Positions 1-64,000 of a DNA stretch of 64,000 nucleotides are shown here, piece after piece. Within the stretch, counting starts at the first letter, position 1, and each line of letters begins with the position of its first letter. Source of the stretch: Alphaproteobacteria bacterium (lineage in GTDB: Bacteria > Pseudomonadota > Alphaproteobacteria > Rs-D84); NCBI GenBank assembly GCA_015062485.1, contig SUUO01000003.1:28026-92025 (forward strand), written 5' to 3'. The notes beneath the pieces were generated by a model that saw nothing but the letters and a program-made list of their open reading frames with translations, was not told where the DNA came from and did not search any database. The position numbers and the translations under genes were made by a program.

Positions 1-260
1 ATTTCATCGCGCAAAACGGCATAGTTTCCACCAAAAAGCACAACCCACACAAACGTCAGCAACGCCACCACAACACCACCACGCGCATTGATATTATCCG
101 GCACCAGTGAAAATTTATCACAAATCATCGGTGCGCATTTCCACACCAAAAACATCAAAGGCAACGACAAAACCGCCCACCACAAAAACGCAGGCGCGAC
201 CAATGCCGCATTATTAAACGCACTAATTGCACTTTGCACAATAACAACATCATTAAACAT
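1..260 (-). CDS. N-terminal part of an integral membrane protein (gene runs off left edge)
   Basis: ATG at 258-260 (rc). The frame is open to position 1. Translation MFNDVVIVQSAISAFNNAALVAPAFLWWAVLSLPLMFLVW... is hydrophobic. Divergent from the next gene. Confidence 0.4.
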   Translation of the reverse strand, partial: MFNDVVIVQSAISAFNNAALVAPAFLWWAVLSLPLMFLVWKCAPMICDKFSLVPDNINARGGVVVALLTFVWVVLFGGNYAVLRDE

Positions 261-298
261 AAACTTGCCTTTTGATTTTGTTGAATTATGATATAGGT

Positions 299-982
299 AT
301 GTCTGAAAAACAAGAAATTTTTACCCTTATGGGGGGACGCGTTCGTATGCGCCGCGGTTTTTACAATCCAACATCTGACGCGGTGTGGCTGGCGGCGTTT
401 GCGCCAACGGGCGCAAAAACCGTGCTGGATGTCGGAATTGGTTCCGGCGGGGTGGGGTTGTGCATACTGGCGCATAATCCAGATATAAAATTAACGGGGA
501 TTGATGTGTCGGATGAAATGCTGAACGCGGCACGCGAAAACGCCGAATTAAATAACCGGGACATAGAACTAATCAACACCGACATTACAAAATGGCGCAC
601 AGACCGCACATTTGATATTGTTGTCACAAATCCACCATACTTTCGTGGCACGCCCGCAAAACATAACGCGCATCATAACGCAGATTTAACCACGTGGATA
701 AAGAAATGCGTCGCCCGCACAAAACCAAATGGATATTGCTGTGTTATAACAGATGCAACAACCGTGGACAAAATAATTGCAGAAATGTCCGTGAATTGTG
801 GTGATATAAATATCTTTCCGTTATTTGGTGCGCGCGACACCGCCGAACGCGTATTGTTGCGTGGGCGCGTGGGCGCACGGGGTGGGGCAACGCTGCATCG
901 CGGGTTGCCTATGAATTGGGACCCGGTATTGCGCGATGGCTTGACTATCGCCGAATCATTGGGTAAACTGTCCAAGATATGA
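299..982 (+). CDS. SAM-dependent methyltransferase with NPPY motif (TrmN6/YfiC-like)
   Basis: VLDVGIGSGGVG SAM motif I and VTNPPYF catalytic motif. ORF 272..982; ATG at 299 preferred. Confidence 0.8.
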   Translation: MSEKQEIFTLMGGRVRMRRGFYNPTSDAVWLAAFAPTGAKTVLDVGIGSGGVGLCILAHNPDIKLTGIDVSDEMLNAARENAELNNRDIELINTDITKWRTDRTFDIVVTNPPYFRGTPAKHNAHHNADLTTWIKKCVARTKPNGYCCVITDATTVDKIIAEMSVNCGDINIFPLFGARDTAERVLLRGRVGARGGATLHRGLPMNWDPVLRDGLTIAESLGKLSKI

Positions 983-2256
983 TAAACTTTATAACGAGAT
1001 ATTTTACATCTTTGTGGGCGTTTATAACGTCACCATTTCGCGCAATTTGGCGCGGAATTGTGCGGTTTTTTCCACCACGCGAATTTACGGTTATGGATAC
1101 ACCGCGTGGTAATGTGTATACTTTCCAGCAAAGCAGTTTTTGGCGTTTTACACGTTTTTGTGGCAAAATAGGGCTGATTATCTGGGCGTCTTGGTCGACC
1201 TATGTATTTGTATATCATCGTCCGTTATTGCAAAAACGCACCCAGCAATTAGAGGAAATTCGTGCCACACACGATCGTCATATGACTGATTTACAGACGT
1301 ATTTGGCAAAATACAACGAATTGGCGCGTAACTTAAATGTTATTGATGATAAAATCTTGAATGACAAGGAACTAAAACAGGACGAAAAAGACAAATTAAT
1401 GAATACGCGTATCAAGACGTGGGGGGAACTGGACTTCTTGCGCACACGCATAAACGAAATGTTCAAAAACGAAGATTTCGCCCCCGAATACACCAAGATG
1501 TCTGAATTATCACTTGAATACGAATTAACACGCGCCGAAAACGAAGAATTAAAGAAACGCAACACCCAAATTATGGAATCAATGGCCGAAATCGCATCGG
1601 CCGACACCCAGATTGTTGATTTGGTCACATCTATGACAACCCAGAACACCGAAGAATTACGCGCCGGAATCAAAAAGATAAAATCCACCGTCAATTCATT
1701 GGGACTAAGCGAACGTGCGCTGGTTACACGTGCAAACAAATTTTCCAGTCCAATTGTCGGTTCGGCATTCAATCCACTTGAATTCGACAAAGAAATGGAT
1801 GAAAAATACAAAAAACTGGCCGATGGTTTGGAATTATGGCACGGCCTGAACCGCTTGAACGAAATGCTGCCAATCGGCGCCCCGGTTGAAAAGGTTCGCA
1901 TCACATCCAACTATGGCAAACGTGCCGATCCATTTACCGGCGAAACCAAGCGTCACAAGGGACTCGATTTTGCGGGTAAAATTGGCACTGAATTATTTGC
2001 CGTTGCCCCTGGTCGCGTGGTTTCCGCCGGCGACAGAATAGGGTACGGCACAACGGTTGAAATCGACCACGGACTGGGCTTTACAACGCTTTATGCACAC
2101 CTGTCCCAGATAATGGTTTCACGTGGTGATTGGGTACGTCCGGGCACGGTTATCGGTCTGGGGGGCTCTTCGGGCCGTTCAACGGGACCGCACTTGCACT
2201 ATGAAATCCGTTACAAGGGCGCCCAGTTTGACCCAACTAAATTTGTAAAGGAATAA
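979..2256 (+). CDS. M23/LytM family peptidoglycan endopeptidase with N-terminal TM and coiled coil
   Basis: C-terminal HKGLDFAG ... DHGLGFTTLYAHL ... GPHLHYEIR motifs. ATGA overlap with the upstream gene. Confidence 0.9.
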   Translation: MINFITRYFTSLWAFITSPFRAIWRGIVRFFPPREFTVMDTPRGNVYTFQQSSFWRFTRFCGKIGLIIWASWSTYVFVYHRPLLQKRTQQLEEIRATHDRHMTDLQTYLAKYNELARNLNVIDDKILNDKELKQDEKDKLMNTRIKTWGELDFLRTRINEMFKNEDFAPEYTKMSELSLEYELTRAENEELKKRNTQIMESMAEIASADTQIVDLVTSMTTQNTEELRAGIKKIKSTVNSLGLSERALVTRANKFSSPIVGSAFNPLEFDKEMDEKYKKLADGLELWHGLNRLNEMLPIGAPVEKVRITSNYGKRADPFTGETKRHKGLDFAGKIGTELFAVAPGRVVSAGDRIGYGTTVEIDHGLGFTTLYAHLSQIMVSRGDWVRPGTVIGLGGSSGRSTGPHLHYEIRYKGAQFDPTKFVKE

Positions 2257-2261
2257 GAAAA

Positions 2262-2612
2262 ATGTTGGCATTTACAAACGCAAAAGAAAAACAATCACCG
2301 ACCATTATTGGCGCGGGTTGCAAATTAACCGGTGACATAAAAACAGATCACAGTGTCCAAATTCACGGCGAAATTATCGGCGATGTAACGGCCGATGTGG
2401 TCGTTATTGGTCGCGGTGGCAGTGTCCAGGGCAAAGTGACGGCATCACACCTGTTCTTGCACGGGACATTGGATGGTCCGGCAACCGTAAACACGGCAAA
2501 TATTTTCAGTGCCGCCCAAATGACCGGCGTGCTGTCTTATCATACATTGAACATCACCGGCAACACGGGCCTGGAATGCAAATTATCAAAACGAAAGGAC
2601 AAGGCAAAATGA
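2262..2612 (+). CDS. bactofilin (polymer-forming cytoskeletal protein)
   Basis: Repetitive beta-helix pattern GDIKTDHSVQIHGEIIGDVTADVVVIGRGGSVQGKVTASHLFLHGTLDG. Sits 5 nt after the M23 gene. Confidence 0.85.
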   Translation: MLAFTNAKEKQSPTIIGAGCKLTGDIKTDHSVQIHGEIIGDVTADVVVIGRGGSVQGKVTASHLFLHGTLDGPATVNTANIFSAAQMTGVLSYHTLNITGNTGLECKLSKRKDKAK

Positions 2613-3055
2613 ACAAAAACGTATCAAAAGTATTTATCGCGGCCGATCATCGTGGCGTTGGATTAAAATTATACTTGATTGAAATGTTGGCGGCGGCGGG
2701 CTATAACGTTGTAAATTTGGGCGTTGACGATCCAAACATATCCGCCGATTATCCAGACGTTGCCGCAACCCTGGCCGATGCAATGGAAAGCGATGAAAAA
2801 TCACGTGGCATCATTATTTGTGGCACGGGCGCGGGCATAATGATTGCGGCAAACCGTTACCGCCATATTCGTGCATCACGTTGTGAACGCCCAGACCAGG
2901 CGCGCGACGATCGTTTTCACGACGACACAAATGTTTTGGCATTGGCGGCCGATGACATTGACATTGAAATGGCGTTCTTGTGTGTTCAGGCATTTTTAGA
3001 AAGCCCATTTGATGCCGTCGAACGTCGCATCCGCCGAATTGAAAAAATATCTTAA
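2609..3055 (+). CDS. rpiB: ribose-5-phosphate isomerase B
   Basis: KVFIAADHRG..., IIICGTGAGIMIAANR, NVLALAA motifs. ATG 2609 overlaps the bactofilin stop (ATGA). Confidence 0.9.
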   Translation: MNKNVSKVFIAADHRGVGLKLYLIEMLAAAGYNVVNLGVDDPNISADYPDVAATLADAMESDEKSRGIIICGTGAGIMIAANRYRHIRASRCERPDQARDDRFHDDTNVLALAADDIDIEMAFLCVQAFLESPFDAVERRIRRIEKIS

Positions 3056-3082
3056 AAAATCCCGCATTATGCGGGATTTTTT
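3054..3082. terminator. bidirectional intrinsic terminator
   Basis: AAAAAAT-CCCGCA tta TGCGGG-ATTTTTT between convergent rpiB and 3082..3834. Confidence 0.85.
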
Positions 3083-3834
3083 CATTCGTTACACGGCGCG
3101 CTGTACAGATATGTACCAACGTCATCAGAATATACATTCCCCGCGCGCGAATAAAGCCAGCACGTCCCCAGGGCAGCATCACTTAGATGCGTTACTTCTT
3201 CGCACGCTGGCGCCGTCCTCAAACTCGTCCTACACGTTCCGTATGACGACGCGTCATAGTCCCTAAAAATCAAGCCCTGGCGTTCAATTGCAAGCCCACC
3301 AAGTCCAGACGGCGCCTCGTCTGGGAACATCTGGTCTTCTATGTCACTGCCACGATATGTCATCCATTTGTTCATTTCTGTAAAAAGATACACACCAAGA
3401 GTTTGCTTCTCTAATATGCTAGCTTTGCACGCATATGCGCAATTATACATACATGAATCCAAATCAGCGCTTGTATCCGCCCCCGTTTTTTCTGGAAACC
3501 ACTGTGTCGCATATGGGCGTATCATTTTACACCAACAATAATTACCCGTTTGTGTGGGCGCCGCAAGATGTTTTGCAAATGTACCCATACTTGTGAATCT
3601 CGTCGACGAACACGCTGAAATTATTCTGGCATCTGTAAGATATGTATTTACAGAACCAGCAACCGTGAAACTATGATGCGACGGCCAAATCAATTCTCCA
3701 ACTGTATAAGTGTCATTTGCCGTCCAACCAAATGCCGTACTCCCAAGAAAATCGGCCCCAATTGACACTTGGGTAATCGATGCCGCAAATGCGGGTTCTA
3801 ATACCAACATATATAATATAAATATTTTCTTCAT
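3082..3834 (-). CDS. secreted Cys-rich protein, fused L-domain + S-domain
   Basis: Signal peptide MKKIFILYMLVLEPAFA. L signature: NYCWCKM..QW..DSCMYNCAYAC. C-terminal S signature: CWLYSRAGNVYSDDVGTYLYSAPC. GGGGGG RBS. 10 Cys in the mature part. Confidence 0.85.
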   Translation of the reverse strand: MKKIFILYMLVLEPAFAASITQVSIGADFLGSTAFGWTANDTYTVGELIWPSHHSFTVAGSVNTYLTDARIISACSSTRFTSMGTFAKHLAAPTQTGNYCWCKMIRPYATQWFPEKTGADTSADLDSCMYNCAYACKASILEKQTLGVYLFTEMNKWMTYRGSDIEDQMFPDEAPSGLGGLAIERQGLIFRDYDASSYGTCRTSLRTAPACEEVTHLSDAALGTCWLYSRAGNVYSDDVGTYLYSAPCNE

Positions 3835-3854
3835 CTTTTATCCCCCCTATATTC

Positions 3855-4331
3855 TTAAAACGCCTCAAACGCACCAAAAATCTTGCCACGAAAATCTGAT
3901 GATGTTACCATATAGCTTGCACAATTAAGCGCACAACTTGTCACACACTCCAACGCCGAAGTATAAACAGTAGTATTAGCCGGCAATCTAACATAACTAG
4001 ATAAAACTGGTTCGGTCATCTGGCACCAACAATACTTATGCACACCACCCATCGCGTTTTTCAATGGTCCCACCGACGGAGACCCCGAAGCCACCGTTGA
4101 ACAATGTCCATACATCATAACCGCAACATTTTCGCCCGTATAGGGCAGTGTGCATACCACCCCATGTTTATACGCGTATTGGCTAAAAGACGAATATGCA
4201 CTTGAATGCACACACGTTGTTTGCGACGCCAGATCTGCTCTGAACGGTGAACAAATATAAGACCGCGTTGGCGTGGCAGCATTCGCAGACAAAACGCCCC
4301 CAATTAAACAAAAACATAAAAATCTTTTCAT
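3855..4331 (-). CDS. secreted Cys-rich L-family protein
   Basis: RBS AGGAGAAAGGAAAATG. Signal peptide MKRFLCFCLIGGVLSANA. KYCWCQM ... ECVTSCALNC. 9 Cys. ORF 3855..4355 trimmed to the ATG at 4331. Confidence 0.85.
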   Translation of the reverse strand: MKRFLCFCLIGGVLSANAATPTRSYICSPFRADLASQTTCVHSSAYSSFSQYAYKHGVVCTLPYTGENVAVMMYGHCSTVASGSPSVGPLKNAMGGVHKYCWCQMTEPVLSSYVRLPANTTVYTSALECVTSCALNCASYMVTSSDFRGKIFGAFEAF

Positions 4332-4628
4332 TTTCCTTTCTCCTGTTGTTATCAATCCAACGCACCCGCGTCAGATAATCAAAAACCACCATTCATCAGG
4401 TGGTCAGGAGGTTGGAAACAATCATCGGAATTGTGTCGCTTATTCAATATATTCGCAACCCTCCTGACGACAAATATCAGGAGTTTAAATTTACCGTCCG
4501 CAAGACAGATATCCATTGCGAACGCCGATGCACGGGTTTCCACACCCCATTATGACAAAAACCGCCATAACAAGTATATTATAGCGAATTCTTTCAACTT
4601 AGGCAAATACTAAGATAAATAAAAATTA
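4332..4628 (-). promoter_or_regulatory. leader module copy 1 (promoter + conserved structured 5' leader, shortened variant)
   Basis: Read on - strand: -35 TTGCCT (4601-4606), 17-nt spacer, -10 TATAAT (4578-4583). A/T motif at 4613-4628. Key 7-mers 4413-4419 (tGGAAac) and 4536-4542 (gtTTCCa). Lacks the internal T1 hairpin. Confidence 0.75.
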
Positions 4629-4677
4629 TGTCCCGAAAAATAAAAAATTTTGTAAATAATCCACCCGGCGGGATTTT

Positions 4678-5592
4678 TTATTCGTCGCCTGCGCGCGGAT
4701 GGGCGTGCGCATATATATTTGAAATATCACTCATATTAACGCGTGTATAAACTTGGGTTGCCGCCAATGATGAATGCCCCAGTAATTCCTGTAAACTTCG
4801 TAAATCCGCACCACCGGCCAATAAAGCCGTCGCAAACGTATGGCGCAATGCGTGCGGTGTCACATAGTCCGGCAACTGTAAATAATTTCGCAGGTTTTCC
4901 ACAACCTTTTCCGCCATACGCGCCGACATCGGCAGGCCCCGCACACTGCGAAACGCAACCTCGTCCGGGACCTTTTCGAACGGGTGGGTCGCCATATATT
5001 TATCCATCGCATCCCAAACCGCCGGCAATACCGGGACCAGGCGTTCCTTGTTCCCTTTACCCACGATACGCAAAACATCGGGGCGGCCCATAACATCCCG
5101 ATTTCGCAGGTTCAAGGCCTCTGATATTCGCAGGCCACACCCAAACAATAACACCACCAACGCCCAATCACGCGCCGCAACCCACGGATTTTTTACATTT
5201 GTCGCACGAATCGCCCCGTGCATATCGGCAACATCCGACACGTTTATCGCCTTGGACAATTTGCGTGGCACCTTTGGCGAAGATACAAGGCCAATTGCAT
5301 CGTTTTTTATATCGTATTTTCGCCCCAAGAACTTGTAAAACCCACGCAACGAAGACAATGCCCGCGCCGTCGATTTATACGCCAGTCCGCGCCGCTGACG
5401 ATCCGCCAAATATGCGCGGAAACAAATCGTATCTGCGCGCGACAAATCCGCGACATCCGCATCCGCACCATTAAATTTGTTAAAAAATTTCAGGAAATCT
5501 AAAACATCCATTTCATACGCATCAATCGTATTCAACGAATACCCCTTGGTATCAGACAAATATTTTAAAAATTCCTGAATAACGTCTTGCAT
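4678..5592 (-). CDS. tyrosine recombinase XerC/XerD family
   Basis: N-terminal SAM-like domain (YLSDTKGYSLNTIDAYEMDV). Catalytic region GLRISEAL, HALRHTFAT, LLGHSSLAATQVYTRV. Confidence 0.9.
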   Translation of the reverse strand: MQDVIQEFLKYLSDTKGYSLNTIDAYEMDVLDFLKFFNKFNGADADVADLSRADTICFRAYLADRQRRGLAYKSTARALSSLRGFYKFLGRKYDIKNDAIGLVSSPKVPRKLSKAINVSDVADMHGAIRATNVKNPWVAARDWALVVLLFGCGLRISEALNLRNRDVMGRPDVLRIVGKGNKERLVPVLPAVWDAMDKYMATHPFEKVPDEVAFRSVRGLPMSARMAEKVVENLRNYLQLPDYVTPHALRHTFATALLAGGADLRSLQELLGHSSLAATQVYTRVNMSDISNIYAHAHPRAGDE

Positions 5593-5595
5593 ATT

Positions 5596-6327
5596 TTACC
5601 GTATTTCAAACACCGCAGACACACCGACCGACACGTCTGTATCACGACTGACGATTGTACCGGCGGCATCCATTGTGGCGGAGACTTCTAATTTTGCCGC
5701 ACGCATTAAATTAGACATCGGACGCACCACATCACTGGTTTGCGTACCATATGACACCGCCAACAATTTTCCCGCACGCTTGCCATCGCCCGCCGCCAGG
5801 GCATCTGCACGCGTACGCGCGTTTTCAACCGCACGCGCCATACAATCTTCGACGATTGGCTTTAAAGCCTCTGGACTGGTGTACATACGCAAATCTTCGG
5901 AAAAGACATTGGTCTGTCCCGCAAACTGGGTCAGAATTTTTTCGATTGTTTCGATATTGTTTGCCGACACATCGACCGCGATTGTTGTTTCGATACCCAA
6001 TGTCACAGATTTTTGTTCATCACGATTCCATTCGGTCTTTTCATAAGAATTAAATTGCGTGGTCTGCATTTGCACATCTTGCGTTTTCAGAAATTCTGTT
6101 ATTTCTGCAACCTTGGCCGTTGCCATTTTCACGGACACCGCCGCCGACTTGTCCAACGTTGTCACACGCAGTGTAATTGCCGTTTTATCACGCGGTGCCG
6201 TCGTCAGGCATTCCCCCGTCGTCGCAATCGTGCGCGGCTCGCTTTTACGTTCCAGCGCCCCAAATATCAGCGCCAACACCGCCGCCGTTCCGATAACTGT
6301 TCCAATCCAGGTTAATGATTTTTTCAT
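5596..6327 (-). CDS. SIMPL domain (DUF541/BP26-like) periplasmic protein
   Basis: Signal/TM anchor, then the typical SIMPL pattern (ITLRVTTLDKSAA...; C-terminal VSVGVSAVFEI). Confidence 0.75.
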   Translation of the reverse strand: MKKSLTWIGTVIGTAAVLALIFGALERKSEPRTIATTGECLTTAPRDKTAITLRVTTLDKSAAVSVKMATAKVAEITEFLKTQDVQMQTTQFNSYEKTEWNRDEQKSVTLGIETTIAVDVSANNIETIEKILTQFAGQTNVFSEDLRMYTSPEALKPIVEDCMARAVENARTRADALAAGDGKRAGKLLAVSYGTQTSDVVRPMSNLMRAAKLEVSATMDAAGTIVSRDTDVSVGVSAVFEIR

Positions 6328-6346
6328 ATTCTCTCTCCTTTGCTAA

Positions 6347-7339
6347 TTATCCCAACATAGCCTTTTTAACACACGCCATTGTTTCGCGTGCAACCACACG
6401 TGCGCGCGCCGCACCCCGTGCCAAGATTTCTTCTATCTCGTCCGGATTTGCCATCAAGCGTTCGTATTCGTTGCGCGCCCCCGCAAGCGCAGAATTGATT
6501 TTTTCAAACAATATTGTTTTTGCCGTACCATATCCCATACCACCCGCACGGAACATTTCCGCAAATTCGGCGATTTCAGCATCCGTCGCAAAATGTTTGT
6601 AAAGTTGATATATGGTCGATGTATCCGGATCTTTGGATTCTTCGGGTGTCTTGGAATCCGTAATAATGCGCATAATTTTCTTTTTCAATTCCTTTTCCGG
6701 GGCAAACAATGCGATTGTGTTATCATAAGACTTGCTCATCTTTCGTCCGTCCAGACCCGGAATCAATCCCGTATCCGACCCGATTACTGGTTCTGGCAAC
6801 TTGAATATTTCGCCATATGTATTGTTGAAATATCCCGCAATATCACGTGCAAATTCAACGTGTTGTTTCTGATCGGCACCAACCGGCACAATATCAGAAT
6901 TATAAAGCAATATATCCGCCGTCATCAGAATAGGGTACGTATAAAGCCCCATATTAACCCCGGCATCTGTATCCAGGCCCGCGGCGATATTTTTATCCAT
7001 TGCCGCCTTGTACGAATGCGCACGGTTCATCAACCCCTTGGGCGTGACATTGGATAACAGCGTGTTTAATTGATAGATTTCATCAATATCCGATTGCCGA
7101 AACAGTACCGCGTTATCTAAATCCAGCCCCAATGCAATCATCAGCGCCGCAATTTCATAGGTATGCTGTTTAATTTGTGCCGCATCGTGAATAGAATTCA
7201 GCGCGTGCAAATCCGCAATAAACATAAACGTTTTATATTCACGTGCACGTTCAATCAGCGGCTTCAACGCACCGATATAGTTGCCCAAATGTGGCATTCC
7301 CGTGGGTTTAATACCCGTTAATACAATTTTATCTGACAT
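6347..7339 (-). CDS. trpS: tryptophan--tRNA ligase
   Basis: Class I motifs PTGMPHLGNY and KMSKS. 330 aa. Confidence 0.95.
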   Translation of the reverse strand: MSDKIVLTGIKPTGMPHLGNYIGALKPLIERAREYKTFMFIADLHALNSIHDAAQIKQHTYEIAALMIALGLDLDNAVLFRQSDIDEIYQLNTLLSNVTPKGLMNRAHSYKAAMDKNIAAGLDTDAGVNMGLYTYPILMTADILLYNSDIVPVGADQKQHVEFARDIAGYFNNTYGEIFKLPEPVIGSDTGLIPGLDGRKMSKSYDNTIALFAPEKELKKKIMRIITDSKTPEESKDPDTSTIYQLYKHFATDAEIAEFAEMFRAGGMGYGTAKTILFEKINSALAGARNEYERLMANPDEIEEILARGAARARVVARETMACVKKAMLG

Positions 7340-7574
7340 AATAATTACCTTTTCCTGTATTTGATTTTAATGAATTTGTTATTGAAATGAAAGCCCAAAA
7401 ATACGCGGGCAGGGTGTAAAAAATCCTTAGGCGGCAATGCGCCAACAAAAAGCACTTGAAAAGATAAATTTATTTGAACTCATACCAATCATTATAATGC
7501 ACAATTATAAAATTTGCAAGTTTTACAAAGATAACTATTTATAGTATCCACCACTAGCCACTTACACTAACCAC

Positions 7575-7604
7575 TAAAAAATCCCGCCAATGGCGGGATT
7601 TTTT
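7575..7604 (-). terminator. intrinsic terminator after leuS
   Basis: ATCCCGCC aat GGCGGGAT flanked by an A6 run and a T run. Abuts the leuS stop codon. Confidence 0.85.
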
Positions 7605-9999
7605 ACTTTTTCACAACAAAATTTACCAATTTCTTTGGGACAACAATTGTCTTGATAATCGTTGCGCCATCTAACTTGGCACCCAATGCACTTTTTGCCA
7701 TTTCAACCAATGCATCTTCGGCCACGTCCGCCGGCGCAACAAATTCCGCACCACGTTTACCGTTAACGGACGCAACAATTGTCATCTCGGTCTCAACCAG
7801 TTTCGCCGCATCAAACGTTGGCCAATCTGACAACGCCAGCATTTCATCGTGTCCCAATTTTTCCCACATTTCTTCGGTCAAATGTGGTGCAAATGGATTT
7901 AACACGCGAACCAGCGTTTCGTACGCCGCCCGCGGCATACCACCCGAAAAGGCATTGATATATTCCATCATCGCAGAAATCGCCGTATTAAATTTCATAT
8001 TTTCAACGCGCTCTGTCACATCTGCGATTAACTTGTGCATCAGGCGTTCCTGGGCCCCGGTCATTGGTACATCTGTCAAATTATCAGACATATTTTCCAC
8101 ACGTTTCAAGAAACGCTGAACCCCGGCCAGTGCACCATCGGTCCATACCGCGTTATTTTCCCACGGCCCCAGTGACAACACCGAAACACGCCCCGCATCG
8201 GCCCCAACAGAATCAACCAAATCCGCCACCATAAAACCATTCCCACGCGACTTGGACATTTTATAGCCATCATTTCCCATCAACAACCCCTGGGCGGTAC
8301 GCTTTGCATATGGCTCTGGCGTATTAACCAATCCCAAATCATACAATGCGTGATGCCAAAAGCGCGAATAAATCAAATGACGTGTGTTATGCTCGTGCCC
8401 ACCGTTATAGTGTGTAACCGGCATCCAATTTTCCATCTGCTGACGCGAACAAAATTCTTTATCATTCTTTGGATCCAGATACCGCAAATAATACCACGAC
8501 GAACCCGCCCATCCCGGCATAGTATCCGTTTCACGTTTTGCAGGCGCCCCACAGTGCGGACACGTTGTATTTACCCAATCGGTTGCACGCGCCAATGGCC
8601 CTTCGCCATCATCGGTTGGTTTATAGTCCACCATATATGGTTGCATAATCGGCAATTCAGATTCATCAACCGGTACCCAGCCACATTTTTCACAATAAAC
8701 CATTGGGATTGGTTCACCCCAATACATCTGGCGCGAAAAACCCCAGTCTTTTAATTTATATTTTGTTGTGCCACGTGCAAAGCCGTGTTCCGTACCGTAT
8801 TTAATCGCCGCGGCAATGGCTTCTTCTTTGCCCATACCGTCCAAGAAAGATGAATTTATATGCGCACCGTCGCCTTCCCAAACCTTGTCTGGTTCACCAC
8901 CGGCTAAAACCGGGATAATTTCCAGACCGAATTTTTTCGCAAAGTCCCAGTCACGACTATCGTGCGCCGGCACCGCCATAATTGTCCCATACGCATAATC
9001 AACCAATACATAGTCCGATGTGAACACCGGGATTTCTTTGCCGGTATATGGATTCAATGCCATTATACCCTCTAAACGCACACCCGTCTTTTCCTTGGTC
9101 GCGTCTGTCCGTTCAATCTCAGATTTTGCGGCAGATTCTTTGATATACGCACGTACCGCATCCGCGTTTTTAATTTTACCTTCGTCCAGCCATTTTGCCA
9201 ACAACTTGTGTTCCGGGGCAATTACACAGAACGTCACACCAAATATAGTATCTACACGCGTTGTATAAACCGTCATAACATCATCCCCAACACGGAAATC
9301 TACATCCGCGCCGTGCGATTTACCAATCAGGTTTACCTCATCTTTTTTAATACGTTCATCAAAATCAACATCTTTTAAGCCGTCTAATAATTTATCGGCA
9401 TACTTAGACAACGCCAAATTCCACTGAACCTTCATTTTCTTTTCGACCGGTCCGTGACAGCGTTCACAACAACCATCTTCTAACTCTTCATTGGTCAGGT
9501 TTGTTTTGCACGCCGGACACCAATTCATCGGCAGGGCAGATTTATACGCCAACCCCGCCTTGTAAAACTGAATAAACATCCATTGTGTCCATTTAACATA
9601 TTCCGGATCAGACGTTGCAACACGTGTTTCCGGACTGACCGACCAACCAACACGATCAATCATTTTTGAATATGCTTCTATCAATTCCTTTGCAACGTCT
9701 GCCGGATGGCGTCCAATCTTGGTGGCATAGTGTTCACCGGCAATCCCCATTGCATCAAAACCCATTGGGAACAAAACATCATATCCACGTGCACGACGAA
9801 ACCGGGCCAAGACATCGATTCCCGAATAATTCATCATATGTCCCGCGTGCATCCCGGCACCGGACAAGAACGGAAATTCCACTAACGTATAAAAACGAGG
9901 CTTCGAACCATCATCTTTCGGTACAAACGCGCGTGCATCGCGCCAGCGTTTTTGCCATTTTGCCTCACGTTCGTGAATTTTTTTGATATCATCTGCCAT
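7603..9999 (-). CDS. leuS: leucine--tRNA ligase
   Basis: GMHAGHMMNY (HIGH-type) and KMSKSRGN motifs, plus CP1 editing region. 798 aa. Confidence 0.95.
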   Translation of the reverse strand: MADDIKKIHEREAKWQKRWRDARAFVPKDDGSKPRFYTLVEFPFLSGAGMHAGHMMNYSGIDVLARFRRARGYDVLFPMGFDAMGIAGEHYATKIGRHPADVAKELIEAYSKMIDRVGWSVSPETRVATSDPEYVKWTQWMFIQFYKAGLAYKSALPMNWCPACKTNLTNEELEDGCCERCHGPVEKKMKVQWNLALSKYADKLLDGLKDVDFDERIKKDEVNLIGKSHGADVDFRVGDDVMTVYTTRVDTIFGVTFCVIAPEHKLLAKWLDEGKIKNADAVRAYIKESAAKSEIERTDATKEKTGVRLEGIMALNPYTGKEIPVFTSDYVLVDYAYGTIMAVPAHDSRDWDFAKKFGLEIIPVLAGGEPDKVWEGDGAHINSSFLDGMGKEEAIAAAIKYGTEHGFARGTTKYKLKDWGFSRQMYWGEPIPMVYCEKCGWVPVDESELPIMQPYMVDYKPTDDGEGPLARATDWVNTTCPHCGAPAKRETDTMPGWAGSSWYYLRYLDPKNDKEFCSRQQMENWMPVTHYNGGHEHNTRHLIYSRFWHHALYDLGLVNTPEPYAKRTAQGLLMGNDGYKMSKSRGNGFMVADLVDSVGADAGRVSVLSLGPWENNAVWTDGALAGVQRFLKRVENMSDNLTDVPMTGAQERLMHKLIADVTERVENMKFNTAISAMMEYINAFSGGMPRAAYETLVRVLNPFAPHLTEEMWEKLGHDEMLALSDWPTFDAAKLVETEMTIVASVNGKRGAEFVAPADVAEDALVEMAKSALGAKLDGATIIKTIVVPKKLVNFVVKK

Positions 10000-10139
10000 A
10001 ATTTCGTCCTATGTGTTATTAAAATTACCTTAACCCCCAGTTTATATTTCACGCGCACATTATTCAAGTTTTTTTATAAAGATACACAAAAAAATCTAGA
10101 CTTTTTTGATTTTTCAATAAATACTTGTTACGGGGTGCA

Positions 10140-10316
10140 CATATGCCCCGGACATAGTGATGTGGCTTTGGCTTAGAACACCAAAACATTGAACGAAATG
10201 GCTATCACTTTATGTCCCGACCAAGCGGTCGGGATGTCGTTGCTCGCAAGACAACGAGGTCATCAATGTTTGACTGTTCTAACTCCCGACCACCACTTGC
10301 TATGGTGGTTTTTTTA
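10140..10316 (+). promoter_or_regulatory. candidate structured leader/attenuator or small RNA upstream of PAP2 gene
   Basis: TCCCGACC (10215-10222) and TCCCGACC (10284-10291) can both pair with GGTCGGGA (10227-10234). The second copy overlaps the terminator stem ACCACCA/TGGTGGT (10289-10309), which is followed by a T-run. Confidence 0.45.
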
Positions 10317-10339
10317 TTACAATCGAAAGGAAAGAAAAT

Positions 10340-10894
10340 ATGTCAAGACTTAGAACTCTTGTCGCGTTTTCTGTTTGCGGGGCATTGACTGCAAATGGCG
10401 CAATTGCGGGTGGACCTTTTTCATTTTCCAACCCAAATAAACTAAGCGATACATTTATGGTGATGACGGTGGCATACGCCCTGGGACTAAGCAGTACCGA
10501 AGATAACTTTGACGGTGCCATTGAATTAGCCACCAGTATTGCCGGTACCCAGATAGTTGCCGAAGGTATCAAGGGCCTTGAACTGGAACGCCGCCCAAAT
10601 GGTTCAGACTGGAAATCGTTCCCCAGTGGTCATTCCGCCGCCGCATTCAGCAGCGCAATGTTCGTCCACCGTCGTTACGGATGGAAACCGGCAATTATAC
10701 CATACGCAATGGCCGCGCTAACTGGTTGGGGCCGGGTACGTGCCGACGCGCACTATTGGCACGACGTCCTGGGCGGGGCGGCGGTATCTGCGCTTTTTAC
10801 ATGGATTGTTGTGGATAAATATGACGTGGCACAAAATATTACAGTTGCCGCCACCCCCAACGATATCCACGTCGGGTTCAAGACAGAATTTTAA
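10340..10894 (+). CDS. PAP2 superfamily (lipid) phosphatase, secreted/membrane
   Basis: Motifs ERRPNG, PSGHS, RVRADAHYWHD. RBS GAAAGGAAAG. Signal peptide present. Confidence 0.85.
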   Translation: MSRLRTLVAFSVCGALTANGAIAGGPFSFSNPNKLSDTFMVMTVAYALGLSSTEDNFDGAIELATSIAGTQIVAEGIKGLELERRPNGSDWKSFPSGHSAAAFSSAMFVHRRYGWKPAIIPYAMAALTGWGRVRADAHYWHDVLGGAAVSALFTWIVVDKYDVAQNITVAATPNDIHVGFKTEF

Positions 10895-11598
10895 TATTTA
10901 AAACACGCCAAGAATTCGGTATTACCACTGCCACCCTGAATAGGGGACGTGGTGATACCACACGATTTAAATCCGCATTTTTCAAACGCATTAACGACAC
11001 GCGCAATTGATTCTTCGTGCAGTTGCGACGACTTGATAACGCCATTATATTTGGCGGCGACTTCGCGCGAAACTTCAAACTGGGGCTTAATCAACGCAAT
11101 CACATATTTTGGCATCCATCGGGGCAGGGATTCCACAATATTCGTCAGCGATATAAACGACACATCAATCACAATTAAATCAACCGTCTCAGTCGGGATA
11201 ACATCGCGAATATCGGTCTGTTCCATCGATATAACACGCGGATTCGTGCGTAACTCATCCGCCAACTGATTTGTCCCAACATCCACTGCATACACGCGTT
11301 TTGCACCACGTCGCAACAAAACATCGGTAAAACCACCGGTACTGGCCCCAATATCCAGACAAAATAAACCATCCGGACTTATACCAAAATAATCCAAGGC
11401 GTGTTCCAATTTCAAACTGCCGCGACCAACAGAATAGGGCAAATCACCCCCAACAATAACGTCGCTTTCCTCGACCGATTGACTGGGCTTCTTGGCGGGC
11501 GCACCATTAACCGTCACCAATCCCGCACGAATGGCCGCCACCGCACGTGCACGCGTTGGATACAAATTCCGCCGAACTAATTCTAAATCCAATCTCAT
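10891..11598 (-). CDS. tlyA: TlyA family rRNA 2'-O-methyltransferase
   Basis: S4 domain (RLDLELVRRNL..RARAVAAIRAGLVTVNG) plus FtsJ-like domain (CLDIGASTGGFTDVLL). ORF trimmed to the ATG at 11598. Confidence 0.9.
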   Translation of the reverse strand: MRLDLELVRRNLYPTRARAVAAIRAGLVTVNGAPAKKPSQSVEESDVIVGGDLPYSVGRGSLKLEHALDYFGISPDGLFCLDIGASTGGFTDVLLRRGAKRVYAVDVGTNQLADELRTNPRVISMEQTDIRDVIPTETVDLIVIDVSFISLTNIVESLPRWMPKYVIALIKPQFEVSREVAAKYNGVIKSSQLHEESIARVVNAFEKCGFKSCGITTSPIQGGSGNTEFLACFKY

Positions 11599-11686
11599 AG
11601 ACGCACTATACCGCCACACACGCCAAAAATCAACTTGACTCTGTTCTTTTTGCACCTATACTAAGAACCCCAAAAGGATAAAATTT

Positions 11687-11938
11687 ATGAGCAAAAAAAT
11701 CACCTGTAACGGTTGCAACAAATGCTGTGCACTTGGTGCTGCACCGATAAAAAACAACTATGTACTGGATATAGAAAAGCAATACTATATCCCAACCATT
11801 AACGGCGAAATTATCACCGCCTATATCGAAAACGGCGAACAGAAAAATATCAATCTGTGCGAAACTGTCGAAAAGGCGATTGAAGCGGCCCAGCGGGTTT
11901 CTTGCTTCTGTTGTTATCATACACAAAATGTGAAATAG
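11687..11938 (+). CDS. hypothetical small Cys-containing protein
   Basis: RBS AAAGGA. 83 aa with CNGCNKCC and CFCC clusters. Followed by hairpin ACACCGCC/GGCGGTGT. Confidence 0.55.
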   Translation: MSKKITCNGCNKCCALGAAPIKNNYVLDIEKQYYIPTINGEIITAYIENGEQKNINLCETVEKAIEAAQRVSCFCCYHTQNVK

Positions 11939-11975
11939 GGGGCCCAGCCCCAAATCCACACCGCCCAACCAGGCG

Positions 11976-12297
11976 GTGTTATTATTTATTTTTATTATTG
12001 TATTTTTTCTCTATACATTTTATAATCACGGTGTCAGCGGGATTTTCCACTGATGGGGTGTCAGAACCCGTGCATAACGCGTTTGGAATCGAAATCCAGC
12101 GCGCCATTGGCGTGTTTTTTCGTGTATTTTCCAAACGATAAACAAAAAAACTCCTGAACACACATAGGTGTCAGGAGGGTTGCGAATATATTGAATAAGC
12201 ACACAATTCGTTATGATTGTTCTGAACCTCCTGACCACTCGTTTATGCGCGGTGGTTTTTGTTTTTTCGCGAAGAACAAAGAAAGGGAGTGATACAT
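11976..12297 (+). promoter_or_regulatory. leader module copy 2 (only + strand copy)
   Basis: -35 TTGTAT 11998-12003, 17-nt spacer, -10 TATAAT 12021-12026. Key 7-mers 12061-12067 (tCAGAac) and 12219-12225 (gtTCTGa). T1 hairpin GCGCC att GGCGTG + T6. Confidence 0.8.
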
Positions 12298-12759
12298 ATG
12301 AAAAAACTTTTAACTTTAACCGCGGTTGGTGCGTTACTTGCCACACCCGCGAATGCAGTCCAAAAATGCGTACAGTTGCCCACAAAAGGCTCAGAGTGTT
12401 CTTTTAGCAACAGCTCTTTCAGCATTGAAATACCCATAAGCTGCAGTGCTGCTGGGATATCTATGAAGGCTATAGCGTTGTGTGCTTCTGCTTATGCTGA
12501 CAAAGGAGGTACGGTATCAGCAGGCTTAGTCGCAAACACAATAGATGGGGAAACTATGTCTTATGGTCCCTACTATTGTTGGTGCAAACTTGTTCAGCCG
12601 GTTGAATCAAAGTGGGTATTGGCTTCTAGTACAAGCGACGACGATTTCAGTTCCTGTTCTTATTCATGCTCCCAAAAATGCGCCAAAGCGATGCGGGCCC
12701 CTAAAGATGTTGAACTTAATATCTGGCCAATAATGCTGGAAAATTTATTAGTTGATTAA
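12298..12759 (+). CDS. secreted Cys-rich L-family protein
   Basis: MKKLLTLTAVGALLATPANA signal peptide. YYCWCKLVQPVESKWVL ... SSCSYSCSQKC. 9 Cys in the mature part. Confidence 0.9.
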   Translation: MKKLLTLTAVGALLATPANAVQKCVQLPTKGSECSFSNSSFSIEIPISCSAAGISMKAIALCASAYADKGGTVSAGLVANTIDGETMSYGPYYCWCKLVQPVESKWVLASSTSDDDFSSCSYSCSQKCAKAMRAPKDVELNIWPIMLENLLVD

Positions 12760-12769
12760 GGTGGCGGAT

Positions 12770-13042
12770 ATGAAACGAATTATATTTTTATTGGTGTGTA
12801 TGCCAGGGTTGGCGCACGCCGCCGCCCCCAGTACCACCTGTCCATCTGGATACATCGCTATAAACGAACCTGCCATTACAATTGCAACCACGTGCCCCAG
12901 TGGCACAACCGCCATTGGCACGGCGGAATCGTGTTTGGAGTCCAGCCCATCTGGGGATTGTATAATGTACGCGCCGGCGGGCGTCAGTTACACCGACAGT
13001 CCCGGCACATATGAATTTACCGAACCGTGTGCGATGCAGTAA
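12770..13042 (+). CDS. secreted Cys-rich S-family protein
   Basis: RBS AAGGTGG. Signal peptide, then AAAPSTTCPSGYIAI ... CIMYAPAGVSYTDSPGTYEFTEPC. 5 Cys in the mature part. Confidence 0.9.
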   Translation: MKRIIFLLVCMPGLAHAAAPSTTCPSGYIAINEPAITIATTCPSGTTAIGTAESCLESSPSGDCIMYAPAGVSYTDSPGTYEFTEPCAMQ

Positions 13043-13067
13043 AAAAACGCCCAATGGGCGTTTTTTT
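13041..13067 (+). terminator. intrinsic terminator
   Basis: A7-CGCCC aat GGGCG-T7. Confidence 0.85.
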
Positions 13068-13834
13068 AATCAGGCAGGAACAGGGCCTATCCCCCCCCTG
13101 AATACAGTATTCTTGTCACATATCTCATTTCTCACAAAAATCCCCCAACCCGGGGGATTTTTTGCAATTTTTACCGCCCCACCGACCGTTTTTCGCCCGC
13201 AAACCCGCAGAAATCCGCCATTTTTTGCATTTTTAGCACCAGAATAGGGGACAAAACCCCAATTTTCGGCCATTTTTGACATTTTCACCATACAAATCCA
13301 CCCACATCCGAATATCAAGAAAAACACAAACCCAGATACAAAAACAGCACTAAAAAAGTACACTTTATAAAAAACACTTAAATTTATTTATAAATCTATA
13401 AACAAAATGATATTTTTATTATTTAATAAATAATTTTAATTTTTTCCGCAACAAAACCGCGCGGCGCACCACAGACAAAAAACAGATCGATTTTCACCGC
13501 ACCGGGCACAGAATTATACGCCATAAAATTTTCATCGCCACCAGAATCAAACAACATAACGCCAGGGCCACACAAACACACCAATCGCGCCACAGGGCGC
13601 AGAATTCCGCCAATCACACAATTATACGTTCATCGCGCTGAAAATCGATTAAGACATACCACCGACACACACCAAGCGGAATAACACCCGCCATAATCAC
13701 AATCATCGGCCCCAGGACAGATATAAATCAGCATAATTATCGGATATTACGCATACACACGCACATTTCCGCTATTCTTCTATACTAAACTATACATAAT
13801 ATAAATTATGCGCCTTTTATATATCTCTGTTCCC

Positions 13835-14008
13835 CTATGATTTTCTGGGCTTCTTTACCCTATTATTTTCAGCACTCAACAAATCTTTTATCTCTTGCAA
13901 ATTTCTGTTAACGGCACGCAATTCAAACGGCATCATCAGCCACGCTATGACAAAGCACACCACCAACACCAGAAACAACAGATACAATATCCCCCAAATC
14001 AAAAACAT
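13835..14008 (-). CDS. small membrane protein (57 aa)
   Basis: Strong RBS AAGGAG 6 nt before the ATG at 14008. One TM (FLIWGILYLLFLVLVVCFVIAWL) and a basic tail. ORF 13835..14155 trimmed. Confidence 0.5.
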   Translation of the reverse strand: MFLIWGILYLLFLVLVVCFVIAWLMMPFELRAVNRNLQEIKDLLSAENNRVKKPRKS

Positions 14009-14158
14009 ACCCCACTCCTTTTTATACAATCCTATTATATCATATTTACCAGCACCAGTCCACCCACCCTGCAAAACTATACATAATTCATAACAAACCC
14101 ACAAAAAAAAGCGGGGCCACAACGCCCCGCCAACAAACCTAAACCATTTTATCACAAA

Positions 14159-14722
14159 TTATTTCTTAGCCTTTGTAATCTTTTTGATTTTTTTGATTTG
14201 GCTGACCGCTAATTTTTTTACATTTTTCAGACTTTTTTCCAAATCACTGTCCTCGGCGGCCGCCGTTTCAACCGGTTCTACATCCGAACAACAGAACGGA
14301 CATTTTGTTGCCGCGTTGCTAATATTCGACTTACAGTATGGACACGCGTGTGTTGTCACCGGCGCCTTGGCACGCGCCTTATTCACCGTACGCACAAACA
14401 AGAATATTGCAAACATAGTAATAAGGAAACTAACAATCGAATTCAAGAACAATCCCAAATTCAACGTTGTTGCGCCCGCCGCCTGGGCCGCCGCAATCGT
14501 TTCATAGTGCGCACCCGCTTCGCCACCACCCAAGACAAAGAACCACTGTGAAAAATCAACACCACCAATCAACAACCCAATCGGTGGCATCAAGACATCT
14601 TTTACCAATGAATTTACAACACTGGTCATAACACTACCGACAATGATACCAACCGCCATATCGATTGCATTGCCACGATGAATAAAAGAACCAAATTCTT
14701 TAACAAGTTTCTTTACTGCCAT
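14159..14722 (-). CDS. mscL: large-conductance mechanosensitive channel with C-terminal CxxC..CxxC extension
   Basis: FIHRGNAIDMAVGIIVG..MPPIG MscL core, followed by ACPYCKSNISNAATKCPFCC and a Lys-rich tail. Terminator at 14103-14138. Confidence 0.9.
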   Translation of the reverse strand: MAVKKLVKEFGSFIHRGNAIDMAVGIIVGSVMTSVVNSLVKDVLMPPIGLLIGGVDFSQWFFVLGGGEAGAHYETIAAAQAAGATTLNLGLFLNSIVSFLITMFAIFLFVRTVNKARAKAPVTTHACPYCKSNISNAATKCPFCCSDVEPVETAAAEDSDLEKSLKNVKKLAVSQIKKIKKITKAKK

Positions 14723-15278
14723 TTTTCTTTCCTTTTGTTATATGTTGTTTTATTGCACAAATCACCTTGTCCAGGGTTTTGCGCAAATTCTCGTCACGGG
14801 TTTCGACCGTAATATCAGCACACGCATACGTCTGATATCGTTCATCGATTAATTGCCCCAAAATTTTACGACTGTCTGCGTGTAATAATTGTGGACGCGT
14901 ATTTCGCGAATTTGTTCTTTTTACAAGCAGTTCCAGGTCAGCCTTCAACCAAATTGTCAACGCATTTTTAAGCAATATTTCACGTACCGCGGGCGTTATA
15001 AAAGCGCCCTCGCCGGTGGATAAAACCTTGACCCGCGGGTCCGTATCCAACAGGCGTTCGATAACACGTTGTTCAACACGACGAAATTCGGCCTCGCCAT
15101 ACATAGAGAAGATATCAACCACACTGCACCCGGCGGCGGCCTCTATTTCTTTGTCCGAATCCACGAACACAACCCCCAGGCGTCGCGCCAACGCACGCCC
15201 AACACTGGTCTTGCCCGCCCCCATTAGGCCAACCATAACAATCGGCCGATCCAACAATTTTACTAAATCTTTATCCAT
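14700..15278 (-). CDS. aroK: shikimate kinase
   Basis: Walker A GLMGAGKTSVGR, DSD motif, and a length typical of AroK. Confidence 0.9.
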   Translation of the reverse strand: MDKDLVKLLDRPIVMVGLMGAGKTSVGRALARRLGVVFVDSDKEIEAAAGCSVVDIFSMYGEAEFRRVEQRVIERLLDTDPRVKVLSTGEGAFITPAVREILLKNALTIWLKADLELLVKRTNSRNTRPQLLHADSRKILGQLIDERYQTYACADITVETRDENLRKTLDKVICAIKQHITKGKKNGSKETC

Positions 15279-15397
15279 AACACGCTTATTTTAGCAAAAA
15301 AAGCCACACACACAATAAAAAATCTTTTTATGTTTTTATTCCGACAAAAAATATGGTATAATTCCCACATAAGTACTTATTAAACGAGAGAATAAAA

Positions 15398-16480
15398 ATG
15401 AAACCATCATATCTTTTAATTGCCGGCTTGTTGGCCACGGTCACATACGGCGCAAACGCATCTCATTTTTATGCAAATGGCATTTCTATGAACAATATTG
15501 CCACAATCCAGGATTCGATTCTGCACACCGCAATGCACACATTTGATCGTGTTCCGGCGGCAAATCTGGGCGACAAAAAAACAATGATGCCCCCCACCCC
15601 TGAAAAAAGCATAAATGAATTATATGGTCATTTCCCGATGTACGGCACAATGTCCATATACGGCGAATACGAAGAATATGAATTCGCCGGGCGCAGTGGT
15701 GGTGACGGCAAAACCCCACTGTTAAAAAACTTGCAATTCACGTGGCAACATTACAGCGACGATGTAAAACTGGATAATTTTGGCCGTGCCGATTCCAGAT
15801 ACGATTTAGCGATGACCGGCATCACCGGCGGTCGCACGGAATTTTTCGACGTAATAACCGGCTGGGCGGCATACGCGGGCTTTATCGACGGCAAACAATC
15901 GACCAGCGCCCTGCAAATCGATCAGCACGGTGGATACGCCGGGATATTTAGTCGTTTTAATTTAAAGCACTTTAATTTATCCGCAACAATCAATGGCGGT
16001 GTTTTAACAAACGATGCGGATTTCGCACTGGGGTCTGATAATTATACAAATATGTGGGCCGGCGCGGCGGCGAACGCATCAATTAACATAATATTGGATG
16101 ATACATTCTCGCTGCAACCGGGGGTCCAGGTTGGATACACCTGGATTGAATCAGACAGTTATGCTTCCGCCACCGGCGACGACGTTTCTAATTCCGACCT
16201 GGGCGTGTTTGAGGTTGCACCCGCCCTGCATGCGATTAAGCATATCGGCAGTGGTTGGTTCGGAACCGCACACGTACGCTATGTCGCAATGATGACGGAC
16301 GGCGGCGATTTATCGGTAAACGCAACTGATTTCGCCACATTGGAATCTGACAATTTTACAGAATATGGCCTGTCACTGGAAAAGACGGTGGGACGCTTGA
16401 ATCTGTCGGGTACACTGGTTCGTCGTGACGGTGGTCGTGACGGCTGGGGTGGCGGTTTGAATGTAAAGTATATATTCTAA
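15398..16480 (+). CDS. outer-membrane beta-barrel protein, autotransporter beta-domain-like
   Basis: Signal peptide. Alternating beta-strand pattern. C-terminal ...GGGLNVKYIF with terminal aromatic residue. Confidence 0.75.
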   Translation: MKPSYLLIAGLLATVTYGANASHFYANGISMNNIATIQDSILHTAMHTFDRVPAANLGDKKTMMPPTPEKSINELYGHFPMYGTMSIYGEYEEYEFAGRSGGDGKTPLLKNLQFTWQHYSDDVKLDNFGRADSRYDLAMTGITGGRTEFFDVITGWAAYAGFIDGKQSTSALQIDQHGGYAGIFSRFNLKHFNLSATINGGVLTNDADFALGSDNYTNMWAGAAANASINIILDDTFSLQPGVQVGYTWIESDSYASATGDDVSNSDLGVFEVAPALHAIKHIGSGWFGTAHVRYVAMMTDGGDLSVNATDFATLESDNFTEYGLSLEKTVGRLNLSGTLVRRDGGRDGWGGGLNVKYIF

Positions 16481-16506
16481 AAAAACGCCCGATTGGGCGT
16501 TTTTTT
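16479..16506. terminator. bidirectional intrinsic terminator
   Basis: A-run-CGCCC gatt GGGCG-T-run between convergent genes. Confidence 0.85.
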
Positions 16507-17242
16507 AATCCAACTTAAAACAGCCTGAACGCAACTCCCTGGCACGACGGCGCAGTTTTCGAAAAATCCGTGTATTGCGCGCCATTTTAAATGCCATTGT
16601 CATCGGGGTTATTGGCTGACTAATCCTGGTATACATACTGGCTTTGCGAATACGCTGTAATGAATCCAGATATGAATCTATAAAATCATACGGTTTGTTG
16701 TGCCGCAATATATAACGACATTGACGCATTATCACACGATAACGCCGATATGCCGCAACACGGATTTGTCGCAATTGATTATCCGGAATTCGCACCGGCG
16801 TCACAATCCACACGTCACGCAACAAAGAATAATGCGAACCATACATACAATCCTTGTGCAGGGGATTACACACATCACGACAATCAACCAGTTTTATATC
16901 AACCCCGCGACCAAATATTGATATATTAAACATACGCATCCACGCCCATTTTAATGCACGCAAAATTGTCCCTTCGTCCCCCGGCATTGTTGCGCGCAAA
17001 CGTGACAAATCCGCCACAATACAGACATCAACATCACTGAATTTATCCCAGTAATAATTTGTTATTGATCCGTGGATAAAAATATCCACAACATCAGATT
17101 TATCAATCGGCAATTTTGCAACCACCGACAAATATCGCACAAATTCCCAAACCGCCATTTGCAACGTCTGGTTAACCAACGGATTTAAATGCACGCGCGA
17201 TTCCCACACCCGCGGCACCAGGGCCCTGTGATACACGAACAT
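16505..17242 (-). CDS. Pol-beta-superfamily nucleotidyltransferase-like protein (paralog 1)
   Basis: IHGSITNYYWDKFSDVDVCIVAD fits the hG[GS]-x(9-13)-DhD NTase signature. About half of residues are identical to 44340..45074. ATG 17242 sits 10 nt after the S-gene stop with a GGGGG RBS. ORF 16505..17515 trimmed. Confidence 0.7.
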   Translation of the reverse strand: MFVYHRALVPRVWESRVHLNPLVNQTLQMAVWEFVRYLSVVAKLPIDKSDVVDIFIHGSITNYYWDKFSDVDVCIVADLSRLRATMPGDEGTILRALKWAWMRMFNISIFGRGVDIKLVDCRDVCNPLHKDCMYGSHYSLLRDVWIVTPVRIPDNQLRQIRVAAYRRYRVIMRQCRYILRHNKPYDFIDSYLDSLQRIRKASMYTRISQPITPMTMAFKMARNTRIFRKLRRRARELRSGCFKLD

Positions 17243-17252
17243 ATTTTGCCCC

Positions 17253-17576
17253 CTATGACGAAGATTCTTCCATTTCACAGGCCTCGGTAAATTCGTACGT
17301 GCCAGACGCATCCGTATAAGATACGCCCGCCGGCGCATACATAAAACAATTTCCCGCAGGATTCGCCACCAGGCACGACGAAACCGTCCCCGCACTAACA
17401 TACCCCGACGGACACGACGTATTTGCCAGGATAACATCCGGCTTGCTGATTGTGATATACCCGGTGGGACATTCCGTTGCCGGCGCGGCGGCATCAGTAT
17501 TATAAATCGGCACAAAATACGACATTATAAATAATAACGTCACCCGCCAATCCGCAAAAAATATTGATTTTTTCAT
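17253..17576 (-). CDS. secreted Cys-rich S-family protein
   Basis: AAAPATECPTGYITI ... CFMYAPAGVSYTDASGTYEFTEAC. 5 Cys in the mature part. Confidence 0.85.
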   Translation of the reverse strand: MKKSIFFADWRVTLLFIMSYFVPIYNTDAAAPATECPTGYITISKPDVILANTSCPSGYVSAGTVSSCLVANPAGNCFMYAPAGVSYTDASGTYEFTEACEMEESSS

Positions 17577-17598
17577 TGTTTGCTCTTTTTTATTGTAA

Positions 17599-18045
17599 TT
17601 AAATTGCATCAACTAAAATTTCATCCATCAAACTCTCCATTTCTAAACCACTAGCACAGCGTTGAGCGCAATATTTTGCACAGCTTAATGAATCGGTAAA
17701 TGTGTGATTTAGCATCCATTTTGATAAAAATGGCGTTAATACACGACACCAACATGCGGTTAAATTCACGCTTGTTGCATCAGCGCTAACAACAAACAAT
17801 TCTTCATCAGAAAGAACATCGAATCGTCCATACCCCTGGTCTTGGGCGCAAACTCCAATGCCTTTTACGGAGATTTCATTGGAGGTATCATAATTACACG
17901 TCGCTCTCCAACCTATTATTGAGTTTTCTCCACCCATACCAGAGCGACATTCAGTGCCAGCCGCCAATCCCACGCATTGCACCACCGCCATTGCGGGGAC
18001 GGTCAAAATTGCACCAACCGCGGTTAAAGTTAAAATTTTTTTCAT
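17599..18045 (-). CDS. secreted Cys-rich L-family protein
   Basis: RBS AAGGAG. MKKILTLTAVGAILTVPAMA signal peptide. ACWCRVLTPFLSKWML ... LSCAKYCAQRC. 9 Cys. ORF 17599..18162 trimmed. Confidence 0.9.
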   Translation of the reverse strand: MKKILTLTAVGAILTVPAMAVVQCVGLAAGTECRSGMGGENSIIGWRATCNYDTSNEISVKGIGVCAQDQGYGRFDVLSDEELFVVSADATSVNLTACWCRVLTPFLSKWMLNHTFTDSLSCAKYCAQRCASGLEMESLMDEILVDAI

Positions 18046-18379
18046 TGTCTTATCTCCTTTCTGCTTTAAAAAAAAACAAAACCACACGTAAAACGGGTGG
18101 TCAGGAGGTTCGAAACAATTATAAGGAATTGTGTGCTTATTTTGTGCGGACACACCGCCCATTATTCACAACCCTCCTGACCTTTTATAGCCAGGAGACA
18201 TTTCATCCAGGACCACAAACGAAAAAACACGCCATATGGCGCGCCCGGTTCGGATATTTCGTTTTGTTCCAGACGCCTTATATCGGGTTTCGACACCCCA
18301 TCACGACCATCGATCGTAACAAGCAAATTATAACCAAATATTTCATCCAACGCAAATACTTAGATAAATAAAAGTTTAT
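18046..18379 (-). promoter_or_regulatory. leader module copy 3
   Basis: Read on - strand: -35 TTGCGT (18350-18355), 17-nt spacer, -10 TATAAT (18327-18332). A/T motif 18362-18379. Key 7-mers 18110-18116 (tCGAAac) and 18287-18293 (gtTTCGa). Confidence 0.8.
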
Positions 18380-18556
18380 CGCAGGAAGTACAAACAGAAT
18401 TTTTTGCAAAAAAAATTCTGTCATCCCGTGGCTTGACCACGGGACCCAGGTCATATTTCCTTTTTATTTGCTTTCACCTGGATTCCGGGGTCAAGCCCCG
18501 GAATGACAAAAACGTAAAACGTTTTTGTTAAATAAACTTTTATTTTTATAAGTATT
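18362..18556. repeat. MITE-like palindromic element (copy M1) bounded by inverted AGATAAATAAAAGTTTA motifs
   Basis: Four consecutive hairpins: CAGAATTTTTTGCAAAAAAAATTCTG, CCCGTGG cttga CCACGGG, ATTCCGGGG tcaag CCCCGGAAT, ACAAAAACG taaaa CGTTTTTGT. Near-identical to 25658..25865 in reverse orientation. Confidence 0.8.
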
Positions 18557-18625
18557 ATGTATTCATTAATTGAACTTTGCACTATGCACTTTGAACTTTA
18601 ATAAAAATCCCCCGTTGGGGGATTT

Positions 18626-18916
18626 TTAACGTTGTTTTTGGATTTTAACAGGCAATTTTTTATTCACACCCAACACCCACCGCCAGGTATCCGCGATAAT
18701 CTTGTCAAATCCACCCTTTTGCTCAAATTCTACAATCCACGATTGAACGTCTGACTGATATCTTTCAAAACTCTCATACGACTGCCAACAATTACGCAAG
18801 GTGCTGCGCTGATATCGCAACCGCTTATCATACTCGGTATACTCAACGGGGGACTTTCCATCCAACACCTTTTCACACAGAGTATAAACCGCCTTGATTG
18901 TTGCCTTGCGACGCAC
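18626..18916 (-). CDS. hypothetical Trp-rich protein, translationally coupled to prfA
   Basis: GTG start 4 nt after the prfA stop, with GGAG upstream. 96 aa. Terminator ATCCCCC gtt GGGGGAT follows at 18603-18628. Confidence 0.45.
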   Translation of the reverse strand: MRRKATIKAVYTLCEKVLDGKSPVEYTEYDKRLRYQRSTLRNCWQSYESFERYQSDVQSWIVEFEQKGGFDKIIADTWRWVLGVNKKLPVKIQKQR

Positions 18917-18920
18917 AAGC

Positions 18921-19985
18921 CTACTCCATATTTGCCAGTTGCTCTAACTGATCCGCCGCAATCAGCGCATCAATCATTTCATCCAATCCGACGCCACCCG
19001 CCAAGATATCATCCAACTTGTACAGGGTTAATTTAATACGATGATCGGTCACACGCTGTTCTGGGAAATTGTATGTACGAATCTTTTCGCTGCGGTCGCC
19101 CGAACCAACCATTGTTTTACGCGATGCGTTGCTGGCCGATTCCTGTTCCATACGCTGTTTTTCATACAGTTTTGAACGCAACACAGACATCGCGGAAATC
19201 TTGTTTTGCAATTGACTGCGTTCATTCTGGCACGTGACAACAATCCCCGTCGGAAAGTGCGTAATACGAATCGCACTGTCGGTTTTGTTAACGTGCTGGC
19301 CACCGGCACCGGACGCACGGAAAATATCGATACGGATATCTTTGTCTTCGATAACGACGTCTATGTCTTTGGCCTCGGGCATAACGGCGACGGATGCGGC
19401 ACTGGTATGAATGCGGCCGCCGGCCTCGGTCTCGGGCACACGCTGAACACGGTGAATTCCCGATTCAAATTTCATACGACCATACGCCCCCGCCCCATCG
19501 ATTTTAAAGACAATTTCTTTGTACCCGCGCAGAGATGTCGCATTTTCTTCGATAACCTCGACTTTCCAGCCCTGGCGCAGGGCGTATGATTTATATTGAT
19601 TATATAAATCCCCCGCAAACAATGCAGATTCTTCGCCACCGACGCCCGCACGAATTTCCATAATCACACTGTTGTCATCAGCATCGTCACGTGGCAACAA
19701 TGCAATTTGCAGACTTTTTTCAATATCCGGCAATTTGTGATTTAATTCATGCAGTTGATCGTTTGCGATTTCACGCAATTCTGGATCATTTAGCATTTCT
19801 TGGGCATCACTAATCCCCGCCACCGTTTGAAAATATTCCGTAATTAACGGCAAAATTTCATTCAGGCGCGAATATTCCTTGGACAGTTTTGTTAATTCAT
19901 CACCAGACGCCGACCCCGAATTCATTTGCGCTTCGATATCTGCGGCACGCGTTTGAATATCGCGTAATTTTTGTTCAATAATCAT
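18921..19985 (-). CDS. prfA: peptide chain release factor 1
   Basis: GGQ motif (SGAGGQHVNKT) and a PxT-type tripeptide (VPETE). 354 aa, no frameshift. Confidence 0.93.
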   Translation of the reverse strand: MIIEQKLRDIQTRAADIEAQMNSGSASGDELTKLSKEYSRLNEILPLITEYFQTVAGISDAQEMLNDPELREIANDQLHELNHKLPDIEKSLQIALLPRDDADDNSVIMEIRAGVGGEESALFAGDLYNQYKSYALRQGWKVEVIEENATSLRGYKEIVFKIDGAGAYGRMKFESGIHRVQRVPETEAGGRIHTSAASVAVMPEAKDIDVVIEDKDIRIDIFRASGAGGQHVNKTDSAIRITHFPTGIVVTCQNERSQLQNKISAMSVLRSKLYEKQRMEQESASNASRKTMVGSGDRSEKIRTYNFPEQRVTDHRIKLTLYKLDDILAGGVGLDEMIDALIAADQLEQLANME

Positions 19986-19990
19986 TTTTA

Positions 19991-21292
19991 TTACGCCCCC
20001 AACACCGTCTTTATCGCATCCGCAACCGACAATAATTGTTGCTCACCGGTTATCATATTTTTCAATGCAACAACTTGATTCTCTTTTTCAGATTCGCCAA
20101 TTATCGCACTGAATTTAGTTTTAATTTTATCAGCATACTCGATTTGATTTTTAAACTTCTTTTCCGCATCCAGATATGCCACCGCCGGTATTTTTGCATC
20201 GCGCAACGCGTTTAAAACAGACACAGCGTACGATAAATTTTCATTCCCCATACACAGCACCGCCACATCCACCGGCGATTCAAATTGCGTCAAATCAATC
20301 GCCCCAGATTCCATCAGCGCAACAAAGATACGCGAAAAACCAATGGCCGCACCGACACCAATAATCTTGGTTTTGCTGAACTTTCCGGCCAAATCCGCAT
20401 AACGACCACCACCGGCCGCCGTTCCCAATTCTGGATGATTTAATAACTTAAATTCAAATACCAAACCGGTATAATATGCCAAACCACGTGTAATCGACAA
20501 ATCAATTTCGGCATTTTTTACCCCGAACAATTCCAGCGTTTTCATAAATTCATTCAATTCTGAAACCGCCGCATCCAACTTGTCAGACTTGTTCAAGAAA
20601 TCAAAATAACCATTTGTAAACACTGATTTGATTTGATTTTCTTTATTTTCATTATTTAACGTATCACGCAACCCTTCGGCAAAGTCTGCGTCGCCCATTT
20701 TATCTTTTTTATCGATTAAAACGAACACATCTTTCTTTTGATTGTCATTCATTTCCAGATAATCAAACAACGCATCCCAGAACGGACGCGAGCCGACACG
20801 AACCGCATTTTCACCGATAAATTCGGATACTGAATTTAACGTACGTTGAATCACAGAAATAATTTCCGCATCATAATTCGTAGACAACGAATTTACGCCC
20901 ATTATATCCATATCCATCTGATAAAATTCGCGATACCGACCACGCTGTGCGCGTTCACCACGATAACGCTTGGAAAACTGACTGGCCCGGAATGGGAACG
21001 TCAAATCGTTCAGGTGCCCCGCCACATATCGCGACAGCCCCACCGTCCCATCATAACGCAGGCCCATTTTTGTATCGCCCTTTTGAAACAAGAACATCTG
21101 GGTTTCAATTTCATCCCAGTTATCTTTGTCCGTCAACACCTCGGCCCGTTCAATGGCCGGCAAATCCAGCATATTAAACCCAGACGTCTTTAACACATCC
21201 AGCATACGCGCCGCGCAAAAATCAAAGCAACGCTGTTGCGCCGGTAATAATTCTATAAAACCTGATAACGGTTTTGTTGGTTTAAGATCCAT
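19991..21292 (-). CDS. hisS: histidine--tRNA ligase
   Basis: Class II motifs (RYRGERAQRGRYREFYQMD; GGGRYADL) plus a C-terminal anticodon-binding domain. Confidence 0.88.
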   Translation of the reverse strand: MDLKPTKPLSGFIELLPAQQRCFDFCAARMLDVLKTSGFNMLDLPAIERAEVLTDKDNWDEIETQMFLFQKGDTKMGLRYDGTVGLSRYVAGHLNDLTFPFRASQFSKRYRGERAQRGRYREFYQMDMDIMGVNSLSTNYDAEIISVIQRTLNSVSEFIGENAVRVGSRPFWDALFDYLEMNDNQKKDVFVLIDKKDKMGDADFAEGLRDTLNNENKENQIKSVFTNGYFDFLNKSDKLDAAVSELNEFMKTLELFGVKNAEIDLSITRGLAYYTGLVFEFKLLNHPELGTAAGGGRYADLAGKFSKTKIIGVGAAIGFSRIFVALMESGAIDLTQFESPVDVAVLCMGNENLSYAVSVLNALRDAKIPAVAYLDAEKKFKNQIEYADKIKTKFSAIIGESEKENQVVALKNMITGEQQLLSVADAIKTVLGA

Positions 21293-21644
21293 TTTTTATT
21301 CCCTATTGTTTTTAATGGAAAAACTTAATGCACAATGTGCACACATTATATCATATAAAAATGCAATATGCTAATATTCGCCCGCGCGGGCGTGATGAAA
21401 AACAGAAAAGATAAACTTATTTTCTTTCATATCACTTTAATTTTAGGACAAATTTTATAATTTTCAAGTAAAAACCGATAAAAAAAGGCGGGACACACGC
21501 CCCGCAACAAACATCCAAATGACGAAAGAAAAGAATTCCTTGCCTTGAACATCCGAACAATTCATCACAGATTTGTGTGTCCCATCAAGATATTTATATT
21601 ATGACACATCGCACTATCCCCCCGCCACAGGTACGTTTTCACAT

Positions 21645-22352
21645 TCAAAACCACTTGTGCAATTCGCCACCATTTTGGGTCAGCCACCGTTTCGCGCGCT
21701 CTACCCCAAATCCATATAATTCACGCACCGTCGCCCAAAATTCCGCCGAATGGTCCATATGTTTTGTATGTGCTAATTCGTGCATCACCACATATCGCAT
21801 AACCGCCAAGGGCGCAAACGCCAATCGCCACGAAAAAGACATTGTGCCCGTTGTTGAACAACTGCCCCAGCGGGTTGTTGTATCACGCACCGCAATCCGC
21901 GCAGGCCAAAATTCACGTGGGGTTGTTCGTATTATTTCCTTTACACGCTTTAAAAATTCAGATTTTATAAAATCACGCACCCGTCGTTCAAACATATCTG
22001 CCCCACCCCCAACAATCAACGTATATGTACCATTATTATTTTGAACAAACGCATTTGACCGACGCGACGTATCGCGAACCAACGCAACACGCAGGTCAAA
22101 AATTAAAATCTCGTCCCCCGGGCCCAAGGCGCATTTTTGCGGACACGTTGCATAAATATTTTCAACCCATTTTCGTTTAGATTCCAAAAAACGCAGCGCC
22201 GCCGAATTTGATGCCAGCCACGGTCGCGACATATGAATTTCACGCACCGGACGTGTTTTTGGCCGCAGGGTAATATTGCGCGCACCACGACGCGTTTGAA
22301 TAATTACTGGGATTTTTTCACCGTTTGATAAAACAAATTCAAATTCGGCCAT
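21645..22352 (-). CDS. YgjP-like (DUF45/M48-type) metal-dependent hydrolase
   Basis: HEXXH motif in VVMHELAHTKHMDHSAEFW. Confidence 0.8.
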   Translation of the reverse strand: MAEFEFVLSNGEKIPVIIQTRRGARNITLRPKTRPVREIHMSRPWLASNSAALRFLESKRKWVENIYATCPQKCALGPGDEILIFDLRVALVRDTSRRSNAFVQNNNGTYTLIVGGGADMFERRVRDFIKSEFLKRVKEIIRTTPREFWPARIAVRDTTTRWGSCSTTGTMSFSWRLAFAPLAVMRYVVMHELAHTKHMDHSAEFWATVRELYGFGVERAKRWLTQNGGELHKWF

Positions 22353-22354
22353 TT

Positions 22355-24136
22355 TTATTTAATTTTCTTTTTTAAATCATTTGCGATTTTATCCGCATCA
22401 AAACCAAAGTGTTTGTAAACTTCATCCCCCGCCCCAGACATACCAAATTCATCTATTCCAACAACCGCATCGGCAAATTCAAACCACGGCGCGGTGGCGC
22501 CCGCCTCTATCACCACAACAAAGCCACGCAATATTTCATTTTTATATTCATCACTTTGGCGCTTGAAATATTCAACCGATGGCATAGACACAACCTGAAT
22601 CCCGGCGCCTAGTTTTTCTGCGACCGCAATGGCCAACGGAACCTCGGCCCCGGTTGCAATAATTGTTGCACGCACACGCGCCGTTGTTGCCGGACGTATT
22701 ACATATGCCCCACGACAAATCTGGGCATCGATTGGCGTCGGAATTTGCTTAAACCGCTGTCGCGACAGGATGATTGACGACGGACTGTTATTATCACGCA
22801 ACGCCATTTGCCAACATACCGCAACCTCGTCTGCGTTACAGGGTCTAAACACATTCATATTTGGAATCAATCGCAATGATGCCAGTTGTTCAATCGGCTG
22901 ATGCGTGGGTCCATCTTCACCAACGGCAATACTGTCGTGTGTCAAAACATAAATCATCGGCAATTTTGACAATGCCGCAATACGCATCGCCGGCCGCATA
23001 TAATCACTAAACACCAAGAACGTTGACGCATACGCACGCAGTCCAACCGATACAACACCATTCATAATCGCCGCCATTGCGTGTTCGCGCACACCAAAGT
23101 TTATATAATTGCCATTAAATTTCCCCGGCAAGATATCACGTGACGCGCCCACACGTACATTCGTACTGGCGCCCAGGTCCGCACTGCCCCCAAAAATTGG
23201 GAACCCGGCACGGATAATTTCATTCAAATAAAGTCCCGACAATTCACGCGTTGAGATAGTGTCCGATACCGCCGGCATTTTTACCGTCGACACATTCATA
23301 GACGGATTAACCATTAACATATCAACACGACGACGCGCCACATCCGACCACAGCATTTCACCCGTCGACGATATGTTTTCTTCAATTAAACGTGACAATT
23401 CATCATCCGTCAGCGCATACCCGTGCGCCCGATTAGAACCCGCCAAACTTGTCCCCAGGCCAATCTTGGTCTTGCATTGAATAAATGTTGGCCTGTCCGC
23501 ATTTTGCGCCATCGACAATGCGCGATTTATTTTTGCCAAATCATTACCCGGCACCGTTATCACATTCCAACCCGCGGCCGTCATACGCATAGACACATCA
23601 ACATCCCCCAACGCGGCACCATCAATCGACACGCCATTATCATCCCACAACAAAACCAGATTATTTAAACCATACCGCCCGGCAAAAGAAATCGATTCGT
23701 TTGCGACCCCTTCCATTAAATCACCATCAGAGCACAAACAATACACCCGCCCATCCGAATTACGCAGTTTTTCCGCCAACGCGACGCCAACCGCATTTCC
23801 AACACCCTGGCCCAGTGGTCCCGTTGTTGCATCAACACCGTCAATACCAAATTCTGGATGCCCCGGCAGGCCACCCATTTTACGAAAAGAATTTAACGAC
23901 CGAATATCATACCCACACAAATTCAAAACCGAATACAATAACGCCGATCCGTGTCCCGCCGACAAAATAAATTTATCCCGGCCGAATCGCAAATAATTTG
24001 CATAAATTACGGTTATAATATCCGCCGCCCCCATCACAATTCCAATATGTCCATTGCCGGCACATTTTAACGCATGCAAGGCCCACGCGCGAACCGCACG
24101 TGACATTTCTTTTAAATCTTTGGAATTGTACGCCAT
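22355..24136 (-). CDS. tkt: transketolase (short form, 593 aa)
   Basis: GHIG, SAGHGSALLYS and GPLGQGVGNAVG TPP-binding motifs, plus Pyr and C-terminal domains. Confidence 0.93.
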   Translation of the reverse strand: MAYNSKDLKEMSRAVRAWALHALKCAGNGHIGIVMGAADIITVIYANYLRFGRDKFILSAGHGSALLYSVLNLCGYDIRSLNSFRKMGGLPGHPEFGIDGVDATTGPLGQGVGNAVGVALAEKLRNSDGRVYCLCSDGDLMEGVANESISFAGRYGLNNLVLLWDDNGVSIDGAALGDVDVSMRMTAAGWNVITVPGNDLAKINRALSMAQNADRPTFIQCKTKIGLGTSLAGSNRAHGYALTDDELSRLIEENISSTGEMLWSDVARRRVDMLMVNPSMNVSTVKMPAVSDTISTRELSGLYLNEIIRAGFPIFGGSADLGASTNVRVGASRDILPGKFNGNYINFGVREHAMAAIMNGVVSVGLRAYASTFLVFSDYMRPAMRIAALSKLPMIYVLTHDSIAVGEDGPTHQPIEQLASLRLIPNMNVFRPCNADEVAVCWQMALRDNNSPSSIILSRQRFKQIPTPIDAQICRGAYVIRPATTARVRATIIATGAEVPLAIAVAEKLGAGIQVVSMPSVEYFKRQSDEYKNEILRGFVVVIEAGATAPWFEFADAVVGIDEFGMSGAGDEVYKHFGFDADKIANDLKKKIK

Positions 24137-24172
24137 ATGTGATATTATATCACAAAAAGGACATAGATAAAA

Positions 24173-24601
24173 ATGTTAAAAATTTGGACAGACGGATCGT
24201 GCCTGGGCAATCCGGGACCCGGCGGATGGGGATTTGTTGCAACCGACGGCAAAAACATTGCCGAACGCAGTGGCGGCGAAAAAGACACAACAAACAATCG
24301 AATGGAATTGATGGCGGTGATATGCGCCCTGACCGCGGCACGCCGACACGACGAATTGGAAATCCACACCGACAGTCAGTATGTAAAAAACGGAATATTA
24401 TCCTGGGTCAAAAATTGGAAGAAAAATAATTGGCGCACCGCCAATAAAAAACCGGTCAAGAACCAAGACCTGTGGATGAAATTGGATGAATTGGCATCGA
24501 CAAAAAAAATTCATTGGTTCTGGGTACGTGGCCACAATGGCGACGAAATGAACGAGCGTGTGGATGTACTTGCCCGCACCGCCGCCGAAAACCTGAAATA
24601 A
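24173..24601 (+). CDS. rnhA: ribonuclease HI
   Basis: TDGSCLGNPGPGGWG, NNRMEL, HTDSQYV, WVRGHNGDEMNERVD motifs. Confidence 0.95.
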   Translation: MLKIWTDGSCLGNPGPGGWGFVATDGKNIAERSGGEKDTTNNRMELMAVICALTAARRHDELEIHTDSQYVKNGILSWVKNWKKNNWRTANKKPVKNQDLWMKLDELASTKKIHWFWVRGHNGDEMNERVDVLARTAAENLK

Positions 24602-24630
24602 AATTCCCCGCCGAATGGCGGGGTTTTATT
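24600..24630. terminator. bidirectional intrinsic terminator
   Basis: CCCCGCC gaat GGCGGGG with flanking A/T runs, between rnhA and the S gene. Confidence 0.8.
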
Positions 24631-24901
24631 ATGACATTGGGCACGCATCGGTGTATTCGTATGTGCCACTGTCATCGGTATACGACATACCCGCCGGCGC
24701 ATACATTATACACGACCCCGCGGGACTGGATACCAAACACGATTCCGCCACGCCTACGGAAATTGTGCCACTGGGACAACTGGTCGCGATTGTAAGATAT
24801 TCTTCATCAATCGCGATATATCCCGCGGGACACGACGTTGACGGCGCGGCGGCACGCGCCACCATTGGCACAAAACAAAATAAAAACATCAATCGTTTCA
24901 T
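24629..24901 (-). CDS. secreted Cys-rich S-family protein
   Basis: RBS AAGGAGG overlapping the L-gene stop. AAAPSTSCPAGYIAI ... CIMYAPAGMSYTDDSGTYEYTDAC. 5 Cys in the mature part. Confidence 0.9.
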   Translation of the reverse strand: MKRLMFLFCFVPMVARAAAPSTSCPAGYIAIDEEYLTIATSCPSGTISVGVAESCLVSSPAGSCIMYAPAGMSYTDDSGTYEYTDACPMS

Positions 24902-24911
24902 TTGTGCCTCC

Positions 24912-25358
24912 TTAATCAGATAAATTCGTAAAAAAAGCGGTTCTGTATGCTTGATAGCTAGAATGAATCAAAGAATCATAACAATAAGACGCGCAAGTTC
25001 GCAGGCAAGAATCACGTGTAAGATCGTCGTCTGCTAACACCCATTTAGATACGGCTGGACTTACCATTTTGCACCAGCAATAATCATTAGAATATGAAGC
25101 ATCACTTGCAGCAGTATAAACAATAGTATCTTTTTGATCTTGAGTTTTGCCTAATGTATCTGCACACACTGCTATAAATTGAACAGGAATCTCTTCATTG
25201 TTAGTGCCATAACATGTTGCGGTTAAAGAAGAAGCATAATCAGCTGGTTCTGTTCCCGTACATGTTTTTGTTGCATCCAATGCCACACATTTTTGTACCG
25301 CCAACGCGGGTGCGGCAAGTAATGCACCAACCGCGGTTAATGTTAAAAGTTTTTTCAT
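24912..25358 (-). CDS. secreted Cys-rich L-family protein
   Basis: ATG 25358 with RBS AAGGAGA. MKKLLTLTAVGALLAAPALA signal peptide. DYCWCKMVSPAVSKWVL ... DSCLRTCASYC. 9 Cys. Confidence 0.9.
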   Translation of the reverse strand: MKKLLTLTAVGALLAAPALAVQKCVALDATKTCTGTEPADYASSLTATCYGTNNEEIPVQFIAVCADTLGKTQDQKDTIVYTAASDASYSNDYCWCKMVSPAVSKWVLADDDLTRDSCLRTCASYCYDSLIHSSYQAYRTAFFTNLSD

Positions 25359-25674
25359 TTTCAATCTCCTTTCTTTTGTTTTATTCGCGAAAAAACAAAA
25401 ACCACACGTTTTTCACGAGTGGTCAGGAGGTTGGAAACAATCAATACGAATTGTGCTGCTTATTCAATATATTCACAGCCCCCCTGACACTAAATGCTCA
25501 GGAGATATTTGTCATTTGGTTTTCACACGAAAAAACACGCCATCGGCGCGTCGGATTTCGTTTCCAAACGCGTATTGCACGGGTTTCCACACCCCATTAT
25601 GACCATCGATCATAACAAACAAATTATAACCAAATATTTCATCCAACGCAACGACGAAGATAAATAAAAGTTTA
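25359..25674 (-). promoter_or_regulatory. leader module copy 4
   Basis: Read on - strand: -35 TTGCGT (25646-25651), 17-nt spacer, -10 TATAAT (25623-25628). A/T motif 25658-25674. Key 7-mers 25432-25438 (tGGAAac) and 25583-25589 (gtTTCCa). Confidence 0.8.
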
Positions 25675-25865
25675 GTGGGGTAATCAGTTTACAAAAACGT
25701 TTAACGTTTTTGTCATTCCGGGGCTTGACCCCGGAATCTAGGTGAAAGCAAATAAAAAAAGAAATATGACCTGGGTCCCGTGGTCAAGCCACGGGATGAC
25801 AGAATTTTTTTGCAAAAAATTCTGTTCGTACTTCCTGCGATAAACTTTTATTTATATAAGTAATT
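25658..25865. repeat. MITE-like palindromic element (copy M2), inverted relative to M1
   Basis: Same four hairpins as 18362..18556 in reverse order. Bounded by AGATAAATAAAAGTTTA (25658-25674) and its inverted copy ATAAACTTTTATTTATATAAGTAATT (25840-25865). Confidence 0.8.
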
Positions 25866-25906
25866 ATGTATTCCTCCACTTACCACTAACCACTTACACT
25901 AATCAC

Positions 25907-25936
25907 TAAAAAATCCCGCCGAATGGCGGGATTTTT
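25907..25936 (-). terminator. intrinsic terminator after rlmE
   Basis: A6-TCCCGCC gaa TGGCGGGA-T6. Confidence 0.85.
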
Positions 25937-26595
25937 TATCCACGGAACCCCAGTGCAACAATAAACATTTCCACACTGTCCTTGCGTGACGATGGTGGTT
26001 TGATATGATGCACAGATTCAAATTTTTCTTTGATTTGTTTTAATAAGTCATTTGTTGTTCCACCGGTAAAGGACTTGCACACAAACGTGCCACCCGGCTT
26101 TAATGCACGTAACGCAAAATCAAACGCATATTCCAATAAAACCATCTGACGAATATGATCCGTCTTTTTATGTCCAACCGTATTCGGCGCCATATCAGAT
26201 ACAATAACATCAGCCGTACCATTACCGGTTTCATCGGGCGACAAGCCCAACTTTTCTTCCAGCCAGCGCAATGCCGCATCAGATGTAAAATCGCCCTGAT
26301 ATGTTTCCACACCAACGATTGGCGATATTTCCAACAAATCCATCGCAAAAACTTTCGATTTCGGATACGTACGCGCAATGTATTGCGACCAGGAACCCGG
26401 TGCCGCACCCAAATCAACAACAACCTGGCCATTGCGCAAGAATTTAAACTTCTCGTTCATTTCAATCAGTTTATATGCCGCACGTGCGCGATAGCCATCC
26501 TTTTGTGCACGTGCAACATATGGATCCGCCGCCTGGCGTTGCAGCCACGCGACCGATGATTTCTTTGCCGCAATTTTCTTATTTGTTATTTTCAT
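25936..26595 (-). CDS. rlmE: 23S rRNA (uridine2552-2'-O)-methyltransferase RlmE/FtsJ
   Basis: WLQRQAADPYV, VVDLGAAPGSWSQ, VSDMAPN motifs. TAATG overlap with the upstream gene. Confidence 0.92.
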   Translation of the reverse strand: MKITNKKIAAKKSSVAWLQRQAADPYVARAQKDGYRARAAYKLIEMNEKFKFLRNGQVVVDLGAAPGSWSQYIARTYPKSKVFAMDLLEISPIVGVETYQGDFTSDAALRWLEEKLGLSPDETGNGTADVIVSDMAPNTVGHKKTDHIRQMVLLEYAFDFALRALKPGGTFVCKSFTGGTTNDLLKQIKEKFESVHHIKPPSSRKDSVEMFIVALGFRG

Positions 26596-27113
26596 TATCG
26601 TGTACGATTCTGCTCTTTGATACGACGTTTGTGCGCATTGTATGCCTCCATAGCAGCCGCCTGGGGACTTACATATGTTGTATACATACGATCATCATCA
26701 GTGCTATAAAATTCGGTATCTTTTCCGTGATGCTTATAGGTCACAACAACATTATACCCGATAACACGCCCGTTTTCTATGACCGCGCGCGGGGATTCAA
26801 CGGATGTCACATCCCAATTAAAAATATGCCGCCAATCTGTTTTCAGTCTCTGCGCCCTTATTCTTTCCAACTCTTGTTGTTTTCCCATTTTACGCAGATG
26901 TTCCTTGTACGATGCCTGGGCCGCATCTTTTGGACCAGCCCACACCTTGTACAAACGCGGTTCATCCAAGCTATAAAACTCCACATCTTGACCGTGATAC
27001 TTATATTCCACGACAACCCGATATCCAACGGTCTTGCCATCTTGCACAACTGCCTCTGGGGCTTTAAGTGCAACGACGTCCCAGTCCAAGATATGCTTCC
27101 AATCTATTTTCAT
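26595..27113 (-). CDS. hypothetical protein with two tandem copies of an unknown ~85-aa domain
   Basis: Internal repeat DW(K/R)HI..WDV....P.AV...G..(V/I)GY.VVV.YK.HG.D.EFYS.D. ATG 27113 is 1 nt after the upstream stop. Confidence 0.7.
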   Translation of the reverse strand: MKIDWKHILDWDVVALKAPEAVVQDGKTVGYRVVVEYKYHGQDVEFYSLDEPRLYKVWAGPKDAAQASYKEHLRKMGKQQELERIRAQRLKTDWRHIFNWDVTSVESPRAVIENGRVIGYNVVVTYKHHGKDTEFYSTDDDRMYTTYVSPQAAAMEAYNAHKRRIKEQNRTR

Positions 27114-27114
27114 A

Positions 27115-27387
27115 CTATCTGCCTTTAATTTTTTGTTGTTTTTCACGATAGAAGTCGAACGCCATTTTTCGTGCCTTGGCACGCGTAATCATACATAACT
27201 TCTCTTCATCATCTGCGAACAGGTATTTCCGTTCACCGTGATATTTATAGTTTACCGTAACCTCGTATCCCAAAAGAACGTGCCCCTTATCACGATAATC
27301 ACGATAAACCTCGACCGGTGCAGACACAGCAACCGGTGTCCAGTCAAACCAAGTTTTTACATCATTTACAATACCACGTAAACTCAT
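27115..27387 (-). CDS. hypothetical protein, single copy of the same ~85-aa domain
   Basis: WFDWTPVAVSAPVEVY...LLGYEVTVNYKYHGERKYLFADD aligns with the repeats of 26595..27113. Confidence 0.65.
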   Translation of the reverse strand: MSLRGIVNDVKTWFDWTPVAVSAPVEVYRDYRDKGHVLLGYEVTVNYKYHGERKYLFADDEEKLCMITRAKARKMAFDFYREKQQKIKGR

Positions 27388-27388
27388 T

Positions 27389-27886
27389 TTAATTTACCCC
27401 CTGTGGTTTTGGTCCCGGTTGTTGCTGCATACGTGCCATAACCGCTTCCATACCACCCATACGCTGAATCATTGCCATTTGTTGTTTCATTTTTGTGTAT
27501 TGCTTTATCATATGTTCAACATCACGTACGGTGCAACCTGCTGTCTCGGCAATACGTGCCTTGGCATTGGCGAAAACTTTTTCTGGGTTTGCGCGTTCTT
27601 CGGCGGTCATCGCTTCCAAGATTTTGATTTGTGCATCGACACTGCCGTCTTTGATTTTTTCTTTCATTGCACCAACGGCATCTTTCATACCCGGCACCAT
27701 TTTCAACAGACCACTGAAATTGCTCATTTTCTTAATCTGCTTTAACTGCGCCAGCATATCATTCATATCGAATTGACCAGACATCATACGCTCGGCCGTT
27801 TCGCGCATACCAGATGGGATTTTTTCCGTCGTTGCTTCGTTTTCTACAACATTTTCTTGTTTTTTCTTTTTACCAAAGCCAAACAT
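27389..27886 (-). CDS. stand-alone SRP54/Ffh M-domain-like protein (no NG GTPase domain)
   Basis: RBS AAGGAG. GQFDMNDMLAQLKQIKKMSNFSGLLKMVPGM ... ILEAMTAEERANPEKV ... ARIAETAGCTVRDVEHMIKQYTKMKQQM aligns by eye with the E. coli Ffh M domain (FDLNDFLEQLRQMKNMGG...LPGM; MT.KER..PEII; RRIA.GSG..VQDVNRLLKQF). Confidence 0.75.
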   Translation of the reverse strand: MFGFGKKKKQENVVENEATTEKIPSGMRETAERMMSGQFDMNDMLAQLKQIKKMSNFSGLLKMVPGMKDAVGAMKEKIKDGSVDAQIKILEAMTAEERANPEKVFANAKARIAETAGCTVRDVEHMIKQYTKMKQQMAMIQRMGGMEAVMARMQQQPGPKPQGVN

Positions 27887-27928
27887 TTCTACTCCTTTTA
27901 ATATTTTTCTATTTTATTGTCTTTTTAT

Positions 27929-30763
27929 CTATTTGTCCAGATACTTCTTTAAATATTTCCCGGTCTGCGATTCAGACACATTTACAATATCTTCGGGTGT
28001 GCCGGTTGCAATGACACGCCCGCCATTTGCGCCACCGGTCGGTCCCAAATCTATAATCCAGTCCGCGGTCTTAATCACTTCCAGATTATGTTCAATAACG
28101 ATAACCGTATTCCCTTGTTCGACCAATTCGTGTAACACAGACAACAACATCTTGATATCTTCAAAATGCAATCCAGTTGTTGGTTCGTCCAAGATATAAA
28201 TTGTTTGTCCCGTACTGCGTGCGGCCAATTCTTTGGATAATTTTATACGCTGGGCCTCGCCCCCGGACAGGTCCAACGAACTTTGCCCCAGTTTGATATA
28301 ATCCAGTCCCACACGCTTTAACAATTCCAGTTTGCGTGCAATCTTGGGCACATTAACAAAGAACCGATACGCCTCTTCGACGGTCATATTCAAGACATCT
28401 GCGATTGATTTACCCTTGTACTTTACCGCCAGTGTTTCTTCGTTATAACGCGTTCCGTGACAACAATCACATTCCACATACACATCAGCCAAGAAATTCA
28501 TTTCTATCTTAATCTGGCCATCACCCTGACAGGCCTCGCACCGGCCACCTTTGACGTTAAATGAAAAACGTCCCGACGTGTATCCGCGCGCCTTGGCCTC
28601 GGGCAGGCCCGCAAAGAAATCACGAATATCGCCAAATACACCGGTATATGTTGCCGGATTACTGCGTGGCGTGCGCCCAATTGGGGATTGATCGATATCA
28701 ACCACCTTGTCCACATTTTCCATACCACGAATAATATCGTGCGCCCCCGTTTCCAGTTTTGAATTATACAGCGCACGCATCAGCGCCGGATACAACGTAT
28801 TTAACAACAGTGTCGATTTCCCAGACCCCGACACACCCGTCAAGGCCACAAATTTACCCAATGGAAATTCAACATCTATGTTTTTAAGGTTATTTCCACG
28901 CGCGCCCGACACAACAATCGATTTTCCATTACCCGCGCGACGCTTTTTCGGTACGGCAATTTTACGTTTACCCGATAAATATTGCCCGGTGATTGAATCT
29001 TTGTTTTTTATAACCTGACCGGGTGTCCCGTGCGCAACAACATTACCACCGTTAATTCCCGCGCCACGTCCAATATCCACCAAATAATCCGCCGCGCGCA
29101 TTGCATCTTCGTCGTGTTCGACAACAATAACCGTGTTATCCTTGTCCCGTAACATTTTCAAGGTTTCCAACAACTTATCATTATCCGCCTGGTGCAGGCC
29201 AATGGATGGTTCGTCCAAGACATACAGAACCCCCGACAGACCACTGCCGATTTGTGATGCCAGGCGAATACGCTGGGCCTCGCCCCCCGACAGGGTGCCC
29301 GCCATACGCGACATTGTTAAATACCCCAACCCAACATTTTGCAAGAAATATAACCTGTCTGTAATTTCACGCAAAACAATTCGTGCGATTTCATTATCTT
29401 TTTGCGACAGATGATTTGGCAAATCACGGAACCATTGCAGGCAATCATCAACCGACATATCACACACATCCATAATATCCGCGCCATTTATCCGCACACA
29501 CAACGCGTGAATATTCAAGCGCTTTCCGTGACACACCGGACACGGTTTTTCAGACTGATATCGCGCCAAATCACTACGTACCGCCTCTGAATCCGATTCG
29601 CGCCACCGGCGTTCCAGATTTGGAATAACCCCTTCGAACGGCTTTTCATACACAAATCCATTCCAGTTAATTTTGATTGGTTTATCACCACTGCCGTACA
29701 GAATTAAATCTTTTTGTTCCGCCGTCAATGTGTGCCACGGTTTTCCAAGTGGGATTTTGAATGCTTTATGCAAGGCTTCGAACAAATGTTCATATTGGCT
29801 AAGCATTCCGCCACGTGACCACGGTGCAATCGCCCCACCCAAAATTGACTTAGATGGATCCGGCACAACCAAATCCGGCGACATATTTAATTGCACACCC
29901 AACCCGTCACAATTCTGACACGCCCCCATCGGCGCATTAAACGAGAACAAGCGCGGCTCTATCTTTGGCACTGTAAAACCACTGACCGGACAGGCATAGT
30001 TTTGCGAATATAAAATATCTTCATTTGTATCCAGGCGACGCACCAACACCGACCCCGGCACCAGACGCAAAGAACCCTCGAACGACGCATACATACGCGA
30101 CCGAATTTCTTCCGTTTCGGCATCTGCATCTGGAATTTGTAATCTATCAACAATAACGAAAATATTATGCTTTTTATTTTTATCTAATGTCGGCACCGCG
30201 GACAAATCAACCAATTCATCATCAATAATCGCGCGCTGATACCCCTGCTTGACCAAGAACGCCAATTCTTTGCGATATTCACCCTTACGCTCGCGTACCA
30301 GTGGCGCCATAATAAATATCTTTGTACCCGCCGGGATTTTCATTGTCCAATCGACCATTTCCGCGACCGTCTGTGACTTAATCGGTTTGCCGGTAACGGG
30401 TGAATGCGGCACACCAATACGCGCCCACAACAGACGCAGATAATCATAAACCTCGGTCACGGTACCAACGGTAGAGCGTGGATTCTTAGACGTTGTTTTC
30501 TGTTCAATGGAAATGGCGGGGGACAGCCCCTCAATCAAATCAACGTCTGGCTTTTTCTGCATATCCAGGAACTGACGTGCATACGACGACAGCGATTCGA
30601 CATATCTGCGCTGGCCCTCGGCATAAATGGTATTAAATGCCAGCGACGATTTCCCAGATCCAGATACGCCGGTAAAGACCACCAATTTATTCTTTGGTAT
30701 GTCCAGGTCGATATTTTTAAGATTATTTTCGCGTGCACCACGAATTTTTATTACATTTGCCAT
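27929..30763 (-). CDS. uvrA: excinuclease ABC subunit A
   Basis: Two ABC ATPase modules ([18 protein letters not shown] x2) and zinc-finger Cys clusters. 944 aa. Confidence 0.97.
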
Positions 30764-30839
30764 AGTGATATAAATATAGATTAAATATTCAAAAATTCAA
30801 TAGAAAGGGGCGAAATTTCTTTCGCCCCGGAATACGTTC

Positions 30840-31709
30840 TTATTTCTTGCCCATCAGATTTTCCGGCGACAAAATAATCCCAGTTTTGCGAACACCGACA
30901 TCACCCACACGTGGTGCCAATTTTCCATTAACCCAAACGTCAATTCCGCCCGCGTTACCAAATGTCGCCTTGTACTTATCCCCCAATGGCACATAGTAAA
31001 CATCGCCCGTCACCAACACACGACTAAATTCGGTATTGCCACGTGCATCTTCTACCTTGACCCAGGATTCCTGGGTTGCCTGTAAAATTACATTTGATTT
31101 CTTGCGATTCTCGGTTCCAAAACGTTCACGCACCGTCAGTTTATATTCAGGCTCGGAACTTTCAACCACCGCAACGGTTTCTGGTACAACGGGCGCGACC
31201 TCTTCTGCGTTACCACCACCCAGTAACGACGCAACAACAATCGCCAATATAATCGCCGCCAACGCACCCGCAAACCAAATCCAGTGTTGATAAACAAACT
31301 GATACGCACGCACAAAGAATTCCTTGGTCGGATTTTCAACCTTTAAACTGGGACGTGCACAGGTCGGTCCCTCTTCGTCTGCATTATCGCCCGACGTTGA
31401 ACAGGCACCCGGAATAACACCCATTTCCTGTTTAATTTTGGTTACAATTTCATCCGGATTCAAACCCAATTCCATTGCATAATTACGCGCAAACCCCAGA
31501 ATATAAACCGTCTCTGGGATGAATGTATAGTTGCCCTCTTCCAGTGCTTGCAAAAATTCTTCACGAATGCACAACTGTTTTGCAATGGTTGAAATTTCAC
31601 GCTTTCTGCGACCAGTCGTACGTGCATTACGCAACATTTCACCCGCGGTTAATTCAGCCGGCGTTTCGACAACATCAACATTTTCGGTATTTTCATTCAT
31701 AATAAACAT
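30840..31709 (-). CDS. rodZ: RodZ-like cytoskeleton protein (HTH + TM + DUF4115)
   Basis: XRE-type HTH (AGEMLRNARTTGRRKREISTIAKQLCIREEFLQALEEG), a central TM, and a C-terminal VILQATQESWVKVED...VWVNGK domain. The start may instead be ATG 31700. Confidence 0.75.
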   Translation of the reverse strand: MFIMNENTENVDVVETPAELTAGEMLRNARTTGRRKREISTIAKQLCIREEFLQALEEGNYTFIPETVYILGFARNYAMELGLNPDEIVTKIKQEMGVIPGACSTSGDNADEEGPTCARPSLKVENPTKEFFVRAYQFVYQHWIWFAGALAAIILAIVVASLLGGGNAEEVAPVVPETVAVVESSEPEYKLTVRERFGTENRKKSNVILQATQESWVKVEDARGNTEFSRVLVTGDVYYVPLGDKYKATFGNAGGIDVWVNGKLAPRVGDVGVRKTGIILSPENLMGKK

Positions 31710-31733
31710 CCCATCGTTAATAGCATTGTTCGC

Positions 31734-32645
31734 CTAAATCATACCCCAAAATTCGCGAATTGCAACCTTTAAGACATCGGCATCATCAATTTGATTTACA
31801 CGGATTCTGAATTCAGATGAATTTGGCATTCCCGCACTGTACCACGCGGCGTGCTTACGAAACATCGGCACAGCGGTCTTTTCACCATAGTATTCAATCG
31901 CATATTCCAAATGTCGCAACACAACATCCCCAATATTTTCCGGATCGCGCCCACCAATCATTTGATTTAAAATCCACGGTCGTCCCATCAGACCACGCCC
32001 AATCATCGCCCCCGCATAACCCAATGTATCCAGCCCCTTTAAATCATCCGCCGATTTAATATCGCCATTTGCAATAATCGGAATTGGGCACGCCGACACA
32101 TCTGGATGCACCGCCACCCCCAGGTATAATTGCGCACGTGTTCGCCCGTGCAGCGCCGCGAACCGTACGCCACAATCCGCCGCTATATTGATTAAATCGC
32201 GCCAATCCATATGCGCTTCATCCCACCCCAGGCGCGTTTTTATAGACACCGGAATTTGTACCGCATTTACAACCGCCGCCATTATTTTACCGGCCTGCCT
32301 ATGATCGCGCATCAAATGCGCCCCGGCATTGGCACGTGTTGCAACCTTTGGCACGGGACACCCCATATTAATATCAATCCATTTAGCACCCGCATCCTGT
32401 AAAATACGCGCCGCATCCGCCATCAGGTTTACATCCGCCCCAAATATCTGGGCACCGACAGAACCCTCGTCCGCATAGTTATCAAAATTACGCAGGCAAT
32501 TCTTATGCGCCCCAACAATCGAATGACACGAAATCATTTCGGTCACCATTGGCGCATTTGGTGAAAATTCACGCACAACACGACGAAACGGGCGATCTGT
32601 AACCCCGGCAAGTGGCGCAGCAAAAATTTGATTATCACATAACAT
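31734..32645 (-). CDS. dusB: tRNA-dihydrouridine synthase
   Basis: APLAGVTDRPFRRVV, DINMGCP and HGRTR motifs. ORF 31734..32882 trimmed to the ATG at 32645. Confidence 0.85.
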   Translation of the reverse strand: MLCDNQIFAAPLAGVTDRPFRRVVREFSPNAPMVTEMISCHSIVGAHKNCLRNFDNYADEGSVGAQIFGADVNLMADAARILQDAGAKWIDINMGCPVPKVATRANAGAHLMRDHRQAGKIMAAVVNAVQIPVSIKTRLGWDEAHMDWRDLINIAADCGVRFAALHGRTRAQLYLGVAVHPDVSACPIPIIANGDIKSADDLKGLDTLGYAGAMIGRGLMGRPWILNQMIGGRDPENIGDVVLRHLEYAIEYYGEKTAVPMFRKHAAWYSAGMPNSSEFRIRVNQIDDADVLKVAIREFWGMI

Positions 32646-32655
32646 TTGTGATATA

Positions 32656-32991
32656 ATGCCACCGATGAAGGAAAAAATCAAAAATTTATTTGCATTTATT
32701 GGTCGCGCCTGGTCGGGCGGGATTCGCGGAAAATTTGGCGTTTTGGCGTGTATGTTTGCACTGTTTATGTTCGTTCGTATATTCTGGGGCGATGTAAACG
32801 TCCAGAATTTTGTCATTAACATATGGCGCCTGAACGGGGAACAGGAAACACTGCGCACAGAACGCGCAAAACTGGACGCCATTAACCGTCACATAGATTT
32901 ATTAAAATCATACAGTCCTGATTACGTTTCTGAAATCGGCTTAAAATACCTGAACATTGGTGATGATAAATACAAGATTTTAAAGATATAA
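32656..32991 (+). CDS. ftsB: FtsB/DivIC-family septum formation initiator
   Basis: N-terminal TM plus coiled coil (NIWRLNGEQETLRTERAKLDAINRHIDLLK..SPDYVSEIGLKYLN). Confidence 0.7.
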   Translation: MPPMKEKIKNLFAFIGRAWSGGIRGKFGVLACMFALFMFVRIFWGDVNVQNFVINIWRLNGEQETLRTERAKLDAINRHIDLLKSYSPDYVSEIGLKYLNIGDDKYKILKI

Positions 32992-33057
32992 AAATCCCCC
33001 ATCCGGGCCCCGCGCAAACGAAAGTTTGCGTGGATGGACATTCGGGGGATTTTTTTA
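32990..33057. terminator. long compound bidirectional terminator hairpin
   Basis: ATCCCCC ... GGGGGAT outer stem enclosing CGCAAAC gaaa GTTTGCG, flanked by A and T runs, between ftsB and tspO. Confidence 0.7.
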
Positions 33058-33528
33058 ATTCAAAAACAAGATTGACGCATTTAAATATGTCGCGAACAGC
33101 ATCCATATCACATACGGCCATACCAGATATGATGCCAGTTTGCTGATTGGCTTGAACGCGGCCGCCATCCATATTGCAATTATAATCAACGCAATCAGAA
33201 CAACCAACGCCGCCCCAACCATATGCAGACCAAAATACAAATACGTCCACGCAAAATTCAACACCATTTGCGCCAAAAACAGCCAGTACGCACGCGCCTT
33301 GCTAAGTCTGGTTTTCTCGTTGCTGATAATCAGATACAACGCCCAGCCCAACAGCGCATACAAAATCGTCCACGCCACACTGAACACCCAGCCATCCGGC
33401 GTCAGCACAGATTTATTCAATGCATTAAACCAGGCATCCGAACCATTATGCGGTGTAAACATCACCCCGAATATTCCCGGGATAAAAGATATAACCATCG
33501 CGATGATAAATTGAAAAAACTTTTTCAT
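33055..33528 (-). CDS. tspO: TspO/MBR tryptophan-rich sensory protein
   Basis: Five TM helices. WFNALNKSVLTPDGWVFSVAWTILYALLG pattern. Confidence 0.88.
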   Translation of the reverse strand: MKKFFQFIIAMVISFIPGIFGVMFTPHNGSDAWFNALNKSVLTPDGWVFSVAWTILYALLGWALYLIISNEKTRLSKARAYWLFLAQMVLNFAWTYLYFGLHMVGAALVVLIALIIIAIWMAAAFKPISKLASYLVWPYVIWMLFATYLNASILFLN

Positions 33529-33664
33529 CTTTTTTCTCTCCTTTATACTCTGGGGAACATTATACCACGTGTTTCACCACCCCGACACAGGAACGATTTC
33601 ACACGCCCCTTGACAAAACAACCCCGGATTTGCTATCCATTCAAGTATTCAAGGAGTAAAATTA

Positions 33665-34099
33665 ATGAAAAACGAAGATATTTTCTTAAAAATCGTTAAA
33701 CAAAACCCATCTATTTATCAATATGTAGAATTCAAAACCGGCACCCCATACATCAGCGCATTTGACACAAACGGCCGTCGTACTGCCAAGCACGTAACCT
33801 ATGATGATAAACATCGTGCCCTGGAACCGGCCATACGCACCAAGGCCCCAACCCTGTCATACGACAACGGTGTTTATTGTTGGGCAGACGGTACAAATGT
33901 TTATCTATTTGTTGAACCAGACCTGGCGCGCGCCCTGTGGCCAAATCGCGAACCATTACAGAACGGATATGTACCAATGGCAAATGGCGAAACATTACTG
34001 ACATTTCCATCATTGATGCACCTGCGCAATACATCATATCATCATCAGAAACAAAAACTGATGAACGCGGCCCAACGCACCACACAGCACACAATATAA
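33665..34099 (+). CDS. hypothetical protein
   Basis: RBS AAGGAG. 144 aa. Terminator ATCGCCCC aaaa TGGGGCGAT follows. No recognisable motif. Confidence 0.55.
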   Translation: MKNEDIFLKIVKQNPSIYQYVEFKTGTPYISAFDTNGRRTAKHVTYDDKHRALEPAIRTKAPTLSYDNGVYCWADGTNVYLFVEPDLARALWPNREPLQNGYVPMANGETLLTFPSLMHLRNTSYHHQKQKLMNAAQRTTQHTI

Positions 34100-34164
34100 A
34101 ACCATCGCCCCAAAATGGGGCGATTTGAATTTCTGGTTTACCATACGAAGCATTTTGCGAAGTA

Positions 34165-34241
34165 TGGCACGCCCTACAGGATTCGAACCTGTGACCTGCA
34201 GATTAGAAATCTGATGCTCTATCCAGCTGAGCTAAGGGCGC
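34165..34241 (-). tRNA. tRNA-Arg (anticodon TCT)
   Basis: rc reads GCGCCCTTAGCTCAGCTGGATAGAGC...CAGA-TTTCTAA-TCTG...GGTTCGAATCCTGTAGGGCGTGCCA. Cloverleaf with encoded CCA. Confidence 0.95.
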
Positions 34242-34305
34242 ACGATGCACATTTTATATTAAATTTATCCAGAATTCAAGTCCCCCAACAAAAAATGCCC
34301 AAAGT

Positions 34306-34557
34306 TTGCAAAACACAACTATTTTGTGTATAATAAGCATTGAATCCGATGGGAATTGGATTCGGGGCTTTCAAACCCCATAGGACGCGGTGCGTTTGCA
34401 TCGTAAAACTGTTTATGGTGCATCGCACCGTTATTGCCTGACTATGTTGGTCGGGTGTCTGTTGTTATATAATAGGGGTCTCCCAAAAGCAACAGGGTCA
34501 TTCGTCTTATGATTTTGAAAGCACCCGACCGCCAATTCCACGGCGGTCTATTTTTTT
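34306..34557 (+). ncRNA. candidate structured RNA / riboswitch-like leader with own promoter and terminator
   Basis: TTGCAA (34306-34311), 17 nt, TATAAT (34329-34334). Hairpins GAATCC/GGATTC, GGGG/CCCC, CGGTGCG/CGCACCG. 9-bp helix GGTCGGGTG (34449-57)/CACCCGACC (34522-30) overlaps terminator GACCGCC aattccac GGCGGTC + T7 (34527-34557). Confidence 0.5.
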
Positions 34558-34573
34558 ACGGAGACAAATATCA

Positions 34574-35515
34574 ATGGACAATAACACCAAAACAGATTAC
34601 AAAATCTTAACTGATTTTTTGCGTTTAGCCACACACCGCAAAAAAATTGATGATATTAGTACCAGAAAATATATCAAATACTACTGCGATATACATATTG
34701 ACCACGTCATACATAATTTTCTACCTGCAAAAATGTTCAACGATATAACAGGAGGAAGACACGACTGGAGTATAACAAAAAATATGATTTTGGGTGAAGT
34801 AATCAAGAATCTTCAAACAGCCAACAAACATTTAACCGTTGGTGATTTTTATAAGGATATATTTTTAATGACTGCACCATTTGGATTAAACGAATCAGAA
34901 TTACCTAAAATTCGCCCAAGCGAAGCAAACAAACAAATTTTATCAGACCTATGCAATCCACAACTTGTCGCAAAATGCTTTGACGACAATCAATCAGACA
35001 TACTATACCAAGACAAATTCCCCTTGTCCACGTTGCTTTGGTCTACGGGACTTGGTGGTTTTGCCGTATTTGCAGCATCACAAACAGAATTTATAAACGA
35101 CATAACGACATACCAAGAATTACTCAAAATGTCCGCACAAAATGCATTGTTAGCAACATTTATTATTTGTGCAATCGTCTACCTACCCATGTACATTGCC
35201 TGGAAACGTAACACAAAAAACAAGCACACTGTGTACACACTGTCTTTTATTAGTGGAATATTTGGAATTATGCCTTTATTTACAGTTTTTGCGCTTGTTT
35301 TAGCACTTACTGGCACGCAAAGGAGCACACCTCCCCGCAATCGAGGTGTACGAAGACTATGTGTGTTTACAAGTATTGTACTTGGTACAATTGTCGCATT
35401 ATACACAGATTGGGACCAGGACCTCAGTATTTTATACCTAACACTAGCATTTATCGCACCATTTATACTGACCAAAATTATTGAATATATTGTTGATGGA
35501 TTCAAACAAAAATAA
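34574..35515 (+). CDS. hypothetical membrane protein (soluble N-terminal domain + C-terminal TM helices)
   Basis: RBS GGAGA. A+T-rich codon usage. C-terminal YLPMYIAWKRNTKNKHTVYTL segment weakly resembles the Imm superinfection-immunity motif. Confidence 0.6.
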   Translation: MDNNTKTDYKILTDFLRLATHRKKIDDISTRKYIKYYCDIHIDHVIHNFLPAKMFNDITGGRHDWSITKNMILGEVIKNLQTANKHLTVGDFYKDIFLMTAPFGLNESELPKIRPSEANKQILSDLCNPQLVAKCFDDNQSDILYQDKFPLSTLLWSTGLGGFAVFAASQTEFINDITTYQELLKMSAQNALLATFIICAIVYLPMYIAWKRNTKNKHTVYTLSFISGIFGIMPLFTVFALVLALTGTQRSTPPRNRGVRRLCVFTSIVLGTIVALYTDWDQDLSILYLTLAFIAPFILTKIIEYIVDGFKQK

Positions 35516-35524
35516 GGACGCTTA

Positions 35525-35827
35525 ATGACATATCTATTTACAATAAACTGGACGTTATTAGCACTTGCAACGTTTTTGCCAATGACACACAGTTTTTACC
35601 TACTGCTACGAATTGTAGTGTGTTTCACAATAATACTCTATGCAATCAAAGCAAAGAAAGCCCATAAAATATATGACCCTATGGAATATATACTCCTTGG
35701 ACTATACATTGTTATCTATAACCCCATATTCCCTCTTCACAGAGATGCTGAATTCTGGCAAACAATAAATATTTCAACCGCTCTTTTACTGGGGCACATG
35801 AGACAAAACTTAAAGGACACAAAATGA
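35525..35827 (+). CDS. small multi-pass membrane protein
   Basis: RBS AAGGA. 100 aa, 3 predicted TM segments. Confidence 0.55.
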   Translation: MTYLFTINWTLLALATFLPMTHSFYLLLRIVVCFTIILYAIKAKKAHKIYDPMEYILLGLYIVIYNPIFPLHRDAEFWQTINISTALLLGHMRQNLKDTK

Positions 35828-36258
35828 GCAAATTAAAACATATAGGCTTATTGATAATTATTGGCGTATTGAGCGCATGTGTAGACTCTGCTATAGAATA
35901 CAACAAAATGTGTAGCACGTGGCTAGGCGCACCCGAATATGCTCTTATTCAGGGTTGGGGGACACCTATAAGGACGTATGATATTGAAGATATAAAATAC
36001 ATAACATTCAGCGATTCAAGAATCGTATCGCTTCCTGGCACATCTCCATCATATCATACAACTTTTACAGGATATTCAGCACACACAACAGCAGTTGGAG
36101 GCACATCGCCCACAACTTTGCAACTATGGTGCGAAACAACATTTACAATTCACAACCACACAGTTATAGATTATCGTTTTGATGGCAACAATTGTGTGGC
36201 ACCGATTGAAGAATCGCCAGATTACACCCCAATGAGTGTAGCTTCCGAAGTATTTTAA
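35824..36258 (+). CDS. putative lipoprotein
   Basis: ATGA overlap with the upstream gene. Lipobox LIIIGVLSAC. Confidence 0.6.
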   Translation: MSKLKHIGLLIIIGVLSACVDSAIEYNKMCSTWLGAPEYALIQGWGTPIRTYDIEDIKYITFSDSRIVSLPGTSPSYHTTFTGYSAHTTAVGGTSPTTLQLWCETTFTIHNHTVIDYRFDGNNCVAPIEESPDYTPMSVASEVF

Positions 36259-36361
36259 GTGACACAAAAAAATCCATATTTATACCGTGGGACAATAAAA
36301 AAAATTAATTACATTGACAACAGTTATATCGATGATAAATTGACCATAAAAGGAGTTTATT

Positions 36362-37156
36362 ATGTGGGGCGCAATTATTGGCGATATTGCCGGGTCCAGA
36401 TTTGAAGGCAAAGATATGCGAAGCAAACAATTCGCATTATTTCACGGCGACTGCAGATTCACAGACGACAGTGTAATGACCGTCGCAGTTGCACGTGCCG
36501 TTATGGAACATAAATCTAATGGCGCAGATTTATCCACAGAAGCGATTAAATTAATGCAGTGGTTTGGACGTATGTATCAACATCGTGGATACGGCGGAAA
36601 CTTTATAGATTGGATTTGGTCCGACAATCCCGCGCCATATAATAGTATGGGGAACGGTGCAGCAATGCGTGTTAGTGCCTGTGGATTTGCAGCAGAAACA
36701 CTTGTTGAAGCCAAAGAAATGGCATATGCCGTTACAGCAGTATCACACAATCACCCAGAAGGAATACGCGGTGCACAAGCGGTGGCATCGGCCATATTTA
36801 TGGCACGTACTGGTGCCGGCAAAGATGATATACGCCAATATATAACCGATAATTTTTACAAAATAGATTTTGAAATAGACGATTTGCGTGAATATTATCA
36901 AACAGACGTTTCGTGCCAAGGCAGCGTTCCACAAGCAATTGCAAGTTTTCTGGAATCTCAGTCATTTGAAGATGCCATTCGCAACGCAATTTCAATCGGT
37001 GGTGACAGTGATACAATCGCCGCAATTGCGGGCAGTATTGCTGATGCGTATTATGGTGTTCCACAGGAATTTATAAATCGCGCCAGGCATTATGTAAGTT
37101 TTGCAATGGGCGACATAATTAACAGATTTGAACAAATGTTCCCACAGAATAAATAA
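36362..37156 (+). CDS. ADP-ribosylglycohydrolase family protein
   Basis: GAIIGDIAGSRFE, TDDSVMT, GNGAAMRVS and GGDSDTIAAIAGSIADAYYG motifs. RBS AAAGGAG. Confidence 0.88.
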   Translation: MWGAIIGDIAGSRFEGKDMRSKQFALFHGDCRFTDDSVMTVAVARAVMEHKSNGADLSTEAIKLMQWFGRMYQHRGYGGNFIDWIWSDNPAPYNSMGNGAAMRVSACGFAAETLVEAKEMAYAVTAVSHNHPEGIRGAQAVASAIFMARTGAGKDDIRQYITDNFYKIDFEIDDLREYYQTDVSCQGSVPQAIASFLESQSFEDAIRNAISIGGDSDTIAAIAGSIADAYYGVPQEFINRARHYVSFAMGDIINRFEQMFPQNK

Positions 37157-37211
37157 TTTCCCAAAATCCCATAAGAAAATATCAAAACCGCCCCGATGGG
37201 GCGGTGTTATT

Positions 37212-37844
37212 TTAATCATCAACGGCTTTCTTTAACTGGCGCAGTTCTATAAACATATAGACGTCCGCCGCCGCATAAAACAGCATTGTTATCGCCAACC
37301 AATACACAACTGCGACCGCACCCGCCATCGGCCAGAACAGCAACGCAATCGCCAGCGCACATAACGCCAACGCCACAATCAAATCAAAAACCCAATGTCC
37401 AAAACGCGCACGCGCCATATTTATTGCAAAAATCAATGCACGCAGTGCCTTGAACAAGAACAAGACCAAGAACACATACAACAACGCAATCATTGACCCC
37501 GCCGGATAAACCAGGAACAACACCCCCAACACAACATTCGCCAATCCAAAAATAACATCAACCCAGCCACCACCATATGGGCGCGCCACAACAAAACCGG
37601 CAATGGCACGATAAAGACCAAACAATATCAAGCCACACCCCAGCACAAACATCAAAGTCGTCAAAACCGCCAACGGTTTAAAAGCCATAAACAGCGCAAT
37701 TATCCCCAGTAATAAAGCCTCGCCCAACAGCAAGGGCGCGCTTTTATTATATAATCTTTCAACCGATGCGGCGATCGCATCACGCGCATTGCCACGCGTC
37801 ATTTTTTTCGTATTTTTTGATACTGTGTTTTTACTTTTTACCAT
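37212..37844 (-). CDS. HdeD/DUF308 family membrane protein
   Basis: Six TM segments with repeated G..L..G..A......P pattern. GGGGGG RBS before the ATG at 37844. Confidence 0.7.
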   Translation of the reverse strand: MVKSKNTVSKNTKKMTRGNARDAIAASVERLYNKSAPLLLGEALLLGIIALFMAFKPLAVLTTLMFVLGCGLILFGLYRAIAGFVVARPYGGGWVDVIFGLANVVLGVLFLVYPAGSMIALLYVFLVLFLFKALRALIFAINMARARFGHWVFDLIVALALCALAIALLFWPMAGAVAVVYWLAITMLFYAAADVYMFIELRQLKKAVDD

Positions 37845-37910
37845 AAAATCCCCCCTATTGTTTATATATGGGTGATTATACAACAAACATCCTAAATATC
37901 CAAGGGACTA

Positions 37911-38279
37911 TTATTCCCACCGGCCAAAGAACACAAACAACCACACACACACAACCGTGATAATGGTTAATAATACAATCGCACTGCCAATATCTTTGGC
38001 GCGACCGGACAATTCGTGATATTCGGGCCCTATTCTGTCAACGATATTTTCAATCGCAGTATTAATCAATTCCACAACCAGCACACACACCATTGACACC
38101 GCCAACACAATCCGTTCCACCATTGACAGATTTGCCACAAACATCACAACCACACCAATTAGGCATACAAACAATTCCTGGCGGAATGCGGCCTCGTTTC
38201 GGGCGACCGCCCGTAATCCATTCCACGAATTTTTAAATGCGGCCATAATTCGATTCAAGCCCTTTTTTTTATTCGTCAT
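37911..38279 (-). CDS. dgkA: diacylglycerol kinase
   Basis: NEAAFRQE, VVELINTAIENIVDRIGPEYHELSGRAKDIGSA. ATG 38279 overlaps the upstream gene end. Confidence 0.9.
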   Translation of the reverse strand: MTNKKKGLNRIMAAFKNSWNGLRAVARNEAAFRQELFVCLIGVVVMFVANLSMVERIVLAVSMVCVLVVELINTAIENIVDRIGPEYHELSGRAKDIGSAIVLLTIITVVCVWLFVFFGRWE

Positions 38280-39699
38280 TTGTCTCACCCCCAACTGACA
38301 GTTTGTAATACAAATCATTTTTCTGTTCCATCAATTCCTGCAATGACATATCGCCATACTTCTCGCGCAGGGTTTTAACCCCCGCACAACGCGCACTCAT
38401 CGCCGTCCCCAGGCCCAACCGGCATCCCGGAACAATACCACCGGCGGCCTCTATGACCGTTGGAAAGAAATCAAATGCCGCCACTGGACGATTTTTATCA
38501 ACACCCCGGAACACATCGTCTGCATTGATAAATACATTATTCAGCGCACGCGACCCCAATGGACTTAATTTTTTCATAATATCCCCCGAATGCTGCATAT
38601 GATCGTTTACCAGGATAACAACCGCGGTTGGATCTTGGGCACGAAACCATTTAACAAAATCTGCGATAATTTTATCCTCGCATTTGGCGATATCTTCCAT
38701 ATTTTCCTGTTTAAAGCCCAAATCACGACAATACTGGGTATAGTACCCCTTGCAATGCGTATTTATCGTTTCCATAAAGATAAAATAAGGTTGACCAGAT
38801 TTTATAATATCCGCAATCATTGGACGCGTCATTTCAAACAAAGTTCCATCATCTATGCCCTCGAACGGAATAACGTCCAGTTCATAATCCAACATTGCGC
38901 GCAACCGCACCCCATCGAATATATTTTCAAATCCCATACGTCGCAAGAAATTTTCTTTTAGCGAAAATTTTCCACTGGCCGGGAAAAAGGACCAGGTTTG
39001 ATATCCATTCTTTACAAAGATATTTCCAATACCGCTGGCCCCCAGCATTTTTTCAATGCTTTTATAACTCGAAAAGAACAACGGCAACCCAGTCACCATC
39101 CCCGTTATCGCGGCAATAGTATGCGACAGCCCAGACAACACCCGATAATCTTCGAACGACACATTATCGCGTTCCATTTGCGTGATATGCGGTGTCAAAC
39201 CACCCGCCCCGAACAGATTTTCATCCGCATATGGTTTTTCCATACTTTCCAAAGCAATCATCAAGACATTGCGTTTATTTTTAAATGTAATCTTTGTATT
39301 CTCGGGAAAGACATATTCACGTTCATAAAAATCCGAAACCGTTGTGTTAAAGAAACTGCCGAACTGTATATTTGCATCAACAATCCGCATTCCCAACACA
39401 ACAACCAAACCAACATACACCAAAATTGGTACAATTTTATATTTTCTAAGCAGACCACACACCACCGTCAAAATCACAGACCACAATGCGGAACGTAAAA
39501 TAACCTTGCGAATAAAAGACCAAAATATCTCCGCATCAACGCCACCCATACCAACCTGTAACATCAGTGACACTTCATCCATATTGATGCGCCCGAACAG
39601 GTCCCCAATCCACTTAATCGTGCATTCCAACAACAATATAAACAACACACACGACCACAAAACAAATAACTTTTTATCAAAATTAAATTTAAAAGACAT
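38269..39699 (-). CDS. LTA synthase/sulfatase-family phosphoglycerol(ethanolamine) transferase
   Basis: N-terminal TM helices plus alkaline-phosphatase-like domain (VLMIALESME ... INTHCKGYY). Confidence 0.75.
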   Translation of the reverse strand: MSFKFNFDKKLFVLWSCVLFILLLECTIKWIGDLFGRINMDEVSLMLQVGMGGVDAEIFWSFIRKVILRSALWSVILTVVCGLLRKYKIVPILVYVGLVVVLGMRIVDANIQFGSFFNTTVSDFYEREYVFPENTKITFKNKRNVLMIALESMEKPYADENLFGAGGLTPHITQMERDNVSFEDYRVLSGLSHTIAAITGMVTGLPLFFSSYKSIEKMLGASGIGNIFVKNGYQTWSFFPASGKFSLKENFLRRMGFENIFDGVRLRAMLDYELDVIPFEGIDDGTLFEMTRPMIADIIKSGQPYFIFMETINTHCKGYYTQYCRDLGFKQENMEDIAKCEDKIIADFVKWFRAQDPTAVVILVNDHMQHSGDIMKKLSPLGSRALNNVFINADDVFRGVDKNRPVAAFDFFPTVIEAAGGIVPGCRLGLGTAMSARCAGVKTLREKYGDMSLQELMEQKNDLYYKLSVGGETNDE

Positions 39700-39790
39700 A
39701 ATGCCCCCGGTGCTACGCTAAGAAATATATCATACGCAACACCATATTTCCATTTGAAAAAAGACAATAATTATAACGAATTATAACGGG

Positions 39791-40120
39791 CTATTCCGCC
39801 AGATATTTATTTGCCAACGAAATCAATTTAATCAAAGATTCAAATTTTTTTATGCCCATTTTTTGGGATAAATCCGATAAAAAACGCTGATTGGCCGTTA
39901 TGTATTCCGAATATAATTTACGCCCCCTTTTTGTTGGCAAAATTATAACACTGCGCCCATCATCGGGCGACACTACACGCGATACATATCCCAAATCCGC
40001 CAACATCATCGGCGTATGCGGCCCCGGCGTTGTGCACAAGATTTCCAACACCAACATCTGGCTGTGCCTAATCGGCACCGTCGGACACGCACGCATATAC
40101 GCCCGACAAAACAAATCCAA
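39791..40120 (-). CDS. MarR-like winged-helix protein, apparently shortened
   Basis: LEILCTTPGPHTPMMLADL..GYVSRVVSPDDGRSVIILPTKRGRKL resembles the MarR wHTH, but the recognition-helix region looks deleted. 109 aa. Confidence 0.45.
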   Translation of the reverse strand: MDLFCRAYMRACPTVPIRHSQMLVLEILCTTPGPHTPMMLADLGYVSRVVSPDDGRSVIILPTKRGRKLYSEYITANQRFLSDLSQKMGIKKFESLIKLISLANKYLAE

Positions 40121-40255
40121 CTCTTAATTTCCAGAACCCATAATAATTCACCCCGGTTAATTAGTATAGTTATATCTATATTAACTAAATCGATAAAAAA
40201 TTACAACAAAAAAAGACGGTCATACAACCGTCTAAAACGATTATGTTTATACGCA

Positions 40256-41947
40256 TTACATTGATTCTGGGACACGCAATCCCATCAAATCAATTGCACG
40301 CAACAATGTTTCACGCGCAACATTCACGATATGCAGACGCGCCGCCTTTACCCCATCCACTACATCATCACGCAAAATCGGACAATGGTGATAGAATGTA
40401 TTTATATCCTGGGCCAAATCGTATGTATAGTTTGCCAACAAATCGGTTGCACGACGCGCAAAAGCATTTTCAAGCACACGTTCAAAATCCATCACACGCA
40501 ATAACAAATTGCGTTCTTCGGCCTGTAATGCGCCGGCATCAGCCATCGCAACAACGCCCATATCGGCTGCCTTTTTTGCAACCGCATTCAAACGCACCGC
40601 CGTGTATAAAATGTATGGACCGGTACGCCCCTCGAACTGGGTGACCGAATCAACATCAAATACATAGTCTGATTTTACATCGTGCATCAAATCATTAAAC
40701 TTCAACGCGGCCAACGCAATCATTTCAACCGTTTCATCAGATAATTCTTTGCCCGATTCGGTCGCGCGCGCCCGCACAGAATCCGCAACCATATCCATCA
40801 TCTGGGCCAAACTTGGCACATCACCATCACGTGTTTTAAATGGCTTGCCATCGGCACCGGTTATTGTACCGAATCCAATATGTTGCAAATTCGCAGAATC
40901 CATACCCGCCATTTTTGCCGCACGAAATACCTGGGTAAAGTGTAAATTCTGACGACTGTCGGTGAAATAGACAATATCATTTGGATTGTCGGTCGTTGTA
41001 CGATAATAAATCGCCGCCAAATCCGCCGCCGCATACGTCTGGGCACCGGTGCTGGATCGCCACATAACCGGCGGCATTGGCGCGGTATCCGTATCCAATT
41101 TTACCGGAATAACGTCGGCACCATCGTCGTGCACAATCAGGTTCTTTTCATCCAATATTTTCTGAACCGCCGGAACATATTCCGCAACCAGGCGTTCACC
41201 CTTGTTTTCATCAAACGGCAATATATTCAAGCGCACCAAAATATCCGATATCTGCGACAAAGACATTGGCGCAAATTTATTATAAATATCCAAGTATTCA
41301 GCATTACCATTTTGCAATTCAACCGTGACACGCTGTGCACGTTCCAGCCATTCTTTATCTTCTTTGGCGCGTGCGGACGATGCCGGATATATCACGTTAA
41401 TATCATCTGCATTCTTTGGCATACCGTGCTCCAAAATCCACGCAATAATCAGCCCCATAGGACGCCCCCAGTCGCCCATATGATTATAAGACTTGGTTTT
41501 ATGCCCCAACGCACGCGCAATGCGATTAAACGTATCGCCAACAACCGTCGTACGCAAATGCCCAATATGCAGGGCTTTGCCGATATTATAACTGCCGTAA
41601 TCCATATCGATGGTCAAGGGCGCGGCCTTTTCACTTGCGACGTTATATTTTTCTGGGGCCACCAAGAAATCATTCTTCAATGTGATATTAATGAAGCCCG
41701 GCCCCGCAATCGTTGCATTTTCTACGAATGGAATTTCACAAATTTTGGGTAAAATCATTTCTGCGATGTCACGTGGCGACTTCTTTAATGGTCGCGCCAG
41801 AATCATTGCAACATTTGTCGAAAAATCCCCAAAATCACGGATTTTTGGTGTTTCAATCGCAACGTCTGTTGGCAAAGAATCCGCCAAACCATCAATTTCC
41901 ATTAACTTGGATTTTACATTCTCAGAAATAATTTTATAGACATTCAT
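40256..41947 (-). CDS. argS: arginine--tRNA ligase
   Basis: NIGKALHIGHLR (HIGH) and a DALR anticodon-binding domain. ORF 40256..42049 trimmed to ATG 41947 because the extension overlaps tRNA-Pro. Confidence 0.93.
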   Translation of the reverse strand: MNVYKIISENVKSKLMEIDGLADSLPTDVAIETPKIRDFGDFSTNVAMILARPLKKSPRDIAEMILPKICEIPFVENATIAGPGFINITLKNDFLVAPEKYNVASEKAAPLTIDMDYGSYNIGKALHIGHLRTTVVGDTFNRIARALGHKTKSYNHMGDWGRPMGLIIAWILEHGMPKNADDINVIYPASSARAKEDKEWLERAQRVTVELQNGNAEYLDIYNKFAPMSLSQISDILVRLNILPFDENKGERLVAEYVPAVQKILDEKNLIVHDDGADVIPVKLDTDTAPMPPVMWRSSTGAQTYAAADLAAIYYRTTTDNPNDIVYFTDSRQNLHFTQVFRAAKMAGMDSANLQHIGFGTITGADGKPFKTRDGDVPSLAQMMDMVADSVRARATESGKELSDETVEMIALAALKFNDLMHDVKSDYVFDVDSVTQFEGRTGPYILYTAVRLNAVAKKAADMGVVAMADAGALQAEERNLLLRVMDFERVLENAFARRATDLLANYTYDLAQDINTFYHHCPILRDDVVDGVKAARLHIVNVARETLLRAIDLMGLRVPESM

Positions 41948-42016
41948 AACAAACCTCACATTTATTAGCGCATTTAATAAAAATACCGCATTGAATGCGG
42001 TGTTTTTATTTATCTC

Positions 42017-42093
42017 TGGTCGGGGCGAAAGGATTCGAACCTTCGACATCTTGGTCCCAAACCAAGCACTCTACCAGACTGAGCTACACCCCG
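42017..42093 (-). tRNA. tRNA-Pro (anticodon TGG)
   Basis: rc reads CGGGGTGTAGCTCAGTCTGGTAGAGTGCTTGG-TTTGGGA-CCAAG...GGTTCGAATCCTTTCGCCCCGACCA. Confidence 0.95.
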
Positions 42094-42190
42094 AAACGAG
42101 TCCCATTATAACAGTATTTTTTCAAAATGCAAATTTTATATTTAATTTTGTGCTTGTCTGAATTTACGAAAATTTCTATGATATAGATAT

Positions 42191-43156
42191 ATGAACAAGT
42201 ACGTGCATTTTTTGGGTTTATTACTGGCAATTACGACCACGTCTGCATCGGCGGTGGCGGTATCAACCACACCACGCGCAACGTCCCAGTATATCAAGCG
42301 TGACACATATAACTATATGTACCCATATATGAACAATCAAATGCGTACAGACCTGAACCCTGGTGTCACGGTATCACAATCCACCAACCCAATGGACGTC
42401 GTGGTAAAGACCAAACCATTATCAAATTCAACATCCTCACGTCGTGTCGTACCACGCGGCAACGCGCAGACAACCGCGCGCGCAGCCACGGCAAACACGG
42501 CGCAACCCGCCACGCAACAAACGAATCGTCGCGTGGTTGCCCGGCGTGCGACAAACACGAGCGCAATGCCCACAATCGCACGTGGCAATCGCCGCACCAG
42601 TCCGGTTATCACAAACGAACGAAACGCATCATCAACAACAATGACCAGCGCAAAAGAGCCCGTATCAACCGCGCGCTGTATGGCGGACTATACTGAATGT
42701 ATGAACCGATATTGTGAACGCGCGGATACCGAATATAACCGCTGTTATTGCAGTGCAAAACTGTCCCAAATCGATGCAAAATACCAACCAGAAATTCAAA
42801 ATTTAATTAACAAGATTTTAACGGCAAAATCGACCAACAAATGGTCTGATGCCGAAATGAACGAATATTGGATGAATACCGTCGGCGGTTATACGGGCGG
42901 TGATAATTCCTGGGCCAATCTGGACAACGCCTTGAACATTGATTGGGCGGGTCTGGAAAGCACCGTACGCGGTCAAAACGCATTCACGATGGGACACGAA
43001 TATTGTGTTCAGCATTTAAACAATTGCTACTATATGTCATCAAATTTGCGTGACGCGTACCGATCGGAAATATCACGTGATTGCGCAATATACGAGCAAT
43101 CCCTGCAACGTATCAAGACCGCCGCCGAAAGTTTATTGGAGTATTATGATGATTGA
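42191..43156 (+). CDS. secreted protein with Arg/Thr/Ala-rich low-complexity region and Cys-rich helical C-terminal domain
   Basis: Signal peptide MNKYVHFLGLLLAITTTSASAVA. C-terminal CMADYTECMNRYCERADTEYNRCYC ... No family recognised. Confidence 0.65.
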   Translation: MNKYVHFLGLLLAITTTSASAVAVSTTPRATSQYIKRDTYNYMYPYMNNQMRTDLNPGVTVSQSTNPMDVVVKTKPLSNSTSSRRVVPRGNAQTTARAATANTAQPATQQTNRRVVARRATNTSAMPTIARGNRRTSPVITNERNASSTTMTSAKEPVSTARCMADYTECMNRYCERADTEYNRCYCSAKLSQIDAKYQPEIQNLINKILTAKSTNKWSDAEMNEYWMNTVGGYTGGDNSWANLDNALNIDWAGLESTVRGQNAFTMGHEYCVQHLNNCYYMSSNLRDAYRSEISRDCAIYEQSLQRIKTAAESLLEYYDD

Positions 43157-43985
43157 ATTTATGGGCGTTGAATATGCCCGTGGCGCAACGGCAACAATTC
43201 GCAACGATGGCCCCGCAATGGCACCACGCGCGGTTCAACAAATGTTCCCAGACACAGATTGGATAATGATTGCCGCCGACAACGTTTCACCAACGGTCGC
43301 GGCCCAGGACCGATTCGGTGATGCGTTTAATATTCACAAGCGTGTCTATGCCGCCACACCACGCGGTCGACATATTATGATTGGTGGCGATCATTCTGTA
43401 AACTTTGGACATTTCGCGGCCATACGTGACGGATTCCCGGATGAAGATTTGTGCCTGGTCTATATCGATGCGCACCTGGATATTCATACACCCGAATCAT
43501 CACGGCTTCAGGCATCCGGCGCACCACACGGCACAAATGTGCGTGCATTATTGGGCGATGGTGATGAACGCTGGCTGGGGCTGATAAAAAACAAGCCCGC
43601 GTTAAAACCACAAAACTTATTTTACATTGGCACACGCGCGTTCGAGCCCGCCGAAATAGAATTCGCCCGCGCCCAAAACATACATATTCGCAGCGCATCT
43701 GAATTACAAAACGAATCGGATTGGACGGACACCGTCCGCGAAATTCGCCGAAAAATCGGCACACGCCCATTTGTTATATCTTTTGATTTTGATGTAATCG
43801 ATCCAACCGTGTTTCGTGACGTCTGGGTACCGGAACCAAACGGCATATCATTGGATGCCGCCAAATACTTTGTATCGGAATTTAGTGACGCAGACGGCTT
43901 TGAATTTGTGGAATACGCCCCCAGTGGCGACGAAAAATCCGCACAAATCGTGCACGATTTAATATCTATGGTTGCGAACGATTGA
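43146..43985 (+). CDS. ureohydrolase (arginase/agmatinase/formiminoglutamase family)
   Basis: Mn-binding motifs GGDHSV, IDAHLDIH, SFDFDVIDP. The start (43146 or 43161) overlaps the upstream gene end. Confidence 0.85.
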   Translation: MMIEFMGVEYARGATATIRNDGPAMAPRAVQQMFPDTDWIMIAADNVSPTVAAQDRFGDAFNIHKRVYAATPRGRHIMIGGDHSVNFGHFAAIRDGFPDEDLCLVYIDAHLDIHTPESSRLQASGAPHGTNVRALLGDGDERWLGLIKNKPALKPQNLFYIGTRAFEPAEIEFARAQNIHIRSASELQNESDWTDTVREIRRKIGTRPFVISFDFDVIDPTVFRDVWVPEPNGISLDAAKYFVSEFSDADGFEFVEYAPSGDEKSAQIVHDLISMVAND

Positions 43986-44172
43986 TTTGTTCACACGTAC
44001 GATTATGCCGATAAATATTGCGTGCTAAATCATCACTGATAACATCCCAATCCGTCGCCCGCCCATAAATTGGATTACATACCATTGGTGCACAGGCATT
44101 ATTCGGCAATGGTGTATTTTTCGTGCAAGACACCACGAATATCAGCCACCCCACGTTTAAGAGTTTCCACAT
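43966..44172 (-). CDS. small lipoprotein, o-spanin (Rz1)-like
   Basis: RBS GGGGA. Lipobox LIFVVSC. Pattern C..P......D....SD...R.I..HNR.C. Starts inside the upstream ORF in another frame. Confidence 0.45.
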   Translation of the reverse strand: MWKLLNVGWLIFVVSCTKNTPLPNNACAPMVCNPIYGRATDWDVISDDLARNIYRHNRTCEQINRSQP

Positions 44173-44329
44173 TTACATCCCCTATGATTTTAATTGTTTC
44201 ACTTTGCACATATCCACTTTGCTGTGCCGCGTCGGCACGACATTGCTGTCGCCCCAGACGCACCCCCGCGACATAAGAAAAAAATATGGCGGTCACCCCC
44301 GCCATAAAAACAAATAAATAAGTTTTCAT
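44099..44329 (-). CDS. small N-terminally anchored protein, i-spanin (Rz)-like
   Basis: One N-terminal TM (YLFVFMAGVTAIFFSYVAG) followed by a charged helical region. Overlaps the lipoprotein gene by 74 nt. Confidence 0.4.
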   Translation of the reverse strand: MKTYLFVFMAGVTAIFFSYVAGVRLGRQQCRADAAQQSGYVQSETIKIIGDVNVETLKRGVADIRGVLHEKYTIAE

Positions 44330-44339
44330 ATTAGTCACA

Positions 44340-45074
44340 CTACTTTAATTGAAATTTTCTACTGCGTTGTTCTTTGGACAATCGTCGCAATCGCCGCAAA
44401 ATACCAGTATTACGAACCATTTTAAATGCCATAGACAATGATGTTATCGGCTGTTTATACTGCGTATACATACTTTGCGTACGAATTTTTTGCAAGTTTA
44501 CCAAATACGTATCTATATATTCCGGCAACATCTTCTGGCGCAACATAGCGTAACATTGGCGCATTATTGCGCGCTTTTTTACATATGCCGCCCGACGTAT
44601 TGTACGCAATTCCGATGCACTTAATCGAACAGGCGTATTAACCCAACAATCATTCACCAAAGAATACGATGGCCCAACACATTTATATCTTTCATCAAAA
44701 CCGTCATTGATATCGACTATACTTAAATCGACGCTACGACCATACAGCGAAAACCAAAACGTACGTTTCCACGTATGTTTTAGTGAATTTGTTATTACCG
44801 TAACATCTGTCCCATTCAGCATACTGCGCACACGCGACAAATCCGCAACAATACGTAAATCAATATCACTGTATTTATCCCAATAATAGTTAGTTATCGA
44901 CCCATGCACCAACGCATCTTGAATATCAGATGGCGAAATTGGCAATTTGACAACATCACCCAGATACCGCACAAATTCCCCCGCAATCATCATCAGTGAT
45001 TGTCGCACCAATGGATTTATTTTTGTCGGACTGTCCCAAACACGTGGCGCCAGCGTTTTATGATACCGAAACAT
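44340..45074 (-). CDS. Pol-beta-superfamily nucleotidyltransferase-like protein (paralog 2)
   Basis: VHGSITNYYWDKYSDIDLRIVAD. Collinear with 16505..17242. ATG is 11 nt after the upstream stop. Confidence 0.7.
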   Translation of the reverse strand: MFRYHKTLAPRVWDSPTKINPLVRQSLMMIAGEFVRYLGDVVKLPISPSDIQDALVHGSITNYYWDKYSDIDLRIVADLSRVRSMLNGTDVTVITNSLKHTWKRTFWFSLYGRSVDLSIVDINDGFDERYKCVGPSYSLVNDCWVNTPVRLSASELRTIRRAAYVKKRAIMRQCYAMLRQKMLPEYIDTYLVNLQKIRTQSMYTQYKQPITSLSMAFKMVRNTGILRRLRRLSKEQRSRKFQLK

Positions 45075-45085
45075 CCCATCCGCCC

Positions 45086-45631
45086 CTATTCTGTTGTTGT
45101 GGTTGAAGACGCTTCCTCTTCACCAGCGTAGGTCTTATAACTATTTTCTACGGGCGAAGATGTTGCGCCATCATAATAACAATTATCGGTAAAAATAAAT
45201 GTTCCCGTTTCATCAGAACGCTCAACATCTGCTTTCTTATAACATTCGTTTGCACTGACCGCACCTGTATCACTAGTATATTGAGCAGGGCAACTGGAAC
45301 AACTTCCGCCATTATTATACTGCCCACTATCACACGGCCGGCAAGAGTCGTGATACCATCTAAACAGATACCGTCCATTTGCCCAATATGATTGACATGT
45401 AGATTTTCTTAATTTTGTCGGATCATCTGGACAAAGACAATCGATATATCCGTTTGTACCCGTATAAAAATCTTCTGTCCTTGTTGCGCTAATGCAGTAT
45501 GAATCAGCATAAATTGCGGTGTCCCCTTCCCAACATCTAATTTTTACCGTCGTTGTTTCAAACGCGAAAGACTTTGAATATCCCAATGTCATCATCGCCG
45601 TAAAACCCGCCACGAAATAAGTTTTATTCAT
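45086..45631 (-). CDS. secreted Cys-rich protein with GCC2_GCC3/ephrin-receptor-like Cys repeat and S-type C-terminal motif
   Basis: Signal peptide. CRPCDSGQYNNGGSCSSCPAQYTSDTGAVSANEC. ...DETGTFIFTDNCYY. Acidic/Ser-Thr tail. Confidence 0.8.
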   Translation of the reverse strand: MNKTYFVAGFTAMMTLGYSKSFAFETTTVKIRCWEGDTAIYADSYCISATRTEDFYTGTNGYIDCLCPDDPTKLRKSTCQSYWANGRYLFRWYHDSCRPCDSGQYNNGGSCSSCPAQYTSDTGAVSANECYKKADVERSDETGTFIFTDNCYYDGATSSPVENSYKTYAGEEEASSTTTTE

Positions 45632-45934
45632 ATTTCAATCTCCTGTTTGTTAAAAACAAAACCACGCGTTTTTCACGAGTGGTCAGGAGGTTGGAAACAA
45701 TCAAGAAGTATTGTGCTGCTTATTCAATATATTCACAGCCCCCCTGACACTAAATGCTCAGGAGATATTTGTCATTTGGTTTTCACACGAAAAAACACGC
45801 CATTGGCGCGTCGGATTTCGTTTCCAAACGCTTCTTGCACGGGTTTCCACACCCCATTATGGCAAACCACCATAACAAGTATATTATAACTGAATGTTTT
45901 TCTTTGTTCAATACTTAGATAAATAAAAGTTTAT
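45632..45934 (-). promoter_or_regulatory. leader module copy 5
   Basis: Read on - strand: -35 TTGAAC (45906-45911), 17-nt spacer, -10 TATAAT (45883-45888). A/T motif 45917-45934. Key 7-mers 45692-45698 (tGGAAac) and 45843-45849 (gtTTCCa). Differs from copy 4 at only about ten positions over ~190 nt by eye. Confidence 0.8.
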
Positions 45935-45935
45935 G

Positions 45936-46030
45936 TTAGTGGTTAGTGTAAGTGATTAGTGATGGCACTATGATGTGCGGCATTTGCCACACACAAACAC
46001 TATCCACTAGCCACTCACACTAATCACTAA
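45936..46030. repeat. inverted pair of TTAGTG-type short-period repeats next to the rho terminator
   Basis: TTAGTGGTTAGTGTAAGTGATTAGTGATGG (45936-45965) versus CCACTAGCCACTCACACTAATCACTAA (46004-46030). The same tail occurs at 7548-7577, 25875-25908 and 49242-49270. Confidence 0.7.
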
Positions 46031-46057
46031 AAAATCCCGCGTAATGCGGGATTTTTA
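46029..46057 (-). terminator. intrinsic terminator after rho
   Basis: A6-TCCCGC gtaa TGCGGGA-T5. Confidence 0.85.
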
Positions 46058-47326
46058 TTACTGATTCATAGACGCAAAGAAATCATCATTCGTTTTCGTC
46101 ACACGTAATTTATCCAACAGGAATTCCATTGCCTCTAACGTGCCCATCGGATTAATTATGCGACGCAACACATATGTCTTGGCCAGTTGTTCTTTGCCCA
46201 CCAACAGGTCTTCCTTGCGTGTGCCGGACTTGGTAATATCAATCGCCGGATAAACACGTTTATCAGACAATTTTCTGTCCAAGATGATTTCACTGTTACC
46301 GGTACCCTTGAATTCTTCGAAAATAACTTCATCCATCTTGGACCCCGTATCAACCAATGCCGTCGCAATAATGGTCAGTGATCCACCGCCCTCGATATTA
46401 CGTGCCGCACCAAAGAAACGTTTTGGACGCTGCAACGCGTACGCATCAACACCACCGGTTAAAACCTTGCCACTGGATGGAACACAGGTATTATACGCGC
46501 GACCCAAACGTGTAATAGAATCCAACAAGATAACAACGTCTTGTCCGGCCTCTACCAAACGTTTTGCTTTTTCAATAACCATTTCTGCGACCTGAATATG
46601 ACGTGCCGCCGGTTCATCAAATGTCGAAGAAATAACCTCTCCCTTGACACTGCGTTGCATATCGGTCACCTCTTCGGGACGTTCATCAATCAGCAAAACG
46701 ATTAACTTAACATCCGGATAGTTTGTCGCAATAGAATGCGCAATATTTTGCAGCATAACCGTCTTACCGGTACGTGGCGGTGCAACGATTAACGAACGCT
46801 GTCCCTTACCCGTTGGGGAAATCAGGTCAATAACACGCGCAGACAGATTACGTCCTTTGTCTGTGTCGGTTGGGACCTCCATCTGTAACTTCTCGTCCGG
46901 GTACAGTGGCGTCATATCATCAAACGACACACGATGTTTCAGTTTTTCAGGATTGTCGCCATTAACGCGTTCAATCGTTTCCAACGCGAAATAGCGTTCG
47001 GTTTCCGCCGCCGGGGCTTGAATTTGCCCCTCGACATAATCACCGGTTTTCAAGCCGTATTTTTTAATTAAATTTGGCGACACATACAAATCATCCGGCC
47101 CCGCCAGATAGTTTGATTCCGGCGCACGCAAGAAACCAAATCCATCCTGCATCCGTTCCAGAACACCATCACCAATCAACGTCACCTTTTTATCCGCGGC
47201 GAACACACGCATAACCGCAAAACGCAGTTGCTGTACATTCAGTTGCGCTGGATTTTCAATTCCCATATCTTCTGCCATTTTCAGCAGTTGCTGGGGCGAT
47301 TTCGCCTTTAACTCATTAATATGCAT
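46058..47326 (-). CDS. rho: transcription termination factor Rho
   Basis: N-terminal RNA-binding domain, Walker A APPRTGKT, and the RecA-like ATPase. 422 aa. Confidence 0.97.
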
Positions 47327-47488
47327 AAATCATCCTTTTGGAAAGTTTCGCACAGAACCGTGCTAATTTGATACGACTATTATAATACAATTTGACAAAA
47401 AAGTCAAGTTTTGCTTTTTTTCTTGCATTTTACCTATATTATTGCTCAAATCAGAACATATAAGTAATAAATAAAAAAGGAAGCGAAA

Positions 47489-47941
47489 ATGGCAGGCAGC
47501 ATAAATAAAGTTATCCTGGTCGGCAATATCGGCCAAGAACCCCAGGTCCGCACAATGAACAGCGGTCAAAAGGTGGTCAGTTTTTCATTAGCCACATCTG
47601 AACGTTGGCGTGATCGCGCCAGTGGCGAACAGAAAGAACAAACCGAATGGCATCGTGTTGTAATCTTTAACCCAAATCTGGTAGAGGTTGCCGAACGTAT
47701 GTTGCAAAAAGGCACAAAATTGTACCTGGAAGGATCCTTGAAAACACGCAAATGGCAAAATCAACAGGGTGTTGACGTTTACACGACAGAGGTTGTCTTG
47801 AACCCATTCGCGGGTCAAATGGTAATCCTGTCGGGTGCCAAGGCAATGGGTGACGGTGACTTTGGTGGCGGCGCCCCCGCGGCCCCGGCCCCACGCGAAG
47901 AAATCTCTGTGGCCGACATCGGCGACGATATTCCATTTTAA
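47489..47941 (+). CDS. ssb: single-stranded DNA-binding protein
   Basis: [17 protein letters not shown]..., TEWHRVVIF, and a C-terminal DDIPF tail. Confidence 0.96.
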
Positions 47942-47957
47942 GTTTTGATAACTTAAA

Positions 47958-47987
47958 CAAAAAAATCCCCCATTTGGGGGATTTTTT
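47958..47987. terminator. bidirectional intrinsic terminator
   Basis: A8-ATCCCCC attt GGGGGAT-T6 between ssb and 47986..48912. Confidence 0.85.
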
Positions 47988-48912
47988 AATCAATAGTGTA
48001 ATGACACATTCCACCGCCCGATATATATGTACCATATTCATCTTTAAATGTACCAGATTCCCCACCGCCAACATCAACATAACAATCGGTTGGATTTATT
48101 GCACCGGGTGCACTGGTCGCATTTTCCGGCGAAACATCGTGATCACCCGGTAATGCATTGCACGCCATATTACCACCAGAAACAGTCATCGTTTCCACAT
48201 CCACCCTAACTTTGATTCCACCTGGGCAATAATCACCAGGTACACATTGCTCTTCCAATAGTTCCCCCGTATTCGTATCAATAGTTACATAATATCCAGA
48301 ATTAGAATATCCATAACAATCGCTTATCTCTGTGCGCGCACCATCAGAATGTATCAAAATTGGATGAAGCTCGTCGCACGGCACCACAATCCCATACATA
48401 TAAATATAACCATCTGGCAGACCTCCTGAAAAATCTGCACAAACATTCAATGCTTCGTCCATTGTTTCAAACCACATTCCGTTTTCAAATTCATCCTCTG
48501 TCGCGGGGATCCGTACAAGCACATAACCTTCATTACATTCCCCCATTGCTCTAAAACCAATAATCTGGCCATTAGTATCAAAATACGTAACAACATAATA
48601 GTTTCCTTTCTCGTCATAAAAATAACGAGACAAAGTAAGATCTTGACACTGTTCCAAACTTGTTAGCCCATTATTCACAAAGACATCACACGCGAATTGC
48701 CCATAATCAACATCACAAGAATCTTGATATTGCGTATTATCCTCGGGACACGGCTTGCATTCTGTTGCATCAGGCACATCATTATACGTATGTCCCGGAC
48801 ACGGCTCACACACACCAGACGACGTAACATAATAACCAACACCACATATTTCGGCATATCCTGGTGCGGTAAAAGCAAATAATAATAAAACCGTAAAACA
48901 AATCTTTTTCAT
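47986..48912 (-). CDS. secreted Cys-rich protein with ephrin-receptor-like Cys repeats and S-type C-terminal motif
   Basis: Signal peptide MKKICFTVLLLFAFTAPGYA. CGVGYYVTSSGVCEPCPGHTYNDVPDATECKPCPEDN. C-terminal GTFKDEYGTYISGGGMCHY. Confidence 0.8.
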   Translation of the reverse strand: MKKICFTVLLLFAFTAPGYAEICGVGYYVTSSGVCEPCPGHTYNDVPDATECKPCPEDNTQYQDSCDVDYGQFACDVFVNNGLTSLEQCQDLTLSRYFYDEKGNYYVVTYFDTNGQIIGFRAMGECNEGYVLVRIPATEDEFENGMWFETMDEALNVCADFSGGLPDGYIYMYGIVVPCDELHPILIHSDGARTEISDCYGYSNSGYYVTIDTNTGELLEEQCVPGDYCPGGIKVRVDVETMTVSGGNMACNALPGDHDVSPENATSAPGAINPTDCYVDVGGGESGTFKDEYGTYISGGGMCHYTID

Positions 48913-49226
48913 TTTTGTCTTTCTCCTGTTTGTTATAAAAAACAAAACCACCGCGCATAAACGAAGTGGTCAGGAGGTTCAGAACAATCAAGAAGAATTG
49001 TGTGCTTATTCAATATATTCGCAACCCTCCTGACACCTATGTGTTCAGGAGTTTTTATTTATCGTTTGGAAAGTACACGAAAAAACACGCCACCGGCGTG
49101 CCGGATTTCGATTCCAAACGCTTCTTGCACGGGTTCTGACACCCCATTATGGCAAAACCACCATAACATACTAATTATAACCGATTGTTTCCATTTGCGC
49201 AAATACTTATAGAAATAAAAGTTTAT
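48913..49226 (-). promoter_or_regulatory. leader module copy 6
   Basis: Read on - strand: -35 TTGCGC (49197-49202), 17-nt spacer, -10 TATAAT (49174-49179). A/T motif 49209-49226. Key 7-mers 48979-48985 (tCAGAac) and 49133-49139 (gtTCTGa). T1 hairpin CACGCC ggt GGCGTG + U6 at 49080-49100. Confidence 0.8.
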
Positions 49227-49268
49227 CCTAGTGCTTCTACTCTACACTAACCACTTACACTAATCACT

Positions 49269-49298
49269 AAAAAACCCGCCGGATGGCGGGATTTTTTT
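49269..49298 (-). terminator. intrinsic terminator after autotransporter gene
   Basis: CCCGCC ggat GGCGGG with flanking A5/T7 runs. Confidence 0.85.
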
Positions 49299-52200
49299 AG
49301 AACCTATACGATCCAGAAACCTTGATATTATGCAACTGCATATCATTATTGTACTGATATCTGTAATCAATACCAAATTGCAGGCCATTTGCAGACAAGA
49401 ATTCAAATCCACCACCAATATTTGCCCACAATGGATCGATTTCTATGTCATATTCGCTGAACACGTTGGCCGATGCAAATTTATATTTCGCAAAATCTGG
49501 CGCACCCAACACATCATATTCAACACCAATTGTCGCATATGGTCTAATCTGGAACCAAGCCGACGGATAAATACGTTTCTGGGCGGTCAAAGAATACCCC
49601 GGCGTCAACATCAAATATCCATCGGATTCAAAATCCATATAATTTTCACCGGCGGCCTTTTCCGTCACATCAAAGCCAAAGTTATAACCCGCGCGCGCAT
49701 ACAAGTTACCAACGACATACTGATTTAACCAATCGTGCATCAGGCCCCATTCCGTCGTCAATGCAAACGCAGTACCCGTTCCATCAATCGTATCCATAAA
49801 TGTCATATGGCGCGTTGTATCAATAAAGTGCATATCCATAAACGCATTACCATACAGGCGGAACTTATGCCCCAACGTCTTCATCAAATATGCCCCCAGG
49901 CCAACATTCGTATCCGCCACATCCACAGATACATTGCCGACAATATTCTGGCCCGGTAAATAGCCCAAATCCATATCATCCGCGTTATCTGATGACATAT
50001 GCGACACACGTCCCGTCAGCCCCAGAATCAATGTATCAGATGACTGCCAATCAAAACCACCCGACAATTCAAAGCGATTACCATACACACGCTTGTCATC
50101 GGTGACATTCTGGCTAAACATACCGAAATCAAAATCCGCCCAGGCTTTCTTTAAATTCCGGTTACGATTCCAGATAAATTCATCAAACATTCTGTCTTCG
50201 AAATTACGGAACGATGTATGTTCATTCAACGCGATTGCGCCCGCAATTTGTTCAATTTCACGTGGCTGAACCAGGCGACTGAACGGCACAAACGCAGCAC
50301 CATTTGCCGTTTCAACGTAATGTTCCATACGGTTGTAAAGTTCCGTCATCAGCGTTTCAACATTTGTACCCTCAAAAATCGCCGGTATAACTTCTATTGG
50401 TGATTTATTAAAGAATCCCATATTCAACAACTGCCCCGCGATAAGGTTATCCAGTGCACCGGCGGCGACATATTCGCCCGCGGTGTATTCTGGCTGGCGT
50501 GCGACAATTGGCTGAATCCGATTATCTTCAATCAAAACCGGCCCACCAAAGCGCGGATCAAACACGACGTAAAGGCTGTCTGCGGCACCACTGTTATCTG
50601 TATCACGCGTTGTGATATAAGCCCCCAAATTGTCCGGATTTAGCGCAACGCACGTCGTATTACCCGCATTACAGAACAACACATTCAAATTACGGATTTT
50701 TTCAATATCACTAAATTCAGATAACCCCTGCTCTGCCTTTAATAACCATATCGCCGTTTCCGCGGATACATTGGACACATCCGTAAAACGCAATCCAATT
50801 TGGCCATCGGCCAAAACATCCGAATTCAGCGCCAACGCACTATATTCCGTCCCAGACATAAACTTGCCATTAACCTGAATCAACGCCGCACCATCGGTCG
50901 CATTTGTAATTTGCCCCAATGTCGCATCATTATTCAAACTGACCGACGACCAATAATTGCGCGTGGTCGAATTAAGGCCCGGCGTTACATTATATGGTAA
51001 TATCGCCGCCAATAACTGACTGTTTGCATCAAATATATAATCACCATCAACCGCCATTTGTTCCAGATTCCAAATCTTGGTTCCGCCAGAGATATTTCCA
51101 TTAACCTCTAAATCCAACCAATTTGTATCCGGATTTGCGGCAATTGTTAAATCCGTCGCATTTATATCGCCATTAACCGTAACATCACTGCTTAAAATCT
51201 GCATAGCGCCAGATGTCTGATTGATTCCCGCGACCGTAACATTCGATGCCGTAATCGTATAATCATCGGCGGTGATTCCGATATCATTATCACGCAAAGT
51301 TCCCGTATAATTCTGATATAAATTGCCGTCCGTTGTTAATTCAGAATCCAATGTCCAGCCCGCGCCATATAACTGAATTGTGCCGCCATCCACAACCAAT
51401 CCAGCCATATCAACAATGTCATCCCCCGAATCCAGGGACACAGAGCCACTATTGCTAAGTGTCGCCATTGTGATGCCGTGCGCGGCATCCAATACCAATG
51501 CACCACTGTTTATAATATTATCAAATGATACTGCATCCGAACTGTCTAACTTGAACGCGGCATAATTGCGGAAAGTATACAAATTATCCACGTCCCCACT
51601 AATGTTATTAAATGTTTCACCAATGAAATTAACCGTCGCCAGTGATACAGATGTGCCAACCGTCATATCGCCATCAATTGTAATATCCCCAGAAATATCA
51701 TACGTTCCAACATTCGAATCGGCAACGAATCCACCGGCGGTCAATCCCGTGGAACTAAATACAACCTCGTCCGACAGTATGTTTAACATCCCCGTCTTGC
51801 CCGTTCCCTGGTTCAAGACGCCCGCAACATTAACCGCGCCACCAAATGTTGCCCCATTCAAAGCATTTAAATTAAATGTACCACCGGTAATATCCATACC
51901 ATATTGCACATCCAACAGATTCGCATCTATATCCGTCAATGCACCCGCAGATTCAATCGCCGTCGCATAAACATCGCCAACCGCATCGATATCTAATTCA
52001 TACGCGGTCGCACCATTTTTCAAAATACCAATATTGATATCATCCCCAGAATTTAAAATAACATACCCATTATTTGTGACATCGGCCAAATCAATCCCGG
52101 CGGCCTTAATATCAAGCCACCCCGCAACAGTCATATCATCAACGATATCAACGTCACCGACCGCGTCTATATCCAAATATCCATTTGGCGCAACCGCCCC

Positions 52201-54627
52201 AGTAATTTGAATATTACGTCCAGAATTCAAATTCAAACGATTACTTTGCCCCAAATTAATCCCACCAAAGATATCTATATCCTTGTCCGTCGCCTGGGAC
52301 ACCAATGAAAACTCAGACGTTCCACCAACAATCAGTCCCCGATTCGCATCATCGGTATCATCAAATGTGATACCACTTTGAATCGATACCCCACCCGTGG
52401 CAACATCCACATTAACCGCATTAACCGTATTAGAATCATTACCATAGACATAAATTGTCCCATTATCCTCGGTCAGGGAATCCACCGACACATCCGTACT
52501 GTGAATTTCAACAGTACCACCTTCCGACGCCAACAAATCCCCACCAATTGTCAAATCGGCCGTTCCCGCCGCATCATTGACAAGGGACAATGGCGTTGGA
52601 AGCGGCCGCCCCTGAAAAACAATGCGATTGGCCGCGCCAGTCGCCGTAACATCACCACCAATATTGAATGATGTTGCCATAAAATTCAACGTACGCGCCG
52701 TTGTCCCCGCGGTGGTTGCCAAAACATCACCACCAACATTTACCGCACCATTTACATCAAATTGGAAGCCCATCGGTCCATATGCCGTTACATAAATATC
52801 CCCATCACCGGTGGTCGCACCTGTGGCGTTTGCCACAACATCACCGCCCACATTCATCACATATCCGTTATTATCGGCCGGTCCACCAACTGTCAAACTG
52901 TGCGTACCAGAACCAATATTTAAAACACCACCGGTAACATTTAATGTACCCGTACCAAATGTATTTTCATCAACCATACTCTGTGCGATATCAATTCCCA
53001 ACAAGCCATTCAGATACGCCGTACCCCCGGCAACATTCACACCGCCCAGTTTAATAGAACTGCCCTGAAAATCAGAACCATCGATTGTTAAATCACTATA
53101 ATTATTTGTAACATTGCCAACAATATTTATCTGACGGCCCGATATGTCTATATCACTGATGATATTCTGATTATTTCCATCAGTAATATCGCCATTAACC
53201 GTCACCAGGCCCGTTGTACCACTGGTGGCCAAGACATCCAATGTTCCACCATTTCCAACAATACCACCGACAGCAACCTGTTGCCCCTGTAATGTCATTG
53301 TACCGCTTGCCACAACATTACCCTCAACATTAACCGCACCCGATGCAATTAAATTTGTCGTTGCACTCGCCGCATCGACCACACCACTTGCGACCAAATT
53401 AGTTGTGGCCCCCAATGCCTCCAACCGCATTGTACCGGCATTATTTTTTACATTTCCAACCGTCAACCCATTCGCCGCCAAATACATATTCGCATTTGCG
53501 TTTAATGTACCATTGCTAACATCACCCGTTGAAAACGCCGAACTATCAACAACTACATCAAAGTTATTTAGATTATTCGCAAAGAATGCCGATGTATTCC
53601 CGCCCAGAACCAAGCTTCCCGTCGTTAACGAGAACGCATTGCCCCAGTCATCTTCGCTATCCACCACCAGATTAAATCCATTTGCCAGGTTCGTTTCACC
53701 CGCCACATCAATTGTTAAAATCCCCCCATTTACAAACGACGCATTATTCGCATCCCCACCATTAACCGTCAATGAATTGGCATTAACGACCATCTGACCG
53801 GCATCATTTTTCATTGTGCCATCAACAACAATATCCGCATCCGATGCATTAATCCTCATCAAGTTACCAGAATTTTCAACATTCCCCGTCGCGTTCAAGT
53901 TGCCGGCAACACCAATATCAAGTGTACCCGCCCCAGTATGAGATATATCTCCAACCTTAATATTTGTTGCGGCAATATCGATTTCTGCGCCCCCGCCCCA
54001 GATATTATTCAACTGTGCAATATTCAATGTATTCGTCGCATTCAGCACAACGGCACTGCCCGTATCTACCGTAACCGCCCCAACATTAATATTATTTGCC
54101 TGTACAGACAACGCACCCGACGTATCAATTGCCCCCGCCAGGAATTCACCATCCGTATTTGTTGTTCCCACAACAAAATTATTAACATCCGTTACGTTAA
54201 ATGTACCCGTATTGTTAATTGTAGACACCGATACATCAAATGTCGCATCATCTGTATAGTTTGAAATATTAAACGTACGCCCACCCGCAATCGTCAATGT
54301 GCCACCAATATCAACATCACCATCAGCCTGTAACGAAAACGTATCAGATACCGCATCACTGATAAACAATGTTCCGCCGGCCTGCTGTGGGATTGGCGTC
54401 ACAAACACACGCATATCACCCGCCACATCCAAAGCCACACCATCGGTCAAGCCGGCCCCATATATCTGCAACGCATTACCAGACTGTACCGCCTTAATCT
54501 CGTCCTCTGATACCGTCACCGTTGTGGCATTAACATTTGGCACATCCGTTACCGGTATATTTTCCGTCGCAGCAAATGCGCCAAACGGCACAAAACCGCA
54601 TATAAAAGCAAGTAATTTCTTTAACAT
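49297..54627 (-). CDS. giant autotransporter (1776 aa): repetitive beta-helical passenger + C-terminal beta-barrel
   Basis: Signal peptide MLKKLLAFICGFVPFGAFA. Long Gly/Asn/Thr/Val-rich degenerate repeats. C-terminal barrel ending ...KVSGSYRF. Confidence 0.9.
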   Translation of the reverse strand: MLKKLLAFICGFVPFGAFAATENIPVTDVPNVNATTVTVSEDEIKAVQSGNALQIYGAGLTDGVALDVAGDMRVFVTPIPQQAGGTLFISDAVSDTFSLQADGDVDIGGTLTIAGGRTFNISNYTDDATFDVSVSTINNTGTFNVTDVNNFVVGTTNTDGEFLAGAIDTSGALSVQANNINVGAVTVDTGSAVVLNATNTLNIAQLNNIWGGGAEIDIAATNIKVGDISHTGAGTLDIGVAGNLNATGNVENSGNLMRINASDADIVVDGTMKNDAGQMVVNANSLTVNGGDANNASFVNGGILTIDVAGETNLANGFNLVVDSEDDWGNAFSLTTGSLVLGGNTSAFFANNLNNFDVVVDSSAFSTGDVSNGTLNANANMYLAANGLTVGNVKNNAGTMRLEALGATTNLVASGVVDAASATTNLIASGAVNVEGNVVASGTMTLQGQQVAVGGIVGNGGTLDVLATSGTTGLVTVNGDITDGNNQNIISDIDISGRQINIVGNVTNNYSDLTIDGSDFQGSSIKLGGVNVAGGTAYLNGLLGIDIAQSMVDENTFGTGTLNVTGGVLNIGSGTHSLTVGGPADNNGYVMNVGGDVVANATGATTGDGDIYVTAYGPMGFQFDVNGAVNVGGDVLATTAGTTARTLNFMATSFNIGGDVTATGAANRIVFQGRPLPTPLSLVNDAAGTADLTIGGDLLASEGGTVEIHSTDVSVDSLTEDNGTIYVYGNDSNTVNAVNVDVATGGVSIQSGITFDDTDDANRGLIVGGTSEFSLVSQATDKDIDIFGGINLGQSNRLNLNSGRNIQITGAVAPNGYLDIDAVGDVDIVDDMTVAGWLDIKAAGIDLADVTNNGYVILNSGDDINIGILKNGATAYELDIDAVGDVYATAIESAGALTDIDANLLDVQYGMDITGGTFNLNALNGATFGGAVNVAGVLNQGTGKTGMLNILSDEVVFSSTGLTAGGFVADSNVGTYDISGDITIDGDMTVGTSVSLATVNFIGETFNNISGDVDNLYTFRNYAAFKLDSSDAVSFDNIINSGALVLDAAHGITMATLSNSGSVSLDSGDDIVDMAGLVVDGGTIQLYGAGWTLDSELTTDGNLYQNYTGTLRDNDIGITADDYTITASNVTVAGINQTSGAMQILSSDVTVNGDINATDLTIAANPDTNWLDLEVNGNISGGTKIWNLEQMAVDGDYIFDANSQLLAAILPYNVTPGLNSTTRNYWSSVSLNNDATLGQITNATDGAALIQVNGKFMSGTEYSALALNSDVLADGQIGLRFTDVSNVSAETAIWLLKAEQGLSEFSDIEKIRNLNVLFCNAGNTTCVALNPDNLGAYITTRDTDNSGAADSLYVVFDPRFGGPVLIEDNRIQPIVARQPEYTAGEYVAAGALDNLIAGQLLNMGFFNKSPIEVIPAIFEGTNVETLMTELYNRMEHYVETANGAAFVPFSRLVQPREIEQIAGAIALNEHTSFRNFEDRMFDEFIWNRNRNLKKAWADFDFGMFSQNVTDDKRVYGNRFELSGGFDWQSSDTLILGLTGRVSHMSSDNADDMDLGYLPGQNIVGNVSVDVADTNVGLGAYLMKTLGHKFRLYGNAFMDMHFIDTTRHMTFMDTIDGTGTAFALTTEWGLMHDWLNQYVVGNLYARAGYNFGFDVTEKAAGENYMDFESDGYLMLTPGYSLTAQKRIYPSAWFQIRPYATIGVEYDVLGAPDFAKYKFASANVFSEYDIEIDPLWANIGGGFEFLSANGLQFGIDYRYQYNNDMQLHNIKVSGSYRF

Positions 54628-54717
54628 ATTATTTTTCTATTTCTTTTTCCCGTATATTTATGATTATATTATTGCACAAATCTAGAAATCAAGGCAACAT
54701 TAAACTGCACATAATAA

Positions 54718-55992
<1,275 letters not shown>

Positions 55993-56057
55993 TCAAGCCG
56001 ACAAATGTATGGGGGGGACACGCAAAAGCGTATCCCCCATTTCTTTATAGAACGACA

Positions 56058-56264
56058 ATGATAAACACGGCGATAATTGTTTTAATTATTAAATATATGG
56101 TGGCAATATCCATATTTATTGGTATTGTATGCGCCCCCGCGTGGTTTGCCCGCCAAACCGACAAAAGCAAACAAGATATGTGTCTGGTACGCCTGGGGTC
56201 GTGGTTATTCGGTTGGTCAATTGTTGGATGGTTTTATGCCCTGGTTATTGGCACAAAAAAATAA
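56058..56264 (+). CDS. small membrane protein, superinfection-immunity (Imm)-like
   Basis: APAWFARQT...LGSWLFGWSIVGWFYALVIG resembles the LP..IA..R...N....GWT..GW..AL motif. No clear RBS. Confidence 0.4.
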   Translation: MINTAIIVLIIKYMVAISIFIGIVCAPAWFARQTDKSKQDMCLVRLGSWLFGWSIVGWFYALVIGTKK

Positions 56265-56316
56265 CCCCGCCCCCCACGCAAACAACTGTTTACGTGGGTG
56301 GGTATCCGACGATTTT

Positions 56317-56586
56317 TTAGGTCAGCGGACACGATGCGGTATATTCATACGTTCCTTTTTCGTCTGTAAAACTCATACCGGCGGGAACATACATCCAACA
56401 CCCATTTGTCGCATTGGTCAAACACGATGTTAGTGTACCGGTCGAAACATAGCCAGCAGAACAGGCATCCGATAAAATAAAATCAGAACGCGTAACCGCG
56501 ACATACCCCGACGGACACGATGTCGACGGCGCCGCAGCGTATGCACACATAGGTATAAACGCAATTATAATTGCTATTTTTTTCAT
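56317..56586 (-). CDS. secreted Cys-rich S-family protein
   Basis: ATG 56586 with RBS AGGGGTG. AAAPSTSCPSGYVAV ... CWMYVPAGMSFTDEKGTYEYTASC. 5 Cys in the mature part. Confidence 0.88.
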   Translation of the reverse strand: MKKIAIIIAFIPMCAYAAAPSTSCPSGYVAVTRSDFILSDACSAGYVSTGTLTSCLTNATNGCWMYVPAGMSFTDEKGTYEYTASCPLT

Positions 56587-56596
56587 CACAACACCC

Positions 56597-57037
56597 CTAA
56601 TACGATAATAAGTTATCTAACATATACACTAAACCATATTGCGCATAATCTGCACTAGTACCGGCTAATCCTTCAAAATCCACACAACGAAAGGCACAAT
56701 TTCCGCTACAATATTGCCCATAATTCCACCCCGTAAACACCCATTTAGACACTGCCGGAGTCAGCAAACGACACCAACAATACCCAACAGGGTTATCACC
56801 GTCATCTTGTTGCAAATTTTCTGCCGTCTCTCCTGTATAATCACCCCCTTGTTTCGAACAAAAATAAGTACCGCGATACGTATCTGTACCACACTTTATG
56901 GTCCAATCAGAATCGTTATAGTCCGTTCCCCCGCTACAACTAGTTTGATTTGTAACATTTTTTACGCATTGGGTTGCGGCATTCGCAGACGCGGCCATTA
57001 TTGCACCGACCGCGGTTAATGTTAAAAGTTTTTTCAT
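56597..57037 (-). CDS. secreted Cys-rich L-family protein
   Basis: RBS AAGGAG. MKKLLTLTAVGAIMAASANA signal peptide. GYCWCRLLTPAVSKWVF ... QYCSGNCAFRC. 9 Cys. ORF 56597..57088 trimmed. Confidence 0.9.
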   Translation of the reverse strand: MKKLLTLTAVGAIMAASANAATQCVKNVTNQTSCSGGTDYNDSDWTIKCGTDTYRGTYFCSKQGGDYTGETAENLQQDDGDNPVGYCWCRLLTPAVSKWVFTGWNYGQYCSGNCAFRCVDFEGLAGTSADYAQYGLVYMLDNLLSY

Positions 57038-57356
57038 TTGTTTACTCCTTTTCTTGTTTTTCGCGAAAAAACAAAAACCACCGCGCAAAACGAAGTGGTC
57101 AGGAGGTTAGTAACAATCTCTAAGTATTGTGTGCTTATTCAATATATTCGCAACCCTCCTGACCAGTAAGATTCAGGAGTTTTTTTATTTAACGTTCGGG
57201 TTCAGATACGAAAAAACACGCCATCGGCGCGCCGGATTTCGCTTCCAAACGCTTAGAGCACGGGTTACTACACCCCATTATGGCAAACCGCCATAACACA
57301 CGTATTATAACCGATTGTTTCCATTTGCGCAATTGCAATGATAAATAAAAGTTTAT
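57038..57356 (-). promoter_or_regulatory. leader module copy 7
   Basis: Read on - strand: -35 TTGCGC (57327-57332), 17-nt spacer, -10 TATAAT (57304-57309). A/T motif 57340-57356. Key 7-mers 57108-57114 (tAGTAac) and 57264-57270 (gtTACTa). Confidence 0.8.
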
Positions 57357-57389
57357 CTAAGTGATTAATAGTATCCGACACTCACCACT

Positions 57390-57416
57390 AAAAAATCCCC
57401 CATTCGGGGGATTTTT
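57390..57416 (-). terminator. intrinsic terminator after carD
   Basis: A6-TCCCCC attc GGGGGA-T5. Confidence 0.85.
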
Positions 57417-57999
57417 AATTATCTTCTTCTATATCTTCTTCATCAACCTCAACCGCGTTCAGATCAATTTCCTTTGGAATGCCCAAGATATCTTCAATCT
57501 TATCAGATGCCGCATCCAAATCCATTTTATGCAAAACGGCAAATTCCTGGGCCATACGTTCCAGGGCGCGCAAATATAACTGACGTGCGGAAAACGTCAT
57601 CGTATCCGCCGCACTGCGTCGTTGCAGATCACGTACAACCTCGGCCAATTTCATTGGATCACCCGAGTTAATATTTTCTTCGTACTGGGCGGCACGTCGT
57701 GCCCAAATCATACGTTTTGCGCCGGCTTTGCCTTTGGCGGACGCGATGGCTTCGTCCATTTGTTTTGCAGATGATAATGGACGCAAGCCCGAAATCTCGG
57801 CCCGTTCCAGTGGCACACGCAACGTCATATGATTACGTTCAAAATCGATTACCATCATTTTTATTTTTTGACCGGCGATTGTTTGTTCTTCTACACGCAC
57901 TAATTTTCCAACACCCTGGGTTGGGTAAACAACATACTGTCCGGCTTTGAAATCTAACTTTTTACTTGGCATTTTTACACTCTTTATCGGTTTTGCCAT
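57415..57999 (-). CDS. carD: CarD/CdnL family transcriptional regulator
   Basis: FKAGQYVVYPTQGVGKLVRVEEQTIAG (Tudor-like RNAP-interacting domain). Acidic C-terminal tail. ORF trimmed to ATG 57999. Confidence 0.88.
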   Translation of the reverse strand: MAKPIKSVKMPSKKLDFKAGQYVVYPTQGVGKLVRVEEQTIAGQKIKMMVIDFERNHMTLRVPLERAEISGLRPLSSAKQMDEAIASAKGKAGAKRMIWARRAAQYEENINSGDPMKLAEVVRDLQRRSAADTMTFSARQLYLRALERMAQEFAVLHKMDLDAASDKIEDILGIPKEIDLNAVEVDEEDIEEDN

Positions 58000-58097
58000 T
58001 CTCTCTGTCTCGGACATTATATCATAAAAAAGCCAAAAAACAAATAACTGAAACAAAAAATAAATAAAAAGCCCCCAAAAGGGGCATTTTATCACAA

Positions 58098-58643
58098 TTA
58101 TCTTATTATACGTCGCGGTGCACTGGTACGACGTATTGCAGAACCACGAACCTGTTCCACGGTCTTTTTCTCTTCACGGCAATCCCAAACGCCATCCGCG
58201 CCCAAGAACGCCGTCTGTCCCGCGGGGCACGTATGCTCTTCCACACGCCACGTAAAACAAGACCCCTTTTGATATGATTGATATGCGCTTTCTGGGTTAT
58301 ACGTGCCACGCACATAGATTCCGTGTTCCGCATCCCAGGTACCCGGCACCTGACCCGCGCACCACTTTCGTTCACCCCAACAGGTCACAGATTTTCCGCC
58401 AACCTCTAATTCATACGCCACGGACGTTGCCTTGTACCCACTGTTTGGGGTGTCGCCCCGCCCCATTGGTTTACCCGTTTCCAAATCAACGCACCATAAT
58501 TTCTGGCATTCGGCCGCATCCAGACCATCTATTTTTTTATGAGATGCCAAGACATAACCCGGCCCACACGTAAATTCCGCCGCGAACGCATCAACGGTAA
58601 ACAAACATAAAATCAGTAAAAACATTCTCTTCATATCAAACAT
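58098..58643 (-). CDS. secreted Cys-rich protein (distinct subtype, CGPGY start)
   Basis: Signal peptide, then AEFTCGPGYVL..., WCVD, CWGERKWC, CPAGQTAF. Terminator GCCCC/GGGGC at 58066-58090. No leader module upstream. Confidence 0.7.
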   Translation of the reverse strand: MFDMKRMFLLILCLFTVDAFAAEFTCGPGYVLASHKKIDGLDAAECQKLWCVDLETGKPMGRGDTPNSGYKATSVAYELEVGGKSVTCWGERKWCAGQVPGTWDAEHGIYVRGTYNPESAYQSYQKGSCFTWRVEEHTCPAGQTAFLGADGVWDCREEKKTVEQVRGSAIRRTSAPRRIIR

Positions 58644-58679
58644 TTTACACTTTTTTTCAATGTTTTACAAATATATATT

Positions 58680-59132
58680 TTATTGCCCCAGGCCCGCCGG
58701 ACTGAAACGCCCGATATTGTTAAACAATTCTTCGATTGCATTCAGTTCAATCGCCGCTGGAATCTGGGTTTCGCCTTCTGCGATAACAACATCTGGCAAG
58801 TCCGCATCGTGCAAGATTGCCGTCTTTACGACACGCTTTCCCTTGACCCAGGCCAACAGAACCGTTTCATTTGTGTACGTCTGTTTCAATGGGCCACGAT
58901 AATTCTCGTCGGCACCAAAATAAATCCAGACTGTATCGCCGTGAATAGTTTTCACCTGGGGGGCACCAATTTTTTCTTGTAATTGGTCTGTTGTTTTAAT
59001 ATCCGCCACGACCGCATCCAGATTTTCCGGGAAAACATAGCCACGGTGTTTGGTCTGGAATGTGCACGCCGCTATGGCAACACAACAAATCAACGCCAAC
59101 GCGATTTTACAAAAGAATCTTTGCGCTTTCAT
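58680..59132 (-). CDS. bamE: outer membrane assembly lipoprotein BamE (SmpA/OmlA)
   Basis: Lipobox VAIAAC. HRGYVFPE...L..G....QV...G.P pattern. TAATG overlap with the nifJ stop. Confidence 0.8.
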   Translation of the reverse strand: MKAQRFFCKIALALICCVAIAACTFQTKHRGYVFPENLDAVVADIKTTDQLQEKIGAPQVKTIHGDTVWIYFGADENYRGPLKQTYTNETVLLAWVKGKRVVKTAILHDADLPDVVIAEGETQIPAAIELNAIEELFNNIGRFSPAGLGQ

Positions 59133-62100
59133 TACCCTTCTCCATTTTCTTTGATACACGGCTTGTTAATCATTGCAAAATCCGCAATATGCTTTTTCAG
59201 TTCGCTTTTATAAGCATTATTTGCCTTGGCCAAATCAACAAGTTTATTAAATTGTGGATTTGCCGCGCGCGCCGCCGCGAATCGGGACTCTGTTTTCAAG
59301 AACTCTTCCAATGGCAATGGATTATCAACCGACGAATCCATCGTCAATGGATTGTGTCCATCTGCAATCAAGCGCGGATCGAATCGGAACAACGGCCACG
59401 CCCCCGTTTGTACCATCTGGGTCTGGTGTTCAACCCCGTTTTGCAGGGCAAATCCGTGCGCAATACACGGCGCATACGCCAATATGATTGATGGACCGTT
59501 AAAAGATTCTGCCTCGCGGAATGCGCGGATTGCCTGGGCCTGGTTTGCACCCATCGCAATTTGTGCGACATATGCGCCCGACATCATTGCGATTAAGCCC
59601 AAATCTTTCTTGGCGTGGTCTTTACCACCAATGGCGAACTTCATACTGGCACCAAATGGCGTAGATTTAGACTGTTGCCCACCAGTGTTCGAATAACCCT
59701 CGGTATCCAGAACCAGTATATTTACATTTTCACCACTGTGCAGGATATGATCAACGCCACCATAACCAATATCATACGCCCATCCGTCACCACCGATAAT
59801 CCAGACAGACTTGTCAACGATTTCGCCAATTAAACTTTCCGCCAGGCGCGCACGTTCACCCGATACAGTGGCCAATTTTGCACGCAATTGTTCCTCTATC
59901 TCGCGCTGTTTGGTCGGATCTGTTTCATCAAATATTTCTTCGACGTTTTCAATTCCAACCTCGAACAATAATGATTTCAGATTTTCGCGTTTCTGATTCA
60001 GGGCCAAACGCATTCCCAAACCATATTCTGCATTATCTTCGAACAACGAATTAGACCACGCCGGCCCACGACCATTGCGGTCTTTGGTCCACGGCGTTGT
60101 CGGCAAATTCGCCCCATAAATAGATGAACACCCCGTCGCATTTGCAACAACCATTCTGTCCCCGAATAAATGCGCCAGCATTTTAACATATGGTGTTTCG
60201 CCACATCCAGCACACGCCCCCGGGAATTCAAAATAATGTGGCAACAATTCAACGTGTTTTGGAATATTCAGATTTAATTTTTCGCGTTCCACATCTGGCA
60301 ACTTTTCCGCTGCATTAAACGCCGCCTGATTTTTTTCCATAACATCCGCCGCATTCGCCATAGATAACGCCTTGACCGGACAGTTTTTAACACAAACATT
60401 GCACCCCGTACAATCCGCCGGCGAAATATTCAATGTATAATACATATTCGCCCCCAGTTCTGGTGTCTTCATTGGGACAACGATTACACCCTGGCTGCGT
60501 GCTTGTTCGGCCTGCTCTTCTGTCATAACCTTGATACGAATTGCCGCGTGTGGACACAGCATAGAACACTTTCCACACTGGATACATTTTTCCAAATCCA
60601 CCGTTGCAACACGTGGCGACACGGCACGCTTTTCATATTTTGACGTACCAACCGGATATTGCCCACCACCAAATTCACCATCAACACGGAACCGCGACAC
60701 GGGTATTGCATCACCACGTTGTGCCGCCATTTCACCCAAGGTGCCGGCAATTTCCGCCGGCGTATCCAGCGTCATTGCCGGCACAAAGTCCGGTGCGAAA
60801 TTAGATACCGAAGACGGCAACTGATATTCACGCAGATATTCTGCGGCCTTGTCCACCGCGGCCCAGTTTGCCTCTACAATTTCCATACCCTTTTTCTTGT
60901 ATGTTTTTTCAATTGCAACCTTGGCGCTTTGTGCGGCAACCGCCGGATCAATAACACGTGTTAAATTAAAGAAATTCAGCATAATAAACGTGTTAATACG
61001 ATTCCCCAGGCCCAATTCCGCCGCCGCCGTATTCGCATCCAAGAAGAACACACGCGCACGAATCCGCATCAGATGTTCTTGGACATCACGCGGCAGGTTT
61101 GCAAACGCCACATCCGGCGCCATTGATGTGTTAATCATTACCGTACCACCCGCGCGCAGACCACGGAATACATCAAAACGCTGTGCAATCATAAAGTTTG
61201 AAACACTGATAAAATCAGCCACCTCTACCAAATATTGGCTTTTGATTGGCGCATCTGAAAATCTGATATGCGACGCGGTCAATCCGCCGGATTTTTTAGA
61301 ATCATACACCGCATAAGACTGGGGATATAAATCAGAATTTTCCCCAACAATTTTAACGATATTTTTCACCGCGCCGACGGTACCGTCACTGCCGATACCA
61401 TATAATATGGCGGTTTTGAAATTTGGATCTTCGACCGAGAACGCCGGATCCGTCTTTAACGACAGGCCCGTTAAATCATCATCAATTCCAACGGTAAAGT
61501 TATGCTTTAATTCACCACGCATCATATTTTCATAAATCGCCTTGACATCACGTGGCTTGAATTCTTTGGACCCCAGGCCATAACGCCCACCAAAGACATT
61601 TGCCGCATCACCCACCACAGATTTCACATCTAAATACAGTGGTTCGCCCAATGCCCCCGGTTCCTTTGTACGGTCCAAAACCGCAATATTCTTGACAGAT
61701 TTTGGCAATGCCCCCCGCAACGCATCAACCGGGAACGGGCGATACAAATGCACCTTGACCAATCCTAATCCCGCCGGCAAATGCGCCAGTGTTTCTTCAA
61801 TTGTCTCGCACGCACTGCCCATTGCGACGATTACGTGTTCGGCGTTTTCATCACCAACATATTCCACCAATTTATAGTTACGCCCGGTCAATTTCCCAAA
61901 TTCATCCATACATTCCTGAACAATCTCAGGGGTTTTGTTATAAAGCGGATTTGCCGCCTCGCGTCCCTGGAAATAGACGTCTGGATTTTGCGCCGTACCA
62001 CGAATGGTTGGCTTGTCCGGGGTCATACCACGGGAACGGTTTGCCAACACCAACGAATCCGGAATCATTTTACGCAACACATCGTCGTCAATACGTGTCA

Positions 62101-62641
62101 GGCGGGATTCTTCGTGACTGGTGCGGAACCCATCAAAGAAATGCAAGAACGGCACGCGCGACCGCAATGTTGCCGCGTGCGCGATTGCCGCCATATCGTG
62201 CGCCTGTTGAACATTATGCGACGACAGCATCGCAAACCCCGTCGACCGCACAGACATAACATCACTGTGATCACCAAAGATAGACAGTGCGTGTGTCGCC
62301 AACGCGCGTGCCGCCACGTGCATAACAAACGGCGTCTGTTCACCGGCAATTTTATACATATTCGGAATCATCAGTAACAATCCCTGGGACGCGGTAAACG
62401 TCGTGGCCAACGACCCCATCTGCAACGCACCGTGCATAGCACCGGCGGCACCCGCTTCGGATTGCATTTCGATAATTTGTGGGATTGCACCCCAAATATT
62501 CTTTTTATGCTGAAACGACCATTCATCGGCCAATTCGCCCATAGTACTGCTGGGGGTGATTGGATAAATTGCCGCGAAATCAACACATCTGTACGCGACA
62601 TCGGCCGCCGCCCAGTTTCCATCAACAATCAATTTAGACAT
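59132..62641 (-). CDS. nifJ: pyruvate:ferredoxin (flavodoxin) oxidoreductase
   Basis: ~1170-aa single-chain PFOR. N-terminal DGNWAAADVAYR..YPITPSS. Two 4Fe-4S ferredoxin motifs (CIQCGKCSMLCPH, CTGCNVCVKNCP). TPP domain GGDGWAYDIGYGG. RBS AAGGAAG before ATG 62641. Confidence 0.96.
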   Translation of the reverse strand: MSKLIVDGNWAAADVAYRCVDFAAIYPITPSSTMGELADEWSFQHKKNIWGAIPQIIEMQSEAGAAGAMHGALQMGSLATTFTASQGLLLMIPNMYKIAGEQTPFVMHVAARALATHALSIFGDHSDVMSVRSTGFAMLSSHNVQQAHDMAAIAHAATLRSRVPFLHFFDGFRTSHEESRLTRIDDDVLRKMIPDSLVLANRSRGMTPDKPTIRGTAQNPDVYFQGREAANPLYNKTPEIVQECMDEFGKLTGRNYKLVEYVGDENAEHVIVAMGSACETIEETLAHLPAGLGLVKVHLYRPFPVDALRGALPKSVKNIAVLDRTKEPGALGEPLYLDVKSVVGDAANVFGGRYGLGSKEFKPRDVKAIYENMMRGELKHNFTVGIDDDLTGLSLKTDPAFSVEDPNFKTAILYGIGSDGTVGAVKNIVKIVGENSDLYPQSYAVYDSKKSGGLTASHIRFSDAPIKSQYLVEVADFISVSNFMIAQRFDVFRGLRAGGTVMINTSMAPDVAFANLPRDVQEHLMRIRARVFFLDANTAAAELGLGNRINTFIMLNFFNLTRVIDPAVAAQSAKVAIEKTYKKKGMEIVEANWAAVDKAAEYLREYQLPSSVSNFAPDFVPAMTLDTPAEIAGTLGEMAAQRGDAIPVSRFRVDGEFGGGQYPVGTSKYEKRAVSPRVATVDLEKCIQCGKCSMLCPHAAIRIKVMTEEQAEQARSQGVIVVPMKTPELGANMYYTLNISPADCTGCNVCVKNCPVKALSMANAADVMEKNQAAFNAAEKLPDVEREKLNLNIPKHVELLPHYFEFPGACAGCGETPYVKMLAHLFGDRMVVANATGCSSIYGANLPTTPWTKDRNGRGPAWSNSLFEDNAEYGLGMRLALNQKRENLKSLLFEVGIENVEEIFDETDPTKQREIEEQLRAKLATVSGERARLAESLIGEIVDKSVWIIGGDGWAYDIGYGGVDHILHSGENVNILVLDTEGYSNTGGQQSKSTPFGASMKFAIGGKDHAKKDLGLIAMMSGAYVAQIAMGANQAQAIRAFREAESFNGPSIILAYAPCIAHGFALQNGVEHQTQMVQTGAWPLFRFDPRLIADGHNPLTMDSSVDNPLPLEEFLKTESRFAAARAANPQFNKLVDLAKANNAYKSELKKHIADFAMINKPCIKENGEG

Positions 62642-62716
62642 ACTTTCTTCCTTACCTGAATTTAACATCGGTCCAATGATAGCCCCATTTAAAACCCAAG
62701 GCAAGATTTATCGTAA

Positions 62717-62746
62717 ATAAAATCCCCCATTTGGGGGGGATTTTTA
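62717..62746 (-). terminator. intrinsic terminator
   Basis: ATCCCCC attt GGGGGGGAT with flanking A/T runs, downstream of 62744..63721. Confidence 0.8.
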
Positions 62747-63721
62747 TAACAACGGGTTGATAACATTACACTCTAATGCGTTATATAGCCCGGTTCCAAT
62801 TCGAAAATTTGATGAACAGTCACTGGCACAATTGTTGTTGCAGTTTGCAATCATTGTTGCGTCGGTGGAGCTCCAATAATAAAACGTTTCCAAATACGCG
62901 CATTTTCCACCCGTACAGCACCAACAATAATAACCCTCGGTCGAACTGGGGGTACCCTGGGTATTTACTGTCCCACTGGTTTCGGAGCATAGGCCGGTCA
63001 CGGTATTACTACTGCAGCCCTTGAAGTTGCAGACACCAGCGTGCCTATATGTACCAGAAGTATCATTAAAAGCTCGGGCAGGTTTAAGGAAACAATCGTT
63101 TTCATTGTTTCCATTGCCGGCCCCCAATTCACCGCGTCTCCCCTCGCTATCATCGGGACACGCTGTGCAACCACTGCATCCCACAGACACTCTATCAGAA
63201 CACGTAGCAGTACCATAATACTGATAATCACACTTATATGTAGTACTTGTACTGCACAGACCTGTTGCTGTATTACAGGTATGTGTTACTGACTTTACAT
63301 ACCCCTGTGCCGGACTGGAGGTCGTATTTTCGCCACAGTCACTATCACTGGTACACCCAGTCGGGTTTACAGGTCCAATGACGCTACTACCACAAGTTTG
63401 ATATGTAATTGTGCCACAACCATACGCACTGGCGTCTATTGTTGTATCAGTTAGCGTAAAACCAGCCTTGCACCCGGTACAATATCCAACATAAAATGGG
63501 TCTTGTCCCGTCTTGGTTGGCGAAAACATAACATAACCTCGTGCCGTACAAATCGTGGATGCGGGCAACGTGGTAATACTTGTCGCGCCCGATGGCAAAG
63601 ATATATATGGCCCCCCCACGGCACACAGACCCGTCGAAGACGGTATTGCCGCCACGGCAGATACGGATATAAACAGCCCCATCACCACCGCCGCAACCAA
63701 ACCGACGTTTAGATTCGGCAC
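62744..63721 (-). CDS. secreted Cys-rich protein, S-like region followed by L-domain (reverse-order fusion)
   Basis: Hydrophobic N-terminus. ...FNDTSGTYRHAGVC..., then GYYCWCC ... W ... ANCNNNCASDC (C-x3-C-x3-C). GTG start as in the ORF track; the true start is uncertain. Confidence 0.7.
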   Translation of the reverse strand: MPNLNVGLVAAVVMGLFISVSAVAAIPSSTGLCAVGGPYISLPSGATSITTLPASTICTARGYVMFSPTKTGQDPFYVGYCTGCKAGFTLTDTTIDASAYGCGTITYQTCGSSVIGPVNPTGCTSDSDCGENTTSSPAQGYVKSVTHTCNTATGLCSTSTTYKCDYQYYGTATCSDRVSVGCSGCTACPDDSEGRRGELGAGNGNNENDCFLKPARAFNDTSGTYRHAGVCNFKGCSSNTVTGLCSETSGTVNTQGTPSSTEGYYCWCCTGGKCAYLETFYYWSSTDATMIANCNNNCASDCSSNFRIGTGLYNALECNVINPLL

Positions 63722-63889
63722 AAAAACGGGGGATAAAATATGCAGAAATCAGGGTTTTTTAATTGCGAATTTATGCCAAGGAAAAACGTCCCATTGGATT
63801 CGGCATATGTTTTTCGTCTCTATGCCACGTATTATAACGCTTTGCGCGATTTTAGGCAAGCACGAAATTCATAGATAAATAAAAGTTTA
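63722..63889 (-). promoter_or_regulatory. family-type promoter (A/T motif + TTGCCT-17-TATAAT) with a short, unrelated leader
   Basis: Read on - strand: -35 TTGCCT (63854-63859), -10 TATAAT (63831-63836). AGATAAATAAAAGTTTA at 63873-63889. The ~100-nt leader lacks the conserved blocks and carries hairpin GGCATA..TATGCC. Confidence 0.65.
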
Positions 63890-63932
63890 GCGAAGTATTT
63901 TCATATCACATATCTCTTGTCTCATATCTCAT

Positions 63933-63965
63933 AAAAAAAAACCGCCGTATGGCGGGGATTTTTTA
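63933..63965 (-). terminator. intrinsic terminator of a gene ending at the right edge
   Basis: A9-CCGCC gtat GGCGG-GGATTTTTT. An open - strand frame (...FISELARQVQR stop at 63963-63965) enters from the right edge. Confidence 0.6.
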
Positions 63966-64000
63966 TCTTTGTACCTGACGGGCCAATTCAGAAATAAATG

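Follow-up and report, generated by a model that had tools for sequence, protein, structure and literature searches.

A natural L-S fusion protein in an Rs-D84 alphaproteobacterium and what its missing cysteines suggest about paired exported proteins

The 64-kb stretch of alphaproteobacterial DNA analysed here (the window) contains two-gene cassettes in which a gene for a cysteine-rich L protein is followed by one for a smaller S protein. It also contains a gene in which the two are joined. ORF 3082-3834, on the minus strand, encodes 250 aa as a single chain made of a signal peptide, an L module, a linker and an S module. We consider it probable that this gene encodes, in one chain, what is otherwise an exported and disulfide-rich protein of two subunits, and that in it a clasp between the first cysteines of L and S (L-C1 and S-C1) has been made dispensable. 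A preliminary description of this DNA had proposed that the ORF is a natural L-S fusion with ten cysteines in the mature protein, encoded by the second gene behind leader copy 1, after a solo L gene (3855-4331). Each of these points stands, as does the position of the gene, for which no strand had been given and to which the minus strand is now assigned. The features on which the argument depends are the following.

3082..3834, minus strand: fusion gene coding for 250 aa, with its stop codon at 3082-3084
3784..3834, minus strand: predicted Sec signal peptide (aa 1-17), MKKIFILYMLVLEPAFA, with an AxA-type cleavage site, from sequence reading
3364..3783, minus strand: L module (aa 18-157), from the HMM match, alignments and the AF2 model
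3316..3363, minus strand: acidic hydrophilic linker MTYRGSDIEDQMFPDE (aa 158-173), containing the 'GSDII' motif of the fusion subfamily
3085..3315, minus strand: S module (aa 174-250), which has no signal peptide, from profile matches and alignments; ends CWLYSRAGNVYSDDVGTYLYSAPCNE
3855..4331, minus strand: solo L gene of the L1 type (158 aa), which opens the operon; 'CSPF' motif, mature protein with 9 Cys
4332..4640, minus strand: leader copy 1, one copy of a repeated 5' leader of about 250 nt
3054..3082, no strand assigned: terminator hairpin AAAAAATCCCGCATAATGCGGGATTTTTT, between the convergent rpiB and fusion genes
12298..13042, plus strand: canonical cassette, L 12298-12759 and S 12752-13042
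17253..18045, minus strand: canonical cassette, L 17599-18045 and S 17253-17612
24629..25358, minus strand: canonical cassette, L 24912-25358 and S 24629-24901
56317..57037, minus strand: canonical cassette, L 56597-57037 and S 56317-56589

Adjacency of the two genes is the rule in this family. At 45 related loci from other genomes, S lies immediately 3' of L for 52 of 62 L genes, mostly with gaps below 40 nt. Five cassettes are found in the window and at least nine in each of two MAGs, which were scanned with the four canonical L proteins. Mature L has about 130 aa and nine cysteines, and mature S about 70 aa and five. In a variant of S, the 'long S' (at L004, L006, L011, L014 and L007), an unrelated N-terminal domain with eight cysteines is added.

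The homology of both halves of the fusion to the L and S families is significant at the sequence level, using family profiles that were built without the fusion. An HMM built from the window's four canonical L proteins matched aa 63-149 (39.7 bits, E 9e-12 among 369 window ORFs), and an HMM of 65 L proteins, the fusion left out, matched aa 56-155 (hmm 63-153 of 155, 55.5 bits). For the other half, the HMM of the four window S proteins matched aa 179-249 (27.7 bits, E 5e-8), and that of 54 S proteins matched aa 200-249 (envelope 171-250, hmm 46-90, 27.9 bits). When the halves of the whole fusion subfamily were compared by hhalign, the N-terminal halves aligned with the L family (probability 99.5%, P 6e-23) and the C-terminal halves with the S family (probability 97.5%, P 8.8e-12), the latter over 74 columns that span mature S in full; cross-controls were negative. 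MAFFT placed full-length S rows on the L half (signal peptides), and that alignment was dropped in favor of mature S rows. Profile alignment of each half, the check proposed in the preliminary description, is thus significant at the C-terminal as well as the N-terminal end. The S-type module had been recognized there by its terminal motif; its homology is upheld, and its extent is corrected to the whole mature S (aa 174-250).

It could be argued that the C-terminal part is a cysteine-rich, low-complexity motif that resembles S by chance, as the significant S match of the window sequence spans only the C-terminal half of S and cysteine-rich sequences can inflate scores. However, the S half scored 31.4 bits when the best of 2000 composition-preserving shuffles reached 9.2 (57.0 bits against a maximum of 12.5 in 2000 shuffles for the L half). 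In addition, the subfamily comparison covers all of mature S, and four cysteine positions and the CPxGY/IERxG region align between the fusion and the S family. Chance resemblance is refuted by the shuffle control and hhalign, and we give it practically no weight.

The anatomy of the protein follows from these alignments. At its start, MKKIFILYMLVLEPAFA followed by AS lines up with the signal peptides of L proteins (by sequence reading, not by a predictor). The first ~38 mature residues (aa 18-55) are a degenerate, cysteine-free version of the L N-terminal subdomain, lacking C1 (in xxKC[VI]), C2 and C3, with V23 at the L-C1 position. From there on, the protein carries the L core signature of the family HMM, C4 ... 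[YF]C[WYF]C[KR]xxxP..S.W ... Cx3Cx3C and an amphipathic tail: C75 is C4, C100-W-C102 is C5/C6, C128-x3-C132-x3-C136 is C7-C9, and the tail helix is TLGVYLFTEMNKW. The S half carries the C-terminal signature C[IWF]xYxxxGxxY[ST]DxxGTYx[FY][ST]xxC, in which C211, C225 and C248 align with S-C3 to S-C5. For the first half of S, which in the family comprises S-C1 within CPxGY, a hydrophobic strand and S-C2 within CPSG, the HMM finds no match in the window fusion taken alone. This half aligns as APSGLGGLAIERQGLIF...GTC, with A174 (APSG) at the position of S-C1 (CPSG) and C201 as S-C2. All ten cysteines (aa 75, 100, 102, 128, 132, 136, 201, 211, 225 and 248) follow the signal peptide. The place of the 16-residue linker is filled, in a two-gene cassette, by the L terminus, the spacer between the genes and the signal peptide of S, and the ORF counts as a fusion because a separate S signal peptide and gene are missing.

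The fusion gene belongs to a two-gene operon that reads promoter-like site, leader, L1 gene (3855-4331), RBS GGGGGGA, fusion ATG at 3834 and terminator hairpin. Leader copy 1 holds a promoter-like TTGCCT-17-TATAAT at 4606-4578 and, just 5' of the L1 RBS, a hairpin followed by a T-run (4405-4384); it matched no family in Rfam. The whole cassette is missing from the related genomes L049 and L050 and is strain-variable, present or absent. As a side observation, the terminator hairpin (3054-3082) is one of a repeated hairpin family and bounds the strain-variable insert.

That absence, the loss of two otherwise conserved cysteines, and 10 nonsynonymous vs 2 synonymous changes between two close strains (omega ~1.4, a value compatible with relaxed constraint) might be expected of a decaying or artefactual gene, be it a read-through, a frameshift, a chimeric assembly of an L-S cassette or a pseudogene under neutral drift. 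Yet the ORF is no assembly accident, because 22 contigs from independent samples carry the identical protein (25 collection blocks are listed in the index) and a diverged, 96%-identical allele is intact, with its reading frame and 10/10 cysteines retained. Nor does the chain retain any trace of an internal, hydrophobic signal peptide. The gene is equipped with an RBS and a terminator of its own, homologous fusions of the same architecture occur in other organisms, and dN/dS is 0.42 in a sister lineage with ten cysteines (P0022 vs P0015). Decay or artefact is already largely refuted and seems to us very improbable.

The homologous proteins form a subfamily of 243-275 aa, with 20-33% identity to the window protein and 15-34% between lineages. 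N-terminal matches to the L profile were obtained for P0003, P0004, P0005, P0006, P0009, P0013, P0014, P0015 and P0022, and C-terminal matches to the S profile for all of these but P0022, that of P0005 being weak (E 0.0075); P0022 was placed in the subfamily by its 68% identity to P0015, its S profile not having been scored. Alignments of the window fusion with the subfamily in phmmer are near full-length (E 4e-22 to 3e-4). Only exhaustive phmmer recovered the subfamily; word-indexed searches with the fusion and with alignments A4 and A7 gave 1, 2 and 6 proteins, and metagenome contig scans with alignment A9 and with the fusion itself found no relative. The window protein has the traits of the subfamily, namely its length, a 'GSDII'-type linker, IERxGxxF and the ending ...CNE. 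It clusters with P0003/P0004/P0013 in 188 of 200 NJ bootstraps, and P0015/P0022 form a separate clade.

In 4/4 readable loci, an L1-type gene ('CSPF', YC[WF]C[QR]xxEP...YV) lies directly upstream of the fusion gene, at the following positions.

window 3855-4331: L1-type gene
L052 3448-3999: L1-type gene
L053 2-505: L1-type gene
L054 2-244: L1-type gene

The L1-type solo L is a conserved, dedicated partner type of the fusion. This relationship, and the membership of the fusion in an old family, had escaped the preliminary description. A derivation of the L1 and fusion module from particular L-L-S triplets was dropped, as BLAST gave no special affinity.

Fusion of L and S has occurred more than once. 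Another MAG encodes a fusion in reverse order, S->L (L044:4401-5042), in which the L part begins exactly at the mature N-terminus, and this one arose independently. P0019, an L->S fusion of canonical type with 9+5 cysteines, may be a third independent case. The internal signal peptide is cleanly gone in every fusion. The direction of change could also be the opposite, with the single chain ancestral and the L/S pairs produced by splitting, S gaining its own signal peptide. A fusion subfamily that is old and internally divergent and contains complete L and S modules would agree with fission. However, two-gene cassettes are far commoner and more widely spread, fusions of different design or order (P0019, L044) prove that fusion events occur, and the fused proteins look derived, as C2/C3 are gone from them and two lineages have also shed the C1 pair. 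We therefore regard fission as quite unlikely, and a functional link between L and S is implied in either direction.

The cysteines carry the most specific information. Both mature L and mature S have an odd number of them. Across 65 L and 54 S proteins, truncated ORFs aside, L-C1 and all five S cysteines are constant. Other cysteines of L disappear in pairs: C2 and C3 are jointly missing in 12 L proteins, and C4 and C7 in 7, two of which are also without C2 and C3; one canonical L lacks C4 and C9 instead of C4 and C7. Throughout the fusion subfamily C2 and C3 are missing. Seven members have 12 cysteines, and the window protein and P0015/P0022 have 10, the absent ones being exactly L-C1 and S-C1. 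This co-loss happened twice independently, because the window protein groups with the 12-cysteine P0003/P0004/P0013 and P0015/P0022 stand apart; the correlation comprises these two events only. The pattern of lost cysteines suggests that L and S normally form a disulfide-linked pair. Parity is not closed everywhere, as the L1-type protein has nine cysteines while its partner fusion has no free cysteine, and the cysteine sum of L-L-S triplets is odd.

A model can be proposed from these observations. Canonical L and S would be exported separately, each through its own Sec signal peptide, to undergo oxidative folding outside the cytoplasm. Within L, disulfides would link C2 to C3 and C4 to C7, and the CWC pair of the strand would be bonded to C8 and C9 of the helical Cx3Cx3C, giving a cystine-stabilised helix and strand. 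L and S would then dock and be clasped near their N-termini by a disulfide from L-C1 to S-C1. In the fusion, one signal peptide would export both modules in 1:1 stoichiometry, since the acidic linker replaces the L end, the spacer between the genes and the signal peptide of S. The clasp would be dispensable, with both of its cysteines replaced (V23 and A174), because the backbone joins the chains, and the remaining 6 + 4 cysteines could form five intradomain disulfides. The fusion would be co-transcribed with the upstream L1-type subunit and probably acts together with it. The weakest step is the role, which may be that of a variable extracytoplasmic binding or attachment module in a bacterium that depends on a host or partner and whose genome is below 1 Mb. 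Dsb-like CxxC oxidoreductases were not found by a motif scan of the 64-kb window, which says nothing on the rest of the genome.

The Rosetta-stone (domain-fusion) concept for inferring interacting partners was reportedly set out by Marcotte et al. and Enright et al. in 1999. As in such cases, L and S also exist as separate proteins, and here their genes are neighbors within the very genome that carries the fusion. The fusion is homologous to both over non-overlapping regions, and it recurs in further lineages and in both orders. Unlike the usual partners, these are not metabolic enzymes; they would be exported and disulfide-rich proteins, and an internal signal peptide had to go. The matched loss of one cysteine in each half of L-S fusions also adds residue-level information that classical cases do not have. 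The earlier proposal that L and S act together is supported by four independent lines, namely adjacency, recurrent fusion, cysteine parity and correlated loss; direct contact between the two chains is predicted.

Modules of this kind might also be shuffled without forming a complex. L and S would then be promiscuous extracellular cysteine-rich modules, and their fusion would reflect co-regulation or co-localisation with no specific interface or inter-subunit disulfide. L modules do occur without S, alone or repeated, in P0008, P0011 and P0012; the last of these (4750 aa) also contains Listeria-Bacteroides repeats as well as a domain of the Endonuclease I type, which places L modules in an extracellular context. 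S is joined to an unrelated domain in 'long S', an S-like C-terminal motif is present in the window protein 45086-45631, and the existence of fusions in both orders could be read in the same way. Promiscuity is harder to reconcile with the tight L-S adjacency (52/62), with odd cysteine numbers in both partners, with an L-C1 and S-C1 that are constant in separate chains and co-lost twice in fusions, and with the clean removal of internal signal peptides in all fusions. We hold shuffling without a complex to be unlikely, and prefer the single-chain version of a two-subunit protein.

Structure prediction for the fusion yielded a model of moderate quality. With the 27-row alignment A8, AF2 reached a pLDDT of 62.9 and a pTM of 0.59 (pLDDT 47.5 with 9 sequences). 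Local pLDDT was ~76-90 at aa 71-140, below 50 in the linker from aa 166 and 53-75 in the S part. The model has a strand at 98-106 (CWC) and helices at 125-142 (Cx3Cx3C) and 144-160. Foldseek of this model against PDB found no relative (best E 0.9, TM <=0.15), and sequence-profile searches of PDB gave nothing significant. Pfam and NCBIfam searches with the fusion, L, S and the subfamily returned sub-threshold matches only (DUF2671, Furin-like_2, cEGF, CC). Among Pfam families, DUF2671 (PF10877, Rickettsia) alone overlaps the fusion, over the Cx3Cx3C helix (aa 120-145). Membership was rejected, as the match reached 15 bits vs a gathering threshold of 23.2 (E 0.024) and occurred in 1/9 subfamily members.

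In the CS-alpha-beta motif of defensins and scorpion toxins, a CxxxC in a helix is bonded to a CxC in a strand. The L core may be similar, with its C-W-C in a predicted strand and its Cx3Cx3C in a predicted helix, and the co-loss analysis would leave exactly the CxC and CxxxC of L to pair. Unlike CS-alpha-beta, the order in L is reversed (CxC before CxxxC), the module has ~130 aa and extra disulfides, and its pairings are inferred; moreover, L matches no defensin or toxin by sequence or by fold. In S, the N-terminal half (CPxGY...C, CPSGT) is similar to short motifs of EGF-like, cEGF, CC-domain and ephrin-receptor/TNFR-like repeats. S proteins had sub-threshold Pfam matches to cEGF (19/44) and CC-domain (17/44), and the window protein 45086-45631 had such matches to Ephrin_rec_like and TNFR. 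Unlike true repeats of these types, all matches stay below Pfam gathering scores, and the fusion itself has none. No counterpart is known for the C-terminal signature of S, C[IW]MYxPAGxxYTDxxGTYxFTxxC.

Host-dependent microbes can carry multigene families for surface proteins that are variable, rich in cysteine or secreted, such as the VSPs of Giardia and the variable surface proteins of mycoplasmas. The L/S family resembles them in its many divergent paralogues, with at least nine cassettes in MAGs below ~1 Mb (PMC12306168), and in a conserved cysteine framework with variable loops. Its shared 5' leader, its presence or absence between strains and its elevated dN/dS are further similarities. 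Unlike those families, to which it has no homology, it is organized as a two-gene, heterodimer-like unit. No literature on the L/S family was found, and the relevant material consisted only of genome descriptions of Candidatus Enterousia (order Rs-D84), the group of uncultured gut bacteria to which the host of the fusion gene belongs and whose genomes are below 1 Mb and lack biosynthetic pathways (PMC12306168).

A Rosetta-stone fusion is by itself a familiar kind of evidence. Together with its relatives and the cysteine co-variation, the fusion described here turns adjacent hypothetical genes into a testable model, which specifies a 1:1 exported complex, an inter-chain disulfide from L-C1 to S-C1 and a map of the disulfides within each chain. 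The single-chain proteins found in nature offer a practical entry point, because they are the constructs that one would naturally choose to express, to solve structurally and to use in binding screens. A broader reading, which we put forward only tentatively and would not yet favor, is that reduced-genome gut Alphaproteobacteria (Rs-D84) have an exported system, not described before, whose basic unit is an obligate L-S heterodimer with an N-terminal disulfide clasp. Such a system, multi-copy, leader-controlled and strain-variable, would serve for attaching to or exploiting a host or partner cell. If true, the single-chain forms show that a peptide linker can replace the clasp, and they provide a ready-made design for expressing and solving the L-S complex. 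L/S cassettes make up a sizeable share of very small genomes, yet their proteins have no match in Pfam, NCBIfam and PDB, and it may be chiefly through them, at the surface or in secreted form, that an uncultured, widespread group of gut symbionts or parasites interacts with its surroundings.

At 3082-3834 the preliminary description had placed an ORF with 10 Cys, the second gene behind a leader copy, after a solo L-type gene, here called L1. Reading of the window ORFs bears out both the gene order and the Cys count (aa 75, 100, 102, 128, 132, 136, 201, 211, 225, and 248). The features of this compact operon, in transcription order, and the four canonical two-gene L/S cassettes of the window are:

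4606-4578, minus strand: promoter-like TTGCCT-17-TATAAT
4405-4384, minus strand: 3′ hairpin and T-run of the ~250-nt leader preceding L1
3855-4331, minus strand: L1, L-type gene, first gene of the operon
20-nt spacer between L1 and the fusion gene, including the RBS GGGGGGA
3082-3834, minus strand: fusion gene, 250-aa ORF, second gene of the operon
3082-3054: terminator hairpin between the fusion gene and the convergent rpiB
12298-12759 (L) and 12752-13042 (S), plus strand: cassette
17599-18045 (L) and 17253-17612 (S), minus strand: cassette
24912-25358 (L) and 24629-24901 (S), minus strand: cassette
56597-57037 (L) and 56317-56589 (S), minus strand: cassette

Module boundaries were read from alignments A4 and A7. 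A predicted signal peptide (aa 1-17) is followed by the L module (aa 18-157). This module begins with ~38 residues that form a degenerate L N-terminal subdomain devoid of Cys, and it keeps the L tail helix (TLGVYLFTEMNKW; L tails elsewhere include GLVYMLDNLLSY). The acidic linker MTYRGSDIEDQMFPDE (aa 158-173) stands where a two-gene cassette would have the stop codon of L, the gap between the genes and the signal peptide of S, and no hydrophobic remnant of an internal signal peptide is left. The mature S module (aa 174-250) starts with APSG, aligning with the CPSGY that opens mature S. The fusion is an evolved protein, not a recent read-through.

It had been suggested that this protein joins an L-type N-terminal half to an S-type end. 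HMMs built without the fusion, residue shuffles and profile-profile comparison all agree. HMMs of the four window L and four window S proteins matched aa 63-149 (39.7 bits, E 9e-12 among 369 ORFs) and aa 179-249 (27.7 bits, E 5e-8), and those built from 65 L and 54 S proteins of the window and of 45 loci in other genomes matched aa 56-155 (55.5 bits) and aa 200-249 (27.9 bits). The L half scored 57.0 bits against a best of 12.5 in 2000 residue shuffles, and the S half 31.4 bits against 9.2. In profile-profile comparison the N-terminal halves of the subfamily of full-length relatives matched L (99.5% probability, P 6e-23) and the C-terminal halves matched S (97.5%, P 8.8e-12) over 74 columns, the entire mature S, with no match in the cross-controls, as expected. 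The C-terminal similarity to S, on which the idea could have failed, is therefore significant, and the fusion is confirmed.

An exhaustive phmmer search over 1.84 billion representatives returned 20 proteins, including the full-length relatives P0003, P0004, P0005, P0006, P0009, P0013, P0014, and P0015 (243-275 aa). P0022, found in a later search, is the ninth subfamily member, placed there by its 68% identity to P0015. The L profile matches the N-terminal part of all nine, and the S profile the C-terminal part of each phmmer relative listed, P0005 weakly (E 0.0075). An L1-type gene (recognised by 'CSPF' close to its N-terminus and by YC[WF]C[QR]xxEP...YV) lies directly upstream of the fusion gene in all four loci with upstream DNA (the window, L052, L053, and L054), which makes L1 + (L::S) the conserved unit. 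Fusions outside this subfamily exist too. P0019 (219 aa) also runs L→S; it is of the canonical type, retains all 9+5 Cys and has another linker. L044:4401-5042, from the uncultured proteobacterium A86_L4 bin.28, encodes a reverse S→L fusion (213 aa, 5+9 Cys) in which S with its signal peptide runs straight onto the mature L N-terminus (...DCPLD|PVTKC...); a separate L gene (4001-4384) lies upstream of it. Judging from these sequences, fusion has occurred at least twice, in both orders and with deletion of the internal signal peptide each time; there were probably three events.

Scanning 185,579 species genomes for the pattern gave 45 loci. Uncultured gut Alphaproteobacteria or Candidatus Enterousia account for nearly all of them, and two MAGs have at least nine cassettes each. 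An S domain starts a few tens of nt downstream of 52 of the 62 L genes in these loci, and L genes without an adjoining S are mostly the first L of L-L-S triplets. The Rosetta-stone interpretation, that L and S act together, is supported and considerably strengthened, and we infer that the two would be in contact.

A conserved ~250-nt leader with promoter-like hexamers and hairpins, matched by no Rfam family, lies upstream of every minus-strand cassette in the window, and also of two Cys-rich genes that are not L/S (45086-45631 and 47986-48951). None was located in the window for the plus-strand cassette at 12259. The copies lie at about:

4393-4640, 18090-18389, 25392-25685, 45652-45934, 48959-49236, 57088-57366

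Conserved Cys of the mature canonical proteins number nine in L and five in S, both odd. Of the 65 L proteins, 12 have lost both C2 and C3, and seven both C4 and C7, two of these seven also lacking C2 and C3; one exceptional protein lacks C4 and C9. Barring ORFs cut off at contig ends, no L protein has lost C1 and no loss of any of the five S Cys was seen. The joint losses imply putative disulfides C2-C3 and C4-C7, which would leave C5/C6 (CWC) for C8/C9 (CxxxC) and C1 with no intrachain partner. In seven subfamily members the Cys count is 12 (7 + 5). For the window fusion and P0015/P0022 it is 10, and the missing residues are exactly L-C1 and S-C1, replaced in the window fusion by V23 (SITQV vs SVTQC) and A174 (APSG vs CPxG). 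In a neighbor-joining tree the window fusion groups with the 12-Cys P0003/P0004/P0013 in 188 of 200 bootstraps, with P0015/P0022 in a clade of their own, so the two Cys were lost together twice, independently. The simplest reading is a predicted disulfide between subunits, from L-C1 to S-C1, that would be indispensable with separate chains and dispensable once a linker joins them. This parity scheme is incomplete. L1-type proteins (window 3855-4331, L052:3448-3999, and L053:2-505) have nine Cys, again odd, although in the window and L052 the fusion they pair with offers no free Cys, and no partner for L1-C1 is evident; the Cys sum of L-L-S triplets is odd as well.

An AF2 model of the fusion (27 sequences; pLDDT 62.9, pTM 0.59) is most confident in the L core (aa 71-140, pLDDT about 76-90), with CWC in a strand (98-106) and Cx3Cx3C in a helix (125-142); the linker falls below 50 and the S part at 53-75. 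The predicted CxC strand and CxxxC helix resemble the cystine-stabilised helix motif found in defensin-like peptides, but in reversed order and with putative bonds. Foldseek of the model found no match in the PDB (best E 0.9). At the sequence level nothing in Pfam, NCBIfam or the PDB rose above threshold; the weaker hits were to DUF2671 with the fusion and to cEGF and the CC domain with S.

The fusion gene is real and maintained. The same protein, residue for residue, recurs on 22 contigs of independent samples, and the L048 strain variant is 96% identical, in frame, with 10/10 Cys kept. P0022 and P0015 (dN/dS 0.42, dS 0.66) indicate fast yet constrained evolution. Between the window gene and L048:5290-6042 there are 10 nonsynonymous and two synonymous changes (omega ~1.4, dS 0.012), whereas flanking housekeeping genes show dS 0.05-0.22 and omega ≤0.06. 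These small counts fit recent cassette exchange with diversifying or relaxed selection, and the fusion dS, 4-18 times below that of its neighbors, hints at recent lateral exchange between strains. The 1.58-kb unit of leader, L1 and fusion is missing between rpiB and xerC in the related genomes L049 and L050. At either end it has a copy of a repeated terminator hairpin (…CACTAAAAAATCCCGC..GCGGGATTTTTT), and recombination between the two is a possible route of cassette gain or loss. Copies of this hairpin are:

Window: 3042-3085, 7564-7607, 24588-24631, 25896-25939, 46017-46060, 49257-49300, 57378-57421
L048: 5262-5290, about 6860-6885

The interval from rpiB to the cassette or xerC holds a strain-variable gene that the window lacks; its product has 151 aa in L048 (4805-5260) and L050 (4807-5262), while L049 (4809-5228) has an unrelated one of 139 aa.

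Further Cys-rich architectures were observed. 'Long S' variants (L004:4418-4897, L006:4458-4964, L011:4453-4941, L014:4320-4928, and L007:4791-5300) carry an additional 8-Cys N-terminal domain (ANGxxCLxxxQCxSGVC...PCxxGLxC) before the S module, 13 Cys in total and still odd. In the window, 62744-63721 (minus) encodes a predicted secreted protein of 325 aa and 27 Cys with an S-like 'DTSGTYRHAGVC' upstream of an L-like C-terminus (YYCWC...Cx3Cx3C), at HMM scores that are not significant. Two more Cys-rich, predicted secreted products have an S-like end 'GTFIFTDNC' with sub-threshold Ephrin_rec_like and TNFR hits (45086-45631, minus) and an S-like start 'FTCGPGY' (58098-58643, minus).

P0008 and P0011 have two L modules each. 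P0012 (4750 aa) combines five L modules with six Listeria-Bacteroides repeats, which typify cell-surface proteins, and, at its C-terminus, an Endonuclease I domain, an architecture that fits an extracytoplasmic role. Genomes of the host group are smaller than 1 Mb and lack the TCA cycle, respiration and most biosynthesis, and the group presumably depends on other cells (PMC12306168). In view of this dependence and of the P0012 context, we propose that L/S and its single-chain form may be variable exported binding modules.

Follow-up and report, generated by a model that had tools for sequence, protein, structure and literature searches.

Paired exported cysteine-rich proteins behind a shared promoter and structured RNA leader in an uncultured gut alphaproteobacterium

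The window analyzed here is a 64,000-nucleotide stretch of an alphaproteobacterial contig (order Rs-D84). It holds four operons that each encode a longer (L) and a shorter (S) exported cysteine-rich protein, one operon in which an L gene is followed by an L-S fusion gene, and several relatives. An earlier note on this DNA had listed the four L+S pairs and relatives at 3082, 3855, 45086, 47986, 58098, and 62744, and all were recovered with a six-frame motif scan and open reading frame (ORF) lists. One entry on the list of relatives proved to be more than a relative, since the ORF at 3082 to 3834 is a natural L-S fusion.

Cassette 1 lies on the forward strand and begins with a sigma-70 promoter (11998 to 12026; −35 TTGTAT, 17-nt spacer, −10 TATAAT at 12021 to 12026), read from the sequence with a consensus over 109 copies. 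The leader, or 5′ untranslated region, follows (12033 to 12297; nhmmer E value, 4e-75) and comprises, in order, a P0 hairpin, long-range helices H1 to H3, an a:b hairpin, a conserved loop, the terminator T2 (ending at 12267), and a ribosome-binding site (RBS). Its minimum free energy (MFE) fold (z score, −3.6) reproduces the covariation structure. L1 (12298 to 12759; 153 amino acids [aa]) has a Sec signal peptide and 9 mature Cys, and its AF2 model reached a pLDDT of 77 and a pTM of 0.72. S1 (12770 to 13042; 90 aa) has a signal peptide and 5 mature Cys, and a terminator-like hairpin lies 3′ of it on the same strand (13136 to 13162).

The remaining cassettes are on the reverse strand. Cassette 2 has its promoter and leader at 18046 to 18332 (−10 at 18327 to 18332; T2 end at 18068), with a palindrome, GATAAAC-N4-ATTTATC, directly upstream of the promoter (18363 to 18380), and encodes L2 (17599 to 18045; 148 aa, 9 mature Cys) and S2 (17253 to 17576; 107 aa, 5 mature Cys, C-terminal tail EMEESSS). 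In cassette 3, the promoter and leader (25359 to 25628; −10 at 25623 to 25628; T2 end at 25390) precede L3 (24912 to 25358; 148 aa, 9 mature Cys) and S3 (24629 to 24901; 90 aa, 5 mature Cys). Cassette 4 again has an upstream palindrome (57340 to 57357), followed by the promoter and leader (57038 to 57309; −10 at 57304 to 57309; T2 end at 57066), L4 (56597 to 57037; 146 aa, 9 mature Cys), and S4 (56317 to 56586; 89 aa, 5 mature Cys). The leader of cassette 5 (4332 to 4583 with its promoter; −10 at 4578 to 4583) partly lacks an optional internal domain; it precedes L5, a divergent L (3855 to 4331; 158 aa, 9 mature Cys), and the fusion gene (3082 to 3834; 250 aa), which keeps 6 Cys in its L part and 4 in its S part.

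Promoter and leader also stand before two single-chain members on the reverse strand. One copy (48913 to 49179; nhmmer E value, 4e-66) precedes a different Cys-rich gene (47986 to 48912; 308 aa) whose product bears the C-terminal motif ..GTY....C. The other (45632 to 45888; nhmmer E value, 2e-65) precedes a gene (45086 to 45631) for a 181-aa protein with 11 Cys, an S-like C-terminal module, and a Ser/Thr tail (...EEEASSTTTTE). A further secreted Cys-rich relative (58098 to 58643, reverse strand) is leaderless, and the leader search detected none at 62744 to 63721 (reverse strand), which encodes a protein of 27 Cys with a terminal L-type domain (YYCWC...C-x3-C-x3-C).

The protein features described in the earlier note were found as well: L carries the signal peptide MKK(L/I)LTLTAVGA and a signature that reads (Y/A)CWC...SKW...C-x3-C-x3-C, and S carries AAAPST.CPSGY, CPSG, and C.MYAPAG.SYTD..GTYE(F/Y)T..C. 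Mature Cys number 9 in all four L and 5 in all four S proteins. Among homologues, 57 of 71 L proteins have 9 and 10 of 71 have 7, and all 121 S proteins have 5.

The earlier description of the family as unrecognised also stands, as no Pfam or NCBIfam matches, PDB sequence relatives, or Foldseek match for the L model were obtained. Pfam gave no match for L1, L2, S1, or S2 (the best S1 score, to Furin-like_2, was 15.4 bits, with the cutoff at 28), NCBIfam returned only signal-peptide noise for L and S, and profile searches of PDB sequences with L and S gave E values above 0.05. Foldseek of an AlphaFold-type model, which the earlier note had proposed as a check, found no match for L in PDB and BFVD (best E values, 2 and 0.6; TM below 0.3). 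Neither these L/S proteins nor the leader RNA was found described in the literature.

Homologues of L and S, all named "hypothetical," came only from uncultured Alphaproteobacteria or Candidatus Enterousia gut metagenome-assembled genomes (MAGs; order Rs-D84, genomes of <1 Mb), and clustering at 50% identity divides the S family into only 166 clusters within a set of 1.84 billion representatives. Enterousia genomes are smaller than 1 Mb, are predicted to be partner dependent, and are reported to be without respiratory chains (PMC12306168). Candidatus Enterousia/Rs-D84 is widespread in human and animal guts and thought to depend on other cells. The explanation that we favor as a whole, with moderate confidence, is that L+S is one architecture of a hyper-expanded, lineage-specific exported Cys-rich family in this genome-reduced gut alphaproteobacterium. 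Extrapolating from the window, such an orphan family may account for a tenth or more of Enterousia genes, under one promoter-leader module; its size and shared promoter-leader wiring make it an obvious candidate for cell-interaction machinery.

A conserved 5′ region had been recognized before. It does include the signal peptide, but it is wider, reaching about 300 nt further upstream into a promoter and structured leader that the earlier note had missed and that precede 7 window genes and, in related MAGs, at least 125 more. The promoter consensus is of the sigma-70 type (TTGnnn-17-TATAAT; position specific, 109 copies), and a covarying P0 hairpin was found with it in the upstream region. A CATAAT within the leader, considered as a −10 element, was dropped when the true promoter and P0 were found upstream. 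The leader is about 260 nt long and terminates in the intrinsic terminator T2 directly ahead of the RBS.

Covariation was evaluated on 108 distinct aligned leader copies. Pairing was retained in 96.8% of alignment cells (slid controls, 34 to 53%), double changes affected 23 of 40 pairs, and 539 cells held compensatory changes on both sides (30 to 94 in slid controls); the observed values were reached by none of 500 shuffles. An invariant G.U pair argues for structure at the RNA level, and the T2 hairpin and its U-run are themselves conserved and covarying (helix 7). Each clade offers over 100 natural variants of the leader, which ranks among the unannotated bacterial RNAs with the strongest covariation. 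Rfam 15 at gathering thresholds identified two tRNAs alone in the window, and in E-value mode the best match for 11980 to 12330 was isrK (14.5 bits; gathering score, 50). A leader peptide or upstream ORF was considered and rejected: the ORFs opened by the conserved AUG(GGG) vary from 7 to 43 codons and share no stop position, and 4 of 100 copies lack the AUG.

We propose that the leader could work as a transcription attenuator, in which pairing of segment b (GGUCAGGAGG) with a (CUCCUGA) would let the terminator form and turn expression off, and pairing of b with c (CCUCCUGACC, overlapping the terminator stem) would turn it on. Pairing of b with c takes up 4 nt of the T2 stem, and when the transcript is cut short ahead of the 3′ half of T2, the b:c fold lies only 2.6 kcal/mol above the MFE. 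Segments a, b, and c change jointly in L029 and L107, which represent a single lineage. A terminator and a mutually exclusive predicted antiterminator would place the leader in the generic class of transcription attenuators and riboswitches. It resembles such leaders in its long conserved covarying fold, its terminator before the RBS, and its exclusive pairings of near energy, and differs from the known ones in having neither an Rfam match nor a conserved leader peptide. This terminator/antiterminator logic makes it a candidate for a new regulatory RNA class.

Seven copies per 64 kb extrapolate to roughly 100 per genome, all before exported-protein genes. A more tentative reading, which we consider possible although the balance lies against it, is that the leader represents a new type of signal-sensing RNA, either a riboswitch or a factor-dependent antiterminator, and gates about 100 exported Cys-rich genes in a genome of <1 Mb. 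It would then provide RNA-level, possibly selective or mutually exclusive, control of a variable surface coat in an obligate gut symbiont, with disulfide-linked L-S heterodimers of an unseen fold as one component.

That L and S are functional partners, as suggested earlier, is strengthened by adjacency kept in other MAGs and by fusions in both orders. Among 125 leader copies in other MAGs, about 28 L-S operons were found, plus L-L-S and L-LS variants. Fusions in the L-S order include the window ORF at 3082 to 3834, L070, P0202, P0263, and P0298; those in the S-L order are P0244, P0289, P0291, P0317, P0324, P0326, and P0335. S aligned to the 5-Cys module at the C terminus of single-chain relatives with an hhalign probability of 96.4% (E value, 1e-9), and by this homology S is a free-standing version of a conserved module that the single-chain relatives hold in cis. 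Some 30 operons elsewhere, the fusions, and the homology of S to the in-cis module make it very probable that L and S act jointly. After export, the two would join as a heterodimer, a split Sec-exported Cys-rich protein produced from a two-gene operon, and the pair offers a clean case of split versus fused disulfide-rich modules.

The S-like module shares the pattern C-x2-G-Y...C-x2-C-P-x2-G...C with Ephrin_rec_like (PF07699) and TNFR-type/furin-like repeats. Residues 39 to 77 of the single-chain protein encoded at 47986 to 48912 pass the PF07699 threshold (27.3 bits against a cutoff of 23.1), and weak matches to PF07699 occur in 2 of 17 single-chain modules, whereas S and L fall below every Pfam threshold. 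The family module also differs from PF07699-type repeats in its ending, D..GTY.YT..C(Y)Y, and in its odd number of Cys (five). Unlike eukaryotic multi-repeat receptors, L and S are bacterial, Sec exported, and single module, and looking for eukaryotic proteins related to the S-like module turned up only 7 proteins, all from bacterial MAGs.

The earlier note had argued for one L-S inter-chain disulfide from the odd Cys counts of both chains. Parity proved a weak and unspecific argument, because single-chain relatives are also mostly odd (42 odd and 14 even among single-gene relatives under the same leader); the Cys totals of the fusion proteins are even in some and odd in others, and parity was rejected as a universal rule. 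Given the mostly odd single-chain relatives, the unpaired Cys may have another role. The putative disulfide itself gains support from Cys co-loss, which leaves L-C24 and S-C42 without a partner in their own chains. Of four operons with a C42-less S, three (L122, L125, and L126) include an L lacking C24, and the approximately 31 operons whose S is normal yielded no such L. Operon L126 encodes two L and two S proteins, in each case one with an odd and one with an even Cys count; L131 keeps L-C24 despite a C42-less S. The three C24-less L proteins may descend from few events. In most pairs, an L-C24/S-C42 disulfide would probably lock the heterodimer, which is a prediction from evolutionary co-loss alone.

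Several of these observations would also suit L and S as independent secreted proteins that are merely co-transcribed, each using its unpaired Cys to form a homodimer, to attach covalently to the surface of a partner, or to coordinate a metal. Odd Cys counts in single-chain relatives and the break in correlated loss at L131 point that way, as do L-L-S operons, in which L and S chain numbers are unequal and two 9-Cys L beside one 5-Cys S fit a simple 1:1 disulfide poorly. In addition, S has no confident fold by itself (L and S were folded separately in AF2, and S alone reached a pLDDT of only 63 and a pTM of 0.30). Independence is nonetheless hard to square with fusions in both orders, with the homology of S to a module usually joined in cis, and with co-loss of L-C24 and S-C42 in 3 of 4 operons versus 0 of about 31, and we consider it unlikely, if not negligibly so.

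Within the chains, C34 was lost with C49 18 times, C62 with C120 6 times, and S-C55 with S-C64 3 times. Co-loss would assign the L disulfides C34-C49, C62-C120, and C96-C128, with C94-C124 following by elimination, and together these bonds would staple the C-x-C strand onto the C-x3-C-x3-C helix. The bonds predicted within S are C55-C64 and C24-C87. In the AF2 model of L, CWC lies within strand 92-100, and C120, C124, and C128 lie within helix 117-133. A C-x-C strand apparently disulfide linked to a C-x3-C helix (putatively through C94-C124 and C96-C128) is reminiscent of the CS-alpha-beta motif of defensins and scorpion toxins; unlike that motif, L has the strand before the helix (reversed order), a domain of about 130 aa, and extra disulfides.

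If the Cys were instead mainly metal ligands (Zn, Fe-S) or redox-active thiols in the periplasm of an anaerobe, the proteins would form a redox- or metal-handling family. CxxC motifs are present in relatives, and an anaerobic fermenter without respiratory chains (PMC12306168) makes DsbB-type oxidation doubtful. However, specific Cys are lost pairwise, which is the signature of disulfide pairs and unlike metal sites with 3 to 4 ligands; hypervariable loops and a raised L dN/dS do not fit a housekeeping redox protein; and the nearest Pfam resemblances are extracellular disulfide-rich repeats. We regard this use of the Cys as improbable.

The variable mature L behind a conserved 5′ region, also claimed earlier, was supported by nucleotide identity (77% in the leader, 84% in the L signal peptide, and 61% in mature L) and by dN/dS in the closest pairs (0.57 to 0.83 for L and 0.22 to 0.25 for S). 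L is a fast-evolving domain on a fixed scaffold. Mycoplasma Vsp/Vlp/Vsa lipoproteins and Giardia variant surface proteins (VSPs) are multigene variable surface families with a conserved 5′ region. The L/S family resembles both in its many paralogues in a small genome, its conserved promoter, 5′ untranslated region, and signal peptide, and its host- or partner-dependent organism, and resembles Giardia VSPs in its divergent, Cys-rich mature regions. Unlike Vsp/Vlp, the L/S proteins have no lipobox ([LVI][ASTVI][GAS]C), with predicted cleavage at ...PANA|VQKC in L and ...LAHA|AAPST in S. Unlike Giardia VSPs, they have no hydrophobic C-terminal segment; L ends in an amphipathic FR..LF.NL.. and S in C(A/P)M(Q/S). 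Neither poly-A/poly-TA tracts nor invertible elements were observed, and a terminator-containing structured RNA is not known from the conserved 5′ part of Vsp/Vlp/Vsa or Giardia VSP genes.

On these likenesses, the L/S proteins could be variable ligands, on the surface or secreted, through which the bacterium contacts a host or partner cell. The earlier note had likened the family to surface/effector proteins or to toxin precursors; we infer the variable surface role, and nothing tested points to the toxin precursor. Even so, L and S are a pair of small, secreted, Cys-rich proteins, their family is diversifying, and the staple of a C-x-C strand and C-x3-C helix in L recalls cysteine-stabilised alpha-beta peptides, all of which would be apt for a two-component secreted toxin, bacteriocin, or toxin precursor directed at competitors or a host cell. 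Such a role is quite improbable when no immunity or dedicated export gene lies beside any cassette, the neighbors being housekeeping genes (LeuRS, TlyA, MscL, shikimate kinase, HisRS, transketolase, enolase, and PFOR). Each <1 Mb genome holds dozens of paralogues, and the L model has no Foldseek match to a toxin or defensin. The signal peptides are of the ordinary Sec type, in contrast to the double-glycine leaders of class IIb two-peptide bacteriocins, from which L/S also differ in having neither an ABC exporter nor an immunity gene.

A conserved 5′ module with inverted-repeat segments at many scattered sites could also be imagined as a selfish or mobile cassette (integron-like, MITE-like, or phage borne) instead of a regulated host family. 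We find this very improbable: conservation of a 3′ boundary was looked for and not found, the gene lists examined show no integrase or transposase adjoining the cassettes, and the leader pattern had no match in 2.9 million viral contigs. The cassettes stand singly between housekeeping genes on both strands, not in arrays, and the invariant G.U pair and compensatory changes argue that the inverted segments pair as coding-strand RNA. Integron cassettes with attC sites differ in the same respects, since the L/S cassettes are dispersed, with the repeat 5′ of the genes, strand-specific pairing, and no conserved 3′ element.

Two reverse-strand genes of the window encode nucleotidyltransferase-like proteins. 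One is the third gene of cassette 2 (16505 to 17242; 245 aa, no signal peptide), which starts 10 nt past the S2 stop, and the other is an accessory gene (44340 to 45074; 244 aa) that starts 11 nt past the single-chain gene at 45086; the two proteins are 53% identical.

The region carries a variable family of genes for exported proteins, probably controlled by a novel RNA element. A six-frame motif scan and open reading frame (ORF) lists recovered exactly the four pairs of secreted Cys-rich proteins (L and S) reported in an earlier note, L1-S1 (12298-12759/12770-13042, + strand), L2-S2 (17599-18045/17253-17576, − strand), L3-S3 (24912-25358/24629-24901, − strand), and L4-S4 (56597-57037/56317-56586, − strand), and likewise the six relatives listed there (ORFs at 3082, 3855, 45086, 47986, 58098, and 62744). 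Alignment bore out the proposed near-invariant L signal peptide MKK(L/I)LTLTAVGA, an L signature reading (Y/A)CWC...SKW...C-x3-C-x3-C, and the S motifs AAAPST.CPSGY, a second CPSG, and C.MYAPAG.SYTD..GTYE(F/Y)T..C. Mature window proteins hold 9 Cys per L and 5 per S, as had been counted; homologous L proteins number 9 Cys in 57/71 cases and 7 in 10/71, and S homologues 5 in 121/121.

The L and S proteins form a new sequence family. Neither matched Pfam or NCBIfam, S yielding sub-threshold Furin-like/cEGF noise alone, and profile searches of both against PDB sequences returned nothing; the S profile, searched exhaustively with HMMER, retrieved only 166 clusters at 50% identity from 1.84 billion representatives. 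The S-like module resembles the eukaryote-type Ephrin_rec_like/TNFR repeats, for which one relative scored above the Pfam threshold and S itself below. An AF2 model of L (71 homologues; pLDDT, 77; pTM, 0.72) shows a beta-sheet whose strand 92-100 contains YCWC, C120/C124/C128 on helix 117-133, and an amphipathic helix at the C terminus, and had no Foldseek match in PDB or BFVD; S modelled alone folded poorly (pLDDT, 63). L domains, including those of S-L fusions, terminate in a conserved amphipathic F(R/K)..(L/M)F..L.. motif, predicted helical (e.g., residues 142-153 of 12298-12759), which may serve in docking or in association with a membrane.

Of all features in the region, the leader RNA probably matters most. 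About 300 nt 5′ of every L start is conserved, and seven copies of a structured leader of ~260 nt occur in the window (nhmmer E < 1e-50). Five precede L genes, namely L1 (12033-12297, +), L2 (18046-18320, −), L3 (25359-25616, −), L4 (57038-57297, −), and L5, the 3855 gene (4332-4571, −); two precede the unrelated Cys-rich genes 47986 (48913-49167, −) and 45086 (45632-45876, −). A pattern scan followed by nhmmer found 125 nonredundant copies in related MAGs, among them those at loci L004 and L006-L107 (three-digit handles denote loci, not proteins L1-L5). The JGI metagenome set held only 14 copies and viral contigs none, and extrapolation from 7 copies in 64 kb would give roughly 100 per genome. 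Since nearly all products of leader-driven genes have signal peptides, the leader marks an “exported protein” regulon.

Each cassette opens with a consensus promoter (TTGnnn, 17 nt, TATAAT), followed by a covarying 5′ hairpin (P0), a long-range helix (H1) joining 5′ GGGG.UGU[nnn]AAC to GUU[nnn]AACCUC ~190 nt farther 3′, then helices H2 and H3 closing an optional domain with a terminator-like hairpin, hairpin H4 (segment a, CUCCUGA, with segment b, UCAGGAG), a small stem whose conserved 15-nt loop can accommodate inserted hairpins, the intrinsic terminator T2 (GACCAC...GUGGU, then a U-run), and the ribosome-binding site and start codon. Across 108 distinct copies, 96.8% of cells were paired (34-53% with slid partners), double changes occurred in 23/40 pairs, and 539 cells showed compensatory change (30-94 in slid controls); 0/500 shuffles matched the observed values. 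Single pairs took several pair types (e.g., GC:40/CG:34/AU:33, with one non-pair), and an invariant G.U pair indicates that the structure forms as RNA from the coding strand. The single-sequence minimum free energy (MFE) fold of the L1 leader agreed with the covariation structure (z = −3.6).

Segment c (CCUCCUGACC), which overlaps 4 nt of the T2 stem, is an alternative complement of segment b (GGUCAGGAGG); as long as T2 is incomplete, the forced b:c fold exceeds the MFE by only 2.6 kcal/mol, and a, b, and c have changed concordantly in one lineage (L029, L107). As read from these complementarities, the leader appears to follow classic terminator/antiterminator/anti-antiterminator logic. It would work like an attenuator or riboswitch yet fits no described family; it had no match in Rfam, and a search for a conserved leader peptide found none.

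An A/T-rich palindrome lies immediately 5′ of the −35 box, with the exact sequence GATAAAC-N4-ATTTATC at 18363-18380 and 57340-57357, and a similar AAACTTTTATTTATC sequence 5′ of most other window-type leader copies. The palindrome occurs at many cassette promoters and may act as a transcription factor site or UP-like element; in other species, its position is taken by the upstream gene’s terminator. At L014, L039, L041, L074, and L098 (MAG KA0024-133), the leader drives a 67- to 71-aa secreted protein with a single Cys, starting MRLF(I/V)FLILIFTSSASA|ASVASVRYVDECVATKV..., so the regulon also takes in a non-Cys-rich multicopy family.

The 125 leader-marked cassettes include about 28 L-S, 3 L-L-S, 2 L plus LS-fusion, and a few L-only or L-L arrangements, the S of one locus having been overlooked by the gene caller. 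In ORF 3082-3834, L and S are naturally fused: its N-terminal half bears the L signature, and its final ~80 residues align with the entire mature S. Fusions in L-S order also occur at L070 and in P0202, P0263, and P0298 (P handles denote further fusion proteins), and S-L order is found in P0244, P0289, P0291, P0317, P0324, P0326, and P0335. Most other leader-driven genes encode single-chain Cys-rich proteins of 110-550 aa with a signal peptide, whose last ~75 residues hold a module, YRC..GYYG...C..CPssGG....it.CYiP....D..GtYtyT..CyY. The S profile aligned to this module (hhalign probability, 96.4%; E, 1e-9), so that S is its free-standing version and L-S is the usual two-part architecture in split form. 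Some larger proteins also terminate in an L-type domain, such as those of the 62744 gene, L105, and L106.

The earlier note had argued for an L-S disulfide from the odd Cys count of each partner. Parity is insufficient, as single-chain relatives are mostly odd (42 odd and 14 even by a crude cleavage predictor; typically 11, 15, 17, or 19 in L006-L107) and totals in fusion proteins, counted from the sequences, are mixed (10, 14, 14, 13, 12, 14, 13, and 13); an unpaired Cys seems to be a family-wide feature. Co-loss maps, drawn from 125 distinct L and 258 distinct S domains, tell more. In L, C34 and C49 are jointly lost in 18 sequences (plus 4 with further Cys missing), C62 and C120 in 6 (plus 2 more), and C96 and C128 once, pointing to disulfides C34-C49, C62-C120, and C96-C128 and, by elimination, C94-C124, which together would fasten a C-x-C strand to a C-x3-C helix. 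C24 (VQKC24V) is retained in 94% of L sequences with no partner inside the domain. In S, C55 and C64 are co-lost 3 times, and C42, the second CPSG Cys, is lost singly 11 times.

Operons with a C42-less S have an L with Tyr at position 24 in L122 and, in the adjacent L, in L125; L126 (L-L-S-S) combines an 8-Cys L lacking C24 and a 9-Cys L with a 4-Cys and a 5-Cys S, and L131 is the exception, its S lacking C42 yet its L retaining C24. A C24-less L thus occurs in 3/4 operons with a C42-less S versus 0/about 31 with a normal S (Fisher p about 6e-4, taking operons as independent, although the events may not all be). The window fusion lacks both L-C24 and one of its two CPSG Cys, consistent with C24-C42 pairing. 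Simple pairing accounts neither for L-L-S operons in which both L have 9 Cys nor for the odd Cys totals of single-chain relatives. An inter-chain disulfide from L-C24 to S-C42 is likely, but unproven.

The promoter, leader fold, terminator, operon structure, signal peptides, family relationships, fusions, and co-loss patterns are all shown by the analysis. As the likeliest mechanism, we propose that the leader would attenuate transcription until some signal favours b:c pairing. L and S would be exported by Sec, acquire internal disulfides (four in L, two in S), and associate, most pairs being locked via L-C24 to S-C42. A hypervariable L surface, carried by a conserved S “base”, might then serve host or partner-cell contact, or evasion of host recognition. 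The rival explanations are that L and S are independent proteins, metal or redox proteins, a toxin, or a mobile cassette. The family would act much as variable surface-protein multigene families do, but it has neither the lipobox nor the membrane anchor that defines those. Mean nucleotide identity among the four window cassettes is 77% in the leader, 84% in the L signal peptide, 61% in mature L, and 65% in mature S, and dN/dS for the closest cross-MAG pairs (L, 0.57-0.83; S, 0.22-0.25) marks L as the fast-evolving and S as the conserved part.

S2 is followed by a gene (16505-17242, −) for a 245-aa protein that has no signal peptide, and a 53% identical paralogue follows the 45086 gene (44340-45074, −); the same accessory gene occurs at L129 (1515-2231), L130 (745-1485), and L090, starting 10-20 nt past the last family gene in 5/5 occurrences. 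Its product has a weak Pol-beta/NTP_transf_2 signature (HGSITNYYWDKYSDID). The protein preceding it always has an acidic Ser/Thr-rich tail (EMEESSS, EMESTSSSSSSS, ELEDCSSS, or EEEASSTTTTE), absent from other S proteins, and the accessory protein may be a tail-modifying enzyme.

All L and S homologues were entered as “hypothetical protein” from MAGs named Alphaproteobacteria bacterium. When GTDB species representatives were scanned with a DNA pattern, the matches were in gut MAGs only (hosts including roe deer, sheep, water deer, rabbit, horse, and human), save a few apparently mis-binned, and many matching MAGs are titled Candidatus Enterousia. Enterousia (order Rs-D84; genomes about 0.75-1.0 Mb) lacks respiration and most biosynthesis, and partner dependence is predicted (PMC12306168); the reported absence of respiratory chains makes DsbB-type oxidation a doubtful source of disulfides.

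The exact L1 protein was found on ENA gut metagenome contigs with identical neighbours. In one ENA sample, locus L003 has the same L1-S1 cassette as L001/L002 in other upstream surroundings (short ORFs replace PAP2/TlyA), which hints at a strain-level rearrangement alongside the cassette. Directly 5′ of the L1 promoter, an 83-aa ORF (11687-11938, +) with 9 Cys (CNGCNKCC...CFCC) and no signal peptide had no match in a Pfam search and is annotated as a gene in matching ENA contigs. Window cassettes stand singly among housekeeping genes (LeuRS, TlyA, MscL, HisRS, transketolase, UvrA, ArgRS, Rho, enolase, and PFOR). A 1,776-aa ORF (49297-54627, −) that directly precedes the 47986 cassette has no Pfam domain at E ≤ 1e-5, and the window also carries tRNA-Arg(TCT) (34165-34241, −) and tRNA-Pro(TGG) (42017-42093, −). 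All 2-kb bins have a negative GC skew (−0.01 to −0.36) and the minus strand carries most of the long ORFs, placing the window within one replichore.

What the first reader, a model, noticed from the sequence alone, without database searches (positions are those of the whole stretch)
16505..17242. Paralogous nucleotidyltransferase-like genes translationally coupled to two Cys-rich cassettes
16505-17242 and 44340-45074 are collinear paralogs, with roughly half their residues identical by eye. Both carry (I/V)HGSITNYYWDK(F/Y)SD(V/I)D..IVAD, which fits the Pol-beta-superfamily signature (G-S, then DxD ~12 residues later), and a basic C-terminus. Each starts ~10 nt after the stop of the last secreted-protein gene of a leader-driven cassette (after S gene 17253-17576, and after 45086-45631). 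A cytoplasmic NTase-fold enzyme co-transcribed with secreted Cys-rich proteins is an unexpected combination. Possible roles include modification, nucleotide signalling, or a toxin/antitoxin-like function, or it may be a phage-derived module.
Basis: partly seen in the sequence, partly recalled or inferred. Interest (0 to 1): 0.6.

Follow-up and report, generated by a model that had tools for sequence, protein, structure and literature searches.

The report
Phage-type nucleotidyltransferase paired with serine-tailed secreted proteins
Two related, apparently active enzymes of a little-known phage-type nucleotidyltransferase family each sit directly behind a gene for an exported cysteine-rich protein that, unlike its many relatives in the genome, ends in a short acidic serine/threonine tail; the pairing recurs in distant relatives, so the enzyme may chemically tag that tail, which has not been tested.

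Summary
Window 16505-17242(-) and 44340-45074(-) encode 245- and 244-aa paralogs that are 53% identical. Both have an intact Pol-beta NTase signature (hGS, DxD, third Asp) and a confident two-domain model.

The family is centred on phages (PHROG 36119, function unknown). It has about 3,250 representative clusters and no solved or characterised member. The genome is a 0.94-Mb Candidatus Enterousia genome.

Both genes are the last gene of a cassette that is missing from the closest relative. Only about 1 in 6 genomes of the order carry the NTase.

The new point is the upstream gene. In every related locus I could read in this genus, it is a signal-peptide Cys-rich protein. Several clades at only 30-40% identity show the same arrangement.

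That protein usually ends in an acidic stretch followed by an oligo-Ser/Thr tail. The 22 family members in this genome that have no NTase behind them lack the tail and end at a terminator.

One distant clade has a GT2 glycosyltransferase between the partner gene and the NTase.

Best reading (about 0.4, inferred): the NTase is a dedicated cytoplasmic modifier of the tail, acting before Sec export. Rivals are an RNA-directed NTase and a phage-conflict module.

The parts
16505..17242 (-). NTase paralog 1 (P0001, 245 aa), S-partner clade
   Evidence: dN/dS 0.10 against its ortholog in L012.
17253..17576 (-). S-type exported Cys-rich partner (P0040, 107 aa). It ends ...DASGTYEFTEACEMEESSS, i.e. the family end C-x-M-E plus an extra ESSS, and has no terminator behind it.
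17599..18045 (-). First gene of cassette 1: 148-aa signal-peptide Cys-rich protein (P0041), no Pfam or PHROG hit
18046..18400 (-). Shared promoter plus long 5' leader of cassette 1 (approximate limits). Leader terminator-like hairpin at 18225-18246.
   Evidence: Sequence compared. The RNA itself was studied by earlier agents and was not re-tested here.
16481..16504 (-). Intrinsic-terminator-like hairpin plus T-run directly after NTase 1 (aaaaaaacgcccaatcgggcgttttttt)
   Evidence: Read directly. The pattern scan did not list it.
16487..18599 (-). Cassette 1 as an indel: 2,113 bp absent from the closest relative G093 (flanks 96-98% identical) and from G183; present in G087
44340..45074 (-). NTase paralog 2 (P0002, 244 aa), clade with the 181-aa partner type
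   Evidence: dN/dS 0.08 against L008.
45086..45631 (-). 181-aa exported Cys-rich partner (P0039). It has weak Ephrin_rec_like/TNFR-like matches and ends ...YAGEEEASSTTTTE. It is the only ORF in the genome with a Ser/Thr run of 4 or more at its C-terminus.
45632..45950 (-). Promoter (hexamers at 45883-45911) and 5' leader of cassette 2. Leader terminator-like hairpin at 45794-45812.
45951..46024 (.). TAGTG-rich long imperfect palindrome at the upstream edge of cassette 2, one of 5 such elements in the genome
44343..46024 (-). Cassette 2 as an indel: 1,682 bp absent from G093 and G183, where rho's terminator abuts the spanin-like pair. It is flanked by a 5-bp direct repeat TAGTG.

Best explanation
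Each gene encodes a catalytically intact, cytoplasmic Pol-beta-superfamily nucleotidyltransferase. It has an N-terminal NTase domain and a C-terminal helical domain, and belongs to an uncharacterised family centred on large phages. In Candidatus Enterousia and related tiny-genome Alphaproteobacteria the enzyme has become the fixed downstream partner of an exported Cys-rich protein. It is translated from the same message, starting a few nucleotides after the partner's stop codon.

The partner differs from its many NTase-less relatives in one respect: it carries an acidic stretch followed by an oligo-Ser/Thr run at its extreme C-terminus.

I propose that the very basic NTase docks on this acidic tail in the cytoplasm. 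It would then transfer a nucleotide-derived group (most simply an NMP in O-linkage, as ANT-type enzymes do on hydroxyl groups) to the Ser/Thr hydroxyls. This would happen before the C-terminus, the last part of the protein to cross, passes through Sec. In some lineages a GT2 glycosyltransferase would elaborate the modification.

Shown here: fold and motifs, purifying selection, phage ancestry, the gene pairing, the tail association, and the accessory cassette status. Inferred: co-transcription, the tail as substrate, and the chemistry.
For: Enzyme: paralogs 53% identical. hGS, DxD and a third Asp are invariant in 35 homologs. AF2 pLDDT 91 with NTase plus helical domains. All best PDB fold hits are NTases, including two-domain O-adenylyltransferases of ~250 aa. 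dN/dS is 0.03-0.23.

Pairing: in 19/19 related loci the gene directly upstream on the same strand is a signal-peptide Cys-rich protein at a gap of 0-37 nt. The same holds in another genus (L044) and in several clades at 30-40% identity from human-gut, animal-gut and sludge metagenomes. All full-length relatives of the 181-aa partner found in 151 genomes are followed by an NTase. The NTase tree groups by partner type: 4 label changes, the minimum possible, reached by 0/200 shuffles.

Tail: the 22 family genes in this genome without an NTase end C-x-[ML]-x and are followed at once by a terminator. The 2 linked genes carry an acidic plus Ser/Thr extension and no terminator. A Ser/Thr run of 3 or more in the last 10 aa occurs in 22/41 linked partners against 13/905 ORFs of the genome (Fisher 1e-24). 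The tails use TCN, AGY and ACN codons, so the conservation is at protein level.

Charge match: the Enterousia-clade NTases carry net +15 to +25. The three phage homologs without such partners carry -11 to +10.

GT2: in L063 and L073 a family-2 glycosyltransferase (Pfam E 5e-13) lies between the tailed Cys-rich gene and the NTase. Its only PDB sequence hit is 5hea, GalT1 (E 2e-3). From memory, that enzyme takes part in cytoplasmic glycosylation of a serine-rich adhesin.
Against: There is no direct evidence that the tail is a substrate.

An AF2 run on a natural in-frame readthrough fusion left the tail disordered (pLDDT <50), so it gave no sign of docking.

Not all linked partners have a clear Ser/Thr run. 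One Enterousia clade ends C-T-S-[VA], and one distant clade ends GDFRAGxxY.

In L051 the two Cys-rich genes are deleted, yet the NTase is intact with dN/dS 0.03 against L052. The enzyme may therefore work without a partner encoded next to it.

The phage homologs have no such partner.

A bulky O-linked nucleotide would have to pass SecYEG.

Extreme basicity more usually signals nucleic-acid binding.

The loci are related by descent, so the Fisher P value overstates independence.
Confidence: 0.4

Rival explanations
1. RNA-directed NTase. The enzyme adds untemplated nucleotides to an RNA 3' end (the cassette mRNA or leader, a tRNA or another RNA). It sits in the cassette only because it regulates or repairs that RNA, or because it shares its expression signal.
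For: Net charge is comparable to ribosomal proteins, with a basic C-terminal helix. There are weak profile matches to poly(A)/uridylyl-transferase palm domains (MTPAP-like, Gld-2, URT1, CutA). In Cr30 the homolog lies between tRNA genes and next to replication genes. The orphan NTase in L051 is under strong constraint without the partner genes. Template-independent NTases for RNA-end repair are common in large phages (PMC7824862).
Against: This does not explain why the upstream protein, and only it, carries the acidic Ser/Thr tail, nor the GT2 inserted in one clade. There is no match to the RlaP or CCA-adding families and no RNA ligase or repair neighbour. The leader RNA is present at about 24 cassettes, but the NTase at only 2.
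Confidence: 0.2
2. Conflict module. The NTase is a phage-derived defence, counter-defence or addiction gene that rides in variable cassettes. Its link to surface-protein genes reflects shared mobility and selection at the phage-host interface, not a shared biochemical pathway.
For: The family is centred on phages. The NTase occurs in only 25/151 genomes of the order, with several decayed remnants. Both copies lie in indel cassettes. Tandem arrays and fused double NTases exist. A serine recombinase lies next to the pair in L044. A reverse-transcriptase gene sits in a cassette with the same boundary elements.
Against: No toxin or effector partner is present. PADLOC has only sub-threshold hits. 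There is no HEPN neighbour as in MntA-HepT systems. The tail association and the co-divergence with partner type go beyond hitch-hiking.
Confidence: 0.2
3. Small-molecule O-nucleotidyltransferase of the ANT/Lnu type, inactivating an antibiotic or another hydroxyl-bearing metabolite met in the gut.
For: It has the same two-domain size and layout as ANT(4'), AadA and AAD(9), which are among the best PDB fold hits. One phage homolog is annotated 'aminoglycoside nucleotidyltransferase' in its record.
Against: TM-scores are only 0.22-0.28 and E values exceed 0.03. There is no Pfam or NCBIfam resistance-family match. It does not explain the conserved pairing, the tail or the phage distribution.
Confidence: 0.07
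4. Nucleotide second-messenger synthase (CD-NTase-like), signalling in connection with envelope proteins.
For: CdnC/CdnD/CdnE appear among the weak hits.
Against: Those hits have probability 0.2-0.3 and E values above 0.07. No effector, Cap or receptor gene is adjacent. The architecture is much smaller than CD-NTases.
Confidence: 0.04

Closest known systems
PHROG 36119 and its phage members (e.g. Caulobacter phage Cr30 AGS81163, Synechococcus phage S-CRM01 g125, Maribacter phage Colly_1 gp25, Lak megaphage ORFs)
   Same: Homologous over the full length at ~25% identity. Shared motifs are YHxxLxPKxW, G(S/G)xxNYxW..SDIDL, a third acidic residue, YSLxxxxWxxxP and AFKxLRNxG. The predicted fold matches (BFVD TM ~0.75).
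   Different: Function is unknown in phages too. The phage copies have no Cys-rich exported neighbour and lack the strongly basic C-terminus. Some are fused in tandem or to deaminase, cytidylyltransferase-like or M23 peptidase domains.
Two-domain O-nucleotidyltransferases of the ANT family (ANT(4')/KNTase, AadA, AAD(9))
   Same: About 250 aa, with an N-terminal Pol-beta NTase domain and a C-terminal helical domain. They transfer NMP to a hydroxyl group. From general knowledge, KNTase works as a dimer, which would fit the tandem and fused NTases seen in this family.
   Different: Only weak structural similarity (E > 0.03, TM 0.22-0.28). No sequence-family match. The proposed acceptor here is a protein tail, not an antibiotic.
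Protein-adenylylating Pol-beta NTases (MntA antitoxin, GlnE, the AMPylation domain of Legionella DrrA/SidM)
   Same: Pol-beta fold enzymes that put NMP on a protein side-chain hydroxyl. MNT chains are the best PDB hits. Relatives show sub-threshold SidM_N matches.
   Different: MntA is a ~100-140-aa minimal NTase paired with a HEPN toxin, which is absent here. The known acceptors are Tyr or Thr of cytoplasmic proteins, not the Ser tail of an exported protein.
Cytoplasmic modification of exported adhesins by an adjacent enzyme gene (Aah/AIDA-I, TibC/TibA, HMW1C/HMW1; GtfA/B and GalT1 for serine-rich repeat adhesins), from general knowledge
   Same: The logic is the same: a cytoplasmic transferase is encoded next to, and expressed with, its Sec-exported substrate. 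Ser-rich regions are the acceptors in the SRRP case. A GT2 whose only PDB hit is GalT1 sits in the module of one clade.
   Different: Those enzymes are glycosyltransferases. No NTase-fold enzyme is known in that role, and the link here is inferred.

Membership tests
Pol-beta superfamily nucleotidyltransferases | hG[GS] motif, then [DE]h[DE]h about 10-13 residues later | tested here: met
   H57-G58-S59 and D70-x-D72 are invariant or nearly invariant in 35 homologs and kept in a 61-member broad alignment.
Pol-beta superfamily nucleotidyltransferases | Third catalytic carboxylate on a later strand, and the alpha/beta NTase fold | tested here: met
   D116 is invariant. The AF2 model has pLDDT 91. 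Best PDB fold hits are MNT, ANT, poly(A) polymerase and TUT7. Pfam NTP_transf_2 scores 21.0 bits against a cut-off of 21 for P0001, but 12.9 bits for P0002.
PHROG 36119 (phage NTase-like family, function unknown) | Full-length profile match | tested here: met
   E 1e-13 and 2e-19 over ~230 of 247 profile positions.
MntA/MNT antitoxin (type VII TA) | Minimal NTase of ~100-140 aa with an adjacent HEPN toxin gene | tested here: not met
   The protein is 245 aa with an extra helical domain. The neighbours are Cys-rich exported proteins and a terminator, with no HEPN gene. On a relative, the NCBIfam MntA model scores 16 bits against a cut-off of 60.
CD-NTase / CBASS | cGAS/DncV-like fold with an adjacent effector (and Cap) genes | tested here: not met
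   There are only weak hits (E 1.8 by sequence; Foldseek probability 0.2-0.3), no PADLOC CBASS match, and no effector gene.
RlaP (RNA-ligase-associated Pol-beta NTase) and CCA-adding enzymes | Match to the family profile, and an RNA ligase or tRNA-repair neighbourhood | tested here: not met
   Neither family appears in the Pfam scan at E <= 1. No RNA ligase is nearby. The family description is from PMC7824862.
ANT-type aminoglycoside/lincosamide nucleotidyltransferases | Sequence or close structural membership in the ANT families | tested here: not met
   No Pfam or NCBIfam hit. Foldseek E 0.04-0.2, TM 0.22-0.28. Only the domain layout is shared.
Polyvalent-protein Pol-beta NTase of conjugative elements (Iyer et al. 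2017) | Minimal four-strand NTase, usually fused to ArdC-N, in Firmicute T4SS contexts | tested here: not met
   The description was read in PMC5512222. Here the protein is a stand-alone two-domain protein in phages and Alphaproteobacteria, with no ArdC or T4SS context. No direct sequence comparison was made.

The most novel reading that the evidence does not exclude
The NTase puts a nucleotide, or starts a phosphodiester-linked chain, on the oligo-Ser tail of Sec-exported Cys-rich surface proteins. That would be a previously unknown class of nucleotide-tagged exported proteins in bacteria. The enzyme would have been recruited from phages, is extended by a GT2 in some lineages, and is multiplied into arrays in others. 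It may be used to anchor or diversify the cell surface of partner-dependent tiny-genome gut bacteria.
Probability: 0.3. Interest if true: 0.85.

Novelty: new variant of a known kind. Interest (0 to 1): 0.62.

Why it matters
The NTase family is large (about 3,250 clusters at 50% identity), is common in big phages, and has no known function. Its fixed pairing with a distinctively tailed exported protein gives the first concrete and cheap hypothesis to test: mass spectrometry of a co-expressed pair. If the tail is the substrate, this would be a new post-translational modification route for secreted proteins. It would also be a clue to how Candidatus Enterousia builds and varies its surface. These are uncultured gut bacteria of under 1 Mb that devote many genes to Cys-rich exported proteins. 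If the tail is not the substrate, the module is still a clear case of a phage enzyme domesticated into variable surface-protein cassettes.

Tried and rejected
1. Sequence families: NCBIfam gave no hit. PADLOC gave only sub-threshold hits. Pfam gave only the generic NTase domain.

2. PDB profile searches with a narrow and a broad alignment gave only NTase-core matches at E >= 7e-4.

3. Foldseek against the PDB gave nothing at E <= 1e-3. No solved relative assigns a substrate.

4. Phage neighbourhoods (Cr30, S-CRM01, Colly_1) show no conserved partner.

5. Domain fusions in long relatives are heterogeneous (dCMP deaminase, cytidylyltransferase-like, M23 peptidase, tandem NTase) and not diagnostic.

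6. An AF2 run on a natural in-frame readthrough fusion of partner and NTase (L014, TAA read as Gly) tested whether the tail becomes ordered. The tail stayed below pLDDT 50, and the tool returns no coordinates, so the result is inconclusive. A first alignment that included partner rows was misaligned and was discarded.

7. I first took the small TM-protein/lipoprotein pair downstream of NTase 2 for part of a phage lysis remnant with the NTase. I rejected this because the pair is a core single-copy feature of the genus (77/81 genomes) and the NTase cassette was inserted upstream of it.

8. A DGR explanation for the reverse transcriptase seen near an S gene on another contig was rejected, because no template/variable repeat was found.

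10. Literature searches found no description of the pairing.

Full report
**Observation.** Window 16505-17242(-) and 44340-45074(-) translate to 245 and 244 residues. They align end to end with 129/245 identities, E 6e-89. Both carry HGS...NYYWDK(F/Y)SD(V/I)D. In an alignment of 35 homologs, H57, G58, N62-Y-Y-W-D66, S69, D70, D72 and D116 are invariant. That is the hG[GS] / DxD / third-carboxylate set of Pol-beta NTases. Pfam NTP_transf_2 scores exactly at its cut-off for P0001 and below it for P0002. An AlphaFold2 model has mean pLDDT 91, with an alpha/beta N-terminal domain and a four-helix C-terminal domain. The NTase start codons lie 10 and 11 nt after the stops of signal-peptide Cys-rich genes. 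A G-run follows each stop, and no terminator-like site on that strand lies between the genes.

**Organism.** The genome is 0.94 Mb in 17 contigs and about 97% complete. The related loci come from Candidatus Enterousia and unnamed Alphaproteobacteria MAGs from animal guts. The literature describes these as order Rs-D84, with genomes under 1 Mb that lack most biosynthetic pathways (PMC12306168).

**What family the enzyme belongs to.**
- The only specific profile match is PHROG 36119, function unknown (E 2e-19).
- tblastn finds full-length homologs at about 25% identity in 43-45 of 50,697 phage records: freshwater T4-like cyanophages, Caulobacter phage Cr30, Maribacter phages, Lak megaphages and other huge phages. 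Nearly all are annotated as hypothetical.
- The model matches predicted structures of uncultured Caudovirales proteins at E 4e-17 to 1e-12, TM about 0.75.
- Against solved structures, only the NTase core matches, and weakly: MNT antitoxins, ANT/AadA/AAD(9), poly(A) polymerases and TUT7, best E 8e-3. Profile searches of PDB sequences say the same.
- A profile search of 1.84 billion representatives finds 3,253 clusters at E <= 1e-3, of which only 33 reach <= 1e-30. The Enterousia-type proteins are thus a small offshoot of a large family that, on the phage evidence above, I take to be mostly viral; that library itself gives no source or annotation.
- Longer relatives are tandem double NTases or carry unrelated extra domains.
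- The family is not RlaP, CCA-adding, CD-NTase, MntA or ANT by the tests listed under membership.

**Status in the genome.**
- The NTase is accessory. It is found in 25 of 151 genomes of the order (24 in this genus, 1 in another). Most have one copy, and several hold decayed fragments.
- Both window copies are under purifying selection: dN/dS 0.10 and 0.08 against their orthologs.
- They belong to different clades of the NTase tree, so they are not a recent local duplication.
- Both lie in cassettes that the closest relative (G093, flanks 95-98% identical) lacks. Window 44343-46024 (1,682 bp) is missing there, and rho's terminator abuts the next gene. In the window this stretch is flanked by a 5-bp direct repeat, TAGTG.
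- Window 16487-18599 (2,113 bp) is likewise missing from G093 and G183 but present in G087.
- Each cassette comprises a promoter, a long leader, one or two exported-protein genes and the NTase. Cassette 1 also has its own terminator.

**The partner.**
- I could read 19 loci holding an Enterousia-type NTase. In every one, the gene directly upstream on the same strand encodes a signal-peptide protein with 5-16 cysteines and a shared C-terminal domain ending [ST]D(D/E)xG(T/S)(Y/F)x(Y/F)...C, at a gap of 0-37 nt.
- The same domain defines a large family in this genome: about 24 genes, most encoding ~90-aa precursors.
- Of these, the 22 with no NTase behind them end three or four residues after the last Cys (C-[AP]-[ML]-x), and an intrinsic terminator follows immediately.
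- The two NTase-linked genes have no terminator and carry an extension...CEMEESSS and ...YAGEEEASSTTTTE.
- Linked partners in relatives end EEESTTTTAA, GVSSSSTD, DASSSTTS, DDDEVSSSSS and EEESSSTSQGA. A more divergent Enterousia clade ends C-T-S-[VA].
- Ser is encoded by both TCN and AGY codons, and Ser and Thr interchange. The composition is therefore conserved at the protein level, not the DNA level.

**Generality.**
- In another genus (L044) the order is S-like gene, then a 196-aa Cys-rich gene ending ...ASSSSSV, then two NTases. A serine recombinase gene lies next to them.
- A metagenome scan with more distant NTases (30-40% identity) returned 36 loci. Several clades again show an S-like ~100-aa gene, then a 183-203-aa Cys-rich protein, then one to three NTases. 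Those Cys-rich proteins end ESSSSSSSSQA, DSSSSSSSEE, SSSSSTEA, DSSSSSEA, AASSSSSEVQ or ASSSSSPAA.
- In an AT-rich clade (L063, L073) a family-2 glycosyltransferase (Pfam E 5e-13) sits between a Cys-rich secreted protein with a Ser/Thr/Tyr-rich acidic end and the NTase. Its only PDB sequence match is 5hea, GalT1 (E 2e-3). As I recall, that enzyme acts in cytoplasmic glycosylation of a serine-rich adhesin. The match is weak and GT2 is a vast family.
- Another clade has a 125-aa, 3-Cys secreted partner ending GDFRAGxxY, with no Ser run.
- Overall, a Ser/Thr run of 3 or more in the last ten residues occurs in 22 of 41 linked partners against 13 of 905 ORFs of this genome (Fisher 1e-24). The only ORF in the genome with a run of 4 or more is the partner of NTase 2. 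The loci share ancestry, so the P value is only a guide.
- All full-length relatives of the 181-aa partner found in 151 genomes of the genus carry the tail and are followed by an NTase. Two of these sit at contig ends, where only the first ~60 NTase residues are visible.
- On the NTase tree, partner type needs the minimum possible number of changes (4; shuffled mean 12.2; 0 of 200 shuffles as low). Enzyme and partner have therefore travelled together for a long time. The partner classes were assigned by eye.

**Charge.** The Enterousia-clade NTases carry net +15 to +25, and +6 to +11 over the last 30 residues. Three phage homologs carry -11 to +10, and +1 to +3 over the last 30 residues. Within this proteome the two proteins rank in the top ~2% for positive charge, alongside ribosomal proteins. 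The partner tails put acidic residues immediately before the Ser/Thr run.

**Interpretation.** Three claims are well supported:
- This is an active Pol-beta NTase of a phage-centred, uncharacterised family.
- It forms a long-lived, co-inherited module with an exported Cys-rich protein.
- The partner is specifically marked by an acidic oligo-Ser/Thr C-terminus.

The mechanism is inferred. My preferred reading (about 0.4) is that the NTase modifies the tail hydroxyls in the cytoplasm before export. This would parallel two known patterns: ANT-type enzymes nucleotidylylate hydroxyl groups, and cytoplasmic transferases encoded next to AIDA-I, TibA, HMW1 or serine-rich adhesins modify those proteins before Sec export (general knowledge). 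The GT2 insertion fits a modification pathway.

Four points count against this reading:
- The AF2 readthrough-fusion test showed no ordering of the tail.
- Some partner clades lack a Ser run.
- In L051 the two Cys-rich genes are deleted in an otherwise collinear context, yet the NTase stays intact with dN/dS 0.03.
- Extreme basicity is more typical of RNA-binding proteins.

The main rivals are an RNA-tailing enzyme (0.2) and a phage-conflict gene riding in variable cassettes (0.2). ANT-like small-molecule modification and second-messenger synthesis are unlikely.

**Relation to earlier notes of this scan.** One earlier agent reported, in another genome, Cys-rich exported genes followed by one to eight copies of a phage-related NTase. 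I met what is probably the same arrangement independently in L078, a triplet next to rpsB, and I extend that note with the tail signature, the indel status and the GT2 clade. Notes on the shared leader RNA set the context. I did not re-test the RNA.

**Limits.** There are no coordinates from the structure tool. Start codons of distant NTases and the gaps quoted for them are my own ORF calls. Signal peptides were judged by eye.

Noticed in passing
window 43966-44329 (-): Overlapping gene pair directly downstream of NTase 2: a 76-aa protein with an N-terminal TM segment, and a 68-aa lipoprotein (lipobox VVSC). The lipoprotein matches PHROG 1275 'Rz-like spanin' (E 1.3e-7); the TM protein matches PHROG 1026 only weakly (E 0.04). 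The lipoprotein gene is present in 77 of 81 genomes of the genus, nearly always as a single copy. It therefore looks like a domesticated spanin-like pair and is not part of the NTase cassette.
   Followed up: partly
window 45951-46024, and G000 C11:~1290-1400, C11:~40950-41060, C12:~67520-67640, C12:~400-520: Five copies of a ~100-nt imperfect palindrome built from TAGTG/CACTA repeats around gtgtgcggcraatgccgcaca. Each lies between a terminator and the conserved cassette promoter (aaacttttatttatct). Cassette 2 is flanked by a 5-bp TAGTG direct repeat relative to the empty site in G093. These may be recombination or insertion sites for the cassettes.
   Followed up: partly
G000 C11:1471-2496 (+), outside the window: A 341-aa reverse-transcriptase-like protein (MKRYKNLWDAFISAENFDLAARRAV...; identified by eye, no profile search run). 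Its gene sits behind the same palindrome and promoter, with the palindrome repeated on its far side, right after an S-family gene. No template/variable repeat was found, so it is not an obvious DGR.
   Followed up: partly
whole genome G000; in the window at 12770-13042 (+), 17253-17576 (-), 24629-24901 (-) and 56317-56586 (-), plus C-terminal-domain copies at 3082-3834 (-) and 45086-45631 (-): About 24 genes encode secreted Cys-rich proteins that share the end DxSGTYEFTDxC. Most are ~90-aa precursors beginning MKRIIFLL...AAPSTSCPSGYIA. This is a very large paralog family for a 0.94-Mb genome.
   Followed up: partly
L038 (G169:C33), slot between rho and the spanin-like pair: In this relative, the same intergenic slot that holds cassette 2 in the window holds about 1.2 kb of different sequence that includes a copy of the leader. 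The slot therefore seems to be a hotspot for cassette exchange.
   Followed up: no
L063:788-3159 and L073:1415-3726: An AT-rich metagenomic clade has a three-gene module: a Cys-rich secreted protein, a GT2 glycosyltransferase with a hydrophobic C-terminus, and the NTase. The genes overlap or are separated by about 10 nt.
   Followed up: partly
L051 versus L052: These are two strains with the same context (a ~600-aa gene upstream, a ~300-aa gene downstream; neither was profiled). In L051 about 1 kb holding both Cys-rich genes is deleted with 7-nt microhomology at the junction, which leaves an intact orphan NTase (dN/dS 0.03).
   Followed up: partly
window 18430-18535 (-): Two GC-rich hairpins (gtcattccggggcttgaccccggaatcc and cctgggtcccgtggtcaagccacgggatgac) lie at the upstream edge of cassette 1, inside the indel. 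They resemble REP-like palindromic elements.
   Followed up: no
L044:2923-3561 (-): A serine recombinase (resolvase/invertase-type N-terminus MVYGYIRVSTDHQ...; identified by eye) lies directly downstream of the tandem NTase pair in the one positive genome of another genus.
   Followed up: no
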